Assembly: GCA_038061615.1 (NCBI GenBank)
Contig: JBBTYY010000015.1
Location: 1,298-65,297, forward strand
Direction: 5' to 3'
Source of the DNA: Patescibacteria group bacterium
GTDB taxonomy: Bacteria > Patescibacteriota > Microgenomatia > Levybacterales > UBA12049
DNA: 64,000 nucleotides
Part shown: piece by piece, positions 1 to 64,000 of the stretch
How the letters are laid out: each line of letters opens with the position of its first letter
Position numbering within the stretch: position 1 is the stretch's first letter
Program-made: the position numbers and the translations under genes
Notes under the pieces: generated by a model
Seen by the model: the letters and a program-made list of their open reading frames with translations, nothing else
The model's database searches: none
What the model was told of the DNA's origin: nothing

Positions 1-135
1 AAGATATATAAAATATTCATTTTTTTTGTCTATAATTGAAAGCGCAGTAAGAAGCTGAAAGCAAAATTCACTACTACCGACTCTGTTTGGCAAACCGGTT
101 TCTTTGTCGAATCCGAATCTGGGAACTGCCGCCTC
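1..135 (-). ncRNA. ssrA: Probable 5' portion of tmRNA (SsrA) on the minus strand; the rest would lie beyond the left window edge
   Basis: The reverse complement of ~60-135 reads GGCGGCAGUUCCCAGAUUCGGAUUCGACAAAGAAACCGGUUUGCC. This resembles the conserved tmRNA 5' end (E. coli GGGGCUGAUUCUGGAUUCGACGGGAUUUGCGAAACCC; B. subtilis ...GGAUUCGACAGGG), including the invariant GGAUUCGAC block. No long ORF covers 1-208. Confidence 0.4.
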
Positions 136-258
136 ATACCCATTTATTCCAATAACCATAGTTTATTAAAGTTATAATGTTATAAAGTAAGTATCAATTG
201 CAACTTTTATGGAGTTGTTGACAAAAATCATATTTTGTGATAAATTGATATTAACTTA

Positions 259-287
259 CCCGGCATGCATGCATGTCGGGTTTTTTT
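259..287 (+). terminator. Intrinsic-terminator-like hairpin followed by T7 (plus-strand sense)
   Basis: cccggcatgcatgcatgtcggg forms a ~9-10 bp GC-rich stem around a palindromic core and is followed directly by ttttttt. It overlaps the stop codon of the minus-strand NYN gene. The U-run is on the plus-strand side, so it is not a canonical terminator for the minus-strand genes. Confidence 0.35.
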
Positions 288-897
288 ATGCATTTCTTAC
301 CACATTCTCCGTAAGAATTTTTAATAAGATTAAGTTTTTAAAAATTCTTCTAAAAATTGGCTCATTCTTTAATACAAGAAGATATGTATTAAAATAAAAC
401 ATTCCCTGATACATAATTTTATTTTCAAGAAACACCAAGAATATCTTCTTTTTATTATGAAATTTTTTTATTGAAAAAAGCGCTTGAAGAAAATCAGCAT
501 CTCCTGTAATTAAATAAGCATTGTCATACTTATTTAAAAATGCGTAGGTTATTATATCTGCCGTTAATTTTACATCTACTTCTTTTTCTTTTCCGCTGGC
601 TTTTGACCTATAACCTGTAAAAAATATTACGTCCTTATTTAGTTTTGCAGATTTATAAAACAACGCCTCATTTTTTAAATATTTCTTTTCTTTTTTTGTA
701 GGATTTTTGGGATTTGGGGAGTAAGAAGCATAAAAATAAATTTTATCGAATTTGATTCCTAACTTTTGCTGTAGTTCTTTTATCAGAAGACTAAAATCCA
801 AATATTTTGCCGGTCCAAAAAGCTCATACTGACCGGCATACATATTCGTTCCGTCCACAAAAAGAAAATTTTTCTCATTTATTTTCTTATTTTTCAT
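286..897 (-). CDS. NYN-domain (LabA/DUF88-like) putative RNase
   Basis: 203 aa ORF with the motifs FVDGTNMY, DVKLTADII and LITGDADF, typical of NYN/LabA nuclease-fold proteins. Confidence 0.65.
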   Translation of the reverse strand: MKNKKINEKNFLFVDGTNMYAGQYELFGPAKYLDFSLLIKELQQKLGIKFDKIYFYASYSPNPKNPTKKEKKYLKNEALFYKSAKLNKDVIFFTGYRSKASGKEKEVDVKLTADIITYAFLNKYDNAYLITGDADFLQALFSIKKFHNKKKIFLVFLENKIMYQGMFYFNTYLLVLKNEPIFRRIFKNLILLKILTENVVRNA

Positions 898-907
898 ATT
901 TGTCTTA

Positions 908-1177
908 TCATTTCCAGATACTTCCAGCTGTATTGGTACAGTCGGTCTCTCTCATTTTTCCGTCTGGAGCCATCAATTTCAACTGTCGACAAATTGTCGA
1001 CAGTTCGATCCCATCCTCGCTTTTCACCCTGGTCCTCATTTTAAACCAATAATCACGGGGATTAGCGCTATCTGTAAGCGCTTCAATCACATCTACTACC
1101 GAAAACCACCATTCATTTTTATATATGGTTTTCCTGATATTTTTTCCTTTAAAAATTGAGATTCTCGTTTCAGTCAT
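908..1177 (-). pseudogene. Truncated DinD/Bro-N-like (antirepressor-like) gene fragment
   Basis: 89 aa ORF: KNEWWFSVVDVIEALTDSANPRDYWFKMRTRVKSEDGIELSTICRQLKLMAPDGKMRETDCTNTAG. It matches the conserved N-terminal region of the DinD/Bro-N-like family (full-length members are 170-280 aa). The ORF stops just after the TNT-G motif where homologues continue. Local GC (~45%) is above the ~30% background. Confidence 0.5.
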
Positions 1178-1264
1178 ACTCGTAATCTATAATTAACAAC
1201 TGCCGACGTCAATACTTCGATTATGCAGATTTAACATCTTCTTATTTCTTCATACCTAATACTT

Positions 1265-1858
1265 TTATATTCCAGGGTGTGAAACACTAAGTTTTTCACT
1301 GTCGATTCCTAAAATTTCCATAGCATCTTTTTTTGTTGCTTCTGAAATACAAAAAATTAAATCCGATTCTTTTTTGACCCAATGTAGTTTTCTTTTTTGG
1401 GTTTCTACTATCTTTTTGTCTGTTTCCTTAGGGTATTTATATACAGCTAGGTCATAAAGAATTGTCGCTTTTTTTGCTTTCTTGACAGGCGGCTCTGTCC
1501 AATCGGAAGTAATAAAGACATCAACATCACCAATAAACCATTCTATTGGTGCAATATGCAATCTATTCCATAAAAGATCGAGAAGTGTTAGTGGAAATTT
1601 AAAAGTTTTGATTTTGACATTTGGATTTGATTGAAAATTGCCCCTCGGTCCTGAGCTTGGGATCGAAGGAAAAATTGAAAATTGCCCGCCCCGCTTCGCT
1701 TGTCGAGGCCGGGGAAAATTTCTTCTCAGGCTTGAGAAAAACAATACGTATTCATTCCTGGAATCAATTTTTAAAAGGGCATTCAGCAGATTTTCAAGAT
1801 AATTCGCAACTCCCGTATCTTCAAACGCTAACTGACTTATGTCAATCCCAATTCTCAT
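1265..1858 (-). pseudogene. Truncated GT4 (group 1) glycosyltransferase, N-terminal Rossmann domain only, with internal GC-rich insertion
   Basis: 197 aa ORF starts MRIGIDISQLAFEDTGVANYLENLL (a GT4 N-terminal domain) but ends after ~195 aa with no C-terminal catalytic domain. It contains an atypical Pro/Arg/Gly-rich stretch (RRNFPRPRQAKRGGQFSIFPSIPSSGPRGNFQS) encoded by the GC-rich element at 1633-1722. Confidence 0.55.
1633..1722. repeat. About 90 bp GC-rich element with imperfect terminal inverted repeats, inserted in the GT4 fragment (MITE-like)
   Basis: gaaaattgcccc...gaaaattgcccgcccc...ggccggggaaaatttc. GC is >50% against a ~30% background. The ends are near-palindromic (GAAAATTGCCCC / GGGGAAAATTTC), and there is an internal direct repeat of ttgaaaattgccc. 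Confidence 0.3.
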
Positions 1859-1883
1859 ATATTAATTCTAAGCAAATTTAAGA

Positions 1884-2759
1884 TTATTTTCTAGTTGTAA
1901 GAAAAATCCCAAAAAGAGCAAGCACTCCTCCTATAAAAAGTCCTGAAGTAAGCCTTTCTCCCAGAAAAACAAATGCCGCTAGGAAGGCAAAAATTGGTAA
2001 AAGGTAAAAAGAAGTTGAGGCAAACACTGACCCGGCATGTTTGATAGTATATTGGTTAAGTAAATAATTGAGTATTGTTCCAAAAATAGACACATAACTT
2101 AAAGAAATTATGCCAGATAACGAAAGTTGACTCAGCCATTTACTGTCTCTAATAAATTCAAAGATAAAAAATGGAAACAGAATAAAAGTTGTAATAAAAA
2201 TAAATGCGCTATTTATCACAAAAGGAGAATGTTCTTTGCTAAGTTTTTTTGAAAAAACCATATATAATGACCAAGAAATAACACCTATCACTATTAAAAG
2301 ATTCCCTACTAAATTCCCGGAAAACTGTTTATTCTGCTCAATTATTGGAAGAAGAACAACAATTGCGACACCTATAAAACCGACAACAATACCTAAGATT
2401 TTTTTTGACGATAGCCTGTCACCAAAAACAAGAAATGTAATTACTCCTGTCAAAAAAGGTACTCCTGCGTATAGCAGCTGACCTATCGTTGCGGTTGTAA
2501 ATCTTATCCCAAGAATAAATAAAATTACATTTAAAGTAGCAAATAGAGTAAAGGGTAGAAGGTTCTTTATTTTTTTAACTGAAACATTTTTGTTTTTAAA
2601 TACAATTGGTAATAATACAATCGAGGCAATAAAAAATCTTAAAAAAGAAAAAGTAAGAGGAGGAATTTCAACTAATCCAACTTTAATAACCGTAGTTACT
2701 GCCCCGCCGAACAAAGAACCAAATAAAATTGCCAGAAATGCTTTATTTCTATCAGACAC
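1884..2759 (-). CDS. EamA/DMT-superfamily transporter (10 TM)
   Basis: 291 aa, highly hydrophobic, with two repeated 5-TM halves typical of EamA-domain proteins. Confidence 0.7.
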   Translation of the reverse strand: MSDRNKAFLAILFGSLFGGAVTTVIKVGLVEIPPLTFSFLRFFIASIVLLPIVFKNKNVSVKKIKNLLPFTLFATLNVILFILGIRFTTATIGQLLYAGVPFLTGVITFLVFGDRLSSKKILGIVVGFIGVAIVVLLPIIEQNKQFSGNLVGNLLIVIGVISWSLYMVFSKKLSKEHSPFVINSAFIFITTFILFPFFIFEFIRDSKWLSQLSLSGIISLSYVSIFGTILNYLLNQYTIKHAGSVFASTSFYLLPIFAFLAAFVFLGERLTSGLFIGGVLALFGIFLTTRK

Positions 2760-2760
2760 G

Positions 2761-2982
2761 CTACTTCCCTTTTCTTAAATTAATTAGATGGAAAATTACT
2801 GAAAGAAGAAAAAACGCCGCAGCGTACCAAGTAAGACGTTCTGCTGTAAAAAAAATCCAGAAAGAAAAAAGCGGGATGGATAAAATCAGTGAAATAATTC
2901 CTGCTCCCGTTGCTAATCTCGGATCTCTTTTAATTAGCAGACTGAGGAAGATAATAATAAAAACAATATCTTGAATTTTCAT
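2761..2982 (-). CDS. Small 2-TM membrane protein, hypothetical
   Basis: 73 aa with two hydrophobic helices, tightly packed between the EamA and GT2 genes. No family recognised. Confidence 0.35.
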   Translation of the reverse strand: MKIQDIVFIIIFLSLLIKRDPRLATGAGIISLILSIPLFSFWIFFTAERLTWYAAAFFLLSVIFHLINLRKGK

Positions 2983-2984
2983 TT

Positions 2985-3911
2985 CTAATCACTTGAGTAT
3001 TTAAGTGTTGCCTTATCTTCTTTTTCTTTACTGGAACTATGCAGTATAAGATCTGCTAAAAAACCTGTAAAGAAAACTTGAAGACCGCTTATGACAAGAA
3101 GCATTCCCAAAAATAAAAGAGGGCGTTTGCCTATAGAATAACCCTCAAGACGAAGAAGAGTGAGATATGCAAGGATTATTGTTCCCACAATAAAAATAAA
3201 TCCTCCTACGGGTGCAAAAAAATGAAGAGGCCTCCTGCTGTACCTTGAAAGAAATAGCATTGTAAACATATCCGGAATTTCCGTAAATACTTTAGAAAAA
3301 CCATACTTTGATTTTCCCAACTTTCTCTTATCATGAACGACAGGTACCTCTGCTACCAAAAATCCCTCCTGGTGAAGAATAAGGGGAATAAAACGGTGTG
3401 TCCCTCCGTATAAATTTAGCGATTTTGCAGCTTCCGCCCTGTAAAGCTTTAATCCGCAGTTTAAATCATTTACTTTCAAGCCCCAAAAGGAACTTGATAC
3501 TAAGTTAAAGATTTTTGATGATATATTTTTTGCAAAGGAATCTTTTCTGTTTTTTCTCCAACCCGATACCAGATCCCAACCATCCTTAGATTTTTTAATA
3601 AGTTTTTCTATCTGATCGGGTCTGTCCTGCAAATCCGAATCAATAGTAAGAATATATTCGCCTATGGCTTTTGTAAACCCAAGTGTTAGTGCCTCTGCTT
3701 TTCCCCGGTGCTTTCGAAAAGAGAAAATTCTGATGTTTTTATTCTCTTCTTCAAGTTTTTTTAAGATACTAAGCGATCCATCGGTTGACCCATCATCAAC
3801 GAAGATAACTTCAAAATCAACTTTGAGTTTTGATACCTGCAAAATAAGCTCTTTGTAAAAAGCACTTAAGCTTTCTTCCTCGTTAAAAACAGGCACAACA
3901 ACACTTAGCAT
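2985..3911 (-). CDS. GT2 polyprenyl-phosphate sugar transferase (ArnC/GtrB/DPM1-like)
   Basis: 308 aa with VVVPVFNEEESL, DDGSTDGS, DSDLQDRPDQI and RKNRKDSFAKN motifs plus two C-terminal TM helices. It is collinear with E. coli ArnC (Und-P-Ara4FN synthase) and GtrB. Confidence 0.85.
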   Translation of the reverse strand: MLSVVVPVFNEEESLSAFYKELILQVSKLKVDFEVIFVDDGSTDGSLSILKKLEEENKNIRIFSFRKHRGKAEALTLGFTKAIGEYILTIDSDLQDRPDQIEKLIKKSKDGWDLVSGWRKNRKDSFAKNISSKIFNLVSSSFWGLKVNDLNCGLKLYRAEAAKSLNLYGGTHRFIPLILHQEGFLVAEVPVVHDKRKLGKSKYGFSKVFTEIPDMFTMLFLSRYSRRPLHFFAPVGGFIFIVGTIILAYLTLLRLEGYSIGKRPLLFLGMLLVISGLQVFFTGFLADLILHSSSKEKEDKATLKYSSD

Positions 3912-3939
3912 GCTCGTATTTTACCATTTCCTAAAGGCT

Positions 3940-5001
3940 TTATGTCCAATTTTCTGTGCACCAACGTAGCGTTCTTTCTAATCCTTTCTCTATATCTATC
4001 TTCGGAAAGTATCCAAGCTCATTCTTAACTTTAGCCAGATCAGGACACCTGCGCTGAGATTCTCCCTGAGGGTAACCTTTTGGATATGGAACGTGCTCAA
4101 TCCTCAATTTATTGTTAAACATTTGGTTGAAGATTTTTGCTAAACGACTCATATCTATTTCATTTCGATCATTGCCAACATTATAGACCTCGCCATCTTT
4201 ACCACATAGTAAAGCGAGAAGAAAACCAGTCACTGCATCTGAAATATAACAAAATGTTCTTGTCTGTACTCCACTTGAGTACACTTGGATAGGTTTATCA
4301 TTTAACGCATTAAAAAGATAACTTGGGATGACTCTGTGATCATCCGGACGCATCCCTGGTCCAAATATATTGAATGGCCGTACGATTTTGCTAGGAGTCT
4401 TATAGAAATGTCTATACATCATGCATAGCGTTTCTCCTAATCTTTTTGATTCGTCGTAGTAAGACCGTGGGCCAATCGGGGACACATTCCCATTATATGT
4501 TTCCTTTGTAGGAATTACGTCTGGGGTTGGATCTCCGTATATCTCGCTTGAACTGAAGAAAAGAAAACTCTCAACTTTCTTTTTTTTTGCAATTTCCAGC
4601 ATATTTCTTGTACCAGTTACCGCTACATCGAGTGTCTCGAATGGATATTTACGATAGTAAAACGGGGAAGCAATTCCCGCTGCATGTATGATATAGTTAA
4701 TTTTACCCTCAAGATGCAAGGTACTTACAATATCTTGTTCGATATATTTGCAATGCTGCGTTTCATGTATGATTGATAAGCCCCCCTTAGGAGAGGTAAT
4801 ACGATTATCAATGACTATTATCTTACAGGGTTTTGGAAGGGTGTGCTCGTTAAGATAATTAATCGTACCCACGATGTATCTGCCTATAAACCCTAACCCA
4901 CCAGTTATTACAACGGTTTTCCCAGAGAGAGCAAACGCGCACTTACCAACAGCATTTACTATTTCCTTGAAATCCTCCTGCATAATATGATTAACGCTCA
5001 T
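3940..5001 (-). CDS. UDP-glucuronate decarboxylase-like SDR (UXS/ArnA C-domain family)
   Basis: 353 aa. GGLGFIGRYIV, IIHAAGIASPFYYRKYP, SSSEIYGDPTPDVIPTKETYNGNVSPIGPRSYYDESKRLGE and RPFNIFGPGMRPDDHRVIPSYLFNAL...YSSGVQTRTFCYISD match the UXS/ArnA-C signature blocks. Confidence 0.7.
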   Translation of the reverse strand: MSVNHIMQEDFKEIVNAVGKCAFALSGKTVVITGGLGFIGRYIVGTINYLNEHTLPKPCKIIVIDNRITSPKGGLSIIHETQHCKYIEQDIVSTLHLEGKINYIIHAAGIASPFYYRKYPFETLDVAVTGTRNMLEIAKKKKVESFLFFSSSEIYGDPTPDVIPTKETYNGNVSPIGPRSYYDESKRLGETLCMMYRHFYKTPSKIVRPFNIFGPGMRPDDHRVIPSYLFNALNDKPIQVYSSGVQTRTFCYISDAVTGFLLALLCGKDGEVYNVGNDRNEIDMSRLAKIFNQMFNNKLRIEHVPYPKGYPQGESQRRCPDLAKVKNELGYFPKIDIEKGLERTLRWCTENWT

Positions 5002-5004
5002 AAG

Positions 5005-6258
5005 TTATGACACTATTTTGGGAATGGGAACAGGAATAATAAATTTACCACCATTCTCTCTAAAACTTTGATACTTTACCATAATAGACTGAGCAAAGTT
5101 CCAAGCAAGTATCAAAATATAATCTGGCTTATACTTATCTAATATTTTAGGTGAAACTACAGGTATATGGGTACCAGGAGTATATAATCCTTGTTTTAAC
5201 GGACTATCATCGATTATATAATCTAATACCTCATTGCCAATTTTGAAATAATTTAATAAGGTATTTCCTTTTGCCGGAGCTCCGTAACCGATAATTTTTT
5301 TGTTTGAAAGTTTGATTTTTGTTAACAATGTCACAAGTTCCATTTTATTTTGTAATACACGTTTTCCAAAATCAATATAAGTGTCAACTTTATTAAGCCC
5401 CTTCTTTCTTTCCGATTCTACAAATTCCGAAACGGATTTTTCTATTTTAAAATTTCCCTCATTCTTTTTAATAAATACGCGTATTGATCCTCCATGCGAA
5501 TCTACCTTCTGAACATCAAAAATTGTCATATTAAATCTCTTGAAAAGCTTAACCAATGGTGATACTGCCCAGTAAGATAGGTGCTCATGGTATACAAGAT
5601 CAAAATATCTTTTCTCCAAAAAATCAACTAGATAGGGTGCTTCCATAATAAATATTCCATCTTTATCCAAAAGAATATCTAAGCCCCTTATTACCTCGTC
5701 CAAGTCGTCTATATGTGCGAACACATTCGTAGCAGTTGCTATTTTTACAATTCCATATTGACCTACAATTTTCTTCGCAAGTTGAGCACTAAAAAACTGA
5801 CTTATAGTTTCTACGCCCTCTTTTCGAGCTAGTTTTGCTATCTTAGAAGCAGGTTCTATGCCCAAAACTTTTGTTCCAAGATCTTTAAATGGCCTCAGAA
5901 GAATTCCGTCGTTACTCCCAATGTCCAAAACTAAAGATCCTTCTGTAAGTTTAAATCTTTTATAAATCTGTTTAGAAAATGTTTTAAAGTGATTTATAAA
6001 AACCTTAGAAGTTGAAGAAACATACACGTAGTCTTTAAAAAGTTCAACCGGAGAAACAACATGCCCAAGAGTTAGGAAATTGCAATTATTGCAAAAGTAT
6101 ATATCGAGAGGATAAAAATATTCCTCCCCATCAATCTTTTCTTTTGACAAAAATGCATTAGCAAGTGGAGTAGGACCAAAAGTAAGAACTTTTGTGAAAT
6201 CGTTGGCCTTACAAACCCTACAACTATTAATCTTTTTTATTAAAGGAAAATTTTTCAT
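5005..6258 (-). CDS. NDP-sugar C-methyltransferase (TylCIII/TcaB9-like: Zn-ribbon + SAM MTase + C-methyltransferase C-terminal domain)
   Basis: 417 aa. N-terminal CRVC...CNNC zinc-ribbon, a central LDIGSNDGILL SAM-binding motif, and a long C-terminal domain as in sugar C-3 methyltransferases. Confidence 0.65.
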   Translation of the reverse strand: MKNFPLIKKINSCRVCKANDFTKVLTFGPTPLANAFLSKEKIDGEEYFYPLDIYFCNNCNFLTLGHVVSPVELFKDYVYVSSTSKVFINHFKTFSKQIYKRFKLTEGSLVLDIGSNDGILLRPFKDLGTKVLGIEPASKIAKLARKEGVETISQFFSAQLAKKIVGQYGIVKIATATNVFAHIDDLDEVIRGLDILLDKDGIFIMEAPYLVDFLEKRYFDLVYHEHLSYWAVSPLVKLFKRFNMTIFDVQKVDSHGGSIRVFIKKNEGNFKIEKSVSEFVESERKKGLNKVDTYIDFGKRVLQNKMELVTLLTKIKLSNKKIIGYGAPAKGNTLLNYFKIGNEVLDYIIDDSPLKQGLYTPGTHIPVVSPKILDKYKPDYILILAWNFAQSIMVKYQSFRENGGKFIIPVPIPKIVS

Positions 6259-6261
6259 TGC

Positions 6262-6645
6262 TTAAACAAGTTTAACGCGAACAGTATCTTTCTCGTATTT
6301 TTTTCGATCACGCGATTCAGTGGTTAGAGCTATAAAAGATGAATCTTCCAAGAATCTCATTGCATGGATAGTCATTGGAGGACTTTCTACTATTTCCCCT
6401 TTTTTTACAATTATTTTATGCTTTTTTGCATTTTTGGCTTTAACGTCTTGATATGTATATTCCATTGAACCATTTACCATATAAGAATAATGCGTATCTT
6501 TTTTATGATAGTGATTAGCCCTAACTGCCCCTTTTTTACAAGTAATATATAAGACACTCGTAATATTGTTTGCATTATCAAGAAGATAACTCATTTCCCC
6601 TCTCTCATCGATAAAAAAAGGTTTTATTTTTTTAATGATTTTCAT
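6262..6645 (-). CDS. FdtA/WxcM-like cupin, putative NDP-4-keto-sugar 3,4-ketoisomerase
   Basis: 127 aa. IDERGEM and the HYHKKDTHY...VNGSMEY block parallel the FdtA RGFHAHK / LNGSCRV motifs. Predicted small cupin fold. Confidence 0.6.
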   Translation of the reverse strand: MKIIKKIKPFFIDERGEMSYLLDNANNITSVLYITCKKGAVRANHYHKKDTHYSYMVNGSMEYTYQDVKAKNAKKHKIIVKKGEIVESPPMTIHAMRFLEDSSFIALTTESRDRKKYEKDTVRVKLV

Positions 6646-7583
6646 TTTTGCTGCTGTAAAAGCTTCATTACTGTTTCGTAAATATCAACTATGCTAATCC
6701 CCAAGGTTTTTTTAACTGATGTAATTATTTCCGATGCATTAATTTCTTTACCTTCGTAATGAATATTTTTTATAATAATTGATCCATCTCCGGTCAAAAC
6801 TTCTACTCCATATTTTTTATGGACCACTGCAATTCTTCCTGGAATTCTTCCCTCGTAGACTCTGAGATTTTTAGCTATCTCACTATCCCAAACTATCATT
6901 TTTTTTCCTTCAAAGTATGTAAACGCGCCAGGGTAAGGTCTTGTTAATGCCCTTATCATATTAAAAATTTCTTGAGTACTTTTAGTCCAATCAATGTATC
7001 CATCTTCGGGAAGACGGGTGCAACAATAGGTTGGGAATCCTTTTTGCTTAAGCCCTCCATATCCTTTTAGAACTTTTTTAACTATTTCCGCCATATTTTC
7101 TTTAGTTAGTAAGTTAACTTTATCGTATATTGTTTTTACATTATCTTCTTGATTAATAGGTATCATGTACTGCGCATAAATGTCCCCTGCGTCAAGATCC
7201 GGTGTTGCTTCATGAAATGTTAGACCAATCTCTTTTCTTCCCAGAATTATGGCCCAATTAATATTCGCCCGTCCTCTCCATCTTGGCAAATCTCCATGAT
7301 GAACATTCATAAACTTTGTTAATTTAAGAATTCTGGCGGAAAGAATTTTATCGTAAGAAGATATAACAACAATATCAGGATGTGTATTTTTTACTAAGTT
7401 GAATATTTCTTCCTCCGAATTAACCTGAATTGTCTTTATCTTTAAACTGTTTGCCAAATCTTTAGCAGATGAGTTATCCCGAACAATGACCCATAGCAAA
7501 TCGAAATCTTTTATCAAAGTCTCCAAGGCAGATATACCCATTTCCCCGTAGGCAAAAAGCCCAACTCTATTTTTAGCTCTCAT
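6642..7583 (-). CDS. Sugar N-formyltransferase (ArnA N-domain / FdtF / WlaRD-like)
   Basis: 313 aa. NVHHGDLPRWRGRANINWAIILGRKEIGLTFHEATPDLDAGDI aligns with ArnA [32 protein letters not shown]...DAG. The C-terminal DWTKSTQEIFNMIRALTRPYPGAF matches ArnA [24 protein letters not shown]. Confidence 0.8.
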   Translation of the reverse strand: MRAKNRVGLFAYGEMGISALETLIKDFDLLWVIVRDNSSAKDLANSLKIKTIQVNSEEEIFNLVKNTHPDIVVISSYDKILSARILKLTKFMNVHHGDLPRWRGRANINWAIILGRKEIGLTFHEATPDLDAGDIYAQYMIPINQEDNVKTIYDKVNLLTKENMAEIVKKVLKGYGGLKQKGFPTYCCTRLPEDGYIDWTKSTQEIFNMIRALTRPYPGAFTYFEGKKMIVWDSEIAKNLRVYEGRIPGRIAVVHKKYGVEVLTGDGSIIIKNIHYEGKEINASEIITSVKKTLGISIVDIYETVMKLLQQQK

Positions 7584-7585
7584 AA

Positions 7586-8707
7586 CTATTTTTTAACTCC
7601 CTCAAAGTATTTACTTATTCTATCAACTACAAATTCTTGCATTTCTCGTGTCAATTCAGGGTAAATTGGCAAAGATAAAATTTCTGATGATATTTTTTCC
7701 GTTACTCTTAAGTCTCCCCTTTTATATCCTAAATAAGCATATGCCCTCTGTAAATGCAAGGGTATTGGATAATGAATTAACGACTGTATTTTGTTTTCTT
7801 TTAGATACTCCAATAATCCGTCTCTTTTTTTTGTCTTTATTACATAAAGGTGAAAAACATTCTTTCTGCCATTAAAAATTTTGGGAGTTTGGATAAATGG
7901 AACATATTTTTTTAGTAAATCTGAATAGTACTCCGATATCTTTATTCTTTTTTCATTCCACTTATCAAGATGCTTAAGTTTCACTCTTAAAACTGCAGCT
8001 TGAATACTATCCAGGCGGGAATTTACTCCTAAAATATCATGGTAGTATTTTTCTCTTTGTCCATATTCCCTCAACAACTTATATTTATTTGCTAATTCCT
8101 TGCTGTTTGTAACTATTGCGCCAGCATCTCCATACGCTCCTAAATTTTTTCCTGGATAAAAGGAAAAAGCAGAAAATATTCCGAATGTACCTACTTTTTT
8201 ACCTTGATATTCTGCTCCGTGTGCCTGTGATGCATCTTCTATAAAATGGATCTTTTTCCCTGTCTTTTTGATACTTTCTCTTATCTTTTCTATACTGTCC
8301 GGCTGTCCATACATATGAACCACTATTATTGCTTTGGTTCTATTGTTAATCTTCCTTTTTAAATCTTCCAGATTAATCTGGAAATCTTCGTTTATATCTA
8401 CAAAAACCGGCCTAAGGCCGTTCTCGGAAGCAGCTAAGGCTGTGGAAATATATGTATTTGCGGGTATTAGGATTTCATCTCCCTGTTCAAGCTCCAATGC
8501 CCTTACTCCCAATATCAAGGCATCGGTGCCCGAATTAACGCCAATGCAATAATTTGCTCCAAGATAATGAGCAAATTCCTCCTCAAATTTATTCACATCT
8601 TCGCCCTGGATAAATTTAGCGGATTGAATTACTTTGAATATAGCATTTTCTATTTCGGTTTGGATTTCTTCATATTGCAGCTTAAGATCAACAAAAGGAA
8701 TATTCAT
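7586..8707 (-). CDS. DegT/DnrJ/EryC1/ArnB-family PLP-dependent sugar aminotransferase
   Basis: 373 aa. GVNSGTDAL, FIEDASQAHGA and SFYPGKNLGAYGDAGAI; the catalytic Lys is present. Confidence 0.85.
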   Translation of the reverse strand: MNIPFVDLKLQYEEIQTEIENAIFKVIQSAKFIQGEDVNKFEEEFAHYLGANYCIGVNSGTDALILGVRALELEQGDEILIPANTYISTALAASENGLRPVFVDINEDFQINLEDLKRKINNRTKAIIVVHMYGQPDSIEKIRESIKKTGKKIHFIEDASQAHGAEYQGKKVGTFGIFSAFSFYPGKNLGAYGDAGAIVTNSKELANKYKLLREYGQREKYYHDILGVNSRLDSIQAAVLRVKLKHLDKWNEKRIKISEYYSDLLKKYVPFIQTPKIFNGRKNVFHLYVIKTKKRDGLLEYLKENKIQSLIHYPIPLHLQRAYAYLGYKRGDLRVTEKISSEILSLPIYPELTREMQEFVVDRISKYFEGVKK

Positions 8708-9711
8708 TTCTTAAATATCTTAATTAAATTATCTAAAATAAATTTTCTACCGTTATAATCTTTTAAAAACGCAAATAGAATAGTGTCGACCAGCAAAAAA
8801 GTAATAGGCGCTTCTAATAAATAGAGCCAGTTTTTGTATTTTACCATCTTATAGAGAGAAAAAAATAGTACAGGGAAAAAAAGGTTGGCAGATATGATAA
8901 GCAAAGAGAGCTTGAGAAAATCACGAAAATTGGTTAAATCAAACCACTTGTAGTGACCTCGCGTCTTTTCGTATCGAAGATAACTCCTCTCGACATTTCT
9001 AATTCTTTTGGCTAATAATTGACTTAAACTATCTGCATGAAAGTGATAATATCCAGCATCTGGAACGTATGCAAATTTGACGTATCCATTTTTTACCAGA
9101 AGTACAAGATTACCCATATCGTACCAAAGTTTTTTGCTACCCAAGAGCTCTCTCATAACACTCATTCGATAAAGACCATGCGATTGCGGTGGAATTTTAT
9201 CGATTCTGTATCTACAAATATAATACCCCTTCCTTCTTTCCTCTAAAACTTCCTCAATTCCTGGACTAAAAAATTGGTAGACAAGATCTCGCTGAAAAAC
9301 ATCAAGATTAAGGTATCGGGTTACAAGCGACTCTTTTGGATGGGAGTAGTACCGTGTAATTGAGGCTGCAATATCAGGATTTTCTATGAAAGGTTTTGCC
9401 ATTTTCAAAAACCAATCTCTCCCTCGAAAACGCATATCTGCCCCAATCGCGGTGAACAGGTCACCAGTTGCCGATCGAAATCCAATAGTCGCAGAAAGAT
9501 CACCATCTCGCTTACCATTTCGCAAGACCTTTACAGGAAAAGCTCTTGCGATAGTCACAGTATTATCTGTTGAATCATCATCTACGATGATCACTTCAAG
9601 TTTATCCTTTGGATAGTCTTGATTAAATATAGAAGTTAAACAATCTCTAATGTTTTCTTCTTCGTTATAAGTGAAAATGCAATAGCTAATCTTTGGTAAT
9701 GATGAAGGCAT
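8704..9711 (-). CDS. GT2 glycosyltransferase with C-terminal TM segments
   Basis: 335 aa. ISYCIFTYNEEENI, VIIVDDDSTDNT, and a C-terminal hydrophobic region. Confidence 0.7.
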   Translation of the reverse strand: MPSSLPKISYCIFTYNEEENIRDCLTSIFNQDYPKDKLEVIIVDDDSTDNTVTIARAFPVKVLRNGKRDGDLSATIGFRSATGDLFTAIGADMRFRGRDWFLKMAKPFIENPDIAASITRYYSHPKESLVTRYLNLDVFQRDLVYQFFSPGIEEVLEERRKGYYICRYRIDKIPPQSHGLYRMSVMRELLGSKKLWYDMGNLVLLVKNGYVKFAYVPDAGYYHFHADSLSQLLAKRIRNVERSYLRYEKTRGHYKWFDLTNFRDFLKLSLLIISANLFFPVLFFSLYKMVKYKNWLYLLEAPITFLLVDTILFAFLKDYNGRKFILDNLIKIFKK

Positions 9712-9715
9712 CTTA

Positions 9716-10693
9716 CTAACGCACTAAATGCTTAACTAAAAGTCCTTTCACAAAAAAAATTCCATAGGTAATATGAGTCATAATTATACCAAGACCAGCT
9801 ATAAGCGAAAGGATAAAGCCAACTTTATGATTATAAACAGAAAAAACAGCACATGAAAGAACAAATAAAAAAAGTGAAATAAATACCAATGCAACATATG
9901 GAGGACATAGCATAGAAAGAATAATACCTCCAATAAAACAAACCGTTAAGGTAGCAGGTAAAAGATAGATAATTCTTCTTGAGGTTTCTGGATACTTTAT
10001 AAAAAAATATCCTCTATGCAAACCGACACCTGCTATTTGTTTTAAGAAACTGATTGGAAACTTACGCCTATGATGATAGACAACAATATTTGAATCATAC
10101 ATAATTTTTCCATACTTAATTAGCTTCATGCAAAGCAATGTATCTTCCCCTCCATAAAAAGTTGATCCATAACCTCCCACTTTTTTTAAAATACTAGTGC
10201 GTACAAATAGGTTATATGCAGGATAATCATTTACAAATATTTTTGCTCCGGTTCGATAAAAACGGTATTGAATACCTCCACTGCAAAGATAGGATTCAAT
10301 AATGTATCCCCCAATTTTTTCCAAAAATGAATCATCCGGAGGCGTAATTCCAGGACCTACTACTGCAACTATGTGTGGATTTTCAAAATATTTTACTGCT
10401 TTTTGAAGCCAATCTTCGCTTGAATACGCATCATCATCAATAAAAGCACAAATTTCGCCTTTTGCTATTTTTATTGCCAAATCTCTTTTTTCTGCCGGCC
10501 CTGTATGCGCTTGATGAGTCAGGAGTAGTTTGACCTTCCTTTCTATGTTAGGTAGTGAAACGTTCTTGTCACAGACAACTATAATCTCAAAGTTATTGTA
10601 TTTTAGTTTTGAAAATTTCTGAAAATCTTTGAAAAAACGTTCAGAAATTACGTACAAAGGAATAATAATCGATACAAAGGGTTGTCGACGCAT
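9716..10693 (-). CDS. GT2 glycosyltransferase with C-terminal membrane domain
   Basis: 325 aa. VSIIIPLY, a DDD motif (AFIDDDAY), and four C-terminal TM helices. Confidence 0.75.
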   Translation of the reverse strand: MRRQPFVSIIIPLYVISERFFKDFQKFSKLKYNNFEIIVVCDKNVSLPNIERKVKLLLTHQAHTGPAEKRDLAIKIAKGEICAFIDDDAYSSEDWLQKAVKYFENPHIVAVVGPGITPPDDSFLEKIGGYIIESYLCSGGIQYRFYRTGAKIFVNDYPAYNLFVRTSILKKVGGYGSTFYGGEDTLLCMKLIKYGKIMYDSNIVVYHHRRKFPISFLKQIAGVGLHRGYFFIKYPETSRRIIYLLPATLTVCFIGGIILSMLCPPYVALVFISLFLFVLSCAVFSVYNHKVGFILSLIAGLGIIMTHITYGIFFVKGLLVKHLVR

Positions 10694-10875
10694 AGAAAAA
10701 TTTAAACTATTTTATCATAAACTTAAGTATTGAGTAATAGCAAATTGAGAGCAATCTGTGATAAAATTGATCCAAACATAAAACAAGAAAAATTCTTAAT
10801 TTCAGTCCGAAAACCTCAATTCAAAGCGCTGTTTGTGAAATTGTTGGAAAGGTTTACTTACACAATAAAATTTAG
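10694..10875. promoter_or_regulatory. Divergent intergenic region between the minus-strand block and the plus-strand trio
   Basis: 182 bp AT-rich non-coding spacer between divergently oriented genes. Divergent promoters are expected here; no confident -35/-10 assignment. Confidence 0.3.
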
Positions 10876-11451
10876 ATGATAAAAGCTTTTAGTTTGATCA
10901 ATGCCGACTGGAATAGATATTTAAAAGCCCACGCCAGTACAAATAAAAAATGGAGTATTCTTGAAAAGACTGCAATCTTTTTTCATAATCCGAATATGTT
11001 TTTTATCATGATGTATGGGGTAGAAAGCTACCTATTTACCCATGAAATTCCTATATTACGATATCTTGGTTATCTTTTGTATCCATTTTATTTCTACATA
11101 AATTATTTATTTTTAGATCTGCATATTCATCCAACTGTGAAAATTGATAAGGGTTTTTACCTCCATTACAAAGGTATTATTATTACCAAAACAGTTTCGG
11201 CTGGTGAGAATTTAACACTTATGGGCCCATTAACAATAGGAACTGACCTTGGAGAAGGACAAGGAGCGAAAATTGGAAAAAATGTTACAATATGTACTGG
11301 TGCACGAATTATTGGAGACTTAACCATAGGTGATAATGTGATAATAGGAGCAGGAAGTGTAGTCGTTAAGGATATTCCATCAAATGTAATTGTTGCCGGC
11401 GTTCCTGCTAAAATTATAAAGCAGTATAAGGAATACAAAGAAAAAAAATAA
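10876..11451 (+). CDS. Hexapeptide-repeat (LbH) acetyltransferase, CysE/WcaB-like
   Basis: 191 aa. The C-terminal half carries left-handed beta-helix hexapeptide repeats (IGKNVTICTGARIIGDLTIGDNVIIGAGSVVVKDIP) preceded by a SAT-like N-region. Confidence 0.7.
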   Translation: MIKAFSLINADWNRYLKAHASTNKKWSILEKTAIFFHNPNMFFIMMYGVESYLFTHEIPILRYLGYLLYPFYFYINYLFLDLHIHPTVKIDKGFYLHYKGIIITKTVSAGENLTLMGPLTIGTDLGEGQGAKIGKNVTICTGARIIGDLTIGDNVIIGAGSVVVKDIPSNVIVAGVPAKIIKQYKEYKEKK

Positions 11452-11454
11452 TAT

Positions 11455-12471
11455 ATGAAAAAAGGACAATTCATAAAAGACAAAAAAATTTTAGTTACAG
11501 GAGGAACGGGATCTTTTGGGACAATGTTTATAAGAGAGATATTGAAATTCGATCCGAGAGAAATCATCGTTTTCAGTCGAGATGAAGACAAGCAGGGTGC
11601 AATGAGGTTGTCCTATAAAGGTAATAGCAAGTTAAGATTCATTCTTGGGGATGTTAGAGACATACGAAGTGTCAAGGAAGCGGTAAGAGGCGTAGATATC
11701 ATTGTTCATGCTGCTGCGTTAAAGTGGATACCAGAAGTTGAGTTAAACGTATGGGAAGCAGTAAAAACAAATGTTATCGGCGCACAAAATATTATTGAAG
11801 CGGCAAGAGATGCGAATGTCGAAAAAGTTCTCGCGTTATCAACAGATAAGGCTGTTGAACCGGTGAATGCCTACGGCATGGCAAAGGCTTTGCAAGAAAG
11901 GCTTATGACAACTGCTAATCTCTACGATAATGGCGCTCGAACAATTTTTGTTTCTACACGATATGGAAACGTGCTGGGATCGAGAGGATCCGTAGTGCCA
12001 CTTTTCCGATCTCTCATCGAACAGGGAAAACCTCTCACCATTACCGATCCTTCGATGACAAGATTTCTTCTCACCCTTAAGGAAAGCGTTGAGCTTGTTT
12101 TGAAAGCATTAGAAGAAGGGGTCGGTGGAGAGGTATTCGTTCGTAAGATGCCAGCTCATACGATGGGAGATTTGGTGGATGTTATGCTGCAAGCTCTGCC
12201 ACGGGAAAAAAGAAAGGTTACATCAATCGGAGTACGGCCCGGAGAGAAGATCCACGAGTTGCTCGTGAACACAGCAGAATCTGCTCGAACTGTCAAGCTG
12301 GATGATTACTATGTAATCTTACCGCAGGTTCAGATTCCGGCAGTCGAAAAAAAATACAAACACGTGAAACGGCTTGGTGAATTTCGTTATGATTCGGATA
12401 CCACAAGGCGTATGAGTAAAAGCGAGCTAGCCAGGGTTCTTAAAGCAGAAGGTTGGATACAGCAACTTTGA
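11455..12471 (+). CDS. UDP-GlcNAc 4,6-dehydratase (PseB/CapE/FnlA family)
   Basis: 338 aa. ILVTGGTGSFG, IVFSRDEDKQ, GDVRD, HAAALKWIPEVE, LSTDKAVEPVNAYGMAKA, TRYGNVLGSRGSVVPLF and PLTITDPSMTRF are near-collinear with H. pylori PseB. GC (~42%) is higher than in neighbouring genes. Confidence 0.85.
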   Translation: MKKGQFIKDKKILVTGGTGSFGTMFIREILKFDPREIIVFSRDEDKQGAMRLSYKGNSKLRFILGDVRDIRSVKEAVRGVDIIVHAAALKWIPEVELNVWEAVKTNVIGAQNIIEAARDANVEKVLALSTDKAVEPVNAYGMAKALQERLMTTANLYDNGARTIFVSTRYGNVLGSRGSVVPLFRSLIEQGKPLTITDPSMTRFLLTLKESVELVLKALEEGVGGEVFVRKMPAHTMGDLVDVMLQALPREKRKVTSIGVRPGEKIHELLVNTAESARTVKLDDYYVILPQVQIPAVEKKYKHVKRLGEFRYDSDTTRRMSKSELARVLKAEGWIQQL

Positions 12472-13599
12472 ATGAAAAGAGTTTTATTGGTATCCCATTA
12501 TACAGGAACGCCTGGCGGACCGGTAGATAAGTTTTACGAGTTCTTAAAAAGAGAAAATACGGTTTATGATATTCGTCATCCCCTCTGGCTAAACAGCAAC
12601 TTACCCAGCATTATCAGCGATGGACACAAAGAAACTGCTTTTAGAATTTATTCCCCCATCCGATATCTGTTAGAAGGCCTCATTACTGTGTTCTTTTGGT
12701 ATCGGTTTTTTGGCAGATCAAAGAAAATAGATCTTGCAATTTGTTTTGATTCGCTCTCTTTTATTCATATATTCATGTTAAAATTTTTATTTCATGTAAG
12801 CAAAATTGTATTTTATAATATTGACTATTCTCGAGAACGTTTTAAAAACAGAGTAATGAATTTTATTTATCAAAAAATTAGCCTCTTCTCTTACAAAAAA
12901 TGCGACTACTTTTTTTCACTGTATGACACATTCATTAAAGAAATCGACCCGAAGGGAACATTTGCATACAAAAATTATTTAGTTAAAACTACAGTTAACA
13001 CACGCTCTATTAACACCCGGTTAAAAAAAAATAAAAACTCTCTAATCTACGCCGGTGTCTTGGACTATGGCTCTGTGAACTTTGACTCCCTTCTTGCTGC
13101 GCTAAAAAAACTAAAAGAAGACGGAGTTGAATTTCGGTTTGACATTTATGGAAAAGAAGGGCCAAACGGTGAATTGCGAAAAAAAATAGCAAAACTTCAT
13201 CTTGAGAAATTTGTGTTCTTAAAAGGTGTCGTAGAAAATAAGATACTAATCGAAGAGATCCTTCCGCGATATAAAATCGGGGTATGTCCATATGCTACGA
13301 AGAAAGACCGTTTGGCCCCGGATCATGTATTCCTAGGTTCCGATTTAACAGCCAAGCTTGTGGATTATATAGCAGCAGGCTTACCAGTTGTTACTACCGA
13401 AATTAACGATGCTTTTAATATGATAGAGGAAAATAAGTTCGGTTTTTTAGTCAACACAACGGAAGATTGGTATATAGCAATTAAAAAATTATTTATAAAT
13501 CAAACTCTCTATGCGGAATATAAAAATAATGCTTTAAAGTTTGCTAAAAATTATGACGAAAGAAAAGTCTTAAATCCAATTTTTAAAAAAATCCTTTGA
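12472..13599 (+). CDS. GT4-like (group 1) glycosyltransferase
   Basis: 375 aa. The C-terminal half has a GT4 Rossmann pattern (LIYAGVL..., DIYGKEGP, AAGLPVVTTE). Start codon is adjacent to the stop of the previous gene. Confidence 0.6.
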   Translation: MKRVLLVSHYTGTPGGPVDKFYEFLKRENTVYDIRHPLWLNSNLPSIISDGHKETAFRIYSPIRYLLEGLITVFFWYRFFGRSKKIDLAICFDSLSFIHIFMLKFLFHVSKIVFYNIDYSRERFKNRVMNFIYQKISLFSYKKCDYFFSLYDTFIKEIDPKGTFAYKNYLVKTTVNTRSINTRLKKNKNSLIYAGVLDYGSVNFDSLLAALKKLKEDGVEFRFDIYGKEGPNGELRKKIAKLHLEKFVFLKGVVENKILIEEILPRYKIGVCPYATKKDRLAPDHVFLGSDLTAKLVDYIAAGLPVVTTEINDAFNMIEENKFGFLVNTTEDWYIAIKKLFINQTLYAEYKNNALKFAKNYDERKVLNPIFKKIL

Positions 13600-13606
13600 A
13601 ACTACA

Positions 13607-15793
13607 TTAATTCTTAAATATGAAGTTACGTCTTATCCCTATTAAAAGTACAACTAGTACAATAACCGTAAAAAGAGATACTAATCTTCCATAATAAAAA
13701 TATTTTTCTTGGGTGTAATAGACCTTAACATTATATTTACCAACTTTATTAAGCACAAAACTATTTAAGCCATTTTTTGTTTTATTCGAAGTTACGTATT
13801 TCCCGTCGATTCGTGCAATCCAATACGGACTGAAGTTTTCTGAGAAAACAAGCTTAGTAGGCTGCGAAATTTCTATATCCAAATCGTATGCTGTAGGACT
13901 AAGTATCTCATAGATCACTTTTCCTTCTCCCTGTAGCCAAAAATGGTTCTTGTATGATTGGGTTTCGTAAACTGTAATTTTGCCGGTTTTTATCTTTTTT
14001 AACCAACCTATATTATCTAATTGTTTTTCGAGATTAACTCTTTGTTTCTCATCGTATTTTCTGTCCCTCATGAAGATCTCCCCTATTGAATCGTATGGGA
14101 TAATTACATATTTTACAGACAGTTCTTCTAGTAATCTTTTAGATTCTGGTCTCTGTAATTTAGAAACTGTCTGGGCAGAATTTGCTTGCAGTGAGCTTGC
14201 CGAATCTGTTGCTTTAAAAAGTGGTTGTACCTCAACTGCCGGATGAATATTTGACGCGAAGGTAAATCTTTGCTGTCTTGGAATCCAAAGAGTTCGGAAA
14301 AAATCTGGTTGATCATACAAGAAGTCTTTTAGCTTTATGTATTCGCTTGGTACTTCATGTTTTTCAAACGTCCCCCCAAGCTGACCAAGAAAAACCGGCC
14401 TAATCAATAGTATTAAGTATAAAGTGATAAGTATTAAAAATAAGTTTTGGAAATTAAAAATTTTGTTTTTTATTGAAAATTGAAAATTGAAAATTGAAAA
14501 TTTATTATGCAATTCTAGCGATTCATAAATTTTCCAAATGCTAAAAGGTATCAACACAGAGTAAGACAGGGCGATTAGTGAATAGAATTTAGTTGAGTCT
14601 CTAAACATATTCATTCCGGGAAAATTTTGAAATAACCAGGAGTTAATTTCGCTAAATGGCGGGCTTGCGCCTTTGGCTAGAAATGCGCCAACCAAACCAA
14701 GCAAGGCAAAGAATATAATTGCTCCATTGTTAAATTGCTTCATTGCTACATTATTGTCAAATTTTTGATTTTTAATTTGTATTTTTGATCTTTGATCTTT
14801 AATTTTTGATATAAAAAGCAAACTGCTATACGCAAGTATCGGCAATATTAAAAACTCCGGTTGCAAAAAGTATATTTTTCCAAATATGTTTTCCGGCCAG
14901 TTAGGATGAAGAAGGGAAATACTATTTGAAAAATTTGCAAAACTAAAAAACTCAAATCCGGACACGCTAACAAAACCTTCCGGTATTGGCAAATTCTTGG
15001 TAAACAACAAGGGAAAAATCCAATAACTGTGAAGCAAAACCGCAATCCCAATAGGAATAGCAAAAGTATAAAGTAGAAAGTATAAAGTAGAAAGTATTTT
15101 CTCCCTTAGCGTTTTTACACTTAATGCATAATACGTCGTACTTAATACTGCATAGATTGCAATAGCAATCATACTTAAGTAAGCGATTCTGGGATCAAAC
15201 ATGACTTGAAGCGACAAGACCAATCCAGCAATAATTTGTAATTTGTAATTTGTAATTTGTAATTTGTAATTTAATGCGGAGGAATTAATTAAATTAACGA
15301 GTTTTATAAACCTTGCAAGAACAAGCGGTGCGATGGAGTAAGCCAACGCTACCCCCATCTGTCCTCCTCCGACTACCATTAAAATATATGTATTTGCAGT
15401 AAAAATAAGCGCAGATAGTCCTATCTGCCAAAAGCGGCTTCTGGAAAAAATAGTTTTTAAAAGATAAATGCTTGAAGAAATTGATAGAGCAATAAAAAGT
15501 CCAAACCAAAACAATTTATATCCAATAGCCCATGGTATATGCAAAATGCTAGTAGAAAGGTAAGCGCTAAAATAAAGATATTGATCCAGATAGTATGTTA
15601 GGATTGTCCCGCCAAGCCCATTACCATGAACCAAGCTCCAGGCAGGCGGAAACAATGTAAATTCTTTTAAGGTCTCATTAAAAAAATAGGGCCAATCTCC
15701 CCCAATTATGTTTGCATTAACAAACCATGAATAATAGATATCCACAAGCAAAATAATAAAAATACTAGTAAATAACATGCTCAATTTGCTCAT
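13607..15793 (-). CDS. Large polytopic membrane protein, YfhO/AftD-like putative GT-C glycosyltransferase (paralogue family A)
   Basis: 728 aa. More than 12 predicted TM helices, a periplasmic domain, and a C-terminal FSENFSPYW...TM anchor shared with 15790..19476 and 20673..23120. Contains several heptanucleotide repeat tracts in frame. Confidence 0.75.
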   Translation of the reverse strand: MSKLSMLFTSIFIILLVDIYYSWFVNANIIGGDWPYFFNETLKEFTLFPPAWSLVHGNGLGGTILTYYLDQYLYFSAYLSTSILHIPWAIGYKLFWFGLFIALSISSSIYLLKTIFSRSRFWQIGLSALIFTANTYILMVVGGGQMGVALAYSIAPLVLARFIKLVNLINSSALNYKLQITNYKLQIIAGLVLSLQVMFDPRIAYLSMIAIAIYAVLSTTYYALSVKTLREKILSTLYFLLYTFAIPIGIAVLLHSYWIFPLLFTKNLPIPEGFVSVSGFEFFSFANFSNSISLLHPNWPENIFGKIYFLQPEFLILPILAYSSLLFISKIKDQRSKIQIKNQKFDNNVAMKQFNNGAIIFFALLGLVGAFLAKGASPPFSEINSWLFQNFPGMNMFRDSTKFYSLIALSYSVLIPFSIWKIYESLELHNKFSIFNFQFSIKNKIFNFQNLFLILITLYLILLIRPVFLGQLGGTFEKHEVPSEYIKLKDFLYDQPDFFRTLWIPRQQRFTFASNIHPAVEVQPLFKATDSASSLQANSAQTVSKLQRPESKRLLEELSVKYVIIPYDSIGEIFMRDRKYDEKQRVNLEKQLDNIGWLKKIKTGKITVYETQSYKNHFWLQGEGKVIYEILSPTAYDLDIEISQPTKLVFSENFSPYWIARIDGKYVTSNKTKNGLNSFVLNKVGKYNVKVYYTQEKYFYYGRLVSLFTVIVLVVLLIGIRRNFIFKN
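14472..14499. repeat. (ATTGAAA)x4 tandem heptamer inside a ~100 nt 7-nt-periodic stretch (14411-14508)
   Basis: Directly visible tandem copies. Flanking DNA continues with the same 7-nt period (tattaag tataaag tgataag tattaaa ...). Lies inside CDS 13607..15793 and encodes ...FNFQFSIFNFQ... Confidence 0.9.
15233..15274. repeat. (AATTTGT)x5 perfect tandem heptamer plus a degenerate sixth copy
   Basis: aatttgtaatttgtaatttgtaatttgtaatttgtaatttaa. Inside CDS 13607..15793 and encodes NYKLQITNYKLQI. A 14-mer x2 (agtataaagtagaa) lies nearby at 15065-15092. Confidence 0.95.
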
Positions 15794-18700
15794 TTTAAAA
15801 TGATTTTTTTTGCAAAGAAGATGATAACAGCAAGAAAGGAAGCTAAGGATAGAAAAAGAAACCCATAGAAAGATTTTTGCGATGACAGCTCTATAGTAAG
15901 TGTATAATTCTCTTCTCCTTTTATATCTTGCGGTCTTATGATCCAGCCGTTGGCATACCCATTTACCTCAAAATGTCCGCCTTCAGCAATAGACCTTTTC
16001 CCCCATGTTTCAAAAGTAGATGGCGCAAGAAAAGTATTTGTGTGCATACCTTCTTTAACCATACCATTTAAATAAACCTGCTGAATCATATCGTGTCTTA
16101 TATCATCTTTTACAAAGATACCAACTAAAAATCTTTCCATCACTCCGAACATCCTAGATATTGCTCCTCGAATTTTTTCTTCACTACTAATATCCTTATT
16201 AAATAACTTCCAATTGGTATTAAATGCTTCTGAGAAAACAAGAGCATAAGGATCTTTTGCTCCACTGACAGTGACTTTATATTTCGTTGGGTTAATTTTT
16301 GTAAATATAATTTGCGGGGCAGCATATTTTTTAGAGAGCATAACTTTCTTAAACAGAATTCTGGGATACGGTACTTCTTCAACTCTAAGATTTTTTATAA
16401 GGACTTTATTGTTTATTTTGCCAGAATTTGCCAAAATATGAATATACCCGCCCAATGAACCTGGGTCGGAAGTAAAAACAGACTGGTGTATTTTCCAACC
16501 CTTAGAATTGAGGCTTTTTTCAAAAAAACTATTAGCTTTAATGCCTTCTCTTCTTCTCTCGTAAAACTTAAAAATAAAATCATCTCCATACGTGAGGTAA
16601 TCAAAGGTTACTATATATTGTCTATTTGGCCTCCAATTGGTAATTTCCTTCACTAATCCTGTTTCTTTTGCATAATCGCCAGAAGAATTTCCTGAAATAC
16701 TATGAATTGCTAATTCCGTGGAACTGATTACATTTTTCGTTTCTCCTGAATTTATCCAAAGAGAATCCTGAACTAAGTTAACAGTAGGAAGATATACAGT
16801 AAAATTTATACTCTCTTTACCGTTTATCACTATATTTTCAAATTTGGTTATTGCACCATTAATATTGCTTCCGGTAGGTCTTAATTTTGCCCCTTCAATT
16901 TCGATATATGCATTAGATAATCTATCAGGAAAATTTTCATTTTTATACTCTATATATACTTCGTATTCACCTGTTTCATCAGAAAGGTTAACCAAGCTGG
17001 CGTTGATAAAAGATGGTTTGACAGTTTTAATGTTTAATACCGCAGTTACATCACCCAACATAGTATGAACTAAACCTAAGAGGTAACGTTTTTCATATAG
17101 TGAATAAGCTGACTCTTTTATATTTGTTTCAAGGGTAATCTGATGTTGAAATAATTGCTCTGCTATTTTTATTCTATTTGCCTCTTGCCAGATCTTAGAT
17201 TCCGTTGTGTTGTTTACCCATTGCATTAATCCCATCATCCCTTCCTTATATCTGGCAATACTCGATTCCCAACTGTTATAGTTTTTCCAGTTATAAAATT
17301 CCCATAGCTTTGGTTCCTTCCATTGTTTCTTAACAATTGGTAGGTCCCATTTTGATGCTTCGGATATTCGTTTAGTCAAGAGCAAAAAACTTCGATCCAT
17401 ATACTTTTTATGTTGATTTTTTATTCTCCAAAGATCGAATCTTTCTCGCAAAATAGCAAATGGATATTGTATATCGTCTGGCTTGAGGGATATAAATGGT
17501 TGATGTTTATGTAAATGAGAGTTATCCGTTATCTCCCGTAAGGGGTTATTATCGTTTGCCTCCAAAATAACAGCAGTAGTATTTTTCATTGCATTATTAA
17601 CTTTAAAAATGGCAAAGGGTAAAGAAGCATTAAGCTGAGGAACTGAAAGAAGTGTGAGTGAATTGTTAGCTTGAATAATGTTCGTAGTTGCATATATATG
17701 AGGAAAATAAATATCATCTTTTATTGTATAAAGGTGGAATTTTTCACCGATGTCTCTTTTTTTCTCAATTGGCAGTTTATTAATAAATTCTCTGTATAAA
17801 TTTTGAGTTTGGGGAAGAAATGCCCGTACGTATCCGTAGGGAAACCCTGGAAATGTATTATCAAAAATATAAGGATCTGAATTGTAAAAAATATAGCGAA
17901 TATTCAGAATCGAAAAAAGATTTTTGATAGACTCGAAATCGTTATTCCTTACAGCTTGTAAAAAAAATTCAGAGAATGGTAATAACCCTTCATAACCGCT
18001 AAAATCATTTTTCCCTGCAAGGTAGGAAAATGTAGAAGGTCCTACATATGCTCCTCCATTTTTTCCTGCTATAAGCTGATACCCCGGATCAGGAAATGGA
18101 AAAGATAAAATTTTACCGTCAACTGGAAGATTGCGGATATAGGTAAGTACTTTCTCATATTTAGGGTCCATTTGTATAATTGGTTTTACGTATTTTGTTT
18201 GGTGCAGGTCAAGGCGATAAAAGGATCCATTAATAAATGGCCATGCCGTAAGCAAGGACAGTCCAACCACCACAAAACTCAACAAATACGCATATTTCTT
18301 TTTAACCTTATTAAAAACCGTATCCATTGATAAACCAAGTAAAACAGAGTAAAAAAACAGGTATGTAAACCCCCATTGACCATAAAAGTTACGAAACATA
18401 GAAAAACCAGGAATACGGAATAACGCTTTGTAAAAATTAAATCCAAGATCGGTTATATTTGCTGTAGCAAAAAAAAGTGTAACAAGAAAAAACAGAGCCG
18501 TTAAAAAAATAGTCTTTGTTTTACTCCACCACAATGCAAGAAAAATTATCGCGGGGAAAATAATAAAACCTGTAGATATGGTGTCTATCCTATGCAACTG
18601 GAGAAGACCCATAAAACTTATGCTTGCCTTAACGCTTTGCGCAATAGCAATAAAATAATCCAAACCTCTTGAGGATATCGCTTTTTCAGAAAAAACCGCA

Positions 18701-19476
18701 TTGTTAATCCCAGAGTCAGGAGATAACAAGTTGAGCAACTGTGGCACTAAATGAAATGCATGCAATAGAAGAAAAGCTGCTGCTCCAAAGCATAGTCCTT
18801 TTATGGGAATTGGAATTTTCCTAATGTATTTTGTATATATTAACAAAAATAAAAATGATAATGGATAAAAAGAAAAAAAACCCGGGGCCGCGACATAGGT
18901 AAAGTTAGGAGAAAAAAGTAAGGTCATCAATATAATTCCAGCAAGATATATAAGATTTGCACTCAAAAAATACCGTAAAAGAAGAAAAAAAATCAAGGGA
19001 TTTAGGAATATTTGATAATGAGTAATAATAGCTCTATCCCATCCAAGAATTGCAAAAGGAGAGAATATATAAAAAAATCCTGCCAGTATTGCAGAAGATT
19101 CTAGCCAATTTGATTCTTTTGTACCATTTTTTCCTTTCGTCACCTCTCTTACTATGCAATAAACTGAAACAAATGCTGTGCTAAGACTTATTCCATTGAA
19201 AATAGAGATAAGAATTGTAGGCGAATTAAAGAGATATTTAAAAAATGCAAGAAGTAATAAGTGCGGTATAGCCCAATAACTTACGGCCTCACCTCCAATT
19301 CCTGTCGGAACAACCCCATAGAGAGCTTGGTTAGTTAAATAAGATAGTGGGTCGTAAAAGTAAAGCCTGCTATTATCCCCACCCAAATCCATCTCGCCCG
19401 GTTTTAGCCAGAAAAAGGGAATAATAAATAAGGCAAAACATACAATAGCTACTACTATAAAATTATTTTTTTTCAT
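15790..19476 (-). CDS. Very large polytopic membrane protein, YfhO/AftD-like putative GT-C glycosyltransferase with ~400 aa extra central soluble domain
   Basis: 1228 aa. N-terminal FIIPFFWLKPGEMDLGGDNSRLYFYDP motif and ~14 TM helices. C-terminal ...VNGYANGWIIRP... plus a final TM anchor. Paralogous to 20673..23120, with a large insertion. ATGA overlap with the downstream gene. Confidence 0.8.
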   Translation of the reverse strand: MKKNNFIVVAIVCFALFIIPFFWLKPGEMDLGGDNSRLYFYDPLSYLTNQALYGVVPTGIGGEAVSYWAIPHLLLLAFFKYLFNSPTILISIFNGISLSTAFVSVYCIVREVTKGKNGTKESNWLESSAILAGFFYIFSPFAILGWDRAIITHYQIFLNPLIFFLLLRYFLSANLIYLAGIILMTLLFSPNFTYVAAPGFFSFYPLSFLFLLIYTKYIRKIPIPIKGLCFGAAAFLLLHAFHLVPQLLNLLSPDSGINNAVFSEKAISSRGLDYFIAIAQSVKASISFMGLLQLHRIDTISTGFIIFPAIIFLALWWSKTKTIFLTALFFLVTLFFATANITDLGFNFYKALFRIPGFSMFRNFYGQWGFTYLFFYSVLLGLSMDTVFNKVKKKYAYLLSFVVVGLSLLTAWPFINGSFYRLDLHQTKYVKPIIQMDPKYEKVLTYIRNLPVDGKILSFPFPDPGYQLIAGKNGGAYVGPSTFSYLAGKNDFSGYEGLLPFSEFFLQAVRNNDFESIKNLFSILNIRYIFYNSDPYIFDNTFPGFPYGYVRAFLPQTQNLYREFINKLPIEKKRDIGEKFHLYTIKDDIYFPHIYATTNIIQANNSLTLLSVPQLNASLPFAIFKVNNAMKNTTAVILEANDNNPLREITDNSHLHKHQPFISLKPDDIQYPFAILRERFDLWRIKNQHKKYMDRSFLLLTKRISEASKWDLPIVKKQWKEPKLWEFYNWKNYNSWESSIARYKEGMMGLMQWVNNTTESKIWQEANRIKIAEQLFQHQITLETNIKESAYSLYEKRYLLGLVHTMLGDVTAVLNIKTVKPSFINASLVNLSDETGEYEVYIEYKNENFPDRLSNAYIEIEGAKLRPTGSNINGAITKFENIVINGKESINFTVYLPTVNLVQDSLWINSGETKNVISSTELAIHSISGNSSGDYAKETGLVKEITNWRPNRQYIVTFDYLTYGDDFIFKFYERRREGIKANSFFEKSLNSKGWKIHQSVFTSDPGSLGGYIHILANSGKINNKVLIKNLRVEEVPYPRILFKKVMLSKKYAAPQIIFTKINPTKYKVTVSGAKDPYALVFSEAFNTNWKLFNKDISSEEKIRGAISRMFGVMERFLVGIFVKDDIRHDMIQQVYLNGMVKEGMHTNTFLAPSTFETWGKRSIAEGGHFEVNGYANGWIIRPQDIKGEENYTLTIELSSQKSFYGFLFLSLASFLAVIIFFAKKIILK

Positions 19477-20095
19477 TTAGCGTTTTTACAGCTAGAAGTT
19501 GATAAGATAGGCTTGGAAAATAATACAAGAATGGTTCAGTAATAAAGGCAATAATACCCCATATTATCCAAGGCTTATATTTTATTGTCGCACACGCTCC
19601 TCTTATGAATTTAAAACTGCGCAATCCATATACTTTATAACCAAATTTCTCGAAATCTCTTTTATTCCACCCAGATTTATGATGCTGATACGGGTTCTGA
19701 TCATAATGATCTTGATGACAAAATTCATTTGGAGTAAGAATAATTATTTTTTTCCGCGCAACTCTCTCCATTGTCCTAAGCAGTTGAACACCATCTTTTT
19801 TTCTTAAATGCTCAATCACATCTAGGGCAATGATAGCATCAAAAGTTTTTGGCTTATAATACGTATCAATTTCTCTAATATCTCCTACAATGTATCTGTT
19901 ATGTATTTTTCTTTTTTCACTTTTGTCGATACTTGGTTTATGAATATCAATGCCTTCTGAATAAATATTTTTTAATAAGAGACGGAGAGGCGAATTTTGC
20001 CCGCACCCTACATCTAAGATTGACTTATAGCCATAAATACCTCTGCTTATAATTTTATAAAAAAATATATCTTTGAACTGATTTATTGATTTCAT
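19463..20095 (-). CDS. Class I SAM-dependent methyltransferase
   Basis: 210 aa. ILDVGCGQN (motif I) and AIIALDVIEHL (motif post-II). Confidence 0.7.
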   Translation of the reverse strand: MKSINQFKDIFFYKIISRGIYGYKSILDVGCGQNSPLRLLLKNIYSEGIDIHKPSIDKSEKRKIHNRYIVGDIREIDTYYKPKTFDAIIALDVIEHLRKKDGVQLLRTMERVARKKIIILTPNEFCHQDHYDQNPYQHHKSGWNKRDFEKFGYKVYGLRSFKFIRGACATIKYKPWIIWGIIAFITEPFLYYFPSLSYQLLAVKTLNEKK

Positions 20096-20319
20096 AAAAC
20101 TGATATCTTCTCCATTGTCAAAATATTAAAATGTGATTCATTCTTTCTTTGCAAATAATATTCCAATAGTGTTATTACCGTTAATTACACCAACCACGAA
20201 ATTATTTTTTATCAGGAACTTTTTCTAGCAATTAACCCAAAGTAATTAAGATAGAATGATATTCGTAAAAACTTTTTCATGTATATTTAATTGTTTTAGA
20301 AATTGTCTTAACTTTGAAC

Positions 20320-20676
20320 TTATTCTTCTTTCCACTGCTGTATAATACCGATTAATAAGAAGAAAAAAATCCAGACTGCTGCTTTTTCTGTAGCTGGCGA
20401 CGTCCCCGTAAAAAGAAACTCAATGTACATGATTCCCAAAAGTACTAGGCAAAACAAAAAAGCATATCTTCCAGCAAGTTTATATAACATTATACTTATA
20501 CCGTATAGTCCTAACGTTATAAATATTCTTATGTCTGAACTTTCTGGAATAAGTAAAATATCTGCTAATACCGCCAAAACGACGATCGTAAGTAAAACTG
20601 GTTTGTTTTTCAAAGCGATATTAAGAAAAAATAAAGTTTTCTTGTTCCCTTGAAGCAAAGTAAAAGGAGAAATCAT
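20320..20676 (-). CDS. Small 3-4 TM membrane protein, hypothetical
   Basis: 118 aa, hydrophobic, 4-nt overlap with the upstream large membrane protein gene. No family motif recognised. Confidence 0.45.
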   Translation of the reverse strand: MISPFTLLQGNKKTLFFLNIALKNKPVLLTIVVLAVLADILLIPESSDIRIFITLGLYGISIMLYKLAGRYAFLFCLVLLGIMYIEFLFTGTSPATEKAAVWIFFFLLIGIIQQWKEE

Positions 20677-23120
20677 AAAATTATATTTATTATACCAAAA
20701 AGTCTTTTCCTATAAAAGAGAAAAGCTCCCCACAGCATACAGAAAATAAAAACTTGTAACGATACAACCAAACCTGCATAGAATATTCTTTGATCTGTCA
20801 TCTCCACGACGAGAGAGTAACTATCTCTTCCACCTACATCCTCGGGCAAAACAACCCAAGCATTCGCATATCCATTTACCTGAAAATGTCTATAGCTTGC
20901 AATCGCTTTCTTTCCCCATGTAGAAAACGTGGACTCGTCCAGAAATGTATTACTGTGTACGCCTTCTGTTACTTTACCATCAAAATAATTCGATAGGGTC
21001 TTTTTTTGTTGAGGCTCTGTATAGGCAGGGAAAAGACTCCAATTCCTATGAAATGACTCAGAAAAAACAAGAACATATCGATCTTTTGCCCCATTTACTT
21101 TCAGCCTATATCTAGTTGGGTTTATTTTTTCGAATTGAATTTTTGGCAAATCACTCGGCCCAGAACTAAATTCCTTACTGCATATTCTTTTTTGAAAGTT
21201 TTTTTTACATATCTGTTCTTCTATGAATATAGAACGCGCCTCACTTGTTTTTTTGTATGGAAAAAAAGATGAAGCGCTTTCAAAATAGGGATGCAGCTTT
21301 GGATTGTTATCATAAGTAATTATAGTATTGGTTATATAAAAATGGGGCAGAAAGTTCTGCTCATCTGTCTCATACAATCCATACTGTCCTTTTTCATATA
21401 TCTTTTTTGTTGTTATTTTGTTCACAAAATCTTCATACCCTTTTTGAGTAGAAGGAAGAAAGGTACGAACATGCTGATATGGATAAGAAGGAAAAGTTGT
21501 ATCATAAACAAGCGGGTCTTTATTATAAAAAATGTATTTAACATTAAGAAGACTTAGCATACGTTTAATTGATGTATAATCTTTTTCCTTTGCCAATTTT
21601 AAAAAAATCTCACTAAATGGCGCAATATTTATGTATCCTGCAAAATCTTTTTTTCCGGCAAGATACCCTATGGTTGATACTCCTACATAGGCTCCGCTAT
21701 TTGTGCCGTGAATCACTTGATAATTGGGGTCTGTAAATGGCAAGGTTAATATTTTACTGTCGTCTGGTAACGAACGGATGAATGCGAGTGTTTCTTTATA
21801 CTTTGGATCCATGACCATCGCGATTTTAACATTGTTTGACTGAAAATGAGTCTTGTTTACAAGCGAGCCATTTATAAATGGCCACGCCCCTAATATCAGA
21901 ACAAGTCCTATGCCAAAATATAAAATTCCAGCATACATCTGCCTAAGCCTAGAAGACACCAAAAAGAGCGCCTGTCCAAATAAAATAGCGTAAAAAAAAG
22001 AAAATACAAAAAGCCATTGGCCGATAAAATTGCGAAACATCGAAAATCCGGGGATGTAAAAAAGTCTTTTATATATTTCAACCCCTAAATCGGTAATTTT
22101 AGCGCTTAGTAAAAAGAGAATTATTAAGAGAAATATTCCGGTTAAAAGCATTGTTTTGTTTCTGCCTCTATTTAATAAAAATCCAAGAATTACAACTAAA
22201 GGAACCATCACAGACGTAAAACCAAGCATATTAACAGGAGGCAAGGAAAGAATATTCAAACTAACCTTAGCAAAAGGCAAAACTCCAAAAAAATAGTCCA
22301 ACTGATGAACAATGTCCTCTCTGCTAAATACCCTTGTGTTTGTGTTGCTACCCGGATCAAACAAGCTTAAAACCGATGGTATAAGGTGAAAAGAGTGGAG
22401 CCCGACAAATAGTAAAATGCCGGCGAAAATTCCCTTCCAGGGAAGCTTTTTGCCTCGAATAAAGGTTACATAGAAAAAAAGAAACAATAAGCTTAGAGGA
22501 TAAAACGAAAAAATTAATGGAGCAGAAACCCATGAAAAGTTATGGGCAAAAATGAACGTTATTATAAGAATAAACCAAAGATACTTAATGTTACTGGTTA
22601 AGAGATACTTTAAAAGTAAATAGAAGACGAGCGGGTTTAAGAATACCTGGTCGTGATTAAGCAATGCTTTCTCCCAGTTTCCTATCATTCTGGGAGAAAG
22701 GATATAAAAGAAACCGGCAAGCACCGAAGAAATCTCGCGAAGCATCGAAAAATATTTATTATTGTACTTTTTATCAATGAGTTCTTTAACAATGCCGTAA
22801 ACAGCAAGAAAAGCAACAACTAATTTTATGGAATTGAATACTGAAATTAAAAGATAGGGAGATTGCAAAATTGATTTCATGCCAGAAAGAAGTATTACAA
22901 TTGGCAGGCTATAGAAATGAGGCTCTACTAAGCCCATTCCAAAAGGCAGAATATTATAGAGACTGTAATTATTAAGGTAATTTATCGGGTCATAGAAATA
23001 CAGCCTACTGCTGTCTCCACCTAAATCCATCTCACCCGGTTTTAACCAGAAAAAAGGAATAATAAAAAGAAGAAGAGAAATTATGAATAAATAAGTTTTC
23101 GAACTGAGTAGAAGCTTCAT
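20673..23120 (-). CDS. Large polytopic membrane protein, YfhO/AftD-like putative GT-C glycosyltransferase (paralogue of 15790..19476)
   Basis: ORF track gives 20673..23225 (850 aa). By alignment with its paralogue (MKK...LFIIPFFWLKPGEMDLGGD), the likely start is the internal Met at 23120 (MKLLLSSKTYLFIISLLLFIIPFFWLKPGEMDLGGDSSRLYFYDP). Shares the C-terminal ...QVNGYANAWVV... + TM block. Confidence 0.75.
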   Translation of the reverse strand: MKLLLSSKTYLFIISLLLFIIPFFWLKPGEMDLGGDSSRLYFYDPINYLNNYSLYNILPFGMGLVEPHFYSLPIVILLSGMKSILQSPYLLISVFNSIKLVVAFLAVYGIVKELIDKKYNNKYFSMLREISSVLAGFFYILSPRMIGNWEKALLNHDQVFLNPLVFYLLLKYLLTSNIKYLWFILIITFIFAHNFSWVSAPLIFSFYPLSLLFLFFYVTFIRGKKLPWKGIFAGILLFVGLHSFHLIPSVLSLFDPGSNTNTRVFSREDIVHQLDYFFGVLPFAKVSLNILSLPPVNMLGFTSVMVPLVVILGFLLNRGRNKTMLLTGIFLLIILFLLSAKITDLGVEIYKRLFYIPGFSMFRNFIGQWLFVFSFFYAILFGQALFLVSSRLRQMYAGILYFGIGLVLILGAWPFINGSLVNKTHFQSNNVKIAMVMDPKYKETLAFIRSLPDDSKILTLPFTDPNYQVIHGTNSGAYVGVSTIGYLAGKKDFAGYINIAPFSEIFLKLAKEKDYTSIKRMLSLLNVKYIFYNKDPLVYDTTFPSYPYQHVRTFLPSTQKGYEDFVNKITTKKIYEKGQYGLYETDEQNFLPHFYITNTIITYDNNPKLHPYFESASSFFPYKKTSEARSIFIEEQICKKNFQKRICSKEFSSGPSDLPKIQFEKINPTRYRLKVNGAKDRYVLVFSESFHRNWSLFPAYTEPQQKKTLSNYFDGKVTEGVHSNTFLDESTFSTWGKKAIASYRHFQVNGYANAWVVLPEDVGGRDSYSLVVEMTDQRIFYAGLVVSLQVFIFCMLWGAFLFYRKRLFGIINIIL

Positions 23121-23182
23121 CAATGTTGGTATTATATCATCTTGGTATTGATAAAAATAAGAGCAGAGAATATAATTTCCGT

Positions 23183-24400
23183 ATGGTAAAAAATGGAAAC
23201 AGTAATCTTCGGGTTCCTTACGCACTGGCCGTTCACGGAAACGAAGAAAAATTAAGGGTTATAAAAGTTTTGGATGAACATAGAACAAATTTAGGAAAAG
23301 AAACTATAGAATTTGAGAAAAATGTTGCAAAAGCGTTTGGCAAAAAATTCGGCGTAATGGTAAATTCAGGCTCATCTGCTAATTTTCTTGCCATTGAACT
23401 CTTAAATCTTCCACCAAAATCGGAGGTAATTACTCCCCTTCTTACATTCTCAACCACAGTTTCGCCACTTGTTCAGCATGGACTTATTCCAGTTTTTGCA
23501 GACGTTGATCCTGGAAAATATACAGTTAATGTTGATCAAATTGAAAAGCTTATAACAAAAAAGACAAAAGCTCTTATGATACCTCTCCTTCTAGGAAATG
23601 TCCCAGATATGGGAAGGTTAAAAGAAATTGCCAAAAAGCATAAATTATTTTTCGTTGAAGATTCATGCGATACATTAGGAGCTACTTTTAACGGCAAACC
23701 AACGGGAGCATATTCCGATATCACAATTACCAGTTTTTTTGGATCCCACATTATAACCGCAGGCGGCAACGGCGGAATGATTATGGTAAACCGAGCCGAC
23801 TGGAAAGACAAAGTAAATGTCTTAAGAGGATGGGGCAGATCGTCTGCACTTTTTGCCGAATCGGAAAATATCGAGAAGCGTTTTAAAACTAAATTGGGAA
23901 CTATTCCTTATGATGCAAAATTTTTATTTGACGAAATAGGATATAACTTTCTTCCAAATGAGATGGGTTCTGCTTTTGGAAATGCACAGCTTGAAAAACT
24001 TCCTAAATTTAGAAAAATAAGAGAGTACAATTTTAGATACTTAATTAATTTTTTCAAAAAATATGAGGAATTTTTCATCCTTCCTAAGCAGGATAAAAAA
24101 GTTTCTACTCAATGGCTCGCTTTTCCCTTAACCATAAGAGCGAGCGCTCCTTTCTCAAGACTTGAGTTGGTAAAATATCTTGAAGCAGAAAATATCCAGA
24201 CCCGTCCAATCTTTACAGGAAATATATTAAAACACCCGGGTTTTAAGAACATTTCACACAGGATAATCAGTGGCGGATGTCCAGTCACAGATGAGGTCAC
24301 GGAGAGGGGATTTGTGATTGGCTGCCACCATGGTCTTGAAGAAAAACACGTTGAAAAAATCAAACGAGTATTTGCTTCTTTCCCTAAGAAATATTTATAA
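23183..24400 (+). CDS. PMP-dependent NDP-4-keto-6-deoxyhexose 3-dehydratase-like (E1/RfbH/ColD-like DegT-family member with His replacing the catalytic Lys)
   Basis: DegT-family fold (NSGSSANFLAI, FVEDSCDTLGA). The Schiff-base Lys position reads SFFGSHIITAGGNGG, where aminotransferases have SF..K..TxGEGG. The His substitution is the hallmark of E1 and ColD dehydratases. Start is probably the second Met (23183) to avoid overlap with the divergent gene. Confidence 0.65.
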   Translation: MVKNGNSNLRVPYALAVHGNEEKLRVIKVLDEHRTNLGKETIEFEKNVAKAFGKKFGVMVNSGSSANFLAIELLNLPPKSEVITPLLTFSTTVSPLVQHGLIPVFADVDPGKYTVNVDQIEKLITKKTKALMIPLLLGNVPDMGRLKEIAKKHKLFFVEDSCDTLGATFNGKPTGAYSDITITSFFGSHIITAGGNGGMIMVNRADWKDKVNVLRGWGRSSALFAESENIEKRFKTKLGTIPYDAKFLFDEIGYNFLPNEMGSAFGNAQLEKLPKFRKIREYNFRYLINFFKKYEEFFILPKQDKKVSTQWLAFPLTIRASAPFSRLELVKYLEAENIQTRPIFTGNILKHPGFKNISHRIISGGCPVTDEVTERGFVIGCHHGLEEKHVEKIKRVFASFPKKYL

Positions 24401-25307
24401 ATTTTAGAATTGTTTCTGTTATTTGCTGAACAGAGAGCCCATTATATTCTAGTAAATATTGTACAGATCCAGTGATACTCGTAAATTTGTCGGGTACACC
24501 AAAACGGTAAAACTTTACCTGCCTTCCAGATTCGGCAATAATTTCGGCTACTGCGCTCCCTAATCCGCCAATAATATTATGCTCTTCTAGAGTAAAAATA
24601 TATCCTGTTTTCCTTGCTGCTTCTAAAATTATTTTTTTATTAATTGGTTTTATGACCGGAAGAGAGATTAATGTCCCCTCCGCGTTTTTTTTTGACAAAA
24701 CTTCTACAATGTCCAGAGCCATTGGTAATAAACTACCACTTACAAAAAGAGTGAATTTGCCACCATTTTTTATTTTTATTCCAGCTTCAGGATGAAACAA
24801 TTGTTGAGTTTTATGGATCACAGGACTCCCCGCCTTAGTTATTCGTATATATACTGGACCATTAATCTCGTATGCAGCTTTTGTTGCCCATTCTGCTTCA
24901 ATTGGATCTCCCGGAGTAAAAATAGTCATGTTAGGAAGTAATCTCATCAGTCCTACATCTTCTAAAGCAAAATGGCTTACTCCTAACTGATTAGAACTAA
25001 ATCCTGCAGCGACACCAATGATCTTTACGTTAACGTGATTATAGGCAACATCAAGTCGAATCTGTTCAAAACATCTCATTGTTGCAAAGGGAGCCTGGGC
25101 GTAAAAGAAAACTTTATAACCGCAGAGCGCGAGACCAGTTGCAATACCAATAGTACTTTGTTCTGTTACCCCAGTATTCAAAAAACGCTCTGGAAATTCT
25201 TTTTCTACATCTTCAAAAACTGAAAATCCCATATCAGCGGTTAGAGAAATAATATCTTCATTAACTCTCATCAAATCAACAAGAGTATTTAAAAAGGCAG
25301 TTCTCAT
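24384..25307 (-). CDS. Transketolase C-terminal-section subunit (split transketolase)
   Basis: 307 aa. Pyrimidine-binding and C-terminal domains (FLNTGVTEQSTIGIATGLALCGYKVFFYAQAPFA...). Confidence 0.8.
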   Translation of the reverse strand: MRTAFLNTLVDLMRVNEDIISLTADMGFSVFEDVEKEFPERFLNTGVTEQSTIGIATGLALCGYKVFFYAQAPFATMRCFEQIRLDVAYNHVNVKIIGVAAGFSSNQLGVSHFALEDVGLMRLLPNMTIFTPGDPIEAEWATKAAYEINGPVYIRITKAGSPVIHKTQQLFHPEAGIKIKNGGKFTLFVSGSLLPMALDIVEVLSKKNAEGTLISLPVIKPINKKIILEAARKTGYIFTLEEHNIIGGLGSAVAEIIAESGRQVKFYRFGVPDKFTSITGSVQYLLEYNGLSVQQITETILKFINIS

Positions 25308-26128
25308 AGCCCTAACTCGCTTTCAGCAATCTTAATTTCTTTTTCTGTTGGAGTTCTATAATGCCATTCATTTCTATCCTCTAATACCGAAACCCCTTTA
25401 CCTTTAATAGTATGAGCAATAACAATACTTGGCTTACCTTTTTCGAATGGAAGCCTTGAAAAAACTTGCGAAATTTCCTCAAAACTATGACCATCAATTT
25501 CTTTTACAGACCATTTAAATGCTTCCCATTTCTTAACAAAAGGCTCTAAATCCAAAACATCTGCAACCCGACCAAAGCTCTGCCATTTGTTGTAATCGAC
25601 AATAACAACAAGATTATCGAGCTTGTGATGGCCAGCTTGTAAAATTGCTTCCCATGTTGATCCTTCATCACATTCACCATCGCTTGTCATAACAAATACT
25701 CTATATTCTCTTTTTTGCAGTTTTCCAGCCAAAGCCATACCAACTCCAATTGGAAGACCATGTCCCATTGATCCGGTTGTTGCTTCTATACCAGGAGTTC
25801 CATTTCTTGTTGCAATGCCAATCATCTTACTACCATCTTGACAATACGTATCAAGCAGTTTTTTTTCAAAAAACCCTTTTCTTGCTAAGATTGTATATAA
25901 TGTTGATATCCCCCATCCTTTACTCAAAATGAAACGATCGCGATTTGGATCTTGAGGATTTTTTGGATCAATCTTAAGAATCTTCTCATACAAATATACT
26001 ATTAATTCAACAATAGAATATGATGAGGCGATATGAGATGCGTGAGCAGCAACTATTATCGATAATACAGTTTGTCTGATTTCCCTTGCATACTTTTTAA
26101 GCGACTCAAATTCTTTTTTATCAAGCAT
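25304..26128 (-). CDS. Transketolase N-terminal-section subunit (ThDP-binding)
   Basis: 274 aa. GSMGHGLPIGVGMALAGK and VMTSDGECDEGSTWEA are ThDP-binding motifs. 4-nt overlap with the C-terminal subunit gene. Confidence 0.8.
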   Translation of the reverse strand: MLDKKEFESLKKYAREIRQTVLSIIVAAHASHIASSYSIVELIVYLYEKILKIDPKNPQDPNRDRFILSKGWGISTLYTILARKGFFEKKLLDTYCQDGSKMIGIATRNGTPGIEATTGSMGHGLPIGVGMALAGKLQKREYRVFVMTSDGECDEGSTWEAILQAGHHKLDNLVVIVDYNKWQSFGRVADVLDLEPFVKKWEAFKWSVKEIDGHSFEEISQVFSRLPFEKGKPSIVIAHTIKGKGVSVLEDRNEWHYRTPTEKEIKIAESELGL

Positions 26129-27062
26129 AAAGGCTAGAATATTGCTTAAACCATTCTATTGTCTTTTTTAGACCCGTATGTAATTCATACTTTGACTGCC
26201 ATTTTAAGATTTTCTGAGCTTTTGATATATCTGCTTCCCATTTCTTAGGTTCTATCTGTCTTGTCTGCTTTTTGGCCTTGCCCCATACAATTTTTGAATT
26301 GCTATTTGTTATTTGCAGAATTAGGCTGACAACATCTGATATTTGATGCTGCTCTCCACTACTAATATTATATATCTCACCCGGATTGCTTTCACTATCT
26401 ATAGCTTTTATGTATGCATCCACTACATCTTCGATAAATATAAAATCTCTTACGTTATTTGGCGAAGATAATTCTATTGATTGGTTTTTAAGAGCGCTAG
26501 CTATAACCAAAGGAATTAATCTGCTTTTATCCTCAAAATAACCATATGGTGAAAATAAACGAAATGTAATTATTGGAAGATTATTGCGTATTGCCTCTTT
26601 CTGACAAAATAGGGTGGCAGCTGCTTTTGTTATACCATAATCATTGACAGGAGTAATCATATCAGATTCTTTCATTTTTTCACTTTTGATTCCGTATTCG
26701 GAAGAACTTCCCGCATTAATAAAAAGTTTGAATCTATGTTTTTTGCTTGCATTTACAAGATTTATCGTTCCTTTGATATTTACATCAACCATTTGGGTTA
26801 TGATATTTTCAGAAGGAAGAGAACCATAGGAAGCAAGATGGAAGATATAGGTAGGCATAATTCTTGCAATTACCGCATCCAATGATTTACCTAGAAGATC
26901 ACATTCGTAAATATCTAATTTTGAAGCGATATCGTACAGTCTCCAATTTAATCTTTTATCCCGAACAATAACACTAACGTGTTTTTTTTGACGAACTAGT
27001 TCTCTCGTCAAGCAAGCACCAATAAAACCAGTAGCTCCGGTTATTAAATAAATATCCTGCAT
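26121..27062 (-). CDS. NAD(P)-dependent SDR epimerase/reductase (possible CDP-4-keto-sugar reductase, RfbJ/RfbS-like)
   Basis: 313 aa. ITGATGFIGACL Rossmann motif and a YxxxK-type extended SDR. Located in the CDP-sugar module. Confidence 0.7.
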   Translation of the reverse strand: MQDIYLITGATGFIGACLTRELVRQKKHVSVIVRDKRLNWRLYDIASKLDIYECDLLGKSLDAVIARIMPTYIFHLASYGSLPSENIITQMVDVNIKGTINLVNASKKHRFKLFINAGSSSEYGIKSEKMKESDMITPVNDYGITKAAATLFCQKEAIRNNLPIITFRLFSPYGYFEDKSRLIPLVIASALKNQSIELSSPNNVRDFIFIEDVVDAYIKAIDSESNPGEIYNISSGEQHQISDVVSLILQITNSNSKIVWGKAKKQTRQIEPKKWEADISKAQKILKWQSKYELHTGLKKTIEWFKQYSSLYA

Positions 27063-27063
27063 A

Positions 27064-28029
27064 CTAATTATTCTCCTTTGTTAAGACATTTTTATACCAA
27101 GCAAAAACTGTTTTTAGGCTATTTTCTAAATTATAGCTAGGCTTCCAGCCAAGCTTTCTGATTTTAGCATCATTTAAATGCTGATAAGGAATTTCATTTT
27201 TTGCAGTATTCAATATTTTGTATTGAATTTTAATTTTTAATATTTCTTCTGCCTTTTTTATTAAATCCAGAACAGAAAGCGTATCGCTTGATGAGAAATT
27301 AAAAACTTCACCTTTTATTTTATCAAAGTTATCCAACAGAAATAGATAACCATCAATAACATCTTTTATATATAAATAGTCTCTTACGTATGTCCCATTG
27401 CTCCGTATCCTAAGGACTTTCTTCTTAATTATAGCTTCACAAATATCGGGAACAATCCTGCCAAAATGTAAGTCTCCCTCTCCGTATACGTTCCCAAAGC
27501 GAGTAATTACCACCGGAAGGTCGTAGGTTTTAAAGTATGCTTGTGAAATAAGGTCAGCAGATGCTTTCGAAACATCGTATGGATGATCTGCTCTAAGGGG
27601 GGAATCTTCGGTATATGCTTTCTTTGTTTTTCCATATGCCTTGTCCGAAGATGCAATAATTATCCCTTTTATAAATTTTGATGCCCTTGCGGCCTCCAAT
27701 ATATTAACCGTTCCCATAATGTTTGTTTCAAATGCTTTGTGGGGATCAGTATATGCTTCCTGAACGATTGGCTCTGCAGCAAGATGGAAAATGTAGTCGG
27801 GTTTAAATTTCTTAAAGAAGCCGAACACCTTTTCCTTATCTCTAATATCAATAAGCTTTAACAACACCTTATTCTTGAGATTATTAAGAGCAAATGTAGA
27901 TTTAGGATGAACTTTTATATCTATAACGGCTACCTTCGCACCGCTTGCAACAAGCTCTCCAACTAAATGACCGCCTATAAACCCCGTTCCGCCAGTTACT
28001 AAAATTTTCGAATTCTTAATACTTATCAC
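27064..28029 (-). CDS. rfbG: CDP-glucose 4,6-dehydratase (RfbG/DdhB-like)
   Basis: 321 aa. TNIMGTVNILEA, ASSDKAYG, HPYDVSKASADL and RFGNVYGEGDLHFGRIVPDICEAI parallel RfbG TNVMGTVYLLEA / ITSDKCY / YDPYSNSKGCAEL / RAGNVIGGGDWALDRIVPDILRA. Confidence 0.8.
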   Translation of the reverse strand: MISIKNSKILVTGGTGFIGGHLVGELVASGAKVAVIDIKVHPKSTFALNNLKNKVLLKLIDIRDKEKVFGFFKKFKPDYIFHLAAEPIVQEAYTDPHKAFETNIMGTVNILEAARASKFIKGIIIASSDKAYGKTKKAYTEDSPLRADHPYDVSKASADLISQAYFKTYDLPVVITRFGNVYGEGDLHFGRIVPDICEAIIKKKVLRIRSNGTYVRDYLYIKDVIDGYLFLLDNFDKIKGEVFNFSSSDTLSVLDLIKKAEEILKIKIQYKILNTAKNEIPYQHLNDAKIRKLGWKPSYNLENSLKTVFAWYKNVLTKENN

Positions 28030-28061
28030 GATCTACATACCTAATACTTAATATCTAGTTA

Positions 28062-28772
28062 TCATTTCCACACCTTCCATTTAGGATCTTCCCGCCAAAA
28101 TTTATTAAGATTATCTACATCCGGATATGTATCCATAGAGTGCCAAAAATCGTCATGGAGATATAGAGAAAGCTGTCTCTTTTTAACAAGCCGTTTTAAA
28201 GCTTGATGCTCCATTTCTCCTTTTTTTAAAAAATCAAAAAAACCTCTTTTAAAAACCATGAATCCTCCGTTTACCCATTCTTTGAGAACAGGTTTTTCGA
28301 TAAATGAGGTGATTATTTTGTTTTTGTCGGTGGCTAGGAGCCCATATTTACTGCGCGGATGAACGCCTGTCACGGTTCCAATCGTTCCCTGTTTTTTATG
28401 AAATTTTACAAGCTCCTTAATGTTAATATCCGATACTCCGTCTCCATAAGTAACCATAAAATTTTCATCTTCTTTTGGAATATAATCTTTCACTCTTAAG
28501 ATTCTTTCTCCCGGCAACGTCTCTTCGCCCGTATCAACGAGGGTGATCTTAAAATCATGGGTCATATGCTTTTGATTTAGAAAATATTGTTTAATATAGT
28601 CCCCCTTATAGCCCAAGGCGATAATAAATTCATTAAAGCCATAATAAGAATATATTTTCATTATGTGCCAGAGAATTGGTTTTCCTCCGATATTTACCAT
28701 TGGCTTTGGCTTAAACTCTGTTTCTTCTTTTAGTCGGTAACCAATTCCCCCACAAAGAATTATTGTTTTCAT
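28062..28772 (-). CDS. rfbF: Glucose-1-phosphate cytidylyltransferase (RfbF/DdhA-like)
   Basis: 236 aa. [45 protein letters not shown] is near-identical in pattern to RfbF [42 protein letters not shown]. Also TLVDTG and [11 protein letters not shown]. Confidence 0.85.
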   Translation of the reverse strand: [236 protein letters not shown]

Positions 28773-28779
28773 ATCAAGA

Positions 28780-29814
28780 TTATACCTTTCTTTTTACAAA
28801 TGAGAAAGCCTGAATCATCCAGAATGTTTCATAGTAAACCAAAAAAATATCGATAAATGGTAAAAAAATAATTCGGGGATTTAATAAGGTAGATAAAGTT
28901 GTATATATTTTTTTTGAATTAACAAAGGCATAGATAATTAATAATACTATCCCAAACAAATGCAGGTTTGGTATAAATGGCAAAATTGCTAATCCCGGCT
29001 TAATCAAAAAATTCAAAACTCCTAGCGGAATGAGTAATCCTTTTCCATAAGTTTTAAGCGGAAGAGATTTTCCTTGAAATCTTATAAGCCTGCCATAAGT
29101 TCTGGCCAGTAGTTTTCTATTTTTTATCCAATCAGACAAAGAGTAATTGTTGCCTAAGTAATGCAGATGAATTACTTTAGCCTTACTTAGAATAAGCTTT
29201 CCTTTATTTTCCAAGCGTAAATATAAATCTGCATCTTCACCTCCAACACTTACATCTCCACCAAACGATATCTCATTAAATCCTCCCACTCGTACAAATG
29301 CCTTTTTTTTCACACAATCAAATTTACCATTAAAACCGGCACTTTCTTTATCAACTGATCTTGAAAAAAGACATTTCTGCCAAAAATTATAAGTATCCCA
29401 TACATTTTTCGGCAATATCACTTTTGGATATGACGCAACAACTTTTAAGTCCTTTCCGAAAGGCTCAACTAATTTTTCAATTTCATGGTCAGAAGGAAGC
29501 GAACTGTCCGAATGCATAAATATTACATGAGATGAAATAGCTTTCTTTACACCAAAATTATAACTTGCGCCAACACCCTTATTTTCCTTTCGTCTAATGA
29601 TATGTACGGGAATTATAGATTTTTTTGCAAATTCTAAAGCTAATTCAACAGAATTGTCAGTTGAAACATTATCAACTATTATTATTTCCTTTATTGGATA
29701 ACTCTGTCTTACAACGCTTTTTAGTGTATGCAAAATTGTCGTCGCAGAATTTTTCATGGGAATAATGACGCTTACCAGAAAAGGTGCAATTCTCTCCAAT
29801 TGATGTTGTTTCAT
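28780..29814 (-). CDS. GT2 glycosyltransferase with C-terminal TM segments
   Basis: 344 aa. VSVIIPMKN, IIIVDNVSTDNS, and a C-terminal hydrophobic region. Confidence 0.7.
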   Translation of the reverse strand: MKQHQLERIAPFLVSVIIPMKNSATTILHTLKSVVRQSYPIKEIIIVDNVSTDNSVELALEFAKKSIIPVHIIRRKENKGVGASYNFGVKKAISSHVIFMHSDSSLPSDHEIEKLVEPFGKDLKVVASYPKVILPKNVWDTYNFWQKCLFSRSVDKESAGFNGKFDCVKKKAFVRVGGFNEISFGGDVSVGGEDADLYLRLENKGKLILSKAKVIHLHYLGNNYSLSDWIKNRKLLARTYGRLIRFQGKSLPLKTYGKGLLIPLGVLNFLIKPGLAILPFIPNLHLFGIVLLIIYAFVNSKKIYTTLSTLLNPRIIFLPFIDIFLVYYETFWMIQAFSFVKRKV

Positions 29815-29815
29815 A

Positions 29816-30925
29816 TTAACAGTCTTCTAAAAAATTGAATTTTTGAGCGTAATAGTTTTCGTAGTAAAAATAATTGTTAAACCTTTTTAACCCTTCCAAA
29901 TAGACATCACAGCTCTTTCTTATTTTTTCAATCGCAATACGAAGTGATTCTATGTCCCGGTTAATAACTTCTCCTGCATTAAATTTCTTGACATAGGGAG
30001 CTATGATTGATGTATTTGACATAATAATTGGCAGTCCAAGCTCTGCGTATTCTTTTATCTTACCCGGATCAACATAATAAGTCCCATGTATACTGCCCGT
30101 AAGATAAGGAGCCACTCCGACGAAACATTTCTTTGAGATTGCCTCAAGTTCTTCCTTCGGAATAAATTTATTAGGAAAGTAAACTCGGTTTGTAATCCTA
30201 TATTGAGTAAGAAGTTTTTTATATTTCTTATATAGTTTGCCATCGCAAACTCCAATAATACTAAACTTGTACTCTTTATTTTCTTTCAAAAAGGAGAAAA
30301 TAAGATCCAGTCCCTGAGATTCTTTTATAACGCCTACAAAAAGCATTGTAAGTGAGCCTTGAGGAATACCTTTTCGTATAATTCTTGGTCTTACTCCCCA
30401 CAAAATAGTTTTTCTTTTTTTTGTGTTAATAATTTTTCCGTTCATTAATTTATTGACTCTATCTCCAAAATAGGCTGTAAAATTAACCCTCTTGTGATAA
30501 AAGTTCTTAAGATCATCAAATAATCGTAGTGTTAGATTGGCTCTTGGAAAATATTCAATCCAAAAGACAAATCTGATATTTTTTAACAATCTTTGAGCAA
30601 ACATACCAAAAAAAGAAATTGGGTGAAAGGTAATAACAACTGCTTTATCTTCCCTTGTAAAATATTTAAAAATAAACTTAATATAACTTACGTACCATAA
30701 AAAATAATATAGAAAAATATTTTTAGATAACTCAATTTCTTTCTGTTCTATTATTGATCCCTCGTTATAAACACGCACTATATTGCCTTTATTTTTTATC
30801 CTTGGCTGGACAATAAATACGACAAGCTTCTGTGTATTTTTAGCAAAATATTCCTCTATATTGCCGCAAAACTGTAGACTTGCATACAAAAAAATATTTT
30901 TATATCTGAATCTTTTACTTATCAT
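29816..30925 (-). CDS. GT4-like glycosyltransferase
   Basis: 369 aa. C-terminal GT4-like block (FVGVAPYL..., EYAELGLPIIMSN). Confidence 0.6.
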   Translation of the reverse strand: MISKRFRYKNIFLYASLQFCGNIEEYFAKNTQKLVVFIVQPRIKNKGNIVRVYNEGSIIEQKEIELSKNIFLYYFLWYVSYIKFIFKYFTREDKAVVITFHPISFFGMFAQRLLKNIRFVFWIEYFPRANLTLRLFDDLKNFYHKRVNFTAYFGDRVNKLMNGKIINTKKRKTILWGVRPRIIRKGIPQGSLTMLFVGVIKESQGLDLIFSFLKENKEYKFSIIGVCDGKLYKKYKKLLTQYRITNRVYFPNKFIPKEELEAISKKCFVGVAPYLTGSIHGTYYVDPGKIKEYAELGLPIIMSNTSIIAPYVKKFNAGEVINRDIESLRIAIEKIRKSCDVYLEGLKRFNNYFYYENYYAQKFNFLEDC

Positions 30926-31655
30926 TTTGAAAAATTACAGAAATATTATTAGCTCCATACTGAATATCTTGCTTTTTTCTGTCTTGTTTTTCTAAAAACT
31001 CATCGAATCTATGAATCCCTATCGACTCCGAAAATATAACCCCAAACACTTTGAGAAGATGTCCTGTATAAAATACTTTTAAGACTTTTAACCGAAACTT
31101 CTCTTTGAGACTATTTAAATCGTATCTTCTTAAATGACCCAGACGCTTGTCGTAGAGAATATTTATTAACCATAGAAACGGCCAGACATACTTCAAAGAA
31201 AGCGGCACTGTAATAAGCATTTTCCCTTCTTTTCTTAATACCTTCCTCCATTTGTAAATTGCTTTCTTTTCATTGGGAATGTGTTCCAATAGTGCGTTGG
31301 CAACAATATAGTCAACTGAATTATCCGCAAGCGGTATATCTTCCGCCTTACATACGAGAAACTTTAAGTTGCTCAGCGAAAGCTGACTTTTATATTTTTT
31401 TAAATTCTCTATTGCTTGTTCACTCATATCACACGCTATTACATTTATTCCATACTTTGCCAATTCCACTGCCACATAACCAGAACCCGCTCCAATATCA
31501 AGAAGGGTTTTGTTTTTAAAATCGTTATCTAGGAGATATTCTTTTATTCTCTGAATATAACTTTTTTGCCAAGCAGCCAACTTGTATTGTGAAATACCAG
31601 AAAACTCTTTTTCAAAATAGCTAAGCTGTTTTTTGTAATGAGCCTTCTTATTCAT
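30915..31655 (-). CDS. Class I SAM-dependent methyltransferase
   Basis: 246 aa. LLDIGAGSGYVAVELAKYGINVIACD (motif I). Confidence 0.7.
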   Translation of the reverse strand: MNKKAHYKKQLSYFEKEFSGISQYKLAAWQKSYIQRIKEYLLDNDFKNKTLLDIGAGSGYVAVELAKYGINVIACDMSEQAIENLKKYKSQLSLSNLKFLVCKAEDIPLADNSVDYIVANALLEHIPNEKKAIYKWRKVLRKEGKMLITVPLSLKYVWPFLWLINILYDKRLGHLRRYDLNSLKEKFRLKVLKVFYTGHLLKVFGVIFSESIGIHRFDEFLEKQDRKKQDIQYGANNISVIFQNDK

Positions 31656-31664
31656 TGAGAAGTT

Positions 31665-32936
31665 TTATAGCCTAGTTTCTCCGTTTTTATCTATAACGTA
31701 TGGGTAGGGCATTATAAAAAGTAGTTTTCCGCCCTTTCTGATATACTCCCTTTCTCTCTCCAGAATTTCCTCTTTAAAATTCCATGGAATGACAAACATA
31801 CAATCCGGCTTAAGCTTTCTTGCCTCTTCCTCCGAAATTAATATCATATCTGTACCTAATGTTCGCAGTCCAATCTTGAAAGGATTCCTTTCGCTAATAT
31901 AAGGAAGCATTTTCTTGTTTATTCCGCAAAGCTGGAGCATAACATTGCCCTTAGTTGATGCCCCCAAACCGATAACCAATCCTTTTTGATTTGCAATGTA
32001 CTTTTTAACCTTTTTAGTATTTATTTCTATTAATTTTGAAAAGGCGTCGTATGTTTGCGGGCTCTCAAGCTGGAGCACTTTTTCTTTGAGAAGCAAATAC
32101 TCCAAATTTGCCGATTTCGGTCTTTTTGCTTCCTTATGCGCCGCCATTATCCTTAAGCTCCCTCCATTTACAAAATTAGTCGATGCGTCAAAAACTTCCA
32201 TTCCATTTTTTTCCATTAGGTAACTTAGCGTTTTTAGAGAAAAATACTCTAGATGTTCGTGACAAATATCATAAAAATTCATATCTTTGATCGTGTCGTA
32301 TAAATAACTTACTTGGATACAAAGAACACCATCTTTACCCAAAATTCTCTTAAGCTGCTTTACTCCTTCATTTGGATTATCTAAATCGTAGAACATAGCC
32401 GTTGAGGTAATAATTTTGAATTTTTTTCCCTCTAATTGTGGGCTTGGAAAATAATCATTAATTATTTTAATTGATTTATCAAGATGACTCCAATCAATAT
32501 TTTTTGCCGGATCAATGCCATATCTGTTTAGTTTTTTAGAGTAAAATGTAAGCATTAGTCCATCATTACATCCCACATCCAGCACATTATCACCATCCTT
32601 TAAAACTACACTACCTGTTACATCGGCTACTACGTCTCTTAAATCTCTATTCATCGTATTTGAGACATTTGAACGATAAAAGTAATTTGAATATAAGAGA
32701 TCCGGATTGACCGTCTCGAGTAATTGAACTAGGCCACACTTTTTACAAAGAAGTAAGGTCATGGGAATCTTAATTTTAGATTTCGGGTTGTTTAAATTCG
32801 TTTCTACAAAAGTGGATGCGATATATTGAGGTTTTATTTTAACGACAGCGATCAGGCTGATTGAGTGACAAGTCCTACACTTCTTAACGAGTCTAAAATT
32901 TTCCATTAAAGCATATTTTACCCTATTATTGAGCAA
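31665..32936 (-). CDS. Second NDP-sugar C-methyltransferase (Zn-ribbon + SAM MTase + C-MT C-terminal domain), paralogue of 5005..6258
   Basis: 423 aa. CRTC...CKKC zinc-ribbon, VLDVGCNDGLML, and a long conserved C-terminal domain. Confidence 0.65.
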   Translation of the reverse strand: MLNNRVKYALMENFRLVKKCRTCHSISLIAVVKIKPQYIASTFVETNLNNPKSKIKIPMTLLLCKKCGLVQLLETVNPDLLYSNYFYRSNVSNTMNRDLRDVVADVTGSVVLKDGDNVLDVGCNDGLMLTFYSKKLNRYGIDPAKNIDWSHLDKSIKIINDYFPSPQLEGKKFKIITSTAMFYDLDNPNEGVKQLKRILGKDGVLCIQVSYLYDTIKDMNFYDICHEHLEYFSLKTLSYLMEKNGMEVFDASTNFVNGGSLRIMAAHKEAKRPKSANLEYLLLKEKVLQLESPQTYDAFSKLIEINTKKVKKYIANQKGLVIGLGASTKGNVMLQLCGINKKMLPYISERNPFKIGLRTLGTDMILISEEEARKLKPDCMFVIPWNFKEEILEREREYIRKGGKLLFIMPYPYVIDKNGETRL

Positions 32937-32955
32937 GAATACAAGAAGAAATTAG

Positions 32956-33933
32956 CTATCGATGATAGCTTGTATACCACTCAATTGTTCGTCTTAATCC
33001 TTTATCGAGAGTAATCTTTGGCTGAAATCCAAGCTTTTCTTTAGCCTTTTTGTTGTCGCTGTTTCTTCTTGGGCTTCCGTCCGGTTTTGAAGTATCGAAT
33101 TCTATTTTTGTTTTTACACCGCTTATCTTAATAATTTTTTCAACAAGCCGGGTAATCGTGACTTCCTCGTCAGTTCCTATATTTACAGGATCAGCCACCG
33201 GATACTTTTCTATAGTCAGTATCAAGCCTTCAGCAAAGTCTTCAACATATAAAAATGCTCTTGTCTGTCTTCCACTTCCCCAAACCGTAAGCGGATTTTC
33301 CCCATTAAAAACGCGCTTAATAAGAGCGGCGATAACATGGGAATATTGCGGATCGAAATGATCACGAGGTCCATAACAATTATAAGGCCTGGCTATTCCT
33401 ACCTTCATTCCAAATTCTTCTGCGTAATATATTCCTAGTTTCTCAGCCATTCTTTTTGCCCAACCATAACCTCCGTTGGTTGGCTCGGGTTCATCTAAAA
33501 AGCCCTCGGATTCGGGAGTAGGAATCAAACAGTTACGAGGATAGACACAAGCTGAAGAAACAACCAAAAACCGCTCGACGCCTGCTTTCCTTGCAGCTTC
33601 AATCATGTTAGTGCCGATAAGAAGGTTGTCTAACATCATCGTCGCCTGATGCGTCCTGTTGTATTCTATTCCGCCAACTCTTGCAGCCAAGTTCATGACA
33701 ATATTTTGGTTTTTGCACGCATTCAATGCAACTTCCGGATCTTGACAATTTCCATTTATTAGTTTTACATTATTTTTAACAGATTTTAAATTTATTTCTC
33801 TTCCATTTTGAAGATTATCTAAAACCGAAACCCTAGCATTTCTTTTTACCAACTTCTCCACGAGATGACTTCCAACAAATCCTGCTCCTCCGGTGACTAA
33901 TACCCTCTTATTTTTCCAAAAATTGTTAATCAT
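32956..33933 (-). CDS. GDP-L-fucose synthase-like SDR (Fcl/ColC-like 3,5-epimerase/4-reductase)
   Basis: 325 aa. VLVTGGAGFVGSHL, SSACVYP, PTNGGYGWAKR, YSHVIAALI, WGSGRQTRAFLYVED and DTSKPDGSPRR match the Fcl family. Confidence 0.7.
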   Translation of the reverse strand: MINNFWKNKRVLVTGGAGFVGSHLVEKLVKRNARVSVLDNLQNGREINLKSVKNNVKLINGNCQDPEVALNACKNQNIVMNLAARVGGIEYNRTHQATMMLDNLLIGTNMIEAARKAGVERFLVVSSACVYPRNCLIPTPESEGFLDEPEPTNGGYGWAKRMAEKLGIYYAEEFGMKVGIARPYNCYGPRDHFDPQYSHVIAALIKRVFNGENPLTVWGSGRQTRAFLYVEDFAEGLILTIEKYPVADPVNIGTDEEVTITRLVEKIIKISGVKTKIEFDTSKPDGSPRRNSDNKKAKEKLGFQPKITLDKGLRRTIEWYTSYHR

Positions 33934-35102
33934 TTGTAAATATTTTAATAATCTCTAACATTTCTTTTTTTGTTAAATCTGGGTTATTCCCAAAATACAA
34001 GCCCTGCTTATGAACCACATTAGCGTTTGAGTTCTTAATAACATGCATAAAATAAGGCATATATTTACTAAAGAAAGGCTGAGCCGTCATGTCCCCTCCT
34101 ACGATTGGCCTAATTTCTACCTTATCTTTGCACTTATCTACCAACTTATTTCTTGTCTCTTGAGTTTTACAAATTATTGGAACCGCAAAATTTGAAAGAA
34201 AATCAATATGATCATATTTTATGGGATAGTATCGGTCTGTTCGCTCGTAAATCGGCTTTGCCATTGTAAAAAAATTATCTCTGCGTTTGCGTATTATTTC
34301 ATCTATATAGCCAAGCTGAGTATTTCCGATAAAACCATTTATTTCTGTAGTTCTTAAATTATAGCCTAAATCGTAAAATGTATAACGGGAGTAAAATGTC
34401 GAATTAACATTATGTTCCAGTCTTATCTTTAGCTGTTTTTTTTCTGTTAAATTCCTGTCCCATCCATGAGCCCGGACAAGCTGAAGCATAGTTTCAAGTT
34501 CTTCATCGTCTGTACAGATTGCTCCACCCTCAATTGTCGAAAGATGATGACCAACATAGAAAGAGAATGTAGAAGCTACTCCAAAGTTACCAAGTTTTTT
34601 ACCTTTATAGACTGTCCCTAAAGATTCACAGTTATCCTCAATCAGTATTATTCTTTTCTCATCGCAAATTCTTTTAATTTCATCAATATCGTCACAAAAC
34701 CCAAGTAAATTTGTAAGGAATAGTATCTTAATTGGATATTTCTTGATTACATCAAGCAATTTTTTGCTTGAAACGTTTAGCGTATCGAGTTCAATATCGA
34801 TAGGAACAGTTTTTAGTCCGAGTTGAATAATAGGCATTACATTTGTAGACCAGGTAAGCGCAGAAAAACCTACGCTATCCCCTTTTTTTATTTTATCCAA
34901 GTTTAGAAGAGCTTGTATTAAAGCAAGGTTGGCAGAGCTTCCGCTATTAACAAATACGCAATATTTTCTACCTTGGTATAAGGCAAAATTTTTTTCGAAT
35001 TTCTTACACTGCTCTCCAATGCTAAGCTTCTCCGAAGACATTATAAATTTACTCAATTTTTCCTTTGTATCTGACTCTTTGTAAAATGTTGATTTAATAA
35101 GC

Positions 35103-35110
<8 letters not shown>
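33926..35110 (-). CDS. ColD/E1-like PMP-dependent sugar 3-dehydratase (DegT family with His-His at the catalytic Lys position)
   Basis: 394 aa. VNSGSSANLALI, IEDNCESLG and FSFYVGHHLSTIEGGAI. The HH replacing xK is characteristic of ColD (GDP-4-keto-6-deoxymannose 3-dehydratase) and E1. Confidence 0.65.
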
Positions 35111-37191
<2,081 letters not shown>

Positions 37192-38253
37192 TCAATCTTT
37201 ATAATACTTTAGTCCCTTAAATAAGTAAAGATAATAGGATAGACGAGGACTTTTACTGACCTTTGATAAAAAAATTGAATCTTTTACTTTTCTTATCTTT
37301 TTTTGCACTATATTTCTCTTCCCTAAAGTCCTAGATAAATTTGCTAAATTCCAAAGCATTGCCTTTTGAATAGCAAGAAATAACCTTAGTCTTCCTGTAA
37401 AAAAGTAAATAACAGCAATTGCTTGACAAATGAGCAAATGCAGGGGCAAAATCCAAATCAAGGTTCTTACTTCAAAATTTTTTAAATAGCTTGATATTCT
37501 ATTTTTAAAAGAGTGAAAAAAAATTTTCTCATTACCAAATTTTCTTGCAGAAACTCCTCCTTTATGATAAATCGATGATTCCGGTGTGTAAATGATTTTG
37601 TATCCTGCAAGGTGAACGCGTAAACAAAAATCTGTTTCTTCGAAATAAAGGAAGAAATCTGAATCAAAAAGTCCAATTTTATCTATCAATTTTTTCCTGA
37701 CAAGCATACACGCGCCATAAGCTGAAAATATTTCATTTTCCTTGTTATATGTAAAAAGATTGGATTTTTTCCCATAACCAGGATAGTAAAGAAATCCTGT
37801 TGGAGTAAAAAATGCGCCAATTGAGTTAATTGTATTATCGTTATAGGATGGATTTCCCTTGTAGAGAATTTTTGGTTGGACGATACCAATATCTTTATCT
37901 TTCTCTAAAAATGCGACCAAATGTTTAAGAAAATTTTTTGTGACGATGGTATCATTGTTGAGAAGGAGTACATACTCTCCTTTTGCTTTTGCACATGCAA
38001 TATTATTGCCTTGAGCAAATCCTAAATTCCTATCGCTCTCTATAAGTTCCACTTTCTTGAAATCCTTGATTATCTCCTTTGATTTATCGGTAGAGTTATT
38101 ATCTAAAACAATTACTTGAATATTTCTATAATTTTGAGTAAATAAGGAGGACAGACATTCCTGCAGAATATCTTCTCCATTCCAATTTATTATAACAACC
38201 GAAACAAGAGGCTTATTCATGGAGATTTTTAAAATATTGCCTATGCCAATCAA
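37192..38253 (-). CDS. GT2 glycosyltransferase (rhamnosyltransferase/WbbL-like)
   Basis: 353 aa. VSVVIINWNGEDIL, VIVLDNNSTDKS and LLLNNDTIV. The true start may be the internal Met at 38220, which would reduce overlap with the upstream gene. Confidence 0.75.
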   Translation of the reverse strand: MIGIGNILKISMNKPLVSVVIINWNGEDILQECLSSLFTQNYRNIQVIVLDNNSTDKSKEIIKDFKKVELIESDRNLGFAQGNNIACAKAKGEYVLLLNNDTIVTKNFLKHLVAFLEKDKDIGIVQPKILYKGNPSYNDNTINSIGAFFTPTGFLYYPGYGKKSNLFTYNKENEIFSAYGACMLVRKKLIDKIGLFDSDFFLYFEETDFCLRVHLAGYKIIYTPESSIYHKGGVSARKFGNEKIFFHSFKNRISSYLKNFEVRTLIWILPLHLLICQAIAVIYFFTGRLRLFLAIQKAMLWNLANLSRTLGKRNIVQKKIRKVKDSIFLSKVSKSPRLSYYLYLFKGLKYYKD

Positions 38254-39157
38254 TTGTTTTTCTTAAACCTTCATCAAGGTTAATTTTTGGTTTCCACTCA
38301 AGTAACTTTGTTGCTTTATCAAAAGAAACGTATTGCGATTCTATTTCTCCTTCTCTTTTATCGCTTACTTTTTTTATTTCGATTTTTTTACCGGAAACAT
38401 TGATAATTTTTTTAATTAAATCTTCAACGCTAATTATACTGTTTCCTCCAAAATTAAAAACCCCATTTTCGTCAACTTTTTTTATTTCTGTCTTGGCAAG
38501 CAGTAAGTATGCGTCAATCGCATCATCAATAAATAGATAATCTCTAATAGCCTCTCCTCCCCACATCCTGGGAGGTAAGTCCTCAAGAACACTTTTAATT
38601 GTCTTGGGAATAAGCCTTTGAAAATGCAAATCTCCCGGGCCGTAGATATTTACGAATCTTGGTATCAAAATAAAAAGATTAAGGCTCTTTGCATAGGATT
38701 GCGCAATAAGATCTGCACAGGCCTTGGAAGTTTCATATGGTCTTGTCGGTCTTGGCATATAGCTTTCAATATACGGAACCTTGTTTTTGCCGTAAACATG
38801 AGACGTAGAAGCAATTATCACCTTTTCCAATTTATTTTTTCTTGCGCTCTCTAGAATATTTAAGGTTCCCCCTATGTTTACTTTGAAAGTCTCATATGGA
38901 TTAAGCTGACCTTCTTCAACTAAAGATTCTGACGCTAAATGAAAACATATTTGTATCTTTGAATCCTTTATAAATTTATTAACAGCCGTATAATCAAGTA
39001 CATTTGAATTAAGAACTTGCTTATTGAAACTTTCTGACTTAGAAATTCCAAAAACTATAGCTCCTAATGAAGTTAAACGATCTCTTAAAGCTTTACCTAT
39101 AAATCCATTTATACCTGTTATTAGTATTCTTTTATTTTTTAAACTACTATCTTTCAT
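38213..39157 (-). CDS. NDP-hexose 4,6-dehydratase/epimerase SDR (RfbG-like second copy)
   Basis: 314 aa. ILITGINGFIG, ASTSHVYG, YETSKACADL and RFVNIYGPGDLHFQRLIPKTI parallel the RfbG-like gene at 27064..28029. Confidence 0.7.
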   Translation of the reverse strand: MKDSSLKNKRILITGINGFIGKALRDRLTSLGAIVFGISKSESFNKQVLNSNVLDYTAVNKFIKDSKIQICFHLASESLVEEGQLNPYETFKVNIGGTLNILESARKNKLEKVIIASTSHVYGKNKVPYIESYMPRPTRPYETSKACADLIAQSYAKSLNLFILIPRFVNIYGPGDLHFQRLIPKTIKSVLEDLPPRMWGGEAIRDYLFIDDAIDAYLLLAKTEIKKVDENGVFNFGGNSIISVEDLIKKIINVSGKKIEIKKVSDKREGEIESQYVSFDKATKLLEWKPKINLDEGLRKTIDWHRQYFKNLHE

Positions 39158-39159
39158 AG

Positions 39160-39987
39160 TTATTCTCTTCGGAACGCTAATCCTAAAAAGCCCGCCATAA
39201 CCTCAGCGCCTCTCAAAAGTATTATACCAGCTGTTGTAATAGGATTTTTTACAAATATTTTCCAATGTTTTATGTATGCTTTTTTGAAAGGGAAAAATTG
39301 TTTAATCGCAATATTGGGATATCGTTTCAGATATTTTCTAAAGGCTATACTATAATAATATTTCTTTTTTACCCTACTAAAGAACTTCGTTCTTCCTTCA
39401 TCGTGATAAATATAGCTTTTTATCTTTCCTATCTTACCTTTTGCCTGCATTTTATAGTGAAAATCGGAATCTTCAACTCCTACAATGGTGGTATCATAAC
39501 ATCCGATCTTTATGGCATCATTTTTTCTAAAAAATCTACAGCATTCGTTCATGCCTTCTTCGAGAACCGTGCTAACATATCTCTCCATTGCTACGCATTT
39601 GGTCCAAAACCCCTCTCCTATTGAAATTTCAGGTATGGTAAGCGCAATATAATTTTTGCTTATTAATGTATCGTAGCAATCTTTAACGACTTCTTTTGCT
39701 AAATACATATCCTGATCTATAATTAATATGTACTCTCCCTTAGCTTCTTTCATTCCTCTGTTTCTTTGAATGCTTCTTTCCGGTCCATCCTGGAAGTATC
39801 TTGCATATTTTTCGATTATCTTTTTACACCTATCTTGTTTTTCTTTGTCATAATACAAGCTATCCACTACAACAATATCTATATTTGGGTATGTCTGTTT
39901 TTTAATTGATAAAAGACACTTCTCAATAGTTTTTTCAGAATCGTAAGTTGGTATAACTACGGTTACCATAGGAAACTGTTTTTTCAT
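39160..39987 (-). CDS. GT2 glycosyltransferase
   Basis: 275 aa. VTVVIPTYDSEKTI, IVVVDS and ILIIDQDM (DxD). Confidence 0.7.
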   Translation of the reverse strand: MKKQFPMVTVVIPTYDSEKTIEKCLLSIKKQTYPNIDIVVVDSLYYDKEKQDRCKKIIEKYARYFQDGPERSIQRNRGMKEAKGEYILIIDQDMYLAKEVVKDCYDTLISKNYIALTIPEISIGEGFWTKCVAMERYVSTVLEEGMNECCRFFRKNDAIKIGCYDTTIVGVEDSDFHYKMQAKGKIGKIKSYIYHDEGRTKFFSRVKKKYYYSIAFRKYLKRYPNIAIKQFFPFKKAYIKHWKIFVKNPITTAGIILLRGAEVMAGFLGLAFRRE

Positions 39988-41120
39988 AAATCCTTTTTAT
40001 TTTTTCCCACCATTTCTATTATTTTTAAACTTTGCTTAGCTGCTTTATCCCAGGTTAAACTTTTCGCCCAGATTAAAGCATTCTTCTGAAAATCTTCATA
40101 CCTTTTTTTATTATTAAGTAGAAGCACTGATTGATTTGCCATTTCTTTAGCATTATTTTCCTTTAAAACTATTCCTGTTTTGCCATCTTTAACAGAATCT
40201 CTAAGCCCTGCAACATCATAAACAATCGAAGGAGTACTCTGACTGGCTGCTTCTATTACAACTAACCCCCAACCCTCTTTTACAGATGTGTGTAAAAGAA
40301 GATGAGCTCTCCTCATGAGCTCAAACTTTTTCTCCTGAGATACAAATCCCCAAAAAGTTATTCTGTCGGAAACGTCAAGTTTTCTTGCCATTTTTTTAAG
40401 ATAATCTATATACTTCCTATCTCCATCTCCAATGATCCATAATCTTGCCTTAGCAGCTGTGGTCAAAATGTTCTTAAACGCCATTATTGCGTCTTCTATG
40501 CCTTTTGATTTAGTTATTCTTCCGACAAAAATTAAAGTAGGGTCTTTCTCTTTTTCTACTTTTTTAATTTTTTTTGGAATTGTTAAGCCCATTGGCAATA
40601 CAGTTATACTTTTAGATTTAACGCCTTCTCTTATAAGCTCTTCCCTTGTGGAATTTGAGATGGTCAAATAAGGAATGTTTTTATAAATAAATCGAAGATA
40701 AAGACGTTCCGTTAGTCTTCCAAATAGTCCAAAAAATGGTCCGAACATTTTTACCCAAAGATTTCCAGCTACTTCGCAAATAAGAACAACTTTTTCTTCT
40801 CTTACATACCAAGGCGTAAAAAACGGTAGTCCGTGGATTTCATCAACAACAACATCAAACTTTCCAACATTATCTTTGTAATATTTGAAAGCCAGAAAAT
40901 GAGCGGAGGAAAATAGAAAACGAGCATCGGGATGACCTCTGCGAATAATTTTTACTCCATTAACTTTTTCTTCTGCGAGACAGTTAGGAAAACTACTTGA
41001 AAATTGAGCAACCTGATGCCCCCATCTTACCCAGCGTTTTGCAATTTCATGTGTAAGAATCTCCGCCCCACCAGAAGAGGGATTTTTTATATCGCGCCAA
41101 TTGAGGATTAATATATTCAT
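39984..41120 (-). CDS. GT4 (group 1) glycosyltransferase
   Basis: 378 aa. LIFVGRITKSKGIED, LLHTSVKEGWGLVVIEAASQSTPSIVYDVAG. Confidence 0.75.
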   Translation of the reverse strand: MNILILNWRDIKNPSSGGAEILTHEIAKRWVRWGHQVAQFSSSFPNCLAEEKVNGVKIIRRGHPDARFLFSSAHFLAFKYYKDNVGKFDVVVDEIHGLPFFTPWYVREEKVVLICEVAGNLWVKMFGPFFGLFGRLTERLYLRFIYKNIPYLTISNSTREELIREGVKSKSITVLPMGLTIPKKIKKVEKEKDPTLIFVGRITKSKGIEDAIMAFKNILTTAAKARLWIIGDGDRKYIDYLKKMARKLDVSDRITFWGFVSQEKKFELMRRAHLLLHTSVKEGWGLVVIEAASQSTPSIVYDVAGLRDSVKDGKTGIVLKENNAKEMANQSVLLLNNKKRYEDFQKNALIWAKSLTWDKAAKQSLKIIEMVGKNKKDL

Positions 41121-41158
41121 ACTTCAATAATCAATAAACATACGACAATAAGCAATAA

Positions 41159-41527
41159 TCATTTGCTAAGACGCAGCGTTTTAATCTTGCTCCATAAAAG
41201 ACGACTTATTTCATCTCCCAGATCTAACAGGCTTTCTTTACCTCTTTCTTGAATTAATTCTTGTTCATAAGAAAAGTAAATCAAATATTTTGTTTCTTTT
41301 GTGGAGCCTAATGCAATTTCTAGAAATCTTCTATGGTCTTGCTTGCTTATTCTTGCATAACCTTCTACTAAATTAAGCGGAATAGATAAAGCTGCCCTTC
41401 TTAATTGAGAAGTAATTCTAAATAATTCTTCTTTAGGGAAAGTTTTTGTTATTCTATAAACTTCCTTTGCTAGTTTATCTGCTTTTATTAGTATAATGTC
41501 GTTTTCCGAACCGACTCTTTTGTCCAT
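41159..41527 (-). CDS. Four-helix-bundle protein (TIGR02436 / '23S rRNA intervening-sequence protein' family)
   Basis: 122 aa. YRITKTFPKEELFRITSQLRRAALSIPLNLVEGYAR is the family signature. Flanked on both sides by non-coding spacers containing caataatca direct repeats. Confidence 0.7.
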   Translation of the reverse strand: MDKRVGSENDIILIKADKLAKEVYRITKTFPKEELFRITSQLRRAALSIPLNLVEGYARISKQDHRRFLEIALGSTKETKYLIYFSYEQELIQERGKESLLDLGDEISRLLWSKIKTLRLSK

Positions 41528-41595
41528 ATTTTAATATATGACTATAATCAAAGATCAATAATCATGGGTAGAAAAAATTATTCCTTGTTTTTTGT

Positions 41596-42345
41596 TTATT
41601 GTTTTTTGTCCTTGTCATAGTAATGTAGAATTTTTAACCTATAAAAAACTGCGGCGGTGTCCCACAACATCCAAAAAATAACTCTCCAAAAACTAGTCGA
41701 AGTTATGCTTCCTGATCCTCTAAAATTTAGTTTTATGGGAGCTTCGTAGATTCTTGTATATCCAAGCTTGTACGCTACAGCTAAAGTCTCGACGTCAAAA
41801 GCAAATTGTTTCACTAATAACCTTGGGAATACATCCCTAACTACTCTTTTTTTAAAAAACTTTAGCCCAACCTGTGTATCTCTTACATCGAATCCAAAAA
41901 GCAAATGAGTAAAAGTTCTGTATCCCCATGACAAAATTTTTCTTTGTATTGGATAGCTAACTATGGAATCCGGATGAAGTTTACTTCCTATAATAATATC
42001 TGCGTCATGCAATTTTATAAAATCAAGGAGAATCGAGATAGAAGAACTCTCTATGTCCATTCCGGCATCCATAAATCCAATTACATCTCCCTTTGCTTCT
42101 AGCATTCCCAGCCGCACAGCGTTGCCTTTACCTAGGTTTACTTTATAACCCAAGACCCTTACGTTATTATTTTTTACTTTTTTGGCTTTTTCATAGGTTT
42201 TATCCAAAAAACCGTCAACAACCACGATAATCTCATACTTGCAATCAAGCTTTGAAAGAGTTTCTGCAAGACTTTCAATATTTAAAACAATTGTTTTTTC
42301 TTGTTTATAAGCAGGGACAACTAAAGATAAAGTTTTAATGTTCAT
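41596..42345 (-). CDS. GT2 polyprenyl-phosphate sugar synthase-like (DPM1/GtrB-like catalytic domain, no TM)
   Basis: 249 aa. LSLVVPAYKQEKTI, IIVVVDGFLDKT, GKGNAVRLGM and FMDAGMDI. Confidence 0.7.
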   Translation of the reverse strand: MNIKTLSLVVPAYKQEKTIVLNIESLAETLSKLDCKYEIIVVVDGFLDKTYEKAKKVKNNNVRVLGYKVNLGKGNAVRLGMLEAKGDVIGFMDAGMDIESSSISILLDFIKLHDADIIIGSKLHPDSIVSYPIQRKILSWGYRTFTHLLFGFDVRDTQVGLKFFKKRVVRDVFPRLLVKQFAFDVETLAVAYKLGYTRIYEAPIKLNFRGSGSITSTSFWRVIFWMLWDTAAVFYRLKILHYYDKDKKQ

Positions 42346-42420
42346 ACTTTATGAATTGATTGATTTAAGATTTAAGATTTATGACTTATGACATTTTTCT
42401 TAAGCCTTACTGCATGCATC

Positions 42421-43038
42421 TTATATCTTAACGATTAAATCTTGAGGCAGGTTTCTTCGGACAAAGTCCCACGAGAACGGTGTGCCGTCAGGCATTTTTG
42501 CTTGAGCTTCTGAGTAAGGAACTCTACCTTCTTCTTCGGTATTGTATAGAGCTGTTGGAAAATTCAATAATACTGCGGGTGTTTTTGAAACTACCATAAA
42601 ACCGTGAAGAGTTTTTTTAGGAATAAGTAAAATATAAGGATCTCGATCCGCCTGCATGTGAAAAAGATTTAAAAGACCAAACGTTTCGGAATTTTCCCTG
42701 CTATCTGCAACTGCCGTAATAATTTCTCCATATGCAACTACAAACCTATCTTCCTGATTTGGGTGATAATGCCAAACGTCCTCATCGCGGGCAACGCCTG
42801 AATCAGTAACCGAAAAGTATTGCATGACAAATTCGCGATCCTGTCCATAAATTTCCAGCCAATCATTTCTTAGTGTCTCAACTAAAACGCCGGAATCATC
42901 TCTATTTATCTTAAGGGGATAAGCAATAACATCTTTAATAAGTTTTACGTGATGTTTATTTTTCAAATCTATAAATTCAATCACTGATAAATGATACCAA
43001 AATAAGGGGCGCTCTAACAAGAGCCTTGTTAAGAGCAA
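42421..43038 (-). CDS. RmlC-like cupin (NDP-4-keto-6-deoxy-sugar 3,5-epimerase family)
   Basis: 205 aa. DSGVLVETLRNDW..., HYHPNQEDRFVVAYGEIITAVADSRENSETFG and LHGFMVVS follow the RmlC pattern (RGLH..., Q.KLV.V..G, D.R..SPTFG, HGF). Confidence 0.6.
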   Translation of the reverse strand: MLLTRLLLERPLFWYHLSVIEFIDLKNKHHVKLIKDVIAYPLKINRDDSGVLVETLRNDWLEIYGQDREFVMQYFSVTDSGVARDEDVWHYHPNQEDRFVVAYGEIITAVADSRENSETFGLLNLFHMQADRDPYILLIPKKTLHGFMVVSKTPAVLLNFPTALYNTEEEGRVPYSEAQAKMPDGTPFSWDFVRRNLPQDLIVKI

Positions 43039-44351
43039 GATATGAAAGGAATAATGCTTTTTATTTTTTTAAAACTTCCATATTCTTTTATATATAAGAT
43101 AAAGAGAACAATAAGAACAACTAATGATGCCGAAAGAGAAACATTAATTACCTGAAAGAAAGTTTTGTGAAAAAGCGATATTAGAATCATCTGAGCCAAC
43201 GCACCTGCTCCTACTACGAAAGCTATCTTAGTTTTTTTAATTGACAGGAAAAAATTTACAAATACATTTAATATATTAAAAACCATAATAAAAAGTCCGT
43301 ATGTTCCTAAATACGGAGAAACTTTTGCGTATTCTCGTCCCCCTAAGAAAAAATTTATACTAATAAGCGGAAAAACGTAATAGAATGCAACTATAAAAAT
43401 AGAAGGAATAGTTACTAAAAAAAGAGCCAAATAAAAAAGGGAATTAAAATTCTGTCCCGTACTGTGTCTTTTAATAAGAAGGGGGAACATAACAGAAGAA
43501 ATTGGGCCTGTAAAATAAAATATTACCTTACCAACGAGAGAGAGTCCTCCGTACAAACCAGCATCTTGAGCACTAAAGAAATGTTTTACTAGAATAATAT
43601 CTGTTGAAATTAATGAATTTAAAGATAAAATAGCAATTGAGGCAGGCAAGGCATACTTTATCATATCTCTTAGGGGGAAGTCGATATTCCTAGAGCGTTT
43701 TCTCGCAATTAAAAAACGCAAAGGCAGAAAAGATATTAAAAAAGATACTAAGAATGCAAAAAAAACTGCCCATAAGGCACCAAATACCCTAAGCCCCAAT
43801 ATTACCAATGCTATTCCTATTGTGATCCTTAGAATCGATCCTAAAATTGAAGAAAAGGAAATGAATGGAAATTTGAGGAGGCTTTGCAGAAAGGCTGAAT
43901 TTACCACCGATAGATAAGCTAAGCTTACAATAAGACCAACTTGAATAATATACCAAACATTATCAAGATGTAAAAATTCTTTTAGAAAGATTGAGGAAGC
44001 TGTAAATCCAATAAAAATAAGTAGCGAAAAAACAAACATTAATCGCAGCAATTTAGCATATAAGTCTTTTGCTTCATTTAGTTTATTTTTTGCAAAAAAT
44101 TCTGTCGCAAATCTAATTATTATAGTGATAAGTGATTGCGCCGGAATTACAGCAAGAGTAAAAAGCGATAAAAGACTGGCGTATATTCCATAATCGGCAG
44201 CGGTAAAACTTCTTACTAGGAATAAATTTAAAATAAAAGAAAGAAAACTTGAAACTATTACGCCAATAAAAACAAATATGCTTCCGCTAATCAGCTCATG
44301 CTTGATAAGTTTTTTACCTAATCCAAATATTTTTTTATTCATATTATGCAA
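43029..44351 (-). CDS. Wzx-like oligosaccharide flippase (MOP superfamily polysaccharide biosynthesis protein)
   Basis: 440 aa with 12-14 TM helices and the typical length and hydropathy of PST-family flippases. Confidence 0.65.
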   Translation of the reverse strand: MHNMNKKIFGLGKKLIKHELISGSIFVFIGVIVSSFLSFILNLFLVRSFTAADYGIYASLLSLFTLAVIPAQSLITIIIRFATEFFAKNKLNEAKDLYAKLLRLMFVFSLLIFIGFTASSIFLKEFLHLDNVWYIIQVGLIVSLAYLSVVNSAFLQSLLKFPFISFSSILGSILRITIGIALVILGLRVFGALWAVFFAFLVSFLISFLPLRFLIARKRSRNIDFPLRDMIKYALPASIAILSLNSLISTDIILVKHFFSAQDAGLYGGLSLVGKVIFYFTGPISSVMFPLLIKRHSTGQNFNSLFYLALFLVTIPSIFIVAFYYVFPLISINFFLGGREYAKVSPYLGTYGLFIMVFNILNVFVNFFLSIKKTKIAFVVGAGALAQMILISLFHKTFFQVINVSLSASLVVLIVLFILYIKEYGSFKKIKSIIPFISCS

Positions 44352-45468
44352 TAAAATACCCTCTTAGAAAATAAGAAGTCAGAACAGCTAAAAACACCAA
44401 GGATAAAATTAGTAAGGAAACCTTAAGCAAATTGCTTTTTAGGTCACCCAAGATTATAAAAACCGGAAAAATAATCAAAAGATAGCGAGGAATAGAAGCT
44501 AATGTACCGGAAAGACTTGGTATCATAATAGCTAAAATACCAAAAATCAGATAGGATAATCTAATTTTCTTTATATTAAATACTAAAATAAAAAGAAAAA
44601 TAAAAAATAAACCGAACTCAAGTAGAGCAATAAGAGCATTATGAGTAAAAAAAGGAACTGTTGCAAAAATTTTCAGGTATCTGAAAATAACTTGAGGAAG
44701 GAGAATAACTTCTCCCCCTGATCTTCCCACTCCAAAGGCAGACAGGGAATGAATGAAAAGCAGTGGATCCCCAAACATCTTCCAAAGGTAAAATATATAA
44801 AGTAAAAGACCAGATGAAGAAAATATAATTATAGATATAAGAATTGATGCCGGAAAATTATCGCGGTCTAATTTTCTTTTCTTGTATTTCTGGCAGAATT
44901 CAATAATTATTGAGGGGAGTAAAAGAATTCCTACAAATCGTGTTGCCGAAGAAATTCCACCAAGAAAACTTCCAAGTAGAAAATTAGATTTCCTTACAAA
45001 ATAAAAAGAGACCATAATAGACGCTAGTGATAAAGATTCGGTATAAACGGATGCAAAAAAGAAACTGGTCGGAAAAAATATTAAAAATAGAACCGACCAA
45101 TTTGCTGTTTTCTCACTGTAATCTAGTTTTACAAGTTTATAAAAAAAATATAAGGCAATAAAAAAACTTAGATGTGTTATTATAAGTCCTGATATTAAAT
45201 AATTATTAAAAGAAACAAAAGATAAAAATTTAATAATTAATGGGAAAAAAGGGAAAAAAGCCTGTTGATAAATACCATATCCGTTTTCCGCAATACTCAA
45301 ATAATGCACTCCATCAAGATTTGCCCATGGCACTGGGCCAAGATAGCCTCTATTCAATGGTATTATCTTGGATAAAAACTCTATCAAAAAGAGAAATAAT
45401 CTCCAAGCTGTAAATGCTTTAAAAATAAAAAAAATTACATTTTTATCCTTTTTCCAAAACTTTTTCAT
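44344..45468 (-). CDS. Polytopic membrane protein, PIG-V/GT76-like or related GT-C mannosyltransferase-like
   Basis: 374 aa, ~10 TM. WANLDGVHYLSIAENGY...AFFPFFP resembles the PIG-V family W-D-HY-IA-GY / FFP signature. Confidence 0.45.
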   Translation of the reverse strand: MKKFWKKDKNVIFFIFKAFTAWRLFLFLIEFLSKIIPLNRGYLGPVPWANLDGVHYLSIAENGYGIYQQAFFPFFPLIIKFLSFVSFNNYLISGLIITHLSFFIALYFFYKLVKLDYSEKTANWSVLFLIFFPTSFFFASVYTESLSLASIMVSFYFVRKSNFLLGSFLGGISSATRFVGILLLPSIIIEFCQKYKKRKLDRDNFPASILISIIIFSSSGLLLYIFYLWKMFGDPLLFIHSLSAFGVGRSGGEVILLPQVIFRYLKIFATVPFFTHNALIALLEFGLFFIFLFILVFNIKKIRLSYLIFGILAIMIPSLSGTLASIPRYLLIIFPVFIILGDLKSNLLKVSLLILSLVFLAVLTSYFLRGYFIA

Positions 45469-46510
45469 AAGCCCTAACTGTTTGTTCTGCTGTTTTTTTC
45501 CAGGAAAATTTACCCGATTGCTTAAATCCCGCAGCAGAAAATTCTTTTCTTAATTTTTCATCTTCAAAAACTTCTGTTATGTCTTTTGCTATTTTATCTG
45601 AATCATATGCATCTGTATAAAAAGCCGCATCTCCCGCTACTTCAGGGATTGATCCTTCTTTAGTTGTTATAACGGGACAGCCACATGCCATTGCTTCTAA
45701 GATAGGCAGGCCGAATCCCTCATACAAACTTGGCATTATAAACACGGTTGCCAAATTATATAATACTACTAAGTCTTCTGTTTCAACAAAACCGACCCGC
45801 AAAATATTTTTATTCCCTTCAACTAATTTCTGAACTTCCAATAAATCTTGATTCCAAGGGTTGTTTTTATCAAAGTCGGATGAAACTAGAGTTTTTCCCA
45901 CCATAACCAGTGGAATCCTTGATTTTCTTGCAGCTTCCACTAATCTTGGAAGATTCTTGTTCCATGTAACATCCCCTACATACAAAGCAAACTTTTCCGG
46001 CAAATTATACTTCTCTCGAATTTTCTTAAGTCTTAAGTCATCGGTCTTAAATCTTTTAAATTCTTCTCCTGCGGCCAGATAGATAACTTCAATTTTTTTC
46101 TCACTTACGCCCGTAAATTTAATTATGTCTCTTTTTGAAGATAGTGAATCTGCAATTATTAAATTTGCTTTCCTCAGAGAGGCTTTTTGAATAAGCCACT
46201 TAAAGCCCCCCCTTACTCCTTTTGGGAAATATTTAGGAAAAACCAGAGGCGTTAAGTCATGAACAGTAACTATAGTTTTACATCGATTGAATAGCGGTAA
46301 CGTAATAAAAAATGGCTCGAAGTAAGGATAATGGATTAAATCTGTATCTTTGGATAAATTTTCTCCTCGAACAAAAAAAGTATACTTATTTTTGGGAAAA
46401 TACTTAACCAACGATCTTTTCAGATTGTTAATATAAAAACCAACCCCTCTTACTCTATGCTGAATTAAACCTTTTTTCTCGATTGGTGAAACATCAATAG
46501 CTATTTTCAT
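45443..46510 (-). CDS. GT4 (group 1) glycosyltransferase
   Basis: 355 aa. [33 protein letters not shown] (EX7E motif region). Confidence 0.75.
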
Positions 46511-48156
46511 TTTCTCATTATACCAATTATACTTTTTCTTCCAAGAAATGCTAACAGTAATACCGATATAAAAAAATAGGTATAAGAGGCTATTCTAACG
46601 GAAGTGTCGAAAAAAATTAATTCAACTTCATGCATCCCGCTTGGTATTCTAATAAGTATTCTTCCGTTGTAATTATCGACTTCCTTCTTTTTACCATCAA
46701 TAAAAGATATCCAACCCGGGAAATATGCAGTGTTAATAATAATCTGACTATTTTCTTTCGCATTGATCATTAATTTATAAGACTGAGGCTTAATATTACC
46801 TATTTTAATAGAGCCCGATCCTCTAAGAAATTCAAATTTATCTTTTCTTTTTTGAGGAATTGCAACCAACCATTTTGTATTAAAAGAATTTCCGGGGCTG
46901 TTGGTTCCATCGATAAAATTTGATCTCGTTAAGTAATAAGTATCTACTCTTTTGTGGTAAAAAGGAGCCTTTGCATATCCTAAACCTAATAATATTGGAG
47001 ATAGTATGAAAATAAAAGCAAAAAGATTTTTCATCCATCCTTTTGAGACAGCATTAACGATACTTCCTCCCAAAAATGAGATAATTAAAATTGTAAGACT
47101 TAAAAATCTCCATGGAAATTGGAAATAATTAAAAAAGGGAATATTATCCCAAAACCAAGATGAATAAGGAGTCATTAAGAAGATAGCTGCAAGAAACCAA
47201 ACAAGAAAAAAAGTTAATAAAATACGATTTTTTTTATATCTAATAAGTACTAGAAATGACAGTAAAACAACTAAAATATTCACCACTCCAATTTGAAATG
47301 ACATTTGGTTTTGAATTTCCTTACCCGAAAATCCATATCCCCAGGACGGAATTACAAGCTGATAAATTTCAGGAAAGTGTTGTTTTAGATCAAATATCTG
47401 AAGGCCTGTTGCATATTTACTTTCGAAAAGTGCAGGTAACCAAAATGGAGAAGATAATCCTAAGCCAATAAACAATATTAAAATTAAATTTTTAAAATAT
47501 TCTATTTTATTTTTTTGACGGATTGATAAGAAAAGACAGTACGAAATAAAAAAAATAAAAAATAATAGAGCTAAAATATTATGAGAGAGAACAAGAAGAG
47601 AGAGAATAACCGATGAAACCACAAAAAAAATCCGGCTCTGTCTATTTGAAAACTCTGTAAAGCTCCATAAAAGTCCCGGAAATAATGCAAGACTCCATAC
47701 CTCTCCTACAGATCCTCTTACATAGATATCTACGAAATGATAAGGAGAAAAAGTATATAGAATGGAGGATATAATCGCTCCAAGATCCTTCCAAAATAAT
47801 CTTGCCCATAGATAGAAAAAAATTGCACCCACAAAACTTGCAAAAATCATGTTTAGTTTAAAAGAGTCGATAAAACTAAAGCCCAGGAAATGAAAAAATG
47901 AAGCAATATAGTTTGGGAGAGGATAAACGTAATTGAAAAGTGGTATGCCAAAACCATTATTAAAATCGGGCGCCCAGCGGGGATACAGAATTCCGCTTTC
48001 TAAAACTTTATAGAATTGTTGGAATCTTACTGTGTGATATTCTCCATCATGCGTTGGAGGAAGACCCGAGGAAAAAAGCGAAATGGAGGCAATCAATGCT
48101 CCTGCGATCACGACAAGTAGGGAAAAGTTCTTTTTTAATAAATCTATATTTTTCAT
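46507..48156 (-). CDS. PTPS-related (PF10131-like) polytopic membrane protein, putative GT-C-like glycosyltransferase
   Basis: 549 aa. N-terminal SGLPPTHDGEYHTVRFQQF...YPRWAPDFNNGFGIPLFNYVYPLP, then ~10 TM helices and a C-terminal periplasmic beta-rich domain. Paralogue of 52027..53679. Confidence 0.65.
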   Translation of the reverse strand: MKNIDLLKKNFSLLVVIAGALIASISLFSSGLPPTHDGEYHTVRFQQFYKVLESGILYPRWAPDFNNGFGIPLFNYVYPLPNYIASFFHFLGFSFIDSFKLNMIFASFVGAIFFYLWARLFWKDLGAIISSILYTFSPYHFVDIYVRGSVGEVWSLALFPGLLWSFTEFSNRQSRIFFVVSSVILSLLVLSHNILALLFFIFFISYCLFLSIRQKNKIEYFKNLILILFIGLGLSSPFWLPALFESKYATGLQIFDLKQHFPEIYQLVIPSWGYGFSGKEIQNQMSFQIGVVNILVVLLSFLVLIRYKKNRILLTFFLVWFLAAIFLMTPYSSWFWDNIPFFNYFQFPWRFLSLTILIISFLGGSIVNAVSKGWMKNLFAFIFILSPILLGLGYAKAPFYHKRVDTYYLTRSNFIDGTNSPGNSFNTKWLVAIPQKRKDKFEFLRGSGSIKIGNIKPQSYKLMINAKENSQIIINTAYFPGWISFIDGKKKEVDNYNGRILIRIPSGMHEVELIFFDTSVRIASYTYFFISVLLLAFLGRKSIIGIMRK

Positions 48157-49289
48157 GAAATCTTGATTGTTCCAAGCTTTTTGCTAAATTTAAATTTCCT
48201 ATCAACCGCTAGGTACAAATACAAACAAAGAACTGGAAGGAAGATTAATATAATTTTTAATAATGGAGTTGATCCAGAATATGTTCCGGAAAACATAAAG
48301 GGAGCATAGCTTAAGAGTAAACCAAACGAAATTGCATTTGAGAGATACAGGAGATTCCTTCTTTGAGGTATTAGATATGAAAATACCAAAAACCAAATTG
48401 CATACCATGGATATATCTCTTCTCTAAGGAATGACAAGAAAAAGATCAGCATCATAGATAAGGCGGAAATAAAAAAAACTCTCTCCCAATTTATACTTTC
48501 TTTTCTAATTGTTTTTAGAATTATATAAATAAAAACAGGGAAAAGAAAAATCGTAGAATATTTTATTAATATAGAGGCTATGATAAAAATTAAACTCAAG
48601 AAAATTCTTTTTTTAATTAGAAAATAGAAGGATAAAAGTGCGAAAAACATCATAACGATATCATTATGGGAACTTACTAATGTTTCCATAATAATTAATG
48701 GGCTTAATGCAAATAAGAAAACAGATTTCATATTTTTTGAAATCTTCGAAACTAAAAAGATAGTACCTAGGTAGAATAAAATGACTAGCAGTTTAAAATT
48801 AAATAGAGTAAGAACATAATTATCAAATCCCAATATAAAACTGATACCAGTGATTTTTATCCAAACGGGACCATACAATGCAACTTTATTCACCGCCCTC
48901 GTAAAAATCAAAAGAGGATCGCCTACGAACTCGATGGGCATAAGTATGTATGGATTTTCTCTATAAAAGAACAAAACTTTTGAGGTTGCGATGTAATTAA
49001 ATATATCATAGGAGAGTATTGCAGGGTACGCTAGAAATAAGATACCGGAAGTTACTAGTATTATTTTTTTAATGTTTATACTTTTTTGATATTTTAGAAT
49101 GAGATAATAAAAAACAAAAAATAATAAAACAAAAATAACATACGTCATCGTTGCAATTGTTCTGCTATTTGCTGCAAGCCCGGTGTAAATGTTATGGAGA
49201 TACGATAAGTTTTGATCGGTAAATAGGTAAGAAAAGATTACAAATAAGAAAAGGGTAAAAAAATATACTGGGAGAAATAGCTTCTTCAT
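48153..49289 (-). CDS. DUF2029/GT87-like polytopic membrane glycosyltransferase
   Basis: 378 aa, ~10 TM. SYDIFNYIATSKVLFFYRENPY resembles the GT87 SDDVYRY-WDG...NPY signature loop. Confidence 0.5.
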   Translation of the reverse strand: MKKLFLPVYFFTLFLFVIFSYLFTDQNLSYLHNIYTGLAANSRTIATMTYVIFVLLFFVFYYLILKYQKSINIKKIILVTSGILFLAYPAILSYDIFNYIATSKVLFFYRENPYILMPIEFVGDPLLIFTRAVNKVALYGPVWIKITGISFILGFDNYVLTLFNFKLLVILFYLGTIFLVSKISKNMKSVFLFALSPLIIMETLVSSHNDIVMMFFALLSFYFLIKKRIFLSLIFIIASILIKYSTIFLFPVFIYIILKTIRKESINWERVFFISALSMMLIFFLSFLREEIYPWYAIWFLVFSYLIPQRRNLLYLSNAISFGLLLSYAPFMFSGTYSGSTPLLKIILIFLPVLCLYLYLAVDRKFKFSKKLGTIKIS

Positions 49290-49813
49290 AACGTTTTACT
49301 TCTTATAGCTATAGACGTATCGATAGTTGTCCAAAGATTTAGATTGGTTGGGGTATCTTTCTCCGGCGTCCATTTAAATTTATCAGGAACATTATTTTTT
49401 AATTTTTCAAACTCTTCAATGTGTTTCCTTGAAGCTTCTTTTAAAATTTTCTGTTTTTCGGATGTATTTTTTCCTTCTTTTTTTGCGGAAAGCAAATAAG
49501 GATAAATTTTCTCAAAGTATTGATTGGACTTAAGAAGAGATTTATATGCGAGGAGATATTGTTTATATTCAAATAGGGTTTTTGCTTGCACTAAATATTT
49601 ATCCGAAAGTCTTTGATAATAGTATGACTTACCGAAATTCCCAAAATACCAAAAGTAAGATACTTTTTCTATAACTTGATTAATTGTGTAAAACTTATTT
49701 CCGGGCATTTGTGAAGGATACGGAAGAACATAAGTTGACCCTGCATAAGCAGAAGTCGATAAGTACAAGAAAAAAACGAGGAGAAGTAATGTTTTCCATA
49801 GGCAACTTCTCAT
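49286..49813 (-). CDS. Secreted hypothetical protein (signal peptide)
   Basis: 175 aa. N-terminal MRSCLWKTLLLLVFFLYLSTSAYA signal peptide, Tyr/Lys-rich mature part, no recognisable domain. Confidence 0.45.
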   Translation of the reverse strand: MRSCLWKTLLLLVFFLYLSTSAYAGSTYVLPYPSQMPGNKFYTINQVIEKVSYFWYFGNFGKSYYYQRLSDKYLVQAKTLFEYKQYLLAYKSLLKSNQYFEKIYPYLLSAKKEGKNTSEKQKILKEASRKHIEEFEKLKNNVPDKFKWTPEKDTPTNLNLWTTIDTSIAIRSKTL

Positions 49814-50805
49814 TTTGAATTTTGAATTTTGAATTTTGAATTATTGTTATGCCACTCCCAAGCGGTTTTAACTATTGTCTCTAAGCTTGAATATTTTGGC
49901 TCAAAATTAAGTTCTCGTTTAATTTTTGCAGGATCTGCTATTAAAACTTCTGCGTCCCCTGGTCTTTTATCGGCAATTTTTACTTTAAAATCTATTTCTG
50001 ATACTTTTTTTACCATCTCTAAAACCTCTTTATTAGAATATCCCTTACCGGTTCCGACATTATAGAAAAATCCTCCGTTATCTCTCCCAAGCTTATCCAA
50101 AACAAGAAGGTGAGACTCAACTAAATCTATCACATGAATATAATCGCGAATGCATGTTCCATCCTTCGTATTATAATCATTGCCGTAGAGACTAAGCTCT
50201 GAACCTTCTAAAGCTGCCTTAACAGCAAGAGGAATTATGTGTGTTTCGGGATTATGCTTTTCGCCAAGTCGCGCGTCCAAAGATGCGCCTGCCGCATTAA
50301 AATATCTAAGACTTGCAAAATTTAATCCATAGATCCTGTTATACCATGATAAAATTTTCTCAACCATCAGCTTGCTTTCTCCGTATGGATTTGTGGGATT
50401 TGTCACATGATCCTCGGGAATTGGAATTTTCATTGGATTTCCATAAACACCTGCGGTTGAAGAAAATATAAAAGATCCAACTTTATTTTTTACTGCATTC
50501 TCAATCAGCCTCAATGCCCCAAAAACATTATTCTTAAAGTATATGCTTGGGTTTTCCATTGATTCTGCCATAGAGATGCAACCTGCAAAATGTAGAATTG
50601 AATCAAATTTGTTTTCTTTAAATAAGCTATCGATAAAACTTTCATCTGAAACATCTCCTTCTACTAATCTTGCTCTCGAATCAACAGCTTCTTTGTGTCC
50701 TCGGGACAAGTTATCTAAAACAGTTACCTCATCTCCTCTCTCAAGGAATCTTCTAACCATAAAGCTTCCAATATATCCGGCACCGCCAGTAACAAGTATT
50801 TTCAT
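49810..50805 (-). CDS. galE: UDP-glucose 4-epimerase (GalE-like)
   Basis: 331 aa. MKILVTGGAGYIGS, HFAG, SSTAGVYG, YGESKL and the overall GalE pattern. Confidence 0.8.
   Translation of the reverse strand: MKILVTGGAGYIGSFMVRRFLERGDEVTVLDNLSRGHKEAVDSRARLVEGDVSDESFIDSLFKENKFDSILHFAGCISMAESMENPSIYFKNNVFGALRLIENAVKNKVGSFIFSSTAGVYGNPMKIPIPEDHVTNPTNPYGESKLMVEKILSWYNRIYGLNFASLRYFNAAGASLDARLGEKHNPETHIIPLAVKAALEGSELSLYGNDYNTKDGTCIRDYIHVIDLVESHLLVLDKLGRDNGGFFYNVGTGKGYSNKEVLEMVKKVSEIDFKVKIADKRPGDAEVLIADPAKIKRELNFEPKYSSLETIVKTAWEWHNNNSKFKIQNSK
49812..49839. repeat. (ATTTTGA)x4 tandem heptamer at a gene junction
   Basis: Directly visible. Encodes the C-terminal NSKFKIQNSK of the GalE-like gene and overlaps the start of the downstream gene. 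Confidence 0.9.
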
Positions 50806-50813
50806 AGTTTGTA

Positions 50814-50841
50814 AGCCTTAAAGACTTAAGACTTAAGACTT
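50814..50841. repeat. (AGACTTA)x3 + AGACCTA tandem heptamer filling the intergenic spacer
   Basis: Directly visible between the galE start codon and the stop of the four-helix-bundle gene. The same TAAGACN/AAGTCTT heptad family recurs at 42363-42397, 51208-51235, 51682-51716, 59957-60023 and 61662-61749. Confidence 0.9.
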
Positions 50842-51202
50842 AAGACCTAAGTTTCCAATATTTTATCAAGGAATTTACCATTTTGCTAATTTCTTCTGCA
50901 TCCATCTGTAAATTATCGTAGGTAGATTTCGAAATATAGCCTAAATCCATGGAAAGGATAAGATAGTATTTAACCTCTTCTAGAGATCCGTTTGAAATAT
51001 ACAAAAACTGAATAAATTCTTTCTTATGGTTTCTAGCATTTCCTTCTATAATATTTGCAACAATCGAAACACTAGCTCTTCTGATTTGACTTATTAATCC
51101 AAATGTCTCGTGTTGAGGAAACGTTTTAGTGATTTTATAAATTTTAATTACGAATTGATGAGCTTTTTTATAAACTTTTAAACTTTCGAATTTGTTTGCC
51201 AT
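50840..51202 (-). CDS. Four-helix-bundle protein (TIGR02436 / '23S rRNA IVS protein' family), second copy
   Basis: 120 aa. YKITKTFPQHETFGLISQIRRASVSIVANIIEGNAR. Bracketed on both sides by TAAGACN-type heptamer tracts. Confidence 0.7.
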   Translation of the reverse strand: MANKFESLKVYKKAHQFVIKIYKITKTFPQHETFGLISQIRRASVSIVANIIEGNARNHKKEFIQFLYISNGSLEEVKYYLILSMDLGYISKSTYDNLQMDAEEISKMVNSLIKYWKLRS

Positions 51203-51216
51203 AATGCTCTTACTTC

Positions 51217-52014
51217 TTAAGTCTTACGTCTTAAATACTTTACATACGCTACGGGAAATCGAAGGGAAGAAAAAAGAGAAAACACAAATCCCGGCCAGAG
51301 ATCCATAAAACCTTTATGTCTGAAATAAGTAATCAAAAACCAATGCGGAGGTTTTAAGAACACAAGTCCCAACCCATACAAAATTTTTTGAAATCTGTTC
51401 TTATTTTTAAGTTTATCTTTGGTTTGGCTTGAGATAAGACCTGTATATCTGCTCCATTTCAATATATATTCAGAAAAATCTTTGTAAGGATAATGCAATA
51501 ACGCTTCATCTAAATATCCCACTTCGCCATCTACCTCCGCCTGCTCATGAACATCTTTTTGCGGAAGTCTTCCTCTGCCTCTTTTATAGAGTCTTAAGGT
51601 GTAATCCGGATATTGCCCTCCTTTTAATAAAAACCGTCCCAAAAACCAATTTTTTCTGGGAATCCAATAACCGTTGATATCAGACTTAGGACTTAAGACA
51701 TAAGACTTATGAGATAAAATTTCTTTAATTTCATTTGCAAGTTCAGGTGTAACTCTTTCGTCTGCATCAAGCTGAAGTATCCAATCACAAGTTGCCATAT
51801 CAATTGCCATCTGTTTATTAATATGAAAAACGGGTTTGTTTGTTGTTATTTTTATCCTTGCCCCAAATTTTTTGGCAATTTCAACAGTTTTGTCTTTTGA
51901 TGAACCATCTACCACAACTATCTCATCGGCAATATCTTTTATACTGTTAAGACATGCGGAAAGATTATTTTCTTCATTATATGTTGCCAAAACCACGGAA
52001 AGAGTTTTTCCCAT
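51217..52014 (-). CDS. GT2 glycosyltransferase
   Basis: 265 aa. LSVVLATYNEENNL, IVVVDGSSKDKT and QLDADE (DxD). Confidence 0.75.
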   Translation of the reverse strand: MGKTLSVVLATYNEENNLSACLNSIKDIADEIVVVDGSSKDKTVEIAKKFGARIKITTNKPVFHINKQMAIDMATCDWILQLDADERVTPELANEIKEILSHKSYVLSPKSDINGYWIPRKNWFLGRFLLKGGQYPDYTLRLYKRGRGRLPQKDVHEQAEVDGEVGYLDEALLHYPYKDFSEYILKWSRYTGLISSQTKDKLKNKNRFQKILYGLGLVFLKPPHWFLITYFRHKGFMDLWPGFVFSLFSSLRFPVAYVKYLRRKT

Positions 52015-52026
52015 GTAATGATGATA

Positions 52027-53679
52027 CTAAGAAAGCCTCATTTTTACAAACTTAAACAATAAGAAACCTATTATATTGAGGCTAACTACTATAGATATGG
52101 CATCGGATAGCGCTCTGATCTTTGTTTCTTTATAGTATACCTCCACAAGGTAGCTACCCTTGTCTAATCTAAATGTCATGATTCCACGATAATGAGGATC
52201 TTGAAATTCCATATCCACAGATTTTTTGTTTGCAAAAATATTCCAGCCGGGAAAATATAAAGTATTTTCCGCAAATAATGTCTTTCCTAAAACATCAACG
52301 TTATATAAATGATATGTTGAAATTCTTTTTAATTCTTTTACAGTCGCTTTACCGTCTAAAACTTCCAGATGAGTCTTCGGTCTTTTTTCCATAAACCGTA
52401 CAGACCAAATTGGTGCGCTTTCTCCTGTATCTGTAGTACTGTTGTAAATACCCGTAAAAAATTCATCTGGATTTTGCAGATATCCGTTTGCCCTTACATA
52501 GTCTTTACTTTGAAACAAAATAATTAGAAGAAGCAAAACAAAAATTATTTTTTTAAATTTACTTGGAACCGCAGAAATAAAATATGCTCCCAAAACTGAA
52601 GTCGTAAAAACTATTACTGCTAAAAAACGCCAGGGAAATTGGAAGTTTTGAAGAAGAATAAATTTTGACCAAATAAAATTAGATTCCTTAAACATTAAAA
52701 ACAAAGCAAAAAAGGAGATTATAATTAATACTGAAATCAGAGTGTAATTTTTATTTTTCTTTCGATAATAATGAAATAATGCAAAAGGTGAGAAGAGCAA
52801 ACTCAACCATGAACCTATACCAAACTGAACGGTAAATTGCCCCGAGCCTCCATAGCTCCAAGAACTGTAAAGCAGATCTTTTAAATTAACAAACCGGGTT
52901 ATGTAACTACCTTTAGTAACAATATTTCTTAAAGTATATTTCCCTTCCATAAGACCAGGAATCCAAAAAAACGCAGAAAGCGAAAAACCGATCAGTATTA
53001 AGAATAAGGTATTAAGTATTAAGTATTTATTAAATTTCGATAACCAAATAAGATAGAAACAATAAGCGAGAATAAATGGTACTAACATTAAGCTTATTGC
53101 GTTGTGGGATAAAATTAGAAGAGCCAAGGATATAGCTCCAAAGATAGAATATTTATATTTTTGATCCTTATATAACTTATATAAAAAGTAGAGAGTGAGC
53201 GGGATAAATGCAAAAGCTAAATTCTCTCCAATATCTCCTCTGACGTACAAGTCAACAAATCTATAGGGAGCATAAGTGTATAAAATAGCGCCTAAAACCG
53301 CAGGAATTTCTCCCAAAAAAGAAGAAAGCCATAAATACATAAAAGCCAAAGACAAAATCATCCCTAAGCCAAAAACAATTTTTACAGAATCAACCAAGGA
53401 AAAACCTACAAAGTGAAAAAATGAAGCGATGTAAGACGGCAGGGGGTACAAAAACTCCAAGATCGGATGCCCGTAGCCCCAATTTAAATTCCCTGCCCAT
53501 CTTGGAATAATGTTTCCTTCCGAAAGATTTTGATAAAAATTGGCAATTCTTGCAACATGATCCTGCCCATCATGCGTAATCGGAAGACCGGCAGAGAGCA
53601 ATGATACTACAGGCAGGATAGCAAGAACAATGAGAGCTATAAAGATTGCTTTATTTTTTATTAGTTCCATAAACTTCAA
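52027..53679 (-). CDS. PTPS-related (PF10131-like) polytopic membrane protein, paralogue of 46507..48156
   Basis: 550 aa. AGLPITHDGQDHVARIANF...IPRWAGNLNWGYGHPILEFLYPLP, ~10 TM, and a C-terminal periplasmic domain. Includes a heptad tract at 52994-53028. Confidence 0.65.
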   Translation of the reverse strand: MKFMELIKNKAIFIALIVLAILPVVSLLSAGLPITHDGQDHVARIANFYQNLSEGNIIPRWAGNLNWGYGHPILEFLYPLPSYIASFFHFVGFSLVDSVKIVFGLGMILSLAFMYLWLSSFLGEIPAVLGAILYTYAPYRFVDLYVRGDIGENLAFAFIPLTLYFLYKLYKDQKYKYSIFGAISLALLILSHNAISLMLVPFILAYCFYLIWLSKFNKYLILNTLFLILIGFSLSAFFWIPGLMEGKYTLRNIVTKGSYITRFVNLKDLLYSSWSYGGSGQFTVQFGIGSWLSLLFSPFALFHYYRKKNKNYTLISVLIIISFFALFLMFKESNFIWSKFILLQNFQFPWRFLAVIVFTTSVLGAYFISAVPSKFKKIIFVLLLLIILFQSKDYVRANGYLQNPDEFFTGIYNSTTDTGESAPIWSVRFMEKRPKTHLEVLDGKATVKELKRISTYHLYNVDVLGKTLFAENTLYFPGWNIFANKKSVDMEFQDPHYRGIMTFRLDKGSYLVEVYYKETKIRALSDAISIVVSLNIIGFLLFKFVKMRLS

Positions 53680-54946
53680 TCCCTTTTTTTCTCATTAAAT
53701 AATAATATACATAAGATTCAGGTACTCCGGCCTGGAATCCTATTTCTCTTCCTTCACGAATTGCTTTTTTTACTGTTTTTTCTCTATCATATAAACCAAC
53801 GTCCTTATAGGAAATAATAGTATTTAATCCGTTTATGGAATAACCTAGAATAAAAATTATAATAACTATTTTACCTAGCAAAAACTTTGTAGTAAAGACA
53901 AGATTTATAAAGTAAACAATAATAAGTAGCGCAATAAATCTATTTACTGCAAAGTAGTAATCACTTATCTCCCCACTATACAATGAAAAAATTACCCATG
54001 GTACTAAAAACCACAGAGCGATAAGGTAACAGATTTTTTTTGCTTCTAAGCTTGTATTCTTCTTAAGATATATCAGAAAAAAAAGAGGAACTAATATAAT
54101 TTTTAAAGGCTTGAGCCTCTCAAGTAAAATATAGGGATCAAATTGTATTAGAGCATCTCCAATCAATTGGGACATTCTTCTTAAATGAAATCCATGATAA
54201 GCATCAGAGAAATAAGCTGTGTTGGAAATATAGTTCTTGCTAGCAATTAAATAAATTATATTTGGTGTAATACTTGCTATCAAAATTGAAATTGCAATAA
54301 ATCCGTATTTTAATGTCTCCCTGGTCCTTGGAAACAAGGGTAATGAAAATAAAATTATCAGAGAAAAGAATATTGAAGTGAAATGGAGACTAAAAGAGAA
54401 ACCTACTGCAATAGATAATGGAATTATTTTTTTTACATCCCCCAAGGTTATCTTATAAAGAAGGTGGAAGATTAATAACGATACCGTTGGTAAAAGCTGC
54501 ACTGGCCATTGAACCCTATCAAACATAATCGCATTAAAACTAAAAGAATTTAACAACAGTGCGATAATTGCTGCCTCAAGGGACAAAAGTTTTTTAAAGA
54601 TAATAAATATCATCCAAAATGTAAAAATACCAGAAAATACTGCAATTGCCTGAGATGCAATAGGGTTTAAATTAAAAATGAAGTAAAAAAAAGACACAAT
54701 GTAATAGTATAGAGGTCCTACATATACTCCGCTATTTGCCTTTGCAACCATACCAACCAATGGAAATTTATGATTGACAATTATATTCATAGCTGCCCAA
54801 GCATTATCCACCTGATCATATCCGAAAGGATTTTTTATATCGAGCTGATATGTTCTTGTAAAAAGATTAAGCAGAAATATAGCAGAAATTACTAAAATAA
54901 TTTTATTATTTTTCAATAACTTCAAGTATTTTTTAATTTTTTTCAT
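53651..54946 (-). CDS. ArnT/GT83-like GT-C membrane glycosyltransferase (tandem paralogue 1, shortest)
   Basis: 431 aa. FGYDQVDNAWAAMNIIVNHKFPLVG...GPLYYYI at the N-terminus parallels the FGFDQGRDY...HKLTLIG...GPFYYY of its neighbours. ~11 TM. Lacks most of the C-terminal soluble domain. Confidence 0.55.
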   Translation of the reverse strand: MKKIKKYLKLLKNNKIILVISAIFLLNLFTRTYQLDIKNPFGYDQVDNAWAAMNIIVNHKFPLVGMVAKANSGVYVGPLYYYIVSFFYFIFNLNPIASQAIAVFSGIFTFWMIFIIFKKLLSLEAAIIALLLNSFSFNAIMFDRVQWPVQLLPTVSLLIFHLLYKITLGDVKKIIPLSIAVGFSFSLHFTSIFFSLIILFSLPLFPRTRETLKYGFIAISILIASITPNIIYLIASKNYISNTAYFSDAYHGFHLRRMSQLIGDALIQFDPYILLERLKPLKIILVPLFFLIYLKKNTSLEAKKICYLIALWFLVPWVIFSLYSGEISDYYFAVNRFIALLIIVYFINLVFTTKFLLGKIVIIIFILGYSINGLNTIISYKDVGLYDREKTVKKAIREGREIGFQAGVPESYVYYYLMRKKGIEVYGTNKK

Positions 54947-56456
54947 CTTCTTCTATCCGCTTTTGAATTATAAATCCGCTCGGTAAAGTTTTTGTATAAA
55001 CAACATCACCGGTTTTGATAACAGTCTCGAGCCAGCCTTCATAAGTCCATGGCTTATGAGGATCGGGCTCGATCAAAAGATAAAATACTCCTTTTTTTTC
55101 ATTATGAGGAATATAACCATATTTTTTTTGCCCATGCCACCAAAGTAAATAATCATAAGGATAAGTATATATTGGAGGAGTAAAAATTAGAAGTTCAAAC
55201 TTTTCTCCCTTGGCATCTTTATAAATGTAATCTATTGCATCAATTTTTCCTTTTACTTTCGCAGTGCCTCCATAATCAAAATAGTCTCTTGTATAGACAT
55301 TTACTGTATAAGAAAAATATACTGCAAAAAAATAAAAAATTATTACAAAAAAGGTTATCTTACCCAGAAGATGTTTTCTAAAAAAATAGATAAGAATAAT
55401 TCCTATAAGAAAACAATAAAATATGTATAACTGTAAAGCCCACCATGTCCACATGTGATCTTTATAAATCATGAAAATAGCAAAAAGTAAAAATGGATTT
55501 GAAACAAGGTAAAAAACAAAAGCTTTTTTTTCAAATACTTGATTTTTGTCTTTTATAAATAAGATGCTACCCAGCACCAAAATTAAAGCAATAATTTGCC
55601 AAAACTCACCAATAAAGGGAAACATTGATGAAAAGCTTGATGAGAAAATTGCGAAATGATTCATGAAGATACTCTCCGCAAGCTTGTTTGCTGTCGGGGA
55701 ATTAAGTGAAGGGAATAATAAATTCATTATTCCTTTTGTATTTAGAAATTCATGTCTCAAGTCAAAAATTATAAGCGGCAGGAGGGGTAAGAGAAAGCCA
55801 ATGATAAATCTGAGTAAAGACCTTCCTGTTATAATTTTTTTCCAAATTAGAAAAGGCACAAATAAAATTGATTGAAAAAGAAGACTTCCGCTAGTTGCGA
55901 TTTCAAAATGAGATATAAGACCAATGGTAAGACCTAAGAATCCCAAGTATTCTTTTTTACCCTGCAGTATTTTATAAATGAAATACAGAAAGAATACTGA
56001 TAAAAGAGATATAGGAAATGGAGGCCATATAAACCTAGACTGAGCAATTATATTTGGAGAAACCGCAATTAAAAATCCTATTATAACTCCTTCCTGCCAG
56101 CTAAATATTTTCTTAGTGAGGAGTATTGCGGAAACAACCGTAGCAATACCAATAATTAACATCAAAACCATCCCCCCATACGGATCTCCCCCAAAAATAA
56201 TAAAGGGAATTGCAAGTAGGTAATACCAACCCGCTCCTTGAAAAAATCCTCCGATCCCGCCCACTTGAGTTCCAATTAAAGTTAATTTATGATCAACAAC
56301 AATTTTTTTGACATCATTGTAGAATTGTCCTTGATCAAATCCAAATAAATAATTCCCGCTTAAAACTTCAACGGATCTTGGAATTAAGGCAAGTACTAGA
56401 ATAAAAATGCTAATTAATAAAAATTTTCTTTTAATTATTTTTTTAATTATTTTCAT
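54933..56456 (-). CDS. ArnT/GT83-like GT-C membrane glycosyltransferase (tandem paralogue 2)
   Basis: 507 aa. FGFDQGQFYNDVKKIVVDHKLTLIG, GDPYGGMVLM, ~11 TM. C-terminal periplasmic domain DAIDYIYKDAKGEKFELLIFTPPIYTYPYDYLLWWHG is shared with paralogues 3 and 4. Confidence 0.7.
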   Translation of the reverse strand: MKIIKKIIKRKFLLISIFILVLALIPRSVEVLSGNYLFGFDQGQFYNDVKKIVVDHKLTLIGTQVGGIGGFFQGAGWYYLLAIPFIIFGGDPYGGMVLMLIIGIATVVSAILLTKKIFSWQEGVIIGFLIAVSPNIIAQSRFIWPPFPISLLSVFFLYFIYKILQGKKEYLGFLGLTIGLISHFEIATSGSLLFQSILFVPFLIWKKIITGRSLLRFIIGFLLPLLPLIIFDLRHEFLNTKGIMNLLFPSLNSPTANKLAESIFMNHFAIFSSSFSSMFPFIGEFWQIIALILVLGSILFIKDKNQVFEKKAFVFYLVSNPFLLFAIFMIYKDHMWTWWALQLYIFYCFLIGIILIYFFRKHLLGKITFFVIIFYFFAVYFSYTVNVYTRDYFDYGGTAKVKGKIDAIDYIYKDAKGEKFELLIFTPPIYTYPYDYLLWWHGQKKYGYIPHNEKKGVFYLLIEPDPHKPWTYEGWLETVIKTGDVVYTKTLPSGFIIQKRIEEDEKN

Positions 56457-56459
56457 AAA

Positions 56460-57956
56460 TTAGTGCGTTCTCGTTTGAACTACAATTCCCCCTTTTACTG
56501 TTTTTTCTTTTTGTATTATTCCATCGTCTTCTCTATCTCTTAACCAATCTTTTAATCTAAATGGCAGATCGTAGTCGGGCTCCAGTATTACATAGAGTAA
56601 TCCAGTGTTTTTTTGGGAAGAGATATAGCTATATTTCTTTTTTCCATACCATGAAAACAAGTATCTATAAGGATAATCGTGTACGGCTGGTGTATAAACA
56701 ATATATTTAAAATCTCTTCCCTTTGCATCATTGTAAACGTAATCAATAACAGCAACTTGATTACGATATACTGCGGCATTTCCCTCCCATAAAGGATCTA
56801 TAATATTGTCTAAAACCCGCATGGGATTTAGATTAATCCAAAATAAAACAAACAACATAAGGAAAATAACCCAAGATTTTCTTAAGACAATCCTTGTTGT
56901 ATTAATAGCTATGCTTACAAGAAGGATATAGAAAACCGGAACACCAACAAGATAATGGGGCCAAATAGCTTGATTAAAGAAAATAAAGCTTATCAAAAAA
57001 ATTATAACTATGATAGCTATAGTTTGTATGAATTGTTTCTGCGTATTTTCCATCTTTTTATAAAAAAACAACAAGCTTAAGAAAACGAATGTTATCAAAA
57101 TAAAACCAACCATACTACTTTGTCCTGCTAATGTAGCACTCCATGTGTTAAATAAAGGACTTAGCCTGCTAAAGAGTTCATCAAAAATAGAAAAATGCTT
57201 AGGTAGCATGAATCCGTTGCTAAAAGCGCTAATAAATGTCTTTGTCATCAAAAAATCATGCCGAACCTCAAAAATAATCCGCGGAGAAAAAATAAATAAT
57301 AATCCTAAGACAAAAAAAGGTATTTCTTTTATTCTCAATCTTTTTCTAAAAACAAGAATTAAAGACATGCAGGTACCCAAAAAAAATAGGATTCCAAATA
57401 CTATTTCCAGATCTATGATAATCCCTAAGAACAAACCAAGTAGTAAAAAATATTTTGCTTTAGAAGTTTTAGGTTTACTATCAAAAGAGAACGCATAAAG
57501 CATCAGGAAGACAAGCAAAACAAAAAAAGGTATTAGATTTGGATTCCATATTTGCGAAGAAGACAGAACCATTATGGAAGAAATACTAATAAAAGCAGAA
57601 AAAATTATTCCTAAAAAAACTCCGCCTATCTTTTTTCCAACAATATAACTTAGTAGAATAGTGATAATTCCCATAAACCCCATGAAAAATGCAATTCCCT
57701 GTGGATTACCGGAAAAGATAAAAAATGGAATACTTAATATATAGTACCACCAAGGCCCATAGAAAATACCTTCTATCCCTGTTGTTTGTCCAATAAGGGG
57801 AATTCTATGATTTACTACTATATTTTCAACAGCAATCATGTCTCGTCCGACATCGTAAGTAAATGCAAAAGAATTATCTATAATTCCGCTTAATCTAAGC
57901 CAAGATCCAATTATTAATATAATCAGGAGCCCTAAAACAACAAACGTTTTTTTCAT
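56460..57956 (-). CDS. ArnT/GT83-like GT-C membrane glycosyltransferase (tandem paralogue 3)
   Basis: 498 aa. FAFTYDVGRDMIAVENIVVNHRIPLIG and a C-terminal VIDYVYNDAKGRDFKYIVYTPAVHDYPYRYLFSWYG domain. Confidence 0.7.
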   Translation of the reverse strand: MKKTFVVLGLLIILIIGSWLRLSGIIDNSFAFTYDVGRDMIAVENIVVNHRIPLIGQTTGIEGIFYGPWWYYILSIPFFIFSGNPQGIAFFMGFMGIITILLSYIVGKKIGGVFLGIIFSAFISISSIMVLSSSQIWNPNLIPFFVLLVFLMLYAFSFDSKPKTSKAKYFLLLGLFLGIIIDLEIVFGILFFLGTCMSLILVFRKRLRIKEIPFFVLGLLFIFSPRIIFEVRHDFLMTKTFISAFSNGFMLPKHFSIFDELFSRLSPLFNTWSATLAGQSSMVGFILITFVFLSLLFFYKKMENTQKQFIQTIAIIVIIFLISFIFFNQAIWPHYLVGVPVFYILLVSIAINTTRIVLRKSWVIFLMLFVLFWINLNPMRVLDNIIDPLWEGNAAVYRNQVAVIDYVYNDAKGRDFKYIVYTPAVHDYPYRYLFSWYGKKKYSYISSQKNTGLLYVILEPDYDLPFRLKDWLRDREDDGIIQKEKTVKGGIVVQTRTH

Positions 57957-57972
57957 AGATTTGGATTTCTCT

Positions 57973-59508
57973 TTATTCTTTAAATAAACGTTTCTGAATA
58001 ATAAAACCGCTTGTAAGTTGTTCTGTATTTATAACATCACCATCTTTTATCACAGTTTCAAGCCATCCCTGATAGCTCCATGGTTTTGACGTATCTTTTT
58101 CAATAAGAAGATACACAAGTCCTTTTTTCTCCTGATGTGGAGCATAGCCATATTTTTTCTTTCCATACCAAGAAACAAGATAATCATAGGGATAAGTATA
58201 TATAGGAGGACTAAATACCAGTAATCCAAATCGTTCTCCATCAGCGTTTCTATAAATATGATCTATCGCATCGATTTTTCCTCTAATTTTATGGGTTCCG
58301 CCATAGTCAACGATATCATAATAAAACGTTTTAATATTAGAAAAAATACTAGATAACAATACGATTGCTATAAATATAATGATAAACCCATCTACTATCT
58401 TATGTCGCGTTTTAAAAATAGATGCAATGGCGAAAACGACTAAAAATATATAGGCAAGATTAAGATGAATGAGATAATAATTGTATACAAAGTTTCTCAA
58501 AAATCCTAAAACAATAAATGTAACGGGTATAAGAAGCAAAAGATACAAAATAAATTTCTTTCTTTCTTTATCTTTCTCTTTTATAACAAAATAAAAAATG
58601 ATAGGAATAATCGTAATAATTGCTATTGAAGGAATAATGATTTGCGAAGGGAATGTAGACAAAAAATTATTAAAGAACACCAGTAGATGATCACGTAAAA
58701 GCAACACCCAAAATGCTTGCGTCGTTGCAGTCTCTGGATGGTTGAAAATATAAATCGAAAGTCCTTTTATCGCTTGGAATCCATGACGAATTTCGAAAAA
58801 AAACATAGGTGAAAAAGCCAGAATCGTTCCAAGAAATAATACTCCATACTGCTTAATGTGTTTAAGCTTGAGTACCAATACGCAATATATGAAGAGAGTA
58901 AGAAATAAGGGAATTGCTATCGCCAATTGAAAATTGTATACAAAACTTGAGAAAAAGGAAGCCCAAAAAAGGTATTTTGTTCTTCCTTTTTTAGTAAAGA
59001 GGAATACGAAATAAAATCCAAGCAAGATAAATAATGGCGCGGGATTAGAATTCCAAATAAACCTTGAGTACGAGATAAAAGGCGGGGAAACTGCAATTAT
59101 GGTTGCTATTAACAATCCAACTTTTGCTCCAAAGAGCCTCCTTCCGATAATATAGCAAAAAAAAATCGTTGCAATTCCTAATATAAACATCAATACCATT
59201 CCCCCATAAGGATCTCCCCTAAAAATTATGAAAGGCAATGCAAGTAAATAATAATAAAAAGGTCCATGGAAAATACCCCTAAATCCAGCAACACCCGCTC
59301 CTATTTCTGACCCAATGAGAGTTAACTTATGATCTACTACGATATTTTTTACCGCAAGATAATCTCTTCCCTGATCAAATCCAAAAAGAAAATTTCTATT
59401 TACAACCTCCACCGACCTTAAAGCTATACCTGAAACAAGTACGAAAAAAAATAATATATAAATAAAGGACTTAAAATTTACAAACTTATAAAATATATTT
59501 TTCTTCAT
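57973..59508 (-). CDS. ArnT/GT83-like GT-C membrane glycosyltransferase (tandem paralogue 4)
   Basis: 511 aa. FGFDQGRDYLAVKNIVVDHKLTLIG, GDPYGGMVLMF and a C-terminal AIDHIYRNADGERFGLLVFSPPIYTYPYDYLVSWYG domain. Confidence 0.7.
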   Translation of the reverse strand: MKKNIFYKFVNFKSFIYILFFFVLVSGIALRSVEVVNRNFLFGFDQGRDYLAVKNIVVDHKLTLIGSEIGAGVAGFRGIFHGPFYYYLLALPFIIFRGDPYGGMVLMFILGIATIFFCYIIGRRLFGAKVGLLIATIIAVSPPFISYSRFIWNSNPAPLFILLGFYFVFLFTKKGRTKYLFWASFFSSFVYNFQLAIAIPLFLTLFIYCVLVLKLKHIKQYGVLFLGTILAFSPMFFFEIRHGFQAIKGLSIYIFNHPETATTQAFWVLLLRDHLLVFFNNFLSTFPSQIIIPSIAIITIIPIIFYFVIKEKDKERKKFILYLLLLIPVTFIVLGFLRNFVYNYYLIHLNLAYIFLVVFAIASIFKTRHKIVDGFIIIFIAIVLLSSIFSNIKTFYYDIVDYGGTHKIRGKIDAIDHIYRNADGERFGLLVFSPPIYTYPYDYLVSWYGKKKYGYAPHQEKKGLVYLLIEKDTSKPWSYQGWLETVIKDGDVINTEQLTSGFIIQKRLFKE

Positions 59509-59530
59509 GCCTATTAGTAGATTAATTATA

Positions 59531-61255
59531 TTATTTATCGACCACTCTTATTGCTGAAGATTTATCGGGATAGTCAATCCTTGTGATGGTATGGAATTCT
59601 TCAGCAAAATCATCTTGACCTCCAACTAGTAATATATTATTTTCTTTTTCAGTGTAGTAATTAAAGGATCTAAATTCAAAAATATCAAATTTATTGCCAC
59701 CTTCTTTAAATCCTCCTGATCTTGTACCACCTTGACTTAAATATTTATATGGATCATATTTTGAATAAAATAGAAAAAACATATATGACTGATCCATTAT
59801 CCCCACATTCGAGACGATTATCTTATTGTAATTTTTATGAATAGGCGCAATAAAATCTACTATTTCCTTGTATCCATATTGCCAATACTTCGCATGAAAA
59901 TAATTTTGCTGAACAAAGTACTGATTAAGATAGTAAACAAAGTTTACTACAGTAAATAAGACGTAAGACGTAAGACCTAAGATTAATAAATATTTTCTTA
60001 AGTCATAAATCTTAAGTCTTAAATACGAAGCTCTGACGGAATAAAGAATTTGAATTATTCCTATTGCAGTAAACACCTGAAAAGTAGGAAGAAAGTTTAA
60101 GGTGCGAACCGCATGAGGGACTCCGCTTGTGATTGAAGCCGGAATTGGAGCAATCAAAAACCAGGAGAATATAAATAATTTTGTTTTTTTATCAAATTTG
60201 CCAAAAATCAAACCATAGATGCCTATAAAAAAGAAAGGAAATTCAAATAAGTACAAAAGTCCCATATTTGGCGCGTGATGCCTTGATATGTCTCCTGTAA
60301 TGAATAGCCAATTTAAATCTAAATGAGATAGATAGCCTCCGGCTACATATTTTGCGAATTCTATTCTACGATTATCTAAGACTAATCCCAAGATGTCGTT
60401 ATTTGCTTTATCTCTTGCAATTTTTTCTGTATTTGCCTCAATTATTGAAGCGTTCGAAAAAATACTAACTCCCTTAGCCCTAGAAAGCGCATCCTTATTT
60501 GTTAAGGTAAAAAGAATCAATGGCAGACAAATAATTGTAAAGATTATGAGTGATATGTATATATATTTTTTTCTTATTGAAAAAAACTCTTTTCTAAAAG
60601 AGGATACAAGAATAGCTATCAGAAGAGGAACGAAAACTTTCTCGCTTTGATATACATGAAGACTCAATCCCAACATCAAAGCACTTAATAATAAAAACCA
60701 TGGTTTTTTAAAGGCTTTTAGGAAAAACAATATTCCAAAAACATTTAGAGCCACACCAACGTTTGCCTCAAATGCAACTCGGGAAAATTGAATATGCCAT
60801 GGAGAAATTGCAAGAAGGAAGGCTGATAGCAGCGCTATCATCTCAGTATTTAGTATTTTGTATTTAGTATTTTGTATTTGTTTAGGATTTAGAATTTCGG
60901 ATTTTGGATTTGTTTTGAACAACTCTTTAACCAAAAAGTAAGTAGCAATTACAGCAAGCACGCCAAAAACTGCCGAAGGAAGCCTTACAGCAAATGTATT
61001 TAAGCCAAATAATGCAACTGCAGGAATAGAAAAATATGCGTAAAGAGCAGGTTTGTAGTCATCAAAAGACCTAAGAACAATCGGCAGAAACTTACCGTAC
61101 TCGTCTCTTCCTGTATGCAAAAGAGAGTAGGCATTGTAACCTAAGGCAACTTCGTCCCAGTCAGGAGAAATTGGAACTTTTCCAAAATCCCAAAGTCGAA
61201 GAATTGCCGCTGTGAACAAAATTAAGCCCAAGATTATCAAAACTTTCTTATTCAT
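59531..61255 (-). CDS. PMT/ArnT-type (GT39/GT83-like) GT-C membrane glycosyltransferase (second-family paralogue 1)
   Basis: 574 aa. The N-terminal loop WDFGKVPISPDWDEVALGYNAYSLLHTGRDEYGKFLP carries a DE motif and a ~45 aa first periplasmic loop as in ArnT/PMT. ~12 TM and a C-terminal soluble domain. Contains heptad tracts at 59957-60023 and 60845-60914. Confidence 0.75.
   Translation of the reverse strand: MNKKVLIILGLILFTAAILRLWDFGKVPISPDWDEVALGYNAYSLLHTGRDEYGKFLPIVLRSFDDYKPALYAYFSIPAVALFGLNTFAVRLPSAVFGVLAVIATYFLVKELFKTNPKSEILNPKQIQNTKYKILNTEMIALLSAFLLAISPWHIQFSRVAFEANVGVALNVFGILFFLKAFKKPWFLLLSALMLGLSLHVYQSEKVFVPLLIAILVSSFRKEFFSIRKKYIYISLIIFTIICLPLILFTLTNKDALSRAKGVSIFSNASIIEANTEKIARDKANNDILGLVLDNRRIEFAKYVAGGYLSHLDLNWLFITGDISRHHAPNMGLLYLFEFPFFFIGIYGLIFGKFDKKTKLFIFSWFLIAPIPASITSGVPHAVRTLNFLPTFQVFTAIGIIQILYSVRASYLRLKIYDLRKYLLILGLTSYVLFTVVNFVYYLNQYFVQQNYFHAKYWQYGYKEIVDFIAPIHKNYNKIIVSNVGIMDQSYMFFLFYSKYDPYKYLSQGGTRSGGFKEGGNKFDIFEFRSFNYYTEKENNILLVGGQDDFAEEFHTITRIDYPDKSSAIRVVDK
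60845..60914. repeat. Ten consecutive 7-nt-periodic units (agtattt agtattt tgtattt agtattt tgtattt gtttagg atttaga atttcgg attttgg atttgtt)
   Basis: Directly visible. Lies inside CDS 59531..61255 and encodes NPKSEILNPKQIQNTKYKILNTE in the first periplasmic region. Confidence 0.85.
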
Positions 61256-62979
61256 AATTCATAGGCAACAAGAGTTGGCTCTCCGTTTAAAAGATAAAAC
61301 GTTTTTAAAATTTTTGCGTTATTAGGTGTATTTTGTGCAGAATTTACGTAAAGAACTTTTTTATTTGATACATCTTTTAAATCTTTTAAGAAACGGTATT
61401 TGCCATATCCTTTCACATTTACAAAACCAAAAACTTCTCTTTCAACCTTTGCGGTTTTTTTAAATTCTCCGGGGGGGGTTTTTGTATAAAATAAATAATA
61501 AATATAAGGCCTGCCCAGCTCGGTAGTAATATTTATTTGGTCATAATTGCCATAAACACTTGATACATAATTGATAGATTCTTTATATCCATATTGCCAT
61601 TCACCCGAATATATTCTTTTGTAGTGAACTAAATAGTCATGATAGAAGTATAAAAAGTTTATAAGAAGTAAGACGTAAGATATAAAACTAATTGTTATAA
61701 ATAATTTCCCTTTTAGAAAATTCTTAAGTCTTAAGTCATAAGTCTTAAGTCCTGAAATGAAATGATAGAATCCATAAGCTGTGAGGATCTGAAATGTTGG
61801 TAAGACAGTCTCAATTCTTAAAGCATGGGGCGTTTCTCTCGCTGTTGCTGCCGGAATAATGCCGACAATAAGCCAGATAGGAATTATCCACCATAAACCC
61901 TCTCTTTTTCTAATTAAGAATAAAATGCCTGCTATGAAAAAAGGAAGATCCCATAAAAACATTTCTCCGACTGTTTGAGTGGAAAATTTAGGATTACCAT
62001 CGCCCCTTATGAACAAAAAGTTGGGGCTTAGGTTATCGAAATAATGTTTTATATATTCAACCCCATAAACAAGTCTTCTGTTGTGAATTAGTTTTGACCA
62101 AAAAGCGTTATTATCATTTGCAATTTCTTGGTTTGATGTTTTAATTACGTTTATATCCGAAAAAATATTTACCTCTTTAAAACGGAGACTCGCTTGCGGA
62201 GTCAAGATAAATTGCGCAAGGGGTATAATCATAATTAAGCCGATCAGGGAAGCTATAACAACTTCTTTCTTTCTATCAAAAAGTTCTTTCCTAAAACCTA
62301 TTGCCAAACCCAAAATAAGAAGCGGTGCCACAACTCTTGCGGTATTGAATGTATACATTGACAAAATAAAAGAAATTACAGAAAGAGAAAGCAATAATAA
62401 AAACCTTAACCCTAGGGCGTCAATAGGTTTCCACCCCCGGGGTGGAAACGAGGCTGCACCTTGGGATTTTACAGAATTTACTGCGGTTAGAAACAAAAAA
62501 ACACCCAAGACAATAAAAAATGTGGCAACATTTGCTTCGAATGCGGCGCGGGAAAGCATAATATGCCAAGGAGATATCGCAAGTATTAATGCTGACATTA
62601 GGGCATAAAATTCTTTTAATTTTGATTTCCAAAAAATTCTTTTGACTAAAAAATAAGTTGCAATAACCGTTAATACTCCAAACAGAGCAGAGGGAAATCT
62701 AACCGCAAATTCATTAAGTCCGAATATTTTAACAGGTAATACATCTAAATAAGCATAAACCGGAGGCTTGAAGTCTCCAAAAGATTCAAGGTAATCAAGA
62801 GGTAAAAATCTTCCGAATTCATCTCTACCATCAATCCCTATTGAGTAAGCATTATATCCCCAAGCCGCCTCATCCCACGTGAGAGAAGGAGGATTATTGC
62901 CTAGCTGATAAAATCGCAGGAAAAAAGCTAAAAAAATAATTCCAGCAAGAATAATAAATGTTTTGCTTCTAATACTCAT
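61252..62979 (-). CDS. PMT/ArnT-type GT-C membrane glycosyltransferase (second-family paralogue 2)
   Basis: 575 aa. YQLGNNPPSLTWDEAAWGYNAYSIGIDGRDEFGRFLP. Same architecture as 59531..61255, with an ATGA overlap. Confidence 0.75.
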   Translation of the reverse strand: MSIRSKTFIILAGIIFLAFFLRFYQLGNNPPSLTWDEAAWGYNAYSIGIDGRDEFGRFLPLDYLESFGDFKPPVYAYLDVLPVKIFGLNEFAVRFPSALFGVLTVIATYFLVKRIFWKSKLKEFYALMSALILAISPWHIMLSRAAFEANVATFFIVLGVFLFLTAVNSVKSQGAASFPPRGWKPIDALGLRFLLLLSLSVISFILSMYTFNTARVVAPLLILGLAIGFRKELFDRKKEVVIASLIGLIMIIPLAQFILTPQASLRFKEVNIFSDINVIKTSNQEIANDNNAFWSKLIHNRRLVYGVEYIKHYFDNLSPNFLFIRGDGNPKFSTQTVGEMFLWDLPFFIAGILFLIRKREGLWWIIPIWLIVGIIPAATARETPHALRIETVLPTFQILTAYGFYHFISGLKTYDLRLKNFLKGKLFITISFISYVLLLINFLYFYHDYLVHYKRIYSGEWQYGYKESINYVSSVYGNYDQINITTELGRPYIYYLFYTKTPPGEFKKTAKVEREVFGFVNVKGYGKYRFLKDLKDVSNKKVLYVNSAQNTPNNAKILKTFYLLNGEPTLVAYEL

Positions 62980-63000
62980 GCAATCTCTTTTTTTGTTTAA

Positions 63001-64000
63001 TTAATTTTTATAAATCTTCCAAACGGTATGCAGGGGCTCTCCTACTTGAATTATTGACTTTATCGGCTCGGTTGTGGTTTCTTTGTAACAGTCACCAGGA
63101 ATCACATACAAAGTATTTGGAGGCAGGTAAATTCTTGGGTCAAATGGTTTATTGTATGTTTTTATACAATTGCCGATAAAATAAATATTTTCCAGTCTTT
63201 TACTTCTATATGCGGCCTGAACTATATTTGGATCTTCACGATTAAAAAGCGCATACTGCATAAGCAATCCTCCTTCATTAGCGATATAAACTTGTTTATA
63301 GTTGTCTTTCTCTTGCGCAATGTATTCACTGACATCTCTTGAACCTCTCAACCATGCCTCTGCGCCATAAATACTATATCGATAATGATATTGATAGAGA
63401 TATCCTGTTATTAAAAATGCGTATAGTAAAATAAAGGCGCTTGTGAAAATGGCTGAATAAATTTTTTCTATCTTCCTAAGCCTTGCAAACATTTCATATA
63501 TTCCACATCCTACAATAATAGATAGGAATGGCAACATCATTATGCTTCGCAATCCATATGATTTATCAATGGTAATTGTTGATGGAATGGGAGCGATTAG
63601 AAGACCAAGAATGAGAAAATTTCTTATTTTTTTTGTACGCAAAACATAAGCAATACCAAAGAACAATAAAGGAAGCTCAATAATATACATTATTCCCCTA
63701 TTGCTAATACCAAAAACCTCTTTACTATCCCCAATCTCGCCATATAAAAAAAGATACTGTGGTGAAAATGCCTCAAGATAATTTTCTCGTATTATACGTA
63801 GAAAGGCTAAAGGCTTATTGCTAAATATATTGCGTAAAATAAGAGGAGCAGTGTTGTAAGTTCGTTCTGTATTGATTAAATTTGTAATCTCGCTAGTATT
63901 TTTTGTAAGAAGAACTTTTTGTCTATTTACATTCTGTGCATAAAAAACATATAAAAAAGATGAAGCTATTAAAATTATCCCTGCTATAAAAATAAACATT
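63001..64000 (-). CDS. C-terminal part of a third PMT/ArnT-type GT-C paralogue (N-terminus beyond the window end)
   Basis: Its 332 aa visible portion aligns with the C-terminal halves of the two preceding proteins (PIPSTIT, LRSIMMLPFLSIIVGCGIYE, and a C-terminal soluble domain). The Met at the window edge is probably internal. Confidence 0.65.
   Translation of the reverse strand, partial: MFIFIAGIILIASSFLYVFYAQNVNRQKVLLTKNTSEITNLINTERTYNTAPLILRNIFSNKPLAFLRIIRENYLEAFSPQYLFLYGEIGDSKEVFGISNRGIMYIIELPLLFFGIAYVLRTKKIRNFLILGLLIAPIPSTITIDKSYGLRSIMMLPFLSIIVGCGIYEMFARLRKIEKIYSAIFTSAFILLYAFLITGYLYQYHYRYSIYGAEAWLRGSRDVSEYIAQEKDNYKQVYIANEGGLLMQYALFNREDPNIVQAAYRSKRLENIYFIGNCIKTYNKPFDPRIYLPPNTLYVIPGDCYKETTTEPIKSIIQVGEPLHTVWKIYKN

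Follow-up and report, generated by a model that had tools for sequence, protein, structure and literature searches.

The amino sugar garosamine of gentamicin has a xylose-derived ring and is formed by oxidation and transamination at C-3'' and methylation at C-4'' (PMC4340712). Three-component systems comprising a lipid-phosphate sugar synthase, a flippase and a GT-C enzyme have also been described (PMC11127046). The former is a precedent for the type of sugar, and the latter for the delivery logic, of the pathway that we propose here for a 64-kb stretch of DNA (the window) from a groundwater Patescibacteria (CPR) genome. On homology and synteny, we consider it an even chance (a probability of about 0.5) that six genes, a GT2 gene at their flank and the gene of a DMT transporter belong to a single operon, which would direct the synthesis of an unusual amino sugar linked to lipid. 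The product would be a methyl-branched, N-formylated amino-pentose made from UDP-glucuronic acid and loaded onto lipid for cell-surface glycosylation.

The six ORFs of the cassette are tightly packed, with intergenic gaps of between 2 and 28 nt or 4-nt overlaps (Table 1), and Pfam and NCBIfam assign them to the families that an initial annotation had named for these consecutive genes. The second GT2 gene also overlaps the aminotransferase gene by 4 nt. Homologs of Ugd, ArnD and RmlA, as well as a deformylase, were not found in the window; the cassette itself has neither a 4,6-dehydratase nor RmlA. The window additionally encodes a Wzx-like flippase.

Table 1. Features of the cassette and of the surrounding window
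Feature	Positions	Strand	Assignment
EamA/DMT transporter, two-domain, 291 aa, 9-10 TM	1884-2759	-	Candidate flippase, putative ArnE/F role
ArnC/GtrB-type GT2, 308 aa	2985-3911	-	Predicted polyprenyl-phosphate sugar transferase
UXS-type extended SDR, 353 aa	3940-5001	-	Predicted UDP-glucuronate C-4 oxidase/decarboxylase giving UDP-keto-pentose
Zn-ribbon SAM-dependent sugar C-methyltransferase (C-MT), 417 aa	5005-6258	-	MtmC/TylCIII/TcaB9 family
Nucleotide-sugar cupin, 127 aa	6262-6645	-	Predicted keto-sugar isomerase/epimerase, 3,4-ketoisomerase favoured
Formyltransferase (FT), 313 aa	6642-7583	-	N-terminal catalytic and C-terminal OB-like domains; predicted sugar N-formyltransferase
PLP-dependent DegT-family sugar aminotransferase (AT), 373 aa	7586-8707	-	C-3 (QdtB/DesV) clade
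Second GT2, 335 aa, two C-terminal TM helices	8704-9711	-	Possibly a glycan GT or a second lipid-phosphate GT
PseB-like UDP-GlcNAc 4,6-dehydratase	11455-12471		357 bits
Two paralogous large membrane proteins, 1228 and 850 aa	15790-23225	-	Distant GT-C-like candidates
CDP-glucose route	27064-28772		Cassette with its own C-MT and SDRs
"ArnT-like array" of polytopic ORFs	46507-62979	-	GT-C Pfam matches and paralogy

The solved structure nearest to the SDR is human UXS1 (2b69), to which it aligns over the full length with 180 bits; RmlB reaches at most 95 bits and ArnA-C about 57, and the scores of dehydratase, reductase and epimerase structures are far below that of UXS1. The motifs SSSE, YDESK, FNIFGPGM and QTRTF are retained, the S-E, Y-x3-K, N, R constellation is kept in the family invariants S150-E153, Y182, K186, N211 and R248, and the RmlB Asp is missing. 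By family, the SDR can be classed as a UXS-type UDP-glucuronate decarboxylase, as the initial annotation had expected on UXS/ArnA-C grounds, and is predicted to oxidise and decarboxylate UDP-GlcA, supplying a UDP-keto-pentose. In canonical UXS enzymes, the 4-keto intermediate is reduced again to give UDP-xylose; that the keto sugar is set free here, against this behaviour, is an assumption. Relatives of the SDR are encoded in at least 599 stretches of GTDB species genomes.

The C-MT carries PF08421 (Zn-ribbon), PF13489 (MT) and PF08484 (C-terminal) domains and a CxxC...CxxC arrangement at C13/C16/C56/C59. It scores 355 bits with MtmC (4rv9), whose YHEHLSY block it matches, 253 with KijD1 and 241 with TcaB9, in keeping with the TylCIII/TcaB9 type first assigned. 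To our knowledge, all characterised relatives (MtmC, TcaB9, KijD1) act on dTDP-6-deoxyhexoses, where they methylate the C-3 that adjoins a 4-keto group.

The aminotransferase (PF01041, 376 bits) scores highest with 7b0d (386 bits), which is outside the annotated set, followed by QdtB (345), DesV (325), 7n63 (312), WlaRG (297), WbpE (223) and NtdA (176), and the annotated top relatives are all C-3 enzymes. Lower scores were obtained with perosamine synthase (157), PseC (134), WecE (134) and ArnB (117-131). This places the enzyme, as judged by sequence, in the C-3 (QdtB/DesV) clade and not in the ArnB clade. Of the ArnB/FdtB-like assignment made earlier the lysine stands, K187 aligning with ArnB K188, and the ArnB likeness does not. 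The PDB scores also place it outside the PseC/PglE C-4 clade.

The formyltransferase consists of PF00551 and PF02911 (N and C domains). Its NCBIfam matches are PRK06988 (172 bits), Fmt (161) and ArnA (153), each under its curated cut-off, and its PDB matches are Fmt (106), ArnA (94-105), GDP-perosamine formyltransferase (79), QdtF (45) and WlaRD (38). The catalytic triad is intact, with N93/H95/D131 aligned to N102/H104/D140 of ArnA.

The cupin matches PF14667, Cupin_2 and the WbcJ C-terminal/WbuC model (Pfam, NCBIfam) and falls short of the E<0.001 threshold for Pfam FdtA. Its AlphaFold model (pLDDT 91.5) resembles QdtA, FdtA, FdtD and WlaRA in Foldseek (E about 1e-7, TM about 0.75), and the fold is like that of both 3,4-ketoisomerases and the CapF cupin. 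Judged from the model, the FdtA likeness suggested initially is real at fold level only; the HxH motif named with it was borne out, H45-x-H47 being invariant across the family. The four-His metal-ligand set is complete, as in CapF and OxdC. We know of no FdtA-type ketoisomerase with this full set, so that the cupin may instead be an epimerase.

A unit of cupin, C-MT and SDR, in this order, is met again in CPR, DPANN archaea, Alphaproteobacteria, Prochlorococcus and other groups. We compared 67 GTDB species loci in which the SDR ortholog is at least 40% identical: the C-MT is present in 59, in each adjoining the SDR gene, the cupin in 39, a GFO_IDH_MocA oxidoreductase in 37, a GT2 of about 242 aa in 32, and a UDP-Glc/GDP-Man dehydrogenase-family gene in seven. 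Along its whole length, this GT2 matches PpgS and dolichyl-P hexose transferase. An aminotransferase like that of the window occurs in only four of the 67 loci, once together with the GFO oxidoreductase. The latter bears its closest resemblance to an archaeal UDP-GlcNAc 3-dehydrogenase (116 bits over the full length), which, given the C-3 clade of the aminotransferase, suggests that the two partners that replace each other are alike in their C-3 keto chemistry.

All five enzymes, including the formyltransferase, are co-located in three divergent CPR contigs at 47-66% identity and in two gene orders, so that the clustering is not due to chance. The arrangements are GT2-AT-FT-cupin-CMT-SDR-GT2-...-EamA in L093 (Microgenomates; 54-66% identity), GT2-cupin-CMT-SDR-FT-AT-PMT in L094 and cupin-CMT-SDR-FT-AT in L095 (Levybacteria). 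Furthermore, at least 16 formyltransferase homologs agree with SDR homologs in the length of the longest contig, which suggests that the two lie on common contigs. The initial annotation had described a split ArnA with genes inserted between its halves. This description has to be abandoned: the formyltransferase is only 26% identical to ArnA-N (over 304 aa) and the SDR only 25% to E. coli ArnA-C, the SDR being far closer to UXS; relatives run SDR-FT, the reverse of ArnA; and the cupin and C-MT genes, rather than being insertions, make up with the SDR gene the conserved core of a widespread module.

The ArnC-like GT2 (PF00535) is 32% identical to E. coli ArnC over residues 2-255 and has the expected two C-terminal hydrophobic helices (235-253 and 265-283). 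ArnC is its nearest solved relative (135-140 bits, residues 2-289), ahead of GtrB (98) and DPMS (52), and it scores 148 bits with NCBIfam ArnC (cut-off 529) and 124 with PgfS. On the three points on which the initial annotation could have been refuted, it was not: the SDR is nearest to UXS, the formyltransferase triad is intact and this GT2 is nearest to ArnC. L093 holds a 62% ortholog at the same position. The second GT2 (PF00535; TM helices at 268-286 and 298-316) has 63% orthologs adjoining the module in L093 and L094. The transporter (two PF00892 domains, nine hydrophobic segments) has a 54% ortholog downstream of the GT2 in L093; BLAST found no similarity to ArnE/ArnF.

The ArnT-like array invoked as a downstream user of the sugar does exist, about 40 kb from the cassette. 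It comprises eight polytopic ORFs with 8-10 TM helices each (46507-48156 and 52027-62979, the two blocks separated by unrelated genes), which form one paralog group. Seven of them (549, 550, 431, 507, 511, 574 and 575 aa) match a GT-C Pfam model (PMT_2/PMT/PTPS_related), and the 498-aa ORF at 56460-57956 is placed by paralogy. Nearer to the cassette, the 1228- and 850-aa proteins are 47% identical, have about 10 N-terminal TM helices and give no Pfam match even at E<5; the same region encodes a 210-aa methyltransferase and a 118-aa 4-TM ORF. Their family (1803 representatives at E<=1e-3) aligns with the PMT_2 group of the window in hhalign (probability 97.7%, E 2.5e-12, 328 columns). The other polytopic proteins of the window, run as single sequences against both profiles, remain below 4%, except the unassigned o378 (21-36%). 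A homolog (25-26%) lies about 5.8 kb past the SDR gene in L009 and L010. These large proteins are candidates for distant GT-C-like users of a lipid-linked donor.

In the proposed pathway, the SDR would convert UDP-glucuronic acid to UDP-4-keto-pentose by oxidation and decarboxylation, and the cupin would move or epimerise the keto function, a shift from 4-keto to 3-keto being favoured. The C-MT would then add a methyl group, via an enolate, to the carbon adjoining the keto group, and the aminotransferase would convert the keto group to an amine, preferably at C-3. This may yield a garosamine-like 3-amino-3-deoxy-4-C-methyl (or 2-C-methyl) pentose, to be N-formylated with N10-formyl-tetrahydrofolate by the ArnA-N/Fmt-type enzyme; since no deformylase was found, the formyl group is probably kept. 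The ArnC-like GT2 would transfer the sugar to polyprenyl phosphate, the adjacent transporter could act as flippase, and, on the outer side of the membrane, GT-C enzymes of the window would attach the sugar to a glycan or protein of the surface. With C-3 amination, each enzyme has a role.

Several findings weigh against this pathway: no Ugd, ArnD or RmlA homolog was found in the window, the GT-C genes recognised by Pfam are some 40 kb off, the formyltransferase scores no lower on Fmt than on ArnA and stays below the cut-offs, the cupin has its full four-His set, and L094 lacks an ArnC-like GT2 within 9 kb of its five enzymes. The C-3 methylation by the characterised C-MT relatives means that an assignment by analogy has to deviate from the relatives for either the C-MT or the aminotransferase. 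It fits better with an Arn-like route, in which a UDP-4-keto-pentose is methylated at C-3, transaminated at C-4 and N-formylated, and the ArnC homolog loads a 3-C-methyl Ara4FN analogue onto polyprenyl phosphate. The high MtmC score with the shared YHEHLSY block, the nearness of the GT2 to ArnC, and a formyltransferase that resembles ArnA-N more than it does QdtF and WlaRD, which are C-3 N-formyltransferases, are consistent with such a route. We nevertheless regard it as rather unlikely: the clade of the aminotransferase makes an Ara4FN-like C-4 amination the less likely reading, its slot is held in most relatives by the oxidoreductase resembling a UDP-sugar 3-dehydrogenase, and ArnD is missing from the window. 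Moreover, the strictly co-inherited cupin would have no role, C-3 being quaternary and C-5 of a pentose not stereogenic. Much less probable is a mycarose-like 6-deoxyhexose. A trio of C-MT, cupin and SDR also follows TylCIII/TylK/TylCIV logic, as C-methyltransferase, epimerase and 4-ketoreductase, and the PseB-like enzyme or the CDP-glucose route could point to an NDP-4-keto-6-deoxyhexose from a 4,6-dehydratase of the window. However, the alignment and invariants of the SDR are those of UXS, a ketoreductase is not needed where an aminotransferase uses up the keto group, and the CDP cassette is itself equipped with a C-MT and SDRs. Of 80 loci, only three have RmlA-like genes close to the module, compared with 10 that have Ugd-family genes. 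The formamido, C-methyl-branched amino sugar predicted initially is retained, most likely as a pentose; the 6-deoxyhexose option found little support.

It is also improbable that the genes serve more than one pathway or a sugar that is not lipid-linked. Cytoplasmic GT2/GT4 enzymes might use the nucleotide sugar for a repeat-unit glycan, in line with the Wzx-like flippase, with the ArnC-like GT2 carrying an ordinary sugar, and in L094 and L095 no ArnC-like GT2 lies within 9 kb of the five enzymes. Yet in 41 of the 80 loci the SDR has an ArnC-type or small polyprenyl-P-type GT2 no more than 10 kb away, often immediately ahead of the cupin gene, and GT-C genes come directly after the module in L007, L008 and L094. 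Alternatively, the aminotransferase and formyltransferase could serve the PseB-like and acetyltransferase neighbours, as the divergent PseB-like/hexapeptide/GT4 set of the window has no aminotransferase of its own, unlike its counterparts in L009 and L010. Against this, both enzymes travel with the module and not with PseB-like genes, and the aminotransferase is outside the PseC/PglE clade.

The lipid-linked amino-pentose remains our preferred reading. The cassette is a rare amino/formamido form of an uncharacterised sugar module that is widespread, occurring in many bacteria and archaea. Elsewhere the module is usually accompanied by the oxidoreductase and a small polyprenyl-phosphate-type GT2; in the present genome, as in certain other CPR, an aminotransferase and a formyltransferase occupy the place of the oxidoreductase.

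ORF calling placed six tightly packed genes on the minus strand at 2985-8707, separated by gaps of 2 to 28 nt or overlapping by 4 nt, which confirms the six-gene cassette described in the initial annotation. Transcription of the cassette runs from high to low coordinates, and the genes are listed below together with the other features of the window. The window has a G+C content of about 33%. Scans with Rfam and for tRNAs revealed no RNA genes in it, and the counts of promoters and terminators in the region 1-14000 were not above those in shuffled sequence. Identical proteins are encoded on contigs of 76-159 kb from Hainich groundwater metagenomes, in both the 0.1 and 0.2 µm filter fractions, and also in the NCBI assembly GCA_964366505.1. 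A 155-bp insertion in the aminotransferase gene of two copies from the same population (L001 and L006) was rejected as an artefact consisting of a 100-N scaffold gap and a 55-bp duplicate; the gene is uninterrupted in the window. The fragmented genes across most of a third copy, L003 (ena:ERZ1286166 contig_3933, 159 kb), were likewise not taken as biological and resemble the frameshifts of long-read assemblies.

Features of the cassette and of the surrounding glycan cluster (positions in the window)
Feature	Coordinates	Strand	Size	Remarks
Aminotransferase	8707-7586	minus	373 aa	cassette
Formyltransferase	7583-6642	minus	313 aa	cassette
Cupin	6645-6262	minus		cassette
C-methyltransferase	6258-5005	minus	417 aa	cassette
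SDR	5001-3940	minus	353 aa	cassette
GT2 (ArnC-like)	3911-2985	minus	308 aa	cassette
Two further GT2 genes	10693-9716 and 9711-8704	minus		upstream of cassette
Two-domain EamA transporter	2759-1884	minus		downstream of cassette
NYN-domain protein	286-897
Small Bro-N-like ORF	908-1177
Hexapeptide acyltransferase, PseB-like UDP-GlcNAc 4,6-dehydratase, GT4	10876-13599	plus		divergent set
Membrane protein	13607-15793		728 aa	about 10 predicted TM helices; no Pfam match
Two paralogous membrane proteins	15790-19476 and 20673-23225		1228 and 850 aa	47% identical; GT-C candidates
Small membrane ORF between these paralogs	20320-20676		118 aa	four predicted TM helices; no Pfam match
RfbH/E1-like 3-dehydrase	23123-24400	plus		343 bits
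Split transketolase-like pair	24384-26128	minus
CDP-glucose 4,6-dehydratase-like SDR	27064-28029	minus
Glucose-1-P cytidylyltransferase	28062-28772	minus		249 bits
Second Zn-ribbon C-methyltransferase	31665-32936	minus
Two "23S rRNA intervening sequence protein" (PF05635) four-helix-bundle genes	41159-41527 and 50840-51202
GT-C-like paralog array, eight polytopic ORFs	46507-48156 and 52027-62979			pairs/triplets at 30-42% identity

The SDR aligns end to end with the human UDP-xylose synthase UXS1 at 180 bits, compared with at most 95 bits for RmlB-type dehydratases and about 57 bits for the C-terminal domain of ArnA (ArnA-C). It is 25% identical to the E. coli ArnA-C and reaches 62 bits with the NCBIfam ArnA model, for which the cut-off is 777. 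The motifs of the UXS family (S/T-S-E, YxxxK, FN.FGP and QTR) are kept as SSSE (STSE in UXS), YDESK, FNIFGPGM and QTRTF, and the motif residues are invariant across 25 homologs. The protein retains the decarboxylase-type residues and is of the UXS rather than the ArnA-C type. Since neither RmlA nor RmlB is present and the source of the keto sugar is a UXS-type decarboxylase, the product would be a pentose on UDP. Canonical UXS re-reduces its own 4-keto intermediate and yields UDP-xylose, which weakens this model, as does the lack of Ugd within the 64-kb window. The synteny of the SDR with the C-methyltransferase, the cupin and either an aminotransferase or a Gfo/Idh/MocA oxidoreductase (GFO) argues that the keto intermediate would be drawn off by the neighbours rather than re-reduced to UDP-xylose.

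The C-methyltransferase is composed of a Zn-ribbon (PF08421), a SAM methyltransferase (PF13489) and a C-terminal domain (PF08484). This three-domain layout is that of the C-3-methyltransferases MtmC, TylCIII, TcaB9 and KijD1, and the MtmC-type active-site block YHEHLSY, with its Tyr, Glu and His, is conserved. The match to MtmC extends over residues 7-416 (355 bits), and TcaB9 and KijD1 score 241-253 bits. These enzymes belong to antibiotic deoxysugar pathways, whereas the setting here is the primary synthesis of cell-surface glycans by uncultivated bacteria and archaea. MtmC-type enzymes have a dTDP-glucose 4,6-dehydratase as partner; here a UXS-like decarboxylase takes this place, the substrate probably being a UDP-pentosulose. 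The characterised relatives act on dTDP-6-deoxyhexoses, which weakens a pentose model. Assignment of the cupin to the FdtA family by sequence was rejected, as both the single sequence and the family profile gave no significant match to ketoisomerases. The match to WlaRA has an E value of 0.14, the best sequence matches are the Mn sites of OxdC, and only through fold comparison is the cupin tied to the ketoisomerases.

The aminotransferase has a DegT fold and keeps the PLP lysine (K187), which aligns with that of ArnB. Its nearest relatives are C-3 enzymes of the QdtB/FdtB/DesV kind, with scores of 345 bits for QdtB, 325 for DesV, 312 for an enzyme from Helicobacter canadensis, 297 for WlaRG, 223 for WbpE and 176 for NtdA, whereas the best C-4 enzymes reach 157 (perosamine synthase), 134 (PseC and WecE) and 117-131 bits (ArnB). 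The score of 169 with the NCBIfam ArnB model, against a cut-off of 631, speaks likewise against the ArnB-type C-4 enzyme considered earlier. By sequence the protein falls in the clade of C-3 sugar aminotransferases, and amination at C-3 is predicted. The formyltransferase carries both Formyl_trans domains and is 26% identical to the N-terminal domain of ArnA (ArnA-N) over 304 aa. N93, H95 and D131 align with N102, H104 and D140 of ArnA, so that the Asn/His/Asp triad of ArnA-N-type enzymes is present, an assignment at the level of the family with scores under the curated cut-offs. The structures of Fmt and ArnA give 94-106 bits, those of QdtF and WlaRD 45 and 38. A housekeeping Fmt was rejected because the score of 161 bits is below the Fmt cut-off of 201.5, and because three relatives carry the gene inside the sugar module, with the gene order reshuffled.

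When one genome per GTDB species was scanned by pattern, the SDR family (proteins of about 350 aa) appeared in at least 599 stretches, and all stretches listed encode relatives. The hosts among the matches listed include CPR, DPANN and other archaea, Alphaproteobacteria, Prochlorococcus, Elusimicrobia, Sorangium and a Mycobacterium. ORFs were called for the best 80 of these at least 599 loci and identified through BLAST comparison with proteins of the window and reference proteins of E. coli, and the remaining neighbours were clustered and their representatives annotated. Neighbours were counted in the 67 of these 80 loci that have an SDR ortholog at 40% identity or more. The C-methyltransferase is a neighbour in 59 of the 67 and the cupin in 39, usually in the order cupin, C-methyltransferase, SDR. 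In 37 loci there is a GFO of about 307 aa, as a rule immediately downstream of the SDR, and in 32 a GT2 of about 242 aa. A gene of the UDP-Glc/GDP-Man dehydrogenase family occurs in seven, an aminotransferase like that of the window in four, and GFO and aminotransferase together in a single locus. RmlA-like genes are present in only three of the best 80 loci. Twelve loci have a more distant C-methyltransferase (30-40% identity), and ten of these are without the cupin. The GFO protein is closest, over its full length, to an archaeal UDP-GlcNAc 3-dehydrogenase (116 bits), and the 242-aa GT2 matches PpgS and a dolichyl-phosphate hexose transferase over its whole length. The five-gene module of polyprenyl-P-type GT2, cupin, C-methyltransferase, SDR and GFO was seen in CPR, DPANN, Alphaproteobacteria, Prochlorococcus, Elusimicrobia and Sorangium, with examples at L007:7365-10947 and L062:11125-12048 among the related loci L007-L090. 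Carriers of the GFO version that can be cultivated include Sorangium sp. So ce1078 (L057) and Magnetospirillum/Phaeospirillum (L046, L073).

As the cupin, C-methyltransferase and SDR form a conserved core across the related loci, they are not insertions into a split ArnA, and this framing of the cassette in the initial annotation is wrong. The aminotransferase and formyltransferase are a lineage-specific replacement of the oxidoreductase. No published account of the module was found, which is weak evidence since subscription journals were mostly outside the search; the module appears uncharacterised.

The formamido version of the module is itself conserved. At least 16 homologs of the formyltransferase, at 53-64% identity, share the size of their longest contig with homologs of the SDR, which suggests at least 16 pairs on shared contigs. 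All five enzymes are found in three divergent CPR loci. L093 (Microgenomates) has GT2, aminotransferase, formyltransferase, cupin, C-methyltransferase, SDR, ArnC-like GT2 and EamA transporter in the order of the window at 54-66% identity. The order in L094 is GT2, cupin, C-methyltransferase, SDR, formyltransferase and aminotransferase, followed by a PMT-type GT-C, and in L095 (Levybacteria) cupin, C-methyltransferase, SDR, formyltransferase and aminotransferase. Good evidence for a joint function of the five enzymes comes from this content, which is retained although the order has changed. The SDR preceding the formyltransferase in relatives is the reverse of the order of the ArnA domains. No ArnC-like GT2 lies near the five enzymes in L094 and L095, which weakens a lipid-carrier model.

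The GT2 of the cassette is 32% identical to the E. coli ArnC over 255 residues and ends in two hydrophobic helices. Among solved structures, ArnC comes closest (135-140 bits over residues 2-289), followed by GtrB (98 bits) and an archaeal DPMS (52 bits). The NCBIfam ArnC model gives 148 bits against an equivalog cut-off of 529, and the second-best NCBIfam match is the Gram-positive PgfS (124 bits, full length). From these scores it is read as a putative member of the ArnC/GtrB class of polyprenyl-phosphate sugar transferases rather than as the ortholog of ArnC. A tblastn search of the window with the E. coli ArnD deformylase found no match at 1e-4, and a Pfam scan of 68 ORFs of the window gave no Polysacc_deac_1 domain; such a domain is present in the related locus L008. 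With no ArnD-like deformylase in the window, the formyl group is probably retained. The DMT (EamA) transporter adjoining the GT2 is syntenic in L093 and without similarity to ArnE/F, and by analogy is a plausible flippase.

Candidates for the final transfer are PMT_2-type GT-C genes, which have no BLAST-level similarity to ArnT. GT-C genes as a whole are located 12-60 kb from the cassette in the window, and they are directly adjacent to the module in L094 and, on its 3' side, in L007 and L008. Seven of the eight ORFs of the GT-C-like array match a GT-C Pfam model (PMT_2, PMT or PTPS_related). An array of this size is unusually large for a CPR organism with a small genome. Each of the 1228- and 850-aa paralogs carries about 10 TM helices in its N-terminal portion, another at the C-terminus, and a large part outside the cytoplasm. 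Like the 728-aa protein, they have no match in Pfam even at E<5. Their family comprises 1803 cluster representatives at E<=1e-3, in two size classes of about 800 and 1200 aa. Its profile matches that of the PMT_2 group of the window with 97.7% probability, and other polytopic window proteins, compared as single sequences with both GT-C profiles, gave less than 4%, except for one unassigned ORF (o378) at 21-36%. Profile-profile comparison alone links the family to the PMT_2-type GT-Cs, as a predicted relationship. No relation of the 728-aa protein to either of the two GT-C groups could be detected, and among the loci compared it is confined to assemblies of the same population. The 118-aa ORF recalls, in size and topology, the small flippase subunits of the GtrA/ArnE type, with no similarity detected.

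On the basis of homology, synteny and chemical logic, we propose that the SDR would convert UDP-GlcA to a UDP-4-keto-pentose, that the ketoisomerase-fold cupin would turn the 4-keto into a 3-keto sugar, and that the C-methyltransferase, of the enolate type, would add a methyl group at C-4 or C-2. The aminotransferase would form a 3-amine, which the formyltransferase would cap with an N-formyl group. The scheme gives each enzyme a task, and the predicted product is a 3-formamido-3-deoxy-C-methyl-pentose. A 3-keto intermediate is favoured because the interchangeable partners, the 3-dehydrogenase-like GFO and the C-3-clade aminotransferase, both point to it. In the proposed delivery, polyprenyl phosphate would be charged with the sugar through the ArnC-like GT2, the neighbouring DMT transporter might flip the lipid-linked sugar and GT-C enzymes would carry out the final transfer. 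An Arn-like alternative, with a 3-C-methyl group and a 4-amine, is consistent with the known regiochemistry of MtmC-type enzymes, yet it leaves the co-inherited cupin without function and is at odds with the clade of the aminotransferase. We prefer the 3-amine model by roughly 2:1. The product class and the lipid carrier proposed in the initial annotation are kept, while its evolutionary framing is not, and its position of the amine is probably incorrect too. In principle, the other sugar routes of the window, the PseB-like set with its acetyltransferase and a complete CDP-sugar cassette with a C-methyltransferase of its own, might cross-feed the pathway, which weakens the model as well.

The Arn (PmrF) system, in which ArnA, ArnB, ArnC, ArnD, ArnT and ArnE/F make and use Und-P-L-Ara4FN/L-Ara4N, resembles the proposed pathway in its start from UDP-GlcA by C-4 oxidation and decarboxylation, in its PLP transaminase and N10-formyl-THF formyltransferase with an Asn/His/Asp triad, in its GT2, ArnC, which is closest to the window GT2 among solved structures and likewise has two TM helices at the C-terminus, in a DMT-superfamily membrane protein (here adjoining the GT2) and in the presence of GT-C transferases. 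The window differs in that its decarboxylase is UXS-type, that the formyltransferase and SDR are encoded separately, at 25-26% identity to ArnA and, in relatives, in reverse order, that the aminotransferase is in the C-3 clade, that a C-methyltransferase and a cupin are added, and that there is no ArnD deformylase. The host is a member of the Patescibacteria (CPR), which are not known to make lipid A, so the acceptor must differ from that of Arn. With the Fdt/Qdt/WlaR pathways to dTDP-3-formamido/3-acetamido-3,6-dideoxyhexoses, the cassette shares a small cupin with a predicted ketoisomerase fold and an HxH pair, the clade of its aminotransferase (QdtB, DesV and WlaRG being the closest enzymes), and the predicted N-formylation of the new amine. 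Unlike these, the cassette lacks RmlA/RmlB and would take its keto sugar from a UXS-type decarboxylase, its formyltransferase is of the ArnA-N/Fmt type with an OB-like C-domain rather than of the QdtF/WlaRD type, its cupin has a four-His metal site, C-methylation is added, and the product is predicted to go to a lipid carrier.

By analogy, the nearest known relative of the predicted sugar is garosamine. In gentamicin, GenD2 and GenS2 oxidise and transaminate C-3'' of a ring that derives from xylose, and a cobalamin/radical-SAM enzyme methylates C-4'', with GenD1 and GenN also in the pathway (PMC4340712). Both routes would lead from a pentose over a 3-keto to an N-modified 3-amino sugar with a C-methyl group on the adjacent carbon, and a GFO-type oxidoreductase and a transaminase are the C-3 pair. 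The gentamicin steps, however, occur after glycosylation, on a pseudotrisaccharide, with no lipid carrier; the N-substituent is a methyl and not a formyl group, and the C-methylation is radical-SAM. Three-component extracytoplasmic systems are exemplified by GtrB/GtrA/Gtr*, CsbB/GtcA/YfhO and PgfS/PgfM (PMC11127046). The proposed delivery route follows their logic, in which a GT2 makes the polyprenyl-phosphate sugar, a flippase (small, or of the DMT/MATE type) moves it and GT-C enzymes transfer it. The known systems carry ordinary sugars (Glc, GlcNAc, Gal or Ribf), whereas the window system would be joined to a dedicated nucleotide-sugar pathway of five enzymes.

Further genes of the glycan cluster include a second unusual-sugar cassette at 23123-35110, of the CDP route and on the minus strand except for the 3-dehydrase. 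Besides the genes listed above it encodes another DegT protein as well as an SDR resembling GDP-fucose synthase; a further SDR of this kind lies just outside at 36244-37188. Its content suggests a branched 3,6-dideoxyhexose. With 357 bits, the PseB-like dehydratase narrowly misses its cut-off (408), and its set is without an aminotransferase of its own; equivalent sets in the related loci L009 and L010 include a DegT gene. The second PF05635 gene also matches the bAvd-like PF22296, and a PF05635 homolog is found at the same relative position in L009. A 197-aa ORF at 1265-1858 matches GT4 weakly and in the N-terminal half alone, and may represent a glycosyltransferase that has been truncated.

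We give about one chance in three to the reading that the module makes an undescribed family of C-methyl-branched pentoses, delivered via lipid-phosphate carriers and GT-C enzymes to cell surfaces in many phyla of bacteria and archaea, with the CPR cassette producing an N-formyl, garosamine-like 3-amino variant. Every enzyme family is already known, as is the overall logic from keto sugar over tailoring and lipid carrier to GT-C. The cassette is an informative variant rather than a new principle, and its added value is that it sits on a widespread module. If this reading is true, UDP-GlcA metabolism would have a widespread branch that has gone unrecognised, and pentoses with a 4-C-methyl (or 2-C-methyl) group could be made without radical chemistry. 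The 3-amine model, if right, would define a branched amino-pentose that is new, together with a new use of UXS-type decarboxylases as suppliers of a keto-pentose for C-methylation, isomerisation and amination. It would give a function to a module without a described product in at least 599 stretches of GTDB species genomes, and extend three-component glycosylation to a donor with a nucleotide-sugar pathway of five steps behind it. Furthermore, it would provide a first concrete handle on the surface substrates of the many GT-C enzymes in ultra-small CPR bacteria, and so bear on the interactions of CPR episymbionts with their hosts and phages.

Follow-up and report, generated by a model that had tools for sequence, protein, structure and literature searches.

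A conserved Patescibacteria operon encoding three diverged membrane proteins, likely an unannotated branch of AftD/YfhO-like GT-C glycosyltransferases

The window, i.e., the whole stretch of 64,000 nucleotides that was analysed, carries on its minus strand the genes of three large membrane proteins, here designated A, B and C, together with those of a small membrane protein, s, and of a SAM-dependent methyltransferase (Table 1). A preceding sequence-only reading had pointed out the three large membrane ORFs, and all of them were recovered with the same coordinates. The stop codon of C and the start codon of s overlap as ATGA, as do the stop codon of B and the start codon of A, and the last 14 nt of the methyltransferase gene are shared with the start of B. 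For C, the longest ORF (20673-23225) begins with GTG and would encode an 850-aa version overlapping the divergent DegT ORF (23123-24400, plus strand). The ATG start is supported by the homologues of C, the N-termini of which lie 10-25 residues ahead of the IPFFW motif.

The window as a whole represents a glycan locus. It encodes four GT2 proteins, each with two predicted C-terminal TM segments, and one of these (2985-3911) matches ArnC over the full length with an E value of 3e-43, which is below the curated cut-off. Several proteins of the PMT/PMT_2 families are encoded further along the window.

Table 1. Coordinates of the genes and of the protein features in the window.
Feature	Position	Strand	Description
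A	13607-15793	minus	728-aa GT-C-like membrane protein
GGD of A (G31-G32-D33)	15695-15703	minus	D33 invariant in 58 sequences
B	15790-19476	minus	1228-aa long-form GT-C-like membrane protein
B 1042-1228	15790-16353	minus	C-terminal beta-sandwich (FSEAFNTNW, VNGYANGW) and TM anchor 1201-1228
B 607-1041	16354-17658	minus	435-aa module missing from C; no Pfam match at E <= 10
B 823-1034	16375-17010	minus	beta-sandwich; probable origin of the jelly-roll matches to CBMs
B 671-814	17035-17466	minus	helical bundle; six helices, pLDDT mostly 83-93 (AlphaFold)
B 418-606	17659-18225	minus	extracytoplasmic alpha/beta domain common to C; invariant D437
B 1-417	18226-19476	minus	membrane core, interpreted as comprising 11 TM helices, with a cytoplasmic N-terminus
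PGFSMFR of B (356-362)	18391-18411	minus	proposed outer loop before TM10
GGD of B (G32-G33-D34)	19375-19383	minus	candidate catalytic Asp, first extracytoplasmic loop
Methyltransferase	19463-20095	minus	SAM-dependent, 210 aa; Methyltransf_11 match, E 3e-11
s	20320-20676	minus	118-aa small membrane protein, ~4 TM helices read from sequence
C	20673-23120	minus	815-aa short-form GT-C-like membrane protein, ATG start at 23120
GGD of C (G34-G35-D36)	23013-23021	minus	candidate catalytic Asp, first extracytoplasmic loop

Judged by their alignment, B and C are clear paralogues. BLASTP revealed 47% identity over B11-606/C48-641 (E 1e-175) and 39% identity in the C-terminal part, over B1042-1222/C677-834 (E 3e-38), with C counted in the numbering of the 850-aa version. 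The pairwise alignment also delimited the insert that had been supposed in the 1228-aa copy, B having 435 residues (607-1041) in excess of C. No significant similarity of A to B or to C was detected by BLASTP. In the comparison of family profiles with hhalign, the A family matched the short-form family, to which C belongs, with a probability of 99.6% and an E value of 5.6e-25 over 599 columns, the match spanning C18-800 and residues 16-689 of the A profile, soluble domains included. The match of the A family to the long-form family, to which B belongs, had a probability of 96.3% (E 1.6e-9) and covered the membrane domain, and by this profile comparison the membrane core of B is homologous to that of the A family. 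Since the likeness of A to B and C appears in profile comparison and not in BLASTP, A is, on this sequence evidence, a remote full-length homologue of the two and not a close paralogue. The earlier description of three paralogues therefore holds for B and C, whereas A belongs with them as a homologue at the profile level.

It is exceedingly improbable that A, B and C resemble each other through the mere composition of hydrophobic, AT-rich coding sequence and that the insert of B is an artefact of annotation or assembly. Such an origin would suit the base composition of the window (~33% GC) and the lack of significant BLASTP similarity between A and B/C, but the profile match just described includes the soluble domains, the two architectures recur in hundreds of homologues, with the long form conserved in more than 100 proteins, and the AlphaFold models of both A (pLDDT 86.0, pTM 0.88) and B residues 1-1200 (pLDDT 85.6, pTM 0.78) are confident. 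The shared C-terminal block, for which a compositional origin had been considered in particular, is homologous according to hhalign.

An exhaustive search with C yielded 327 representative clusters with the E value limited to 1e-30 and 1804 with a limit of 1e-3. The carriers that bear a name all belong to the Patescibacteria; in addition, there are MAGs the records of which are titled 'uncultured Gammaproteobacteria'. More than 100 of the homologues of B have a length of 1170-1280 aa and are conserved end to end. The orthologues of C measure 770-830 aa and fall mostly in one clade of a rough neighbour-joining tree calculated from the shared 600 aa; there, a clade of 39 comprising most short forms, including C, is separated from the long forms. 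Contrary to the assumption that the long architecture is special to the 1228-aa copy, no other form is as common in the family. C shares 48-49% identity with short forms of other genomes and 47% with B. This equal proximity to foreign short forms and the tree rule out a recent in-genome duplication as the origin of B and C.

The C-terminal FSExF...W signature was confirmed in all three proteins (LVFSENFSPYW, LVFSEAFNTNW and LVFSESFHRNW), as was the N-terminal FIIPFFWLKPGEMDLGGDxSRLYFYDP in B and C. VNGYANGW, previously attributed to two of the proteins, occurs in B only, the corresponding stretch of C being VNGYANAW. Two further motifs are common to A, B and C, GGD behind the first TM helix and PG(F/M)xMFR, the latter located at 357-363 in C and present as PGMNMFR at 392-398 in A. 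In the B family (54 sequences), G32, G33, D34 and R37 are invariant; among the 42 members of the short forms, the Asp corresponding to D36 of C is 100% conserved and G34 is invariant, too. A further Asp is shared between B (D437) and C (D438).

The density of K + R in the loops of B is 0.29 on the proposed cytoplasmic side and 0.07 on the proposed outer side. The topology thus obeys the positive-inside rule, which places GGD, PG(F/M)xMFR and D437 outside, and the GGD Asp is a candidate for the catalytic residue. A, B and C each end in a single TM helix. In related proteins, the C-terminus is extended by a methyltransferase (B-type P0055, C-type P0245) or, in the case of a 1258-aa protein of locus L001, by a GT4 domain; these fusions to cytoplasmic-type domains fit a cytoplasmic C-terminus.

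According to the AlphaFold models, the membrane core of A and B has a GT-C fold, and the same fold would apply to C by its 47% identity to B. The best solved match of both models in the PDB (Foldseek) was AftD (6w98; E 3.5e-11 with the model of B and 2.8e-7 with that of A). TM-scores to AftD were modest (0.40-0.49), the global rmsd was large, and the identity in the structural alignments was ~9-11%. Against Pfam and NCBIfam, no significant model, be it of a glycosyltransferase or of another family, was obtained for A, B or C, including no match to GT-C_AftD (PF11847) at E <= 1, to YfhO (PF09586) or to PMT/PMT_2. The searches of PDB sequences, with single sequences as well as with family profiles, returned chance matches only (gp41, ATP synthase epsilon, SpaS). 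The 42 short-form members were likewise devoid of matches to glycosyltransferase-related Pfam families, PF11847 and PF09586 included (0/42). Within the A family (58 members), DUF6541 was matched by nine, YfhO by five (best E 3.4e-8) and GT-C_AftD by two members (E 0.05), and a few members bear a precomputed PF09586 tag. As no glycosyltransferase sequence model is significant, the GT-C assignment is based on the predicted structures and on remote homology. The sequence-only reading, which had been reminded of AftD- or YfhO-type enzymes while holding no motif match certain, agrees with this outcome. The family, which has no name in Pfam or NCBIfam, is an unnamed branch of GT-C fold proteins.

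Besides AftD, the model of A matched DPY19 (E 2e-5), AglB (4e-5), STT3 (1e-4 to 8e-4) and ArnT (3e-2). Together with the PMT/PMT_2 proteins in the window, by which protein glycosylation is plausible in this organism, the first three of these matches would suit oligosaccharyltransferase- or PMT-like protein glycosyltransferases with S-layer proteins, pilins or further surface proteins as their targets. We regard this as an unlikely function of A, B and C, considering that the glycan-acting AftD is the best match of A and B, and in the case of B the sole GT-C structure among 50 listed matches, and that the CBM-like modules described below point to a carbohydrate acceptor. In addition, A, B and C have no PMT/PMT_2 Pfam match, and the WWDxG motif, which marks STT3/AglB/PglB, is missing from the family (WWD[YFWN]G in 0/370 proteins), which speaks against oligosaccharyltransferases of the STT3/AglB/PglB type.

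A weakly matched the NCBIfam model of MmpA (E 4e-5). [quoted passage not shown] At least one of the paralogues might correspondingly be non-catalytic and serve in a complex as a membrane scaffold or as a lipid/glycolipid delivery factor, as proposed for MmpA, and a fixed trio of paralogues with a small subunit would also suit a structural complex. The score of 22 bits is, however, far under the MmpA cut-off of 210, and the first-loop Asp is kept to 100% in all three families, along with other outward-facing polar residues, which is unlike a decayed enzyme. A non-catalytic role of one or more of the proteins is thus improbable, and enzymatic function of A, B and C is the preferred reading.

The insert of B had been described as an Asn/Lys-rich region of beta type that possibly binds carbohydrate. 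In the AlphaFold model, the beta-type part is found as a sandwich of ~210 aa, but it is accompanied by a helical bundle of ~145 aa, and the enrichment is only mild (N 9.0% and K 8.3% vs 5.3% and 6.4% in B outside the insert). Invariant residues are Y671, E678, K702, E706 and W736 in the bundle and W907, F958 and W994 in the sandwich. Neither the insert, with F5/8 type C domains among the families searched, nor the C-terminal domain of B matched Pfam at E <= 10, and thus no CBM sequence family was hit by either. The next structural matches of B after AftD were the jelly rolls of CBM4, CBM16 and CBM22, with a TM-score of ~0.6 on the target over ~160 columns; they were seen for B only. Because the model of A, which is without the insert and contains the C-terminal sandwich only, gave no CBM matches, those of B most likely map to the predicted sandwich of the extra module and not to the C-terminal one. 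A carbohydrate-binding role of the insert, as had been considered possible, would fit these model-based matches. In a relative of 1014 aa (P0318), the alignment with B is confined to residues 16-605 and 831-1224, i.e., without the helical region, implying that the helical part can be missing while the beta part stays.

Synteny was analysed in 29 loci containing a long form. The order short form, ~115-aa membrane protein, long form and A-type recurred across Patescibacteria genomes, usually with a SAM methyltransferase. An A-type gene lies directly downstream of the long form in all 22 assessable loci; upstream of the long form, s is present in 23 of 27 and the short form in 17 of 18 loci. The methyltransferase gene is within or adjoining the cassette in most loci.

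The small protein s is 51-54% identical to the products of the same-position genes in L001 and L003, has the invariant residues D48 and E97, and is fused to a methyltransferase domain at three loci (L006, L041, L042). In 36 members of s, no match to Pfam, including GtrA, was found, and with the profile none among PDB sequences; the profile search retrieved only 75 small hypothetical proteins. Assignments of s as a GtrA-type flippase or as SMR-like are unsupported by these searches. The flanking sugar genes differ between the cassette loci, the GT2 genes of the window recurring in 0-7 of 21, and neither a GtrB/CsbB-like GT2 nor a recognisable GtrA-type flippase consistently adjoins the cassette. 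A fixed system of three components that includes a GT2 next to the cassette was rejected because the flanking genes vary between loci.

We conclude that A, B and C are likely three diverged members of an unannotated branch of AftD/YfhO-like GT-C membrane glycosyltransferases, encoded in a conserved Patescibacteria operon. From the fold family, they are most likely extracytoplasmic enzymes using polyprenyl-phosphate sugars, and the cassette probably builds or decorates a cell-surface sugar polymer. The genes for short form, s, long form and A-type would be co-transcribed, with the SAM methyltransferase usually associated. Each large protein would run from the membrane core through the alpha/beta domain and the beta-sandwich to the C-terminal TM helix, which would lead back to the cytoplasm. 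On the external side of the membrane, each would take up a polyprenyl-phosphate-linked sugar, which would then be added to a cell-surface glycan, and the extra module of B may hold a longer or more complex acceptor. We favour successive steps of A, B and C on one conserved polymer, possibly as a complex, since the three distinct paralogues remain in one cassette while the sugar genes nearby change from locus to locus. Comparable cases are mycobacterial arabinan and mannan, which are likewise made by several GT-C enzymes.

Another three paralogous GT-C enzymes encoded side by side are EmbC-EmbA-EmbB, which have extracytoplasmic carbohydrate-binding domains. They act on one polymer with a polyprenyl-phosphate sugar as the donor, EmbA being paired with EmbB in a heterodimer. 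By analogy, the Emb proteins are the closest counterpart of three paralogues in one operon. No sequence relationship to them was detected, with one chance-level PDB match (7bvf_B, E 2.3), no Pfam match and none among the listed fold matches, and there are differences in domain order and in the accessory genes (s, methyltransferase).

AftD (arabinofuranosyltransferase D) of the Mycobacteriales has the same overall plan as B, an N-terminal core of ~11 TM helices being followed by a large extracytoplasmic region of alpha/beta and beta-sandwich/CBM domains and by a TM helix back (bioRxiv 10.1101/2019.12.22.885152). The position of the GGD Asp resembles that of a conserved Asp in AftD, early in the first outer loop, where D41 is essential. 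In contrast to AftD with its 16 TM helices (11, TM12 and the four-helix bundle TM13-16), A, B and C are devoid of TM13-16. AftD contains three CBMs, whereas B has a single CBM-like beta-sandwich in the extra module and A and C are without that module; the helical bundle of B is not among the AftD domains in bioRxiv 10.1101/2019.12.22.885152. The hosts are Actinobacteria for AftD and Patescibacteria for A, B and C.

In the YfhO/DUF6541 proteins (PF09586, PF20176) of Firmicutes, which glycosylate lipoteichoic and wall teichoic acid, a membrane core is likewise combined with an extracytoplasmic domain. A C-terminal beta-sandwich of a similar kind, including a strand of the FSE...W type, is present in YfhO-type proteins. 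Members of the A family gave the only Pfam matches seen, whereas A itself and all scanned B- and C-type proteins failed. The target of YfhO is a surface polymer, and its donor is a C55-P-sugar (PMC8035078). Its adjacent CsbB-type GT2 and GtrA-type flippase have no consistent equivalents beside the A/B/C cassette, and three paralogues in fixed order are a feature of the cassette and not of YfhO.

Patescibacteria (candidate phyla radiation) are mostly uncultivated, and the building of their cell surface is poorly known. In searches of the literature on Patescibacteria/CPR in combination with GT-C or YfhO and on Microgenomates in combination with envelope, no paper was found, and no description of a polymer of this kind in the lineage was retrieved. 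The cohesion of the operon amid varying sugar genes marks it as core machinery for a surface glycan; the nearest solved relative of the family, AftD, is an essential enzyme of mycobacterial cell-wall assembly. The family could receive its own profile model, the GGD Asp is a target for mutagenesis, and the cassette is small enough for heterologous expression.

As a more speculative and rather doubtful extension, the cassette, together with a membrane-tethered methyltransferase, might encode a Patescibacteria-specific extracytoplasmic polymer machine, in which the three GT-C proteins and s would form one complex. The polymerisation and branching of a conserved and possibly methylated surface glycan from polyprenyl-phosphate monosaccharides would be the task of this complex, as a functional counterpart of the mycobacterial Emb/Aft/Mpt enzymes, with s being either the counterpart of TM13-16 of AftD or a lipid-sugar flippase.

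Multi-component transmembrane glycosylation is performed by a GT-A lipid-sugar synthase, a small flippase and a GT-C enzyme (PMC8035078). Here, too, GT-C proteins are encoded beside a small membrane protein that resembles GtrA-type flippases in size and TM count, and GT2 proteins with two predicted C-terminal TM segments, one of them ArnC-like, are present in the window. Differences lie in the GT2 genes, which are not conserved beside the cassette, and in s, which has no GtrA match and in some genomes is the membrane anchor for the methyltransferase.

The region comprised five co-directional minus-strand genes, encoding the short form C, the small membrane protein 's', a SAM methyltransferase, the long form B and A, with ATGA stop-start overlaps at both C/'s' and B/A and a 14-nt overlap of the methyltransferase gene with B. 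The sole sizeable gap within this cassette was a non-coding stretch of 224 nt (20096-20319) between 's' and the methyltransferase gene. The GenBank protein identical to A (locus tag AAB609_00650) belongs to a MAG labelled 'Patescibacteria group bacterium', which places the window in the candidate phyla radiation.

Coordinates of the cassette genes, of two genes of the ArnA/ArnB/ArnC-like set (nucleotides) and of the domains of B (residues)
Feature	Position	Strand	Remark
C	20673-23120	-	815 aa counted from ATG; longest ORF begins at GTG 23225
's'	20320-20676	-	118-aa membrane protein; 100% identical to AAB609_00665
SAM methyltransferase	19463-20095	-	Methyltransf_11, E 3e-11
B	15790-19476	-	1228 aa
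A	13607-15793	-	728 aa; 100% identical to AAB609_00650
Formyltransferase	6642-7583	-	ArnA/ArnB/ArnC-like set
DegT aminotransferase	7586-8707	-	ArnA/ArnB/ArnC-like set
B membrane core	1-417		predicted structure
B alpha/beta domain	~438-606		predicted structure
B helical bundle	671-814		predicted structure
B beta-sandwich	823-1034		predicted structure
B C-terminal beta-sandwich	1039-1197		predicted structure
B final TM helix	1201-1228

BLASTP analysis revealed 47% identity between B and C across ~600 residues (E 1e-175) and 39% identity over the last 186 residues (E 3e-38); judged by sequence, the two are unmistakably paralogues. The large extra region that the sequence-only reading had noticed in one copy corresponds to 435 residues of B (607-1041) missing from C. 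No significant similarity of A to either B or C was found by BLASTP. When family alignments (long form, 54 sequences; short form, 42; A-type, 58) were compared with hhalign, the A-type profile matched the short-form profile across 599 columns that span almost the entire proteins and include the C-terminal FSE..W strand (probability 99.6%, E 5.6e-25), and the long-form profile in the membrane domain (96.3%, E 1.6e-9). In all three proteins GGD follows the first helix and PG(F/M)xMFR is present, while the exact string VNGYANGW, ascribed earlier to two of them, is present in B only, with C reading VNGYANAW. The proposed kinship of the three proteins was thus upheld, but A is a distant relative only.

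With C as query, an exhaustive search yielded 327 representatives at E <= 1e-30, a number that rose to 1804 at E <= 1e-3; the length distribution was bimodal, at 750-850 and 1150-1300 aa. The long architecture was found to be the commonest form of the family, with >100 homologues of 1170-1280 aa, and the insert is therefore no peculiarity of the 1228-aa copy. When the shared 600 residues were used for a rough neighbour-joining tree, most short forms, including C, grouped in a single clade of 39 separate from the long forms, implying that B and C are old paralogues. That the similarity, including the shared C-terminal block, is a compositional artefact is refuted by these homologue searches together with the profile comparison.

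Scanning against Pfam and NCBIfam returned no model at significance for A, B or C and no relevant family match for any of the 42 short-form members scanned singly, and searching the family profiles against PDB sequences found nothing. The YfhO and AftD sequence models, which the sequence-only reading had proposed checking, were touched only by some A-family members, which when scanned singly matched DUF6541 (9/58), YfhO (5/58, best E 3.4e-8) and GT-C_AftD (2/58). Structure prediction was decisive for the kind of protein that A and B are taken to be. The AlphaFold models of A (pLDDT 86.0, pTM 0.88) and of residues 1-1200 of B (pLDDT 85.6, pTM 0.78) both retrieved the mycobacterial arabinofuranosyltransferase AftD (6w98) as top Foldseek match in the PDB (E 2.8e-7 and 3.5e-11, respectively), in line with the AftD-type architecture suggested at the outset. 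The next matches of the A model were DPY19, AglB, STT3 and ArnT, all of which are glycosyltransferases of the GT-C fold. For B, beta-sandwich proteins followed, including CBM22, CBM16 and CBM4 modules (TM-score ~0.6 on the target); we tentatively assign these to the 823-1034 sandwich, since the A model, having the C-terminal sandwich only, gave none. The homologue P0318 (1014 aa) aligned with B only at 16-605 and 831-1224 and appears from this alignment to keep the beta-sandwich without the helical bundle, which suggests that the two are separable modules.

In our reading of the model, 11 TM helices were assigned to the core of B and its N-terminus was placed inside, which gives a K+R density of 0.29 in the proposed cytoplasmic loops versus 0.07 in the outer loops. 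Read in this way, the invariant residues G32-G33-D34/R37 would face outside, as would D437 and the PGFSMFR loop. GT-C enzymes carry a catalytic acidic residue in the same outer-loop position. A cytoplasmic C-terminus fits three natural fusions in which the last TM helix is followed by a domain of cytoplasmic type, namely a methyltransferase in P0055 (B-type) and in P0245 (C-type), and a GT4 (Glycos_transf_1) domain in a 1258-aa C-type short form of another genome (L001, 1638-5414), which is 49% identical to C over its full length. The latter would combine an outward-facing GT-C enzyme with a cytoplasmic nucleotide-sugar glycosyltransferase in a single chain. The plan proposed for B, with 11 TM helices, a large outer region with sandwich modules and a single TM helix back, matches that described for AftD, which additionally has a four-helix bundle (TM13-16) and three CBMs (bioRxiv 10.1101/2019.12.22.885152).

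Extracytoplasmic glycosyltransferases of the GT-C type are the most likely identity of A, B and C; they would transfer sugars from polyprenyl-phosphate donors onto a surface glycan, with the extra module of B helping to grip the acceptor. Glycosylation of proteins is disfavoured as their role by the WWDxG motif being present in none of 370 family proteins, by AftD being the best fold match and by the CBM-like modules. It is possible that individual paralogues have a non-catalytic scaffold or transport role, as proposed for the AftD-related MmpA (PMC8698533), against which stands the full conservation of the first-loop Asp.

Two contigs with B homologues carried the same neighbour genes, and a scan covering 185,579 species, each represented by one genome, gave 52 loci. 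Of the 29 long-form loci, 22 could be assessed for the gene directly downstream of the long form, and all 22 had an A-type gene there; 's' lay upstream in 23 of 27 (split ORFs or short contigs account for some of the misses), and a short form further upstream in 17 of 18; a methyltransferase was usually inside or beside the cassette. The flanking sugar-nucleotide and glycosyltransferase genes of the window recurred in 0-13 of 21 loci, 15 of the 16 tested genes in <=7. The cassette thus represents a conserved core within a variable glycan locus, which favours A, B and C acting in succession on a conserved polymer, perhaps within a complex. A parallel is offered by the assembly of arabinan and mannan in mycobacteria, which uses multiple GT-C enzymes. 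Whereas homology, fold, motifs, synteny and fusions were demonstrated, catalysis, donor, acceptor and complex formation are inferred. The literature searches turned up no paper describing proteins of this kind from Patescibacteria; they constitute a GT-C family that current sequence models do not cover, with a distinctive long form and a conserved cassette of three paralogues. Approximately 24 of the 52 loci belong to third-party assemblies that bear the title 'uncultured Gammaproteobacteria bacterium', and one to a record titled 'Gammaproteobacteria bacterium'; all other named hosts were Patescibacteria. These titles may be placeholders, and the loci concerned (including L004, L006, L012 and L018-L020) share their cassette with named Levybacteria and Gottesmanbacteria MAGs.

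The protein 's' constitutes a small family of its own (75 matches, ~90-135 aa, every named one a 'hypothetical protein') with invariant D48 and E97 and no match in Pfam or among solved structures. By sequence, two subtypes appear to exist, one directly after short forms, ending ...ER.AVWLYLFLVIGVIQKWRE, and one directly before long forms (TEKAAVW...IQQWRE), of which the window carries the latter only. Two or three copies occur in many loci (L012, L014, L016, L019, L020, L022, L024, L031, L044), suggesting that each large enzyme may have its own small partner. Fusions of 's' to a methyltransferase domain, by motifs FkbM-like in L006 (2892-4025) and Methyltransf_11-like in L041 (10114-11130) and L042 (10054-11109), indicate that 's' is able to anchor the methyltransferase in the membrane; with the B-type and C-type fusions, the methyltransferase is tethered to the membrane system in three independent ways.

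The entire 64-kb window is a glycan locus, with many GT2 and GT4 genes, DegT aminotransferases, epimerases/dehydratases, two sugar C-methyltransferases, a split transketolase, a formyltransferase, a Wzx-like flippase and additional arrays of PMT_2/PTPS_related membrane proteins, bringing the GT-C-like membrane proteins, A, B and C included, to ~12. The arrays (46507-63999, minus strand) contain two PTPS_related proteins (46507-48156 and 52027-53679, 33% identical), four related genes at 53651-59508, only one with a Pfam PMT_2 match, and two PMT/PMT_2 paralogues at 59531-62979 (38% identical), of both of which 63001-63999 is a weaker partial relative (~25%). Of the four, the three full-length ones are mutually 30-42% identical, and 53651-54946 matches them over the N-terminal 130-190 residues only (27-32%). 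A DUF5667 protein among the membrane proteins (49286-49813) and a NYN-domain protein at the locus edge (286-897) have no obvious link to glycan synthesis. Three genes for a hexapeptide acyltransferase, a Polysacc_synt_2 dehydratase and a GT4 (10876-13599, plus strand) are inverted in the otherwise minus-strand locus; a 141-aa ORF antisense to them (11166-11591, minus strand) is probably spurious.

Two C-terminal TM segments were predicted in four GT2 proteins of the window. The GT2 at 2985-3911, downstream of the formyltransferase and aminotransferase genes in one minus-strand run, gave a full-length match (E 3e-43, under the curated cut-off) to ArnC, undecaprenyl-phosphate 4-deoxy-4-formamido-L-arabinose transferase. 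This ArnA/ArnB/ArnC-like set (2985-8707), between whose members a sugar C-methyltransferase and an epimerase sit, could supply a lipid-linked formamido-sugar donor to one GT-C enzyme. The split transketolase pair (24384-26128, minus strand; N-terminal and pyrimidine/C-terminal halves) adjoins a nucleotidyltransferase and epimerases upstream of C; these same genes, in unchanged order, also precede the cassette on a Gottesmanbacteria contig (L003, 3341-5079), and the run may point to a branched-chain sugar pathway.

Follow-up and report, generated by a model that had tools for sequence, protein, structure and literature searches.

Heptanucleotide microsatellites within a predicted membrane glycosyltransferase gene of a Levybacteria-type bacterium and their candidate role in phase variation

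Introduction

Contingency loci of pathogens such as Haemophilus, Neisseria and Campylobacter carry non-triplet SSRs in glycosyltransferase and surface genes, in which slipped-strand mispairing causes frameshifts. The repeat units of these loci are 1–5 nt long and enriched near the N-termini of the encoded proteins, and isolates are polymorphic for the ON and OFF states. Tandem repeats in the ORFs of Borg elements reportedly have unit lengths divisible by three, with the consequence that a change in copy number is frame-neutral. They are described as perfect and recently formed, and as creating disordered regions (PMC9879509). SSR contingency loci have been treated for host-adapted pathogens in general (PMC3315296), and a switch with a heptanucleotide unit is known from Escherichia coli K1, where neuO of the CUS-3 prophage contains a heptanucleotide tract at the 5' end of its coding sequence. 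This tract comprises 3–53 copies and varies between isolates, neuO was OFF in 65.6% of 64 genomes, and its switching has been measured (PMC13001214). According to two further articles (PMC4679880, PMC4692102), heptanucleotides are the commonest class of long SSRs in many bacteria (Mrazek 2007, cited therein), and a polymerase contact of ~7 nt has been proposed to favour slippage at heptamer SSRs. The cases named in these articles are the STRR sequences of cyanobacteria, the GGGNATC repeats of Xanthomonas and Nostoc, and the TAACTGA repeats of Beggiatoaceae; heptamer long SSRs as described there are enriched in non-coding sequence and depleted within ORFs (PMC4679880, PMC4692102).

Here we analyze heptanucleotide repeats in a 64,000-nt stretch of DNA (the window) from a Levybacteria-type bacterium of the Candidate Phyla Radiation (CPR), whose genome has a GC content of 30–36%. 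An earlier note on the window had proposed that such repeats in one surface-glycosylation gene are candidate phase-variation switches.

Results

The glycosyltransferase gene and its tracts

The gene at positions 13607–15793 (minus strand) is part of a glycosylation island and encodes a protein of 728 aa, which is a 100% match to P0001 and identical to NCBI MEK7502014.1 from a Patescibacteria metagenome-assembled genome (MAG). It had been taken for the gene of a giant protein, but its product is not giant; the ORF of 1228 aa is a different one, adjacent on the upstream side. A sequence-profile search with the 728-aa protein against solved structures gave no match, so that a fold search was required to place it. 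The AlphaFold2 model (pLDDT 89, pTM 0.90) places a beta-rich extracytoplasmic domain after a membrane domain of multiple helices, as is characteristic of the GT-C architecture, and Foldseek matched it to AftD (6w98, E = 2.8e-7), AglB/STT3 and ArnT. Based on this model, the product is a GT-C fold membrane glycosyltransferase (YfhO/AftD-like). Pfam assigned no family to the protein itself, and 4 of 64 homologues matched YfhO (PF09586, best E = 1.1e-6). Residue D33 within GGDWPYF, a conserved acidic residue of the first extracytoplasmic loop, is invariant in the 64 homologues and may have a catalytic role.

Four tracts, all on the minus strand and delimited with Tandem Repeats Finder, are located inside this single ORF. 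Tract 1 (15232–15272) is a perfect array of 5.9 copies of TAATTTG (41 nt, 100% matches). Its coding-strand unit, (CAAATTA)n, encodes LNYKLQITNYKLQII (aa 174–188) in the loop that follows the transmembrane (TM) helix 148–166, and the model has a pLDDT of 64 for the block aa 171–180. The perfect heptamer tract at 15233–15267 had been recognized before as five copies of AATTTGT, which underestimates the copy number, whereas the reading of three units as NYKLQIT agrees with the translation; every 21 nt of heptamer array encode one 7-residue peptide repeat. Tract 2 (15063–15097) consists of 2.5 copies of a perfect 14-mer made of two diverged heptamers (100% matches) and thus extends beyond the two copies previously seen at 15065–15092. 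It encodes ILSTLYFLLYTF (aa 233–244), the beginning of TM helix 236–254. Tract 3 (14761–14810) is a degenerate 7-nt array of 7.3 copies (79% matches), in agreement with the 7-periodic stretch that had been reported at 14758–14812. The coding-strand unit is of the (ATCAAAA) type, and the encoded SKIKDQRSKIQIKNQKF (aa 328–345) forms a Lys-rich loop with a pLDDT of 55–58. Tract 4 (14472–14502) contains 4.4 perfect copies of ATTGAAA (100% matches), corresponding to the coding-strand unit (AATTTTC)n, and encodes KFSIFNFQFSI (aa 431–441) in the loop ahead of TM helix 451–469. A strict 7-nt periodicity of ~100 nt had been claimed for positions 14411–14508; it holds for the 31-nt core (lag-7 identity 1.00) but not for positions 14411–14471 (minus strand), which are weakly 7-periodic (lag-7 identity 0.54; other lags 0.24–0.42) and encode IKNKIFNFQNLFLILITLYLI, the end of a loop and a TM helix.

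Tracts 1, 3 and 4 coincide with the lower-confidence loops of an otherwise confident model. These loops are Lys-rich and, by helix parity, probably face the cytoplasm. Transmembrane segments contain tract 2 as well as the weakly periodic stretch at 14411–14471. There are four or five tracts per gene, and those of the GT-C gene are situated mid-gene, not near the 5' end, with at most 5.9 perfect units. Seven is not divisible by three, and each tract therefore has a latent capacity to shift the frame. When one unit was added or removed in simulations, stops arose at aa 201/203 (tract 1), 342/346 (tract 3) and 448/438 (tract 4), as the earlier note had expected. Coiled-coil heptads formed by the 7-residue repeats were considered and dropped, the repeats amounting to only about two heptads.

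Period-7 excess and other arrays in the window

Perfect period-7 runs with ≥10 matched bases occurred eight times in the window, compared to 0.2 times in dinucleotide shuffles of it, and those with ≥14 matched bases four times compared to 0.0. Only the periods 7 and 14 were enriched. Heptamer tracts like these are thus improbable by chance even in AT-rich DNA, as had been suspected.

Two further arrays are polymorphic between strains that are 99.9% identical. The intergenic array at 42348–42391 (GATTTAA core) has one unit fewer in strain L004, and this −7 nt difference is the sole indel in 20 kb. The (TAAGACT)n array at 50812–50851, at the 3' end of a 23S_rRNA_IVP-like gene and called intergenic in the comparison, shows a net change of −7 nt in L010, the sole net indel in 2 kb; the array forms an inverted repeat with positions 51208–51240. 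Strain L011 had 0 indels across 22 kb. The remaining arrays are on the minus strand within genes. A perfect (ATTTTGA)x4.4 array at 49812–49842 encodes the C-terminal tail NNSKFKIQNSK, up to the stop codon, of a GalE-like epimerase, and this tail is different in the relatives L002 and P0148. Degenerate arrays are found in the linker between the domains of a GT4 glycosyltransferase ((TCTTAAG)-type, 46024–46055) and in a GT2 gene ((AGACTTA)-type, 51682–51717), and at both sites close relatives have arrays of other units. At the GT2 site the 99.8% identical L212 carries a perfect (AACTCAG)x4.6 array within a divergent patch of ~85 nt, for which no donor was found in all DNA gathered for comparison. 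A PMT_2 GT-C gene contains paired, mutually inverted (TAAGACG)n and (TCTTAAG)n arrays at 59957–60024 as well as composite heptamer arrays at 60845–60915, which encode NPKSEILNPKQIQNTKYKILN. Because two bAvd-like genes are located nearby, a diversity-generating retroelement was considered and dropped: none of the genes examined was seen to encode a reverse transcriptase, and the divergent patches are not adenine-specific.

Distribution in the lineage and conserved sites

In 1.4 Mb of DNA from 80 related genomes, all of it from regions flanking glycosylation genes, we found 86 perfect heptamer arrays, compared to 0–14 arrays for each other period. Levybacteria-type CPR genomes are rich in heptanucleotide microsatellites, whose units form a recurrent handful. 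Long ORFs contain 85 of 94 arrays (~90%), in frame and in the orientation that is stop-free on the coding strand, and only one of the nine arrays outside long ORFs marks a split gene. ORF-like frames make up 95% of the sampled DNA, and the array density within ORFs is about half of that in non-ORF DNA, a ratio that the loss of one orientation would give. Arrays cluster in surface-glycan genes, although this lineage was sampled at glycosylation islands only. A recurrent ORF of ~180 aa with arrays after an RRK motif proved to be the N-terminal domain of GT4 and not, as considered, DUF5667. In other bacteria, in-frame (AATTTTC)n arrays occur within a class I aminoacyl-tRNA synthetase, where they occupy the linker, as well as within another synthetase and RibF (all Pfam-confirmed). 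One more protein with this array was recognized as PurL by eye. The earlier note had named heptad periodicity everywhere as evidence against switches; such periodicity is indeed lineage-wide, mostly in frame within ORFs, and reaches essential genes of other bacteria.

In orthologous genes, 39 arrays with different units map to the tract sites of the GT-C gene. The shared sites are aa 171–186 (11 arrays), 218–244, 328–335, 426–451 (16 arrays) and 452–465 (4 arrays) of the query, plus a sixth site at aa 622–674. Compared with the mosaic relative P0004, tract 2 is identical, tract 1 has different units, and tract 3 is a 49-nt insertion of 7 units. Perfect arrays share loop sites even between species that are just 35–50% identical, and this recurrence suggests active maintenance or selection.

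Comparison of strains

The tracts of the GT-C gene were identical, and all ON, in the six assemblies of this species (five full-length protein variants and one long-read contig), as read from consensus assemblies, in which minority OFF cells would not appear. Among ~35 sequences in 10 orthologue clusters, tract lengths were constant and neither ON/OFF alleles by tract length nor, among strains, 7-residue length polymorphisms were seen. Copy-number differences at orthologous loci, for which the earlier note had proposed to look, are absent from these comparisons, and whole-unit changes between strains were found at the two polymorphic arrays of L004 and L010. The proposal of phase-variation switches is therefore supported only in part: one-unit slips would truncate the protein and intergenic arrays do vary by one unit, but the claim that these tracts switch this gene finds no support, ON/OFF alleles being absent from the six assemblies and the 10 clusters.

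Several apparent OFF alleles had other causes. The truncated members P0121, P0124, P0125 and P0128 of the 90% cluster are interrupted at homopolymers, namely after GFEF and at GWLKK; P0124 and P0125 were recorded from a 159-kb long-read-type contig with 127 alignment gaps in 20 kb. The P0160 variants of 587 and 563 aa are not N-terminal truncations, since they differ by the start codon chosen by the gene caller; the in-gene DNA was identical in the 587-aa loci and had one substitution and 0 indels in the 563-aa locus. In a related species pair, L213 and L214, 0 substitutions contrast with three deletions of whole units from CDS arrays; GT2 genes are truncated by two of these deletions. We do not regard this pair as decisive proof of switching, because the arrays of 35, 31 and 30 nt were reduced to 21, 24 and 23 nt and L214 retains no repeated 21-mer; the differences fit the collapse of loops by an assembler in a small-k de Bruijn graph, and the evidence is ambiguous. 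In L071, a 14-nt gap next to the array shifts the frame of one orthologous GT4-N gene. The lineage-level hints from L004, L010, L071 and L214 are intergenic, single cases or possibly artefactual.

Discussion

We consider it probable, if far from certain, that the tracts are slippage-generated heptanucleotide microsatellites which are tolerated in predicted cytoplasmic loops and whose switching is latent and undemonstrated. Replication slippage would produce and homogenize 7-nt arrays throughout these AT-rich genomes, and three filters may then act on them. Within genes, only units that are stop-free in all three frames of the coding strand would survive, which would lead to the recurring A-run/T-run/C units AATTTTC, AAATTTC and AAAATTC; arrays would persist at no net length that disrupts the reading frame; and they would be confined to positions at which the protein can accommodate low-complexity insertions. 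One-unit variants of the GT-C gene occur in no sampled strain, and the tracts therefore act as tolerated, fluid loop sequence with a mutational cost. A point against a merely tolerated load is that interrupting point mutations are expected to decay arrays, yet perfect arrays are found at the same sites.

This persistence over deep divergence is one of several observations that would be expected if the tracts were true contingency loci, in which slipped-strand mispairing toggles this glycosyltransferase and many of its neighbours at high frequency and yields mixed surface glycans, for example against phage or for host attachment. The perfect arrays of non-triplet units, whose change by one unit truncates the protein, the glycosylation-island setting, the intergenic arrays that differ by exactly one unit in near-identical strains, the three CDS deletions between L213 and L214 and the GT4-N gene split beside its array in L071 all point in the same direction, and neuO is a precedent for a heptanucleotide switch in a coding sequence (PMC13001214). 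We nevertheless regard high-frequency toggling as rather unlikely. All six assemblies of the species are ON with identical copy numbers, the ~35 orthologue sequences contain no tract-based truncation, and 85 of 94 arrays of the lineage reside in intact long ORFs, compared to the predominance of OFF genomes for neuO. Moreover, the tracts are short, mid-gene and redundant, the unit of tract 4 recurs in aminoacyl-tRNA synthetases and RibF, and the L214 differences fit assembler loop collapse. In a distributed form of phase variation, Levybacteria would maintain arrays at fixed loop positions in many glycosylation genes, and stochastic one-unit slips would toggle individual glycosyltransferases. 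An ultrasmall episymbiont would thereby vary its cell-surface glycan as a protection from phage or from recognition by the host; we judge this version unlikely.

If the arrays were instead kept for the peptide, slippage would build and tune Lys/Asn/Gln/Ser-rich cytoplasmic loops and interdomain linkers in 7-residue steps, in a way that resembles the disordered regions which repeats generate in Borg elements. The repeated use of the same positions in loops and linkers of orthologues, the position of arrays between Pfam domains in GT4 and a tRNA synthetase, the agreement of the Lys-rich peptides with the positive-inside rule and the lower pLDDT of array regions are compatible with such a function, but a 7-nt unit is poorly suited to tuning, with two of three slippage events being frameshifts. 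Some arrays also encode hydrophobic TM segments instead of linkers, the peptide at one array site varies freely between species, and strains showed no length polymorphism in 7-residue steps, all of which makes selection for the peptide improbable. We see even less chance for a role at the nucleic acid level, with the arrays as sites of single-strand-binding or regulatory proteins, as RNA-processing stems or as recombination hotspots and their location in ORFs secondary. Mutually inverted arrays do flank two small 23S_rRNA_IVP-like genes and form pairs inside two PMT genes, short divergent patches are centred on array sites in near-identical genes (the L212 GT2 gene, GT4 alleles and P0019/P0159), and heptamer-binding proteins have been proposed for TAACTGA repeats (PMC4679880). 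However, the sites have no consensus unit in common and their units change freely, the four tracts of the GT-C gene form no inverted-repeat pairs with each other, and no candidate binding protein was identified. Chance or assembly artefacts might be invoked at 30–36% GC, low-complexity DNA being common in such genomes, but this reading is effectively refuted by the period-7-specific excess over shuffled DNA and by the presence of the same tracts in at least six independent assemblies, one of them long-read; moreover, a read is much longer than any of the arrays.

Should the arrays switch, bet-hedging of surface glycans as in pathogens would extend to uncultured CPR bacteria, with a bearing on host attachment and phage escape, and distributed 7-nt phase variation would be the first system of contingency loci to be reported from the CPR. 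Even without switching, the arrays show that this lineage tolerates non-triplet microsatellites within genes at about the density expected from orientation constraints alone. Such genic tolerance, at loop sites conserved over deep divergence, is not predicted by textbook SSR surveys. The arrays provide sequence from which loops, linkers and even parts of the membrane domain can be built. In CPR MAGs, de Bruijn assemblers and gene callers are also prone to errors at the arrays, and apparent frameshifts at such sites therefore need checking at the read level.

Like the SSR contingency loci of pathogens, the GT-C gene has non-triplet repeats in a glycosyltransferase gene, and a frameshift is the expected effect of slipped-strand mispairing; unlike them, it has no 1–5 nt units, N-terminal placement or ON/OFF polymorphism. 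The likeness to the repeats of Borg elements consists in perfect tandem repeats in ORFs that add low-complexity peptide, whereas the 7-nt unit here is not divisible by three and belongs to a bacterial chromosome. With the long SSRs of the type surveyed by Mrazek, the arrays share a lineage-specific period-7 excess, short arrays of few units and several unit families per genome. They depart from these in that ~90% are in frame within ORFs (at ~95% ORF cover) and at conserved protein sites, and in their AT-rich, stop-free units and CPR host. As in neuO, a 7-nt repeat in the coding sequence of a surface-glycan enzyme gives the full-length product only in frame, with three units encoding seven residues, and the neuO unit AAGACTC is similar to (AAGACTT)n arrays elsewhere in the window. 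In contrast to neuO, the tracts described here have at most 6 copies and occupy mid-gene loops; a single gene contains four or five of them, and all six assemblies carry them unchanged and in frame.

Heptanucleotide tracts in a glycosyltransferase-like gene

Tandem Repeats Finder placed four tracts in a single open reading frame on the minus strand (13607..15793), which encodes 728 aa and is thus not the "giant" gene of the earlier note. Perfect repeats were (TAATTTG)x5.9 at 15232-15272 (tract 1), a 14-mer x2.5 at 15063-15097 (tract 2), and (ATTGAAA)x4.4 at 14472-14502 (tract 4), and tract 3 (14761-14810) is an imperfect 7-nt array of 7.3 copies with 79% matches. Tract 1, previously described as (AATTTGT)x5, is indeed perfect but extends to 5.9 copies (41 nt), and the approximately 100 nt of strict periodicity reported at 14411-14508 shrink to a 31-nt perfect core, the remainder reaching only 54% lag-7 identity. 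Apart from these small errors the sequence observation was confirmed, also by a count within the window against shuffled controls: the window contains 8 perfect period-7 runs with 10 or more matched bases and 4 with 14 or more, compared to 0.2 and 0.0, respectively, in 30 dinucleotide-preserving shuffles, and among periods 2 to 21 only 7 and 14 were enriched.

A Patescibacteria MAG encodes an identical protein, MEK7502014.1. Relatives of the protein belong nearly all to the Levybacteria (Levyibacteriota) and neighbouring Microgenomates, and the contigs originate from the Hainich groundwater wells H51 and H52. A Pfam search with the query protein returned no match, and a few homologues matched YfhO weakly. 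An AlphaFold2 model with 64 homologues as input was confident (pLDDT 89, pTM 0.90) and was grouped by Foldseek with the GT-C glycosyltransferases AftD, AglB/STT3, and ArnT; D33 (GGDWPYF), the Asp of the first loop, is invariant among the homologues. Many GT-C, GT2, and GT4 enzymes, sugar epimerases, and aminotransferases are encoded in the 64-kb window, which makes it a glycosylation island and supports the earlier label "surface-glycosylation membrane protein".

Three tracts fall in inter-helix loops of the model, namely tract 1 (aa 174-188; pLDDT 64 for the block aa 171-180), tract 3 (aa 328-345; pLDDT 55-58), and tract 4 (aa 431-441; pLDDT 76-78). Tract 2 (aa 233-244) lies at the start of a transmembrane helix, and a degenerate stretch (aa 441-461) extends into the next one. 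Counting helices backwards from the beta-rich extracytoplasmic domain (aa 480-695) and forwards from the D33 loop, helix parity would place the three loop tracts on the cytoplasmic side. All three are Lys-rich, in line with the positive-inside rule. If this topology is right, the encoded peptide repeats would not be exposed at the surface, and peptide-level antigenic variation would therefore drop out as a role.

Heptamer arrays across the lineage

Elsewhere in the window, heptamer arrays occupy intergenic DNA, the ends of genes, and the interior of further GT-C, GT2, and GT4 genes. In 80 loci (1.41 Mb) around the orthologous gene, with one genome per species, perfect arrays had mostly period 7 (n = 86), followed by periods 6 (14), 14 (9), and 8 (7), with 0-6 arrays for each remaining period. 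Long ORFs contained 85 of the 94 arrays from these loci and the window, and the stop-free orientation was that of the coding strand. ORF-like frames make up 95% of the surveyed DNA, and array density within them is about half of that outside, which roughly equals the cost of losing one of two orientations. The recurrent units were AATTTTC, AAATTTC, AAAATTC, AAATCTC, AAAGTCA, and AAAATCA. This family follows from stop avoidance, because by the genetic code an AT-rich heptamer with an A-run avoids TAA, TAG, and TGA in all three frames only when its A-run is preceded by C.

The lengths of perfect arrays in the 80 loci, the window, and the metagenome contigs L092-L211 were bimodal, with a distinct mode at 30-35 nt (approximately 4.5-5 units) and very few arrays above 35 nt regardless of the unit. 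Rehm et al. reportedly observed that G-rich heptamers favour four units, with quadruplexes given as the cause; the length preference of AT-rich units suggests a more general one.

When 39 arrays of orthologues with 35-50% identical proteins were placed on the query, they mapped to aa 171-186 (n = 11), 218-244 (3), 328-335 (2), 426-451 (16), 452-465 (4), and 622-674 (4), corresponding to the five sites of the query and one extra, with units varying between species. The orthologue P0004 from another groundwater species (L223, 3001-4914) is a mosaic relative to 13607-15793: blocks of ~100% DNA identity (aa 201-300 and 380-440) carry tracts 2 and 4 with the window's copy number and are surrounded by DNA of 68-87% identity, where tract 1 reads (AATTTAA)2(AATTTCA)2 instead of (AATTACA)5.9. 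Tract 3 also lies in a diverged part, as an insertion of 49 nt (seven units) in the window relative to P0004. This pattern implies that segments of the gene were recently exchanged between species. A more distant relative from H51 kept the copy number in seven arrays; one array was swapped for a different unit within 97%-identical flanks, one had a GC-rich 24-nt insert, and one was absent.

Divergent patches of ~45-130 nt, centred on array-bearing loops, were seen in otherwise near-identical genes (51640-51720 versus 10253-10347 of contig L212, 46024-46055 versus the homologues P0137/P0138, and P0019 versus P0159 at aa 317-356), with two to four alleles per site and a different heptamer unit in each. 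In L212, a perfect (AACTCAG)x4.6 replaces the window's degenerate (AAGTCTT)n within a patch of ~85 nt, on a contig with 99.8% identity. No donor was found in the DNA compared here. These variable loops, in AT-rich genes, also harbor short GC-rich elements, such as the 24-nt insert CCCTTCGGCTTCACTCAGGGCGAG in L002 (1706-1883, aligned to 60845-60915) and those in P0002, P0003, P0005, P0007, P0024, and P0073 (alignment A1). Among their peptides (LRFAQDD, SFRMT, PRLRRAGK, ADQPLAE), the first two look like one DNA read in different frames, and the elements seem to represent another class of small insertion at the sites that tolerate heptamer arrays.

Variation between strains

The 90%-identity cluster of the protein comprised five full-length variants, 1-4 substitutions apart, with identical repeat peptides. 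Within ten species-level orthologue clusters (~35 sequences), length was constant apart from two exceptions, a mosaic patch affecting the loop near query aa 328-345 and a change of one residue elsewhere. Hence, the copy-number comparison proposed in the earlier note revealed constant tracts in the cluster and no tract-driven truncation among these orthologues. Four fragments in the cluster were rejected as tract-driven OFF alleles, since their breaks lie at homopolymers; P0124 and P0125 were recorded from a long-read-type contig rich in single-base indels. Apparent truncated orthologue forms were likewise dismissed as gene-calling differences on essentially identical DNA.

Over 22 kb including the studied gene, L011, from another sample, differed by 54 substitutions and zero indels. 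Approximately 36 of these substitutions fall within ~380 nt (13050-13430) in the 3' part of the adjoining GT1 gene (12472-13599), a cluster that looks like a short recombination tract. The sole indel between strain L004 and the window over 20 kb was the loss of one unit in an intergenic array (42348-42391), and the sole net indel in strain L010 was one unit less in the array at 50812-50851. Unit slippage is thus real in this species and fast relative to substitutions, and in these two comparisons it was seen only at frame-neutral places. L004 (Hain_H52_02um_R1, 7x coverage) had nine substitutions, mostly G>T or C>A. Three are nonsense, G332* in PMT_2 (60262), S122* in GT4 (46146), and E22* in a GalE-like epimerase (50742), and represent either circulating loss-of-function variants of glycan genes or oxidative-damage artefacts of a low-coverage assembly.

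Switching or tolerated microsatellites

Tolerated microsatellites generated by slippage are the best-supported reading of the tracts and, in our judgment, probably the correct one. In this reading, heptamer microsatellites occur throughout the lineage, with stop-codon avoidance, frame, and the tolerance of each position acting as filters, and the tracts are at present fixed in the studied gene and fluid over evolutionary time. Phase variation, as proposed in the earlier note, is mechanistically reasonable because the tracts render the gene frameshift-prone. Deeply diverged orthologues still carry perfect arrays at equivalent loop positions, which argues for some form of maintenance. However, the tracts are fixed among the strains compared, and on consensus data switching of this gene appears unlikely.

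A switch-like pattern came from L213 and L214, contigs of a related species from two public assemblies, which over 21 kb differ by 0 substitutions and exactly three whole-unit deletions, all in arrays within coding sequences and two of them truncating GT2 genes. This evidence is ambiguous, because the arrays (4637, 6498, and 14259 in L213) shrink from 35/31/30 nt to 21/24/23 nt and not a single 21-mer is still repeated in L214, as would result from a small-k de Bruijn assembler collapsing a repeat loop. In CPR MAGs, part of the frameshifts in glycosyltransferase genes may be assembler artefacts at heptamer arrays. One OFF-like case, a GT4 N-domain gene in L071 whose frame changes at a 14-nt (two-unit) gap right after a perfect array, judged against two in-frame orthologues, compares with 85 arrays within intact long ORFs.

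As a control, public metagenomes were searched for (AATTTTC)x4, which returned 120 contigs with 24-60% GC from many habitats (81 arrays sense in ORFs, 0 antisense, 46 outside ORFs). One array lies in the linker that joins the catalytic domain of a class I aminoacyl-tRNA synthetase to its anticodon-binding domain, and others lie in a second class I synthetase, in RibF, and in a putative PurL (read by eye, without Pfam confirmation). Synthetases, RibF, and other essential genes are implausible places for ON/OFF switching, and such arrays are therefore generally tolerated as loop or linker insertions. Two metagenome contigs, L131 and L173 (one with 39% GC, one with 60%), contained many long arrays of several unrelated units with up to 40 copies; thus, heptamer-rich genomes exist well beyond the CPR and the cyanobacterial cases described so far.

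Comparison with known systems

Our literature search found no paper that connects SSR phase variation with CPR bacteria. In the genomes of many bacteria, heptanucleotides are the commonest long-SSR class, for which a polymerase contact of ~7 nt was suggested as the cause, and ORFs usually hold few non-triplet units (Mrazek 2007 via PMC4679880, PMC4692102). Published heptamer cases (GGGNATC, TAACTGA, cyanobacterial) are chiefly intergenic, in contrast to the arrays described here.

Two small 23S_rRNA_IVP/bAvd-like genes of a four-helix-bundle family on the minus strand (50840-51202, E 4.7e-42; 41159-41527, E 2.2e-31) are flanked by inverted repeats of heptamer arrays (50813-50845/51208-51240, 33 nt, 82% complementary; 41125-41148/41585-41608, 24 nt, 79% complementary). 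This layout of a stem-flanked ORF recalls rRNA intervening sequences. The region of the first cassette is ~98% identical in a relative, and the adjoining DNA only 80-90%.

A proven heptanucleotide switch within a coding sequence is neuO of E. coli K1, where the unit AAGACTC at the 5' end occurs in 3-53 copies and 65.6% of the 64 complete genomes examined carry the gene in the OFF state (PMC13001214). In consensus sequences, the tracts studied here behave wholly unlike neuO.
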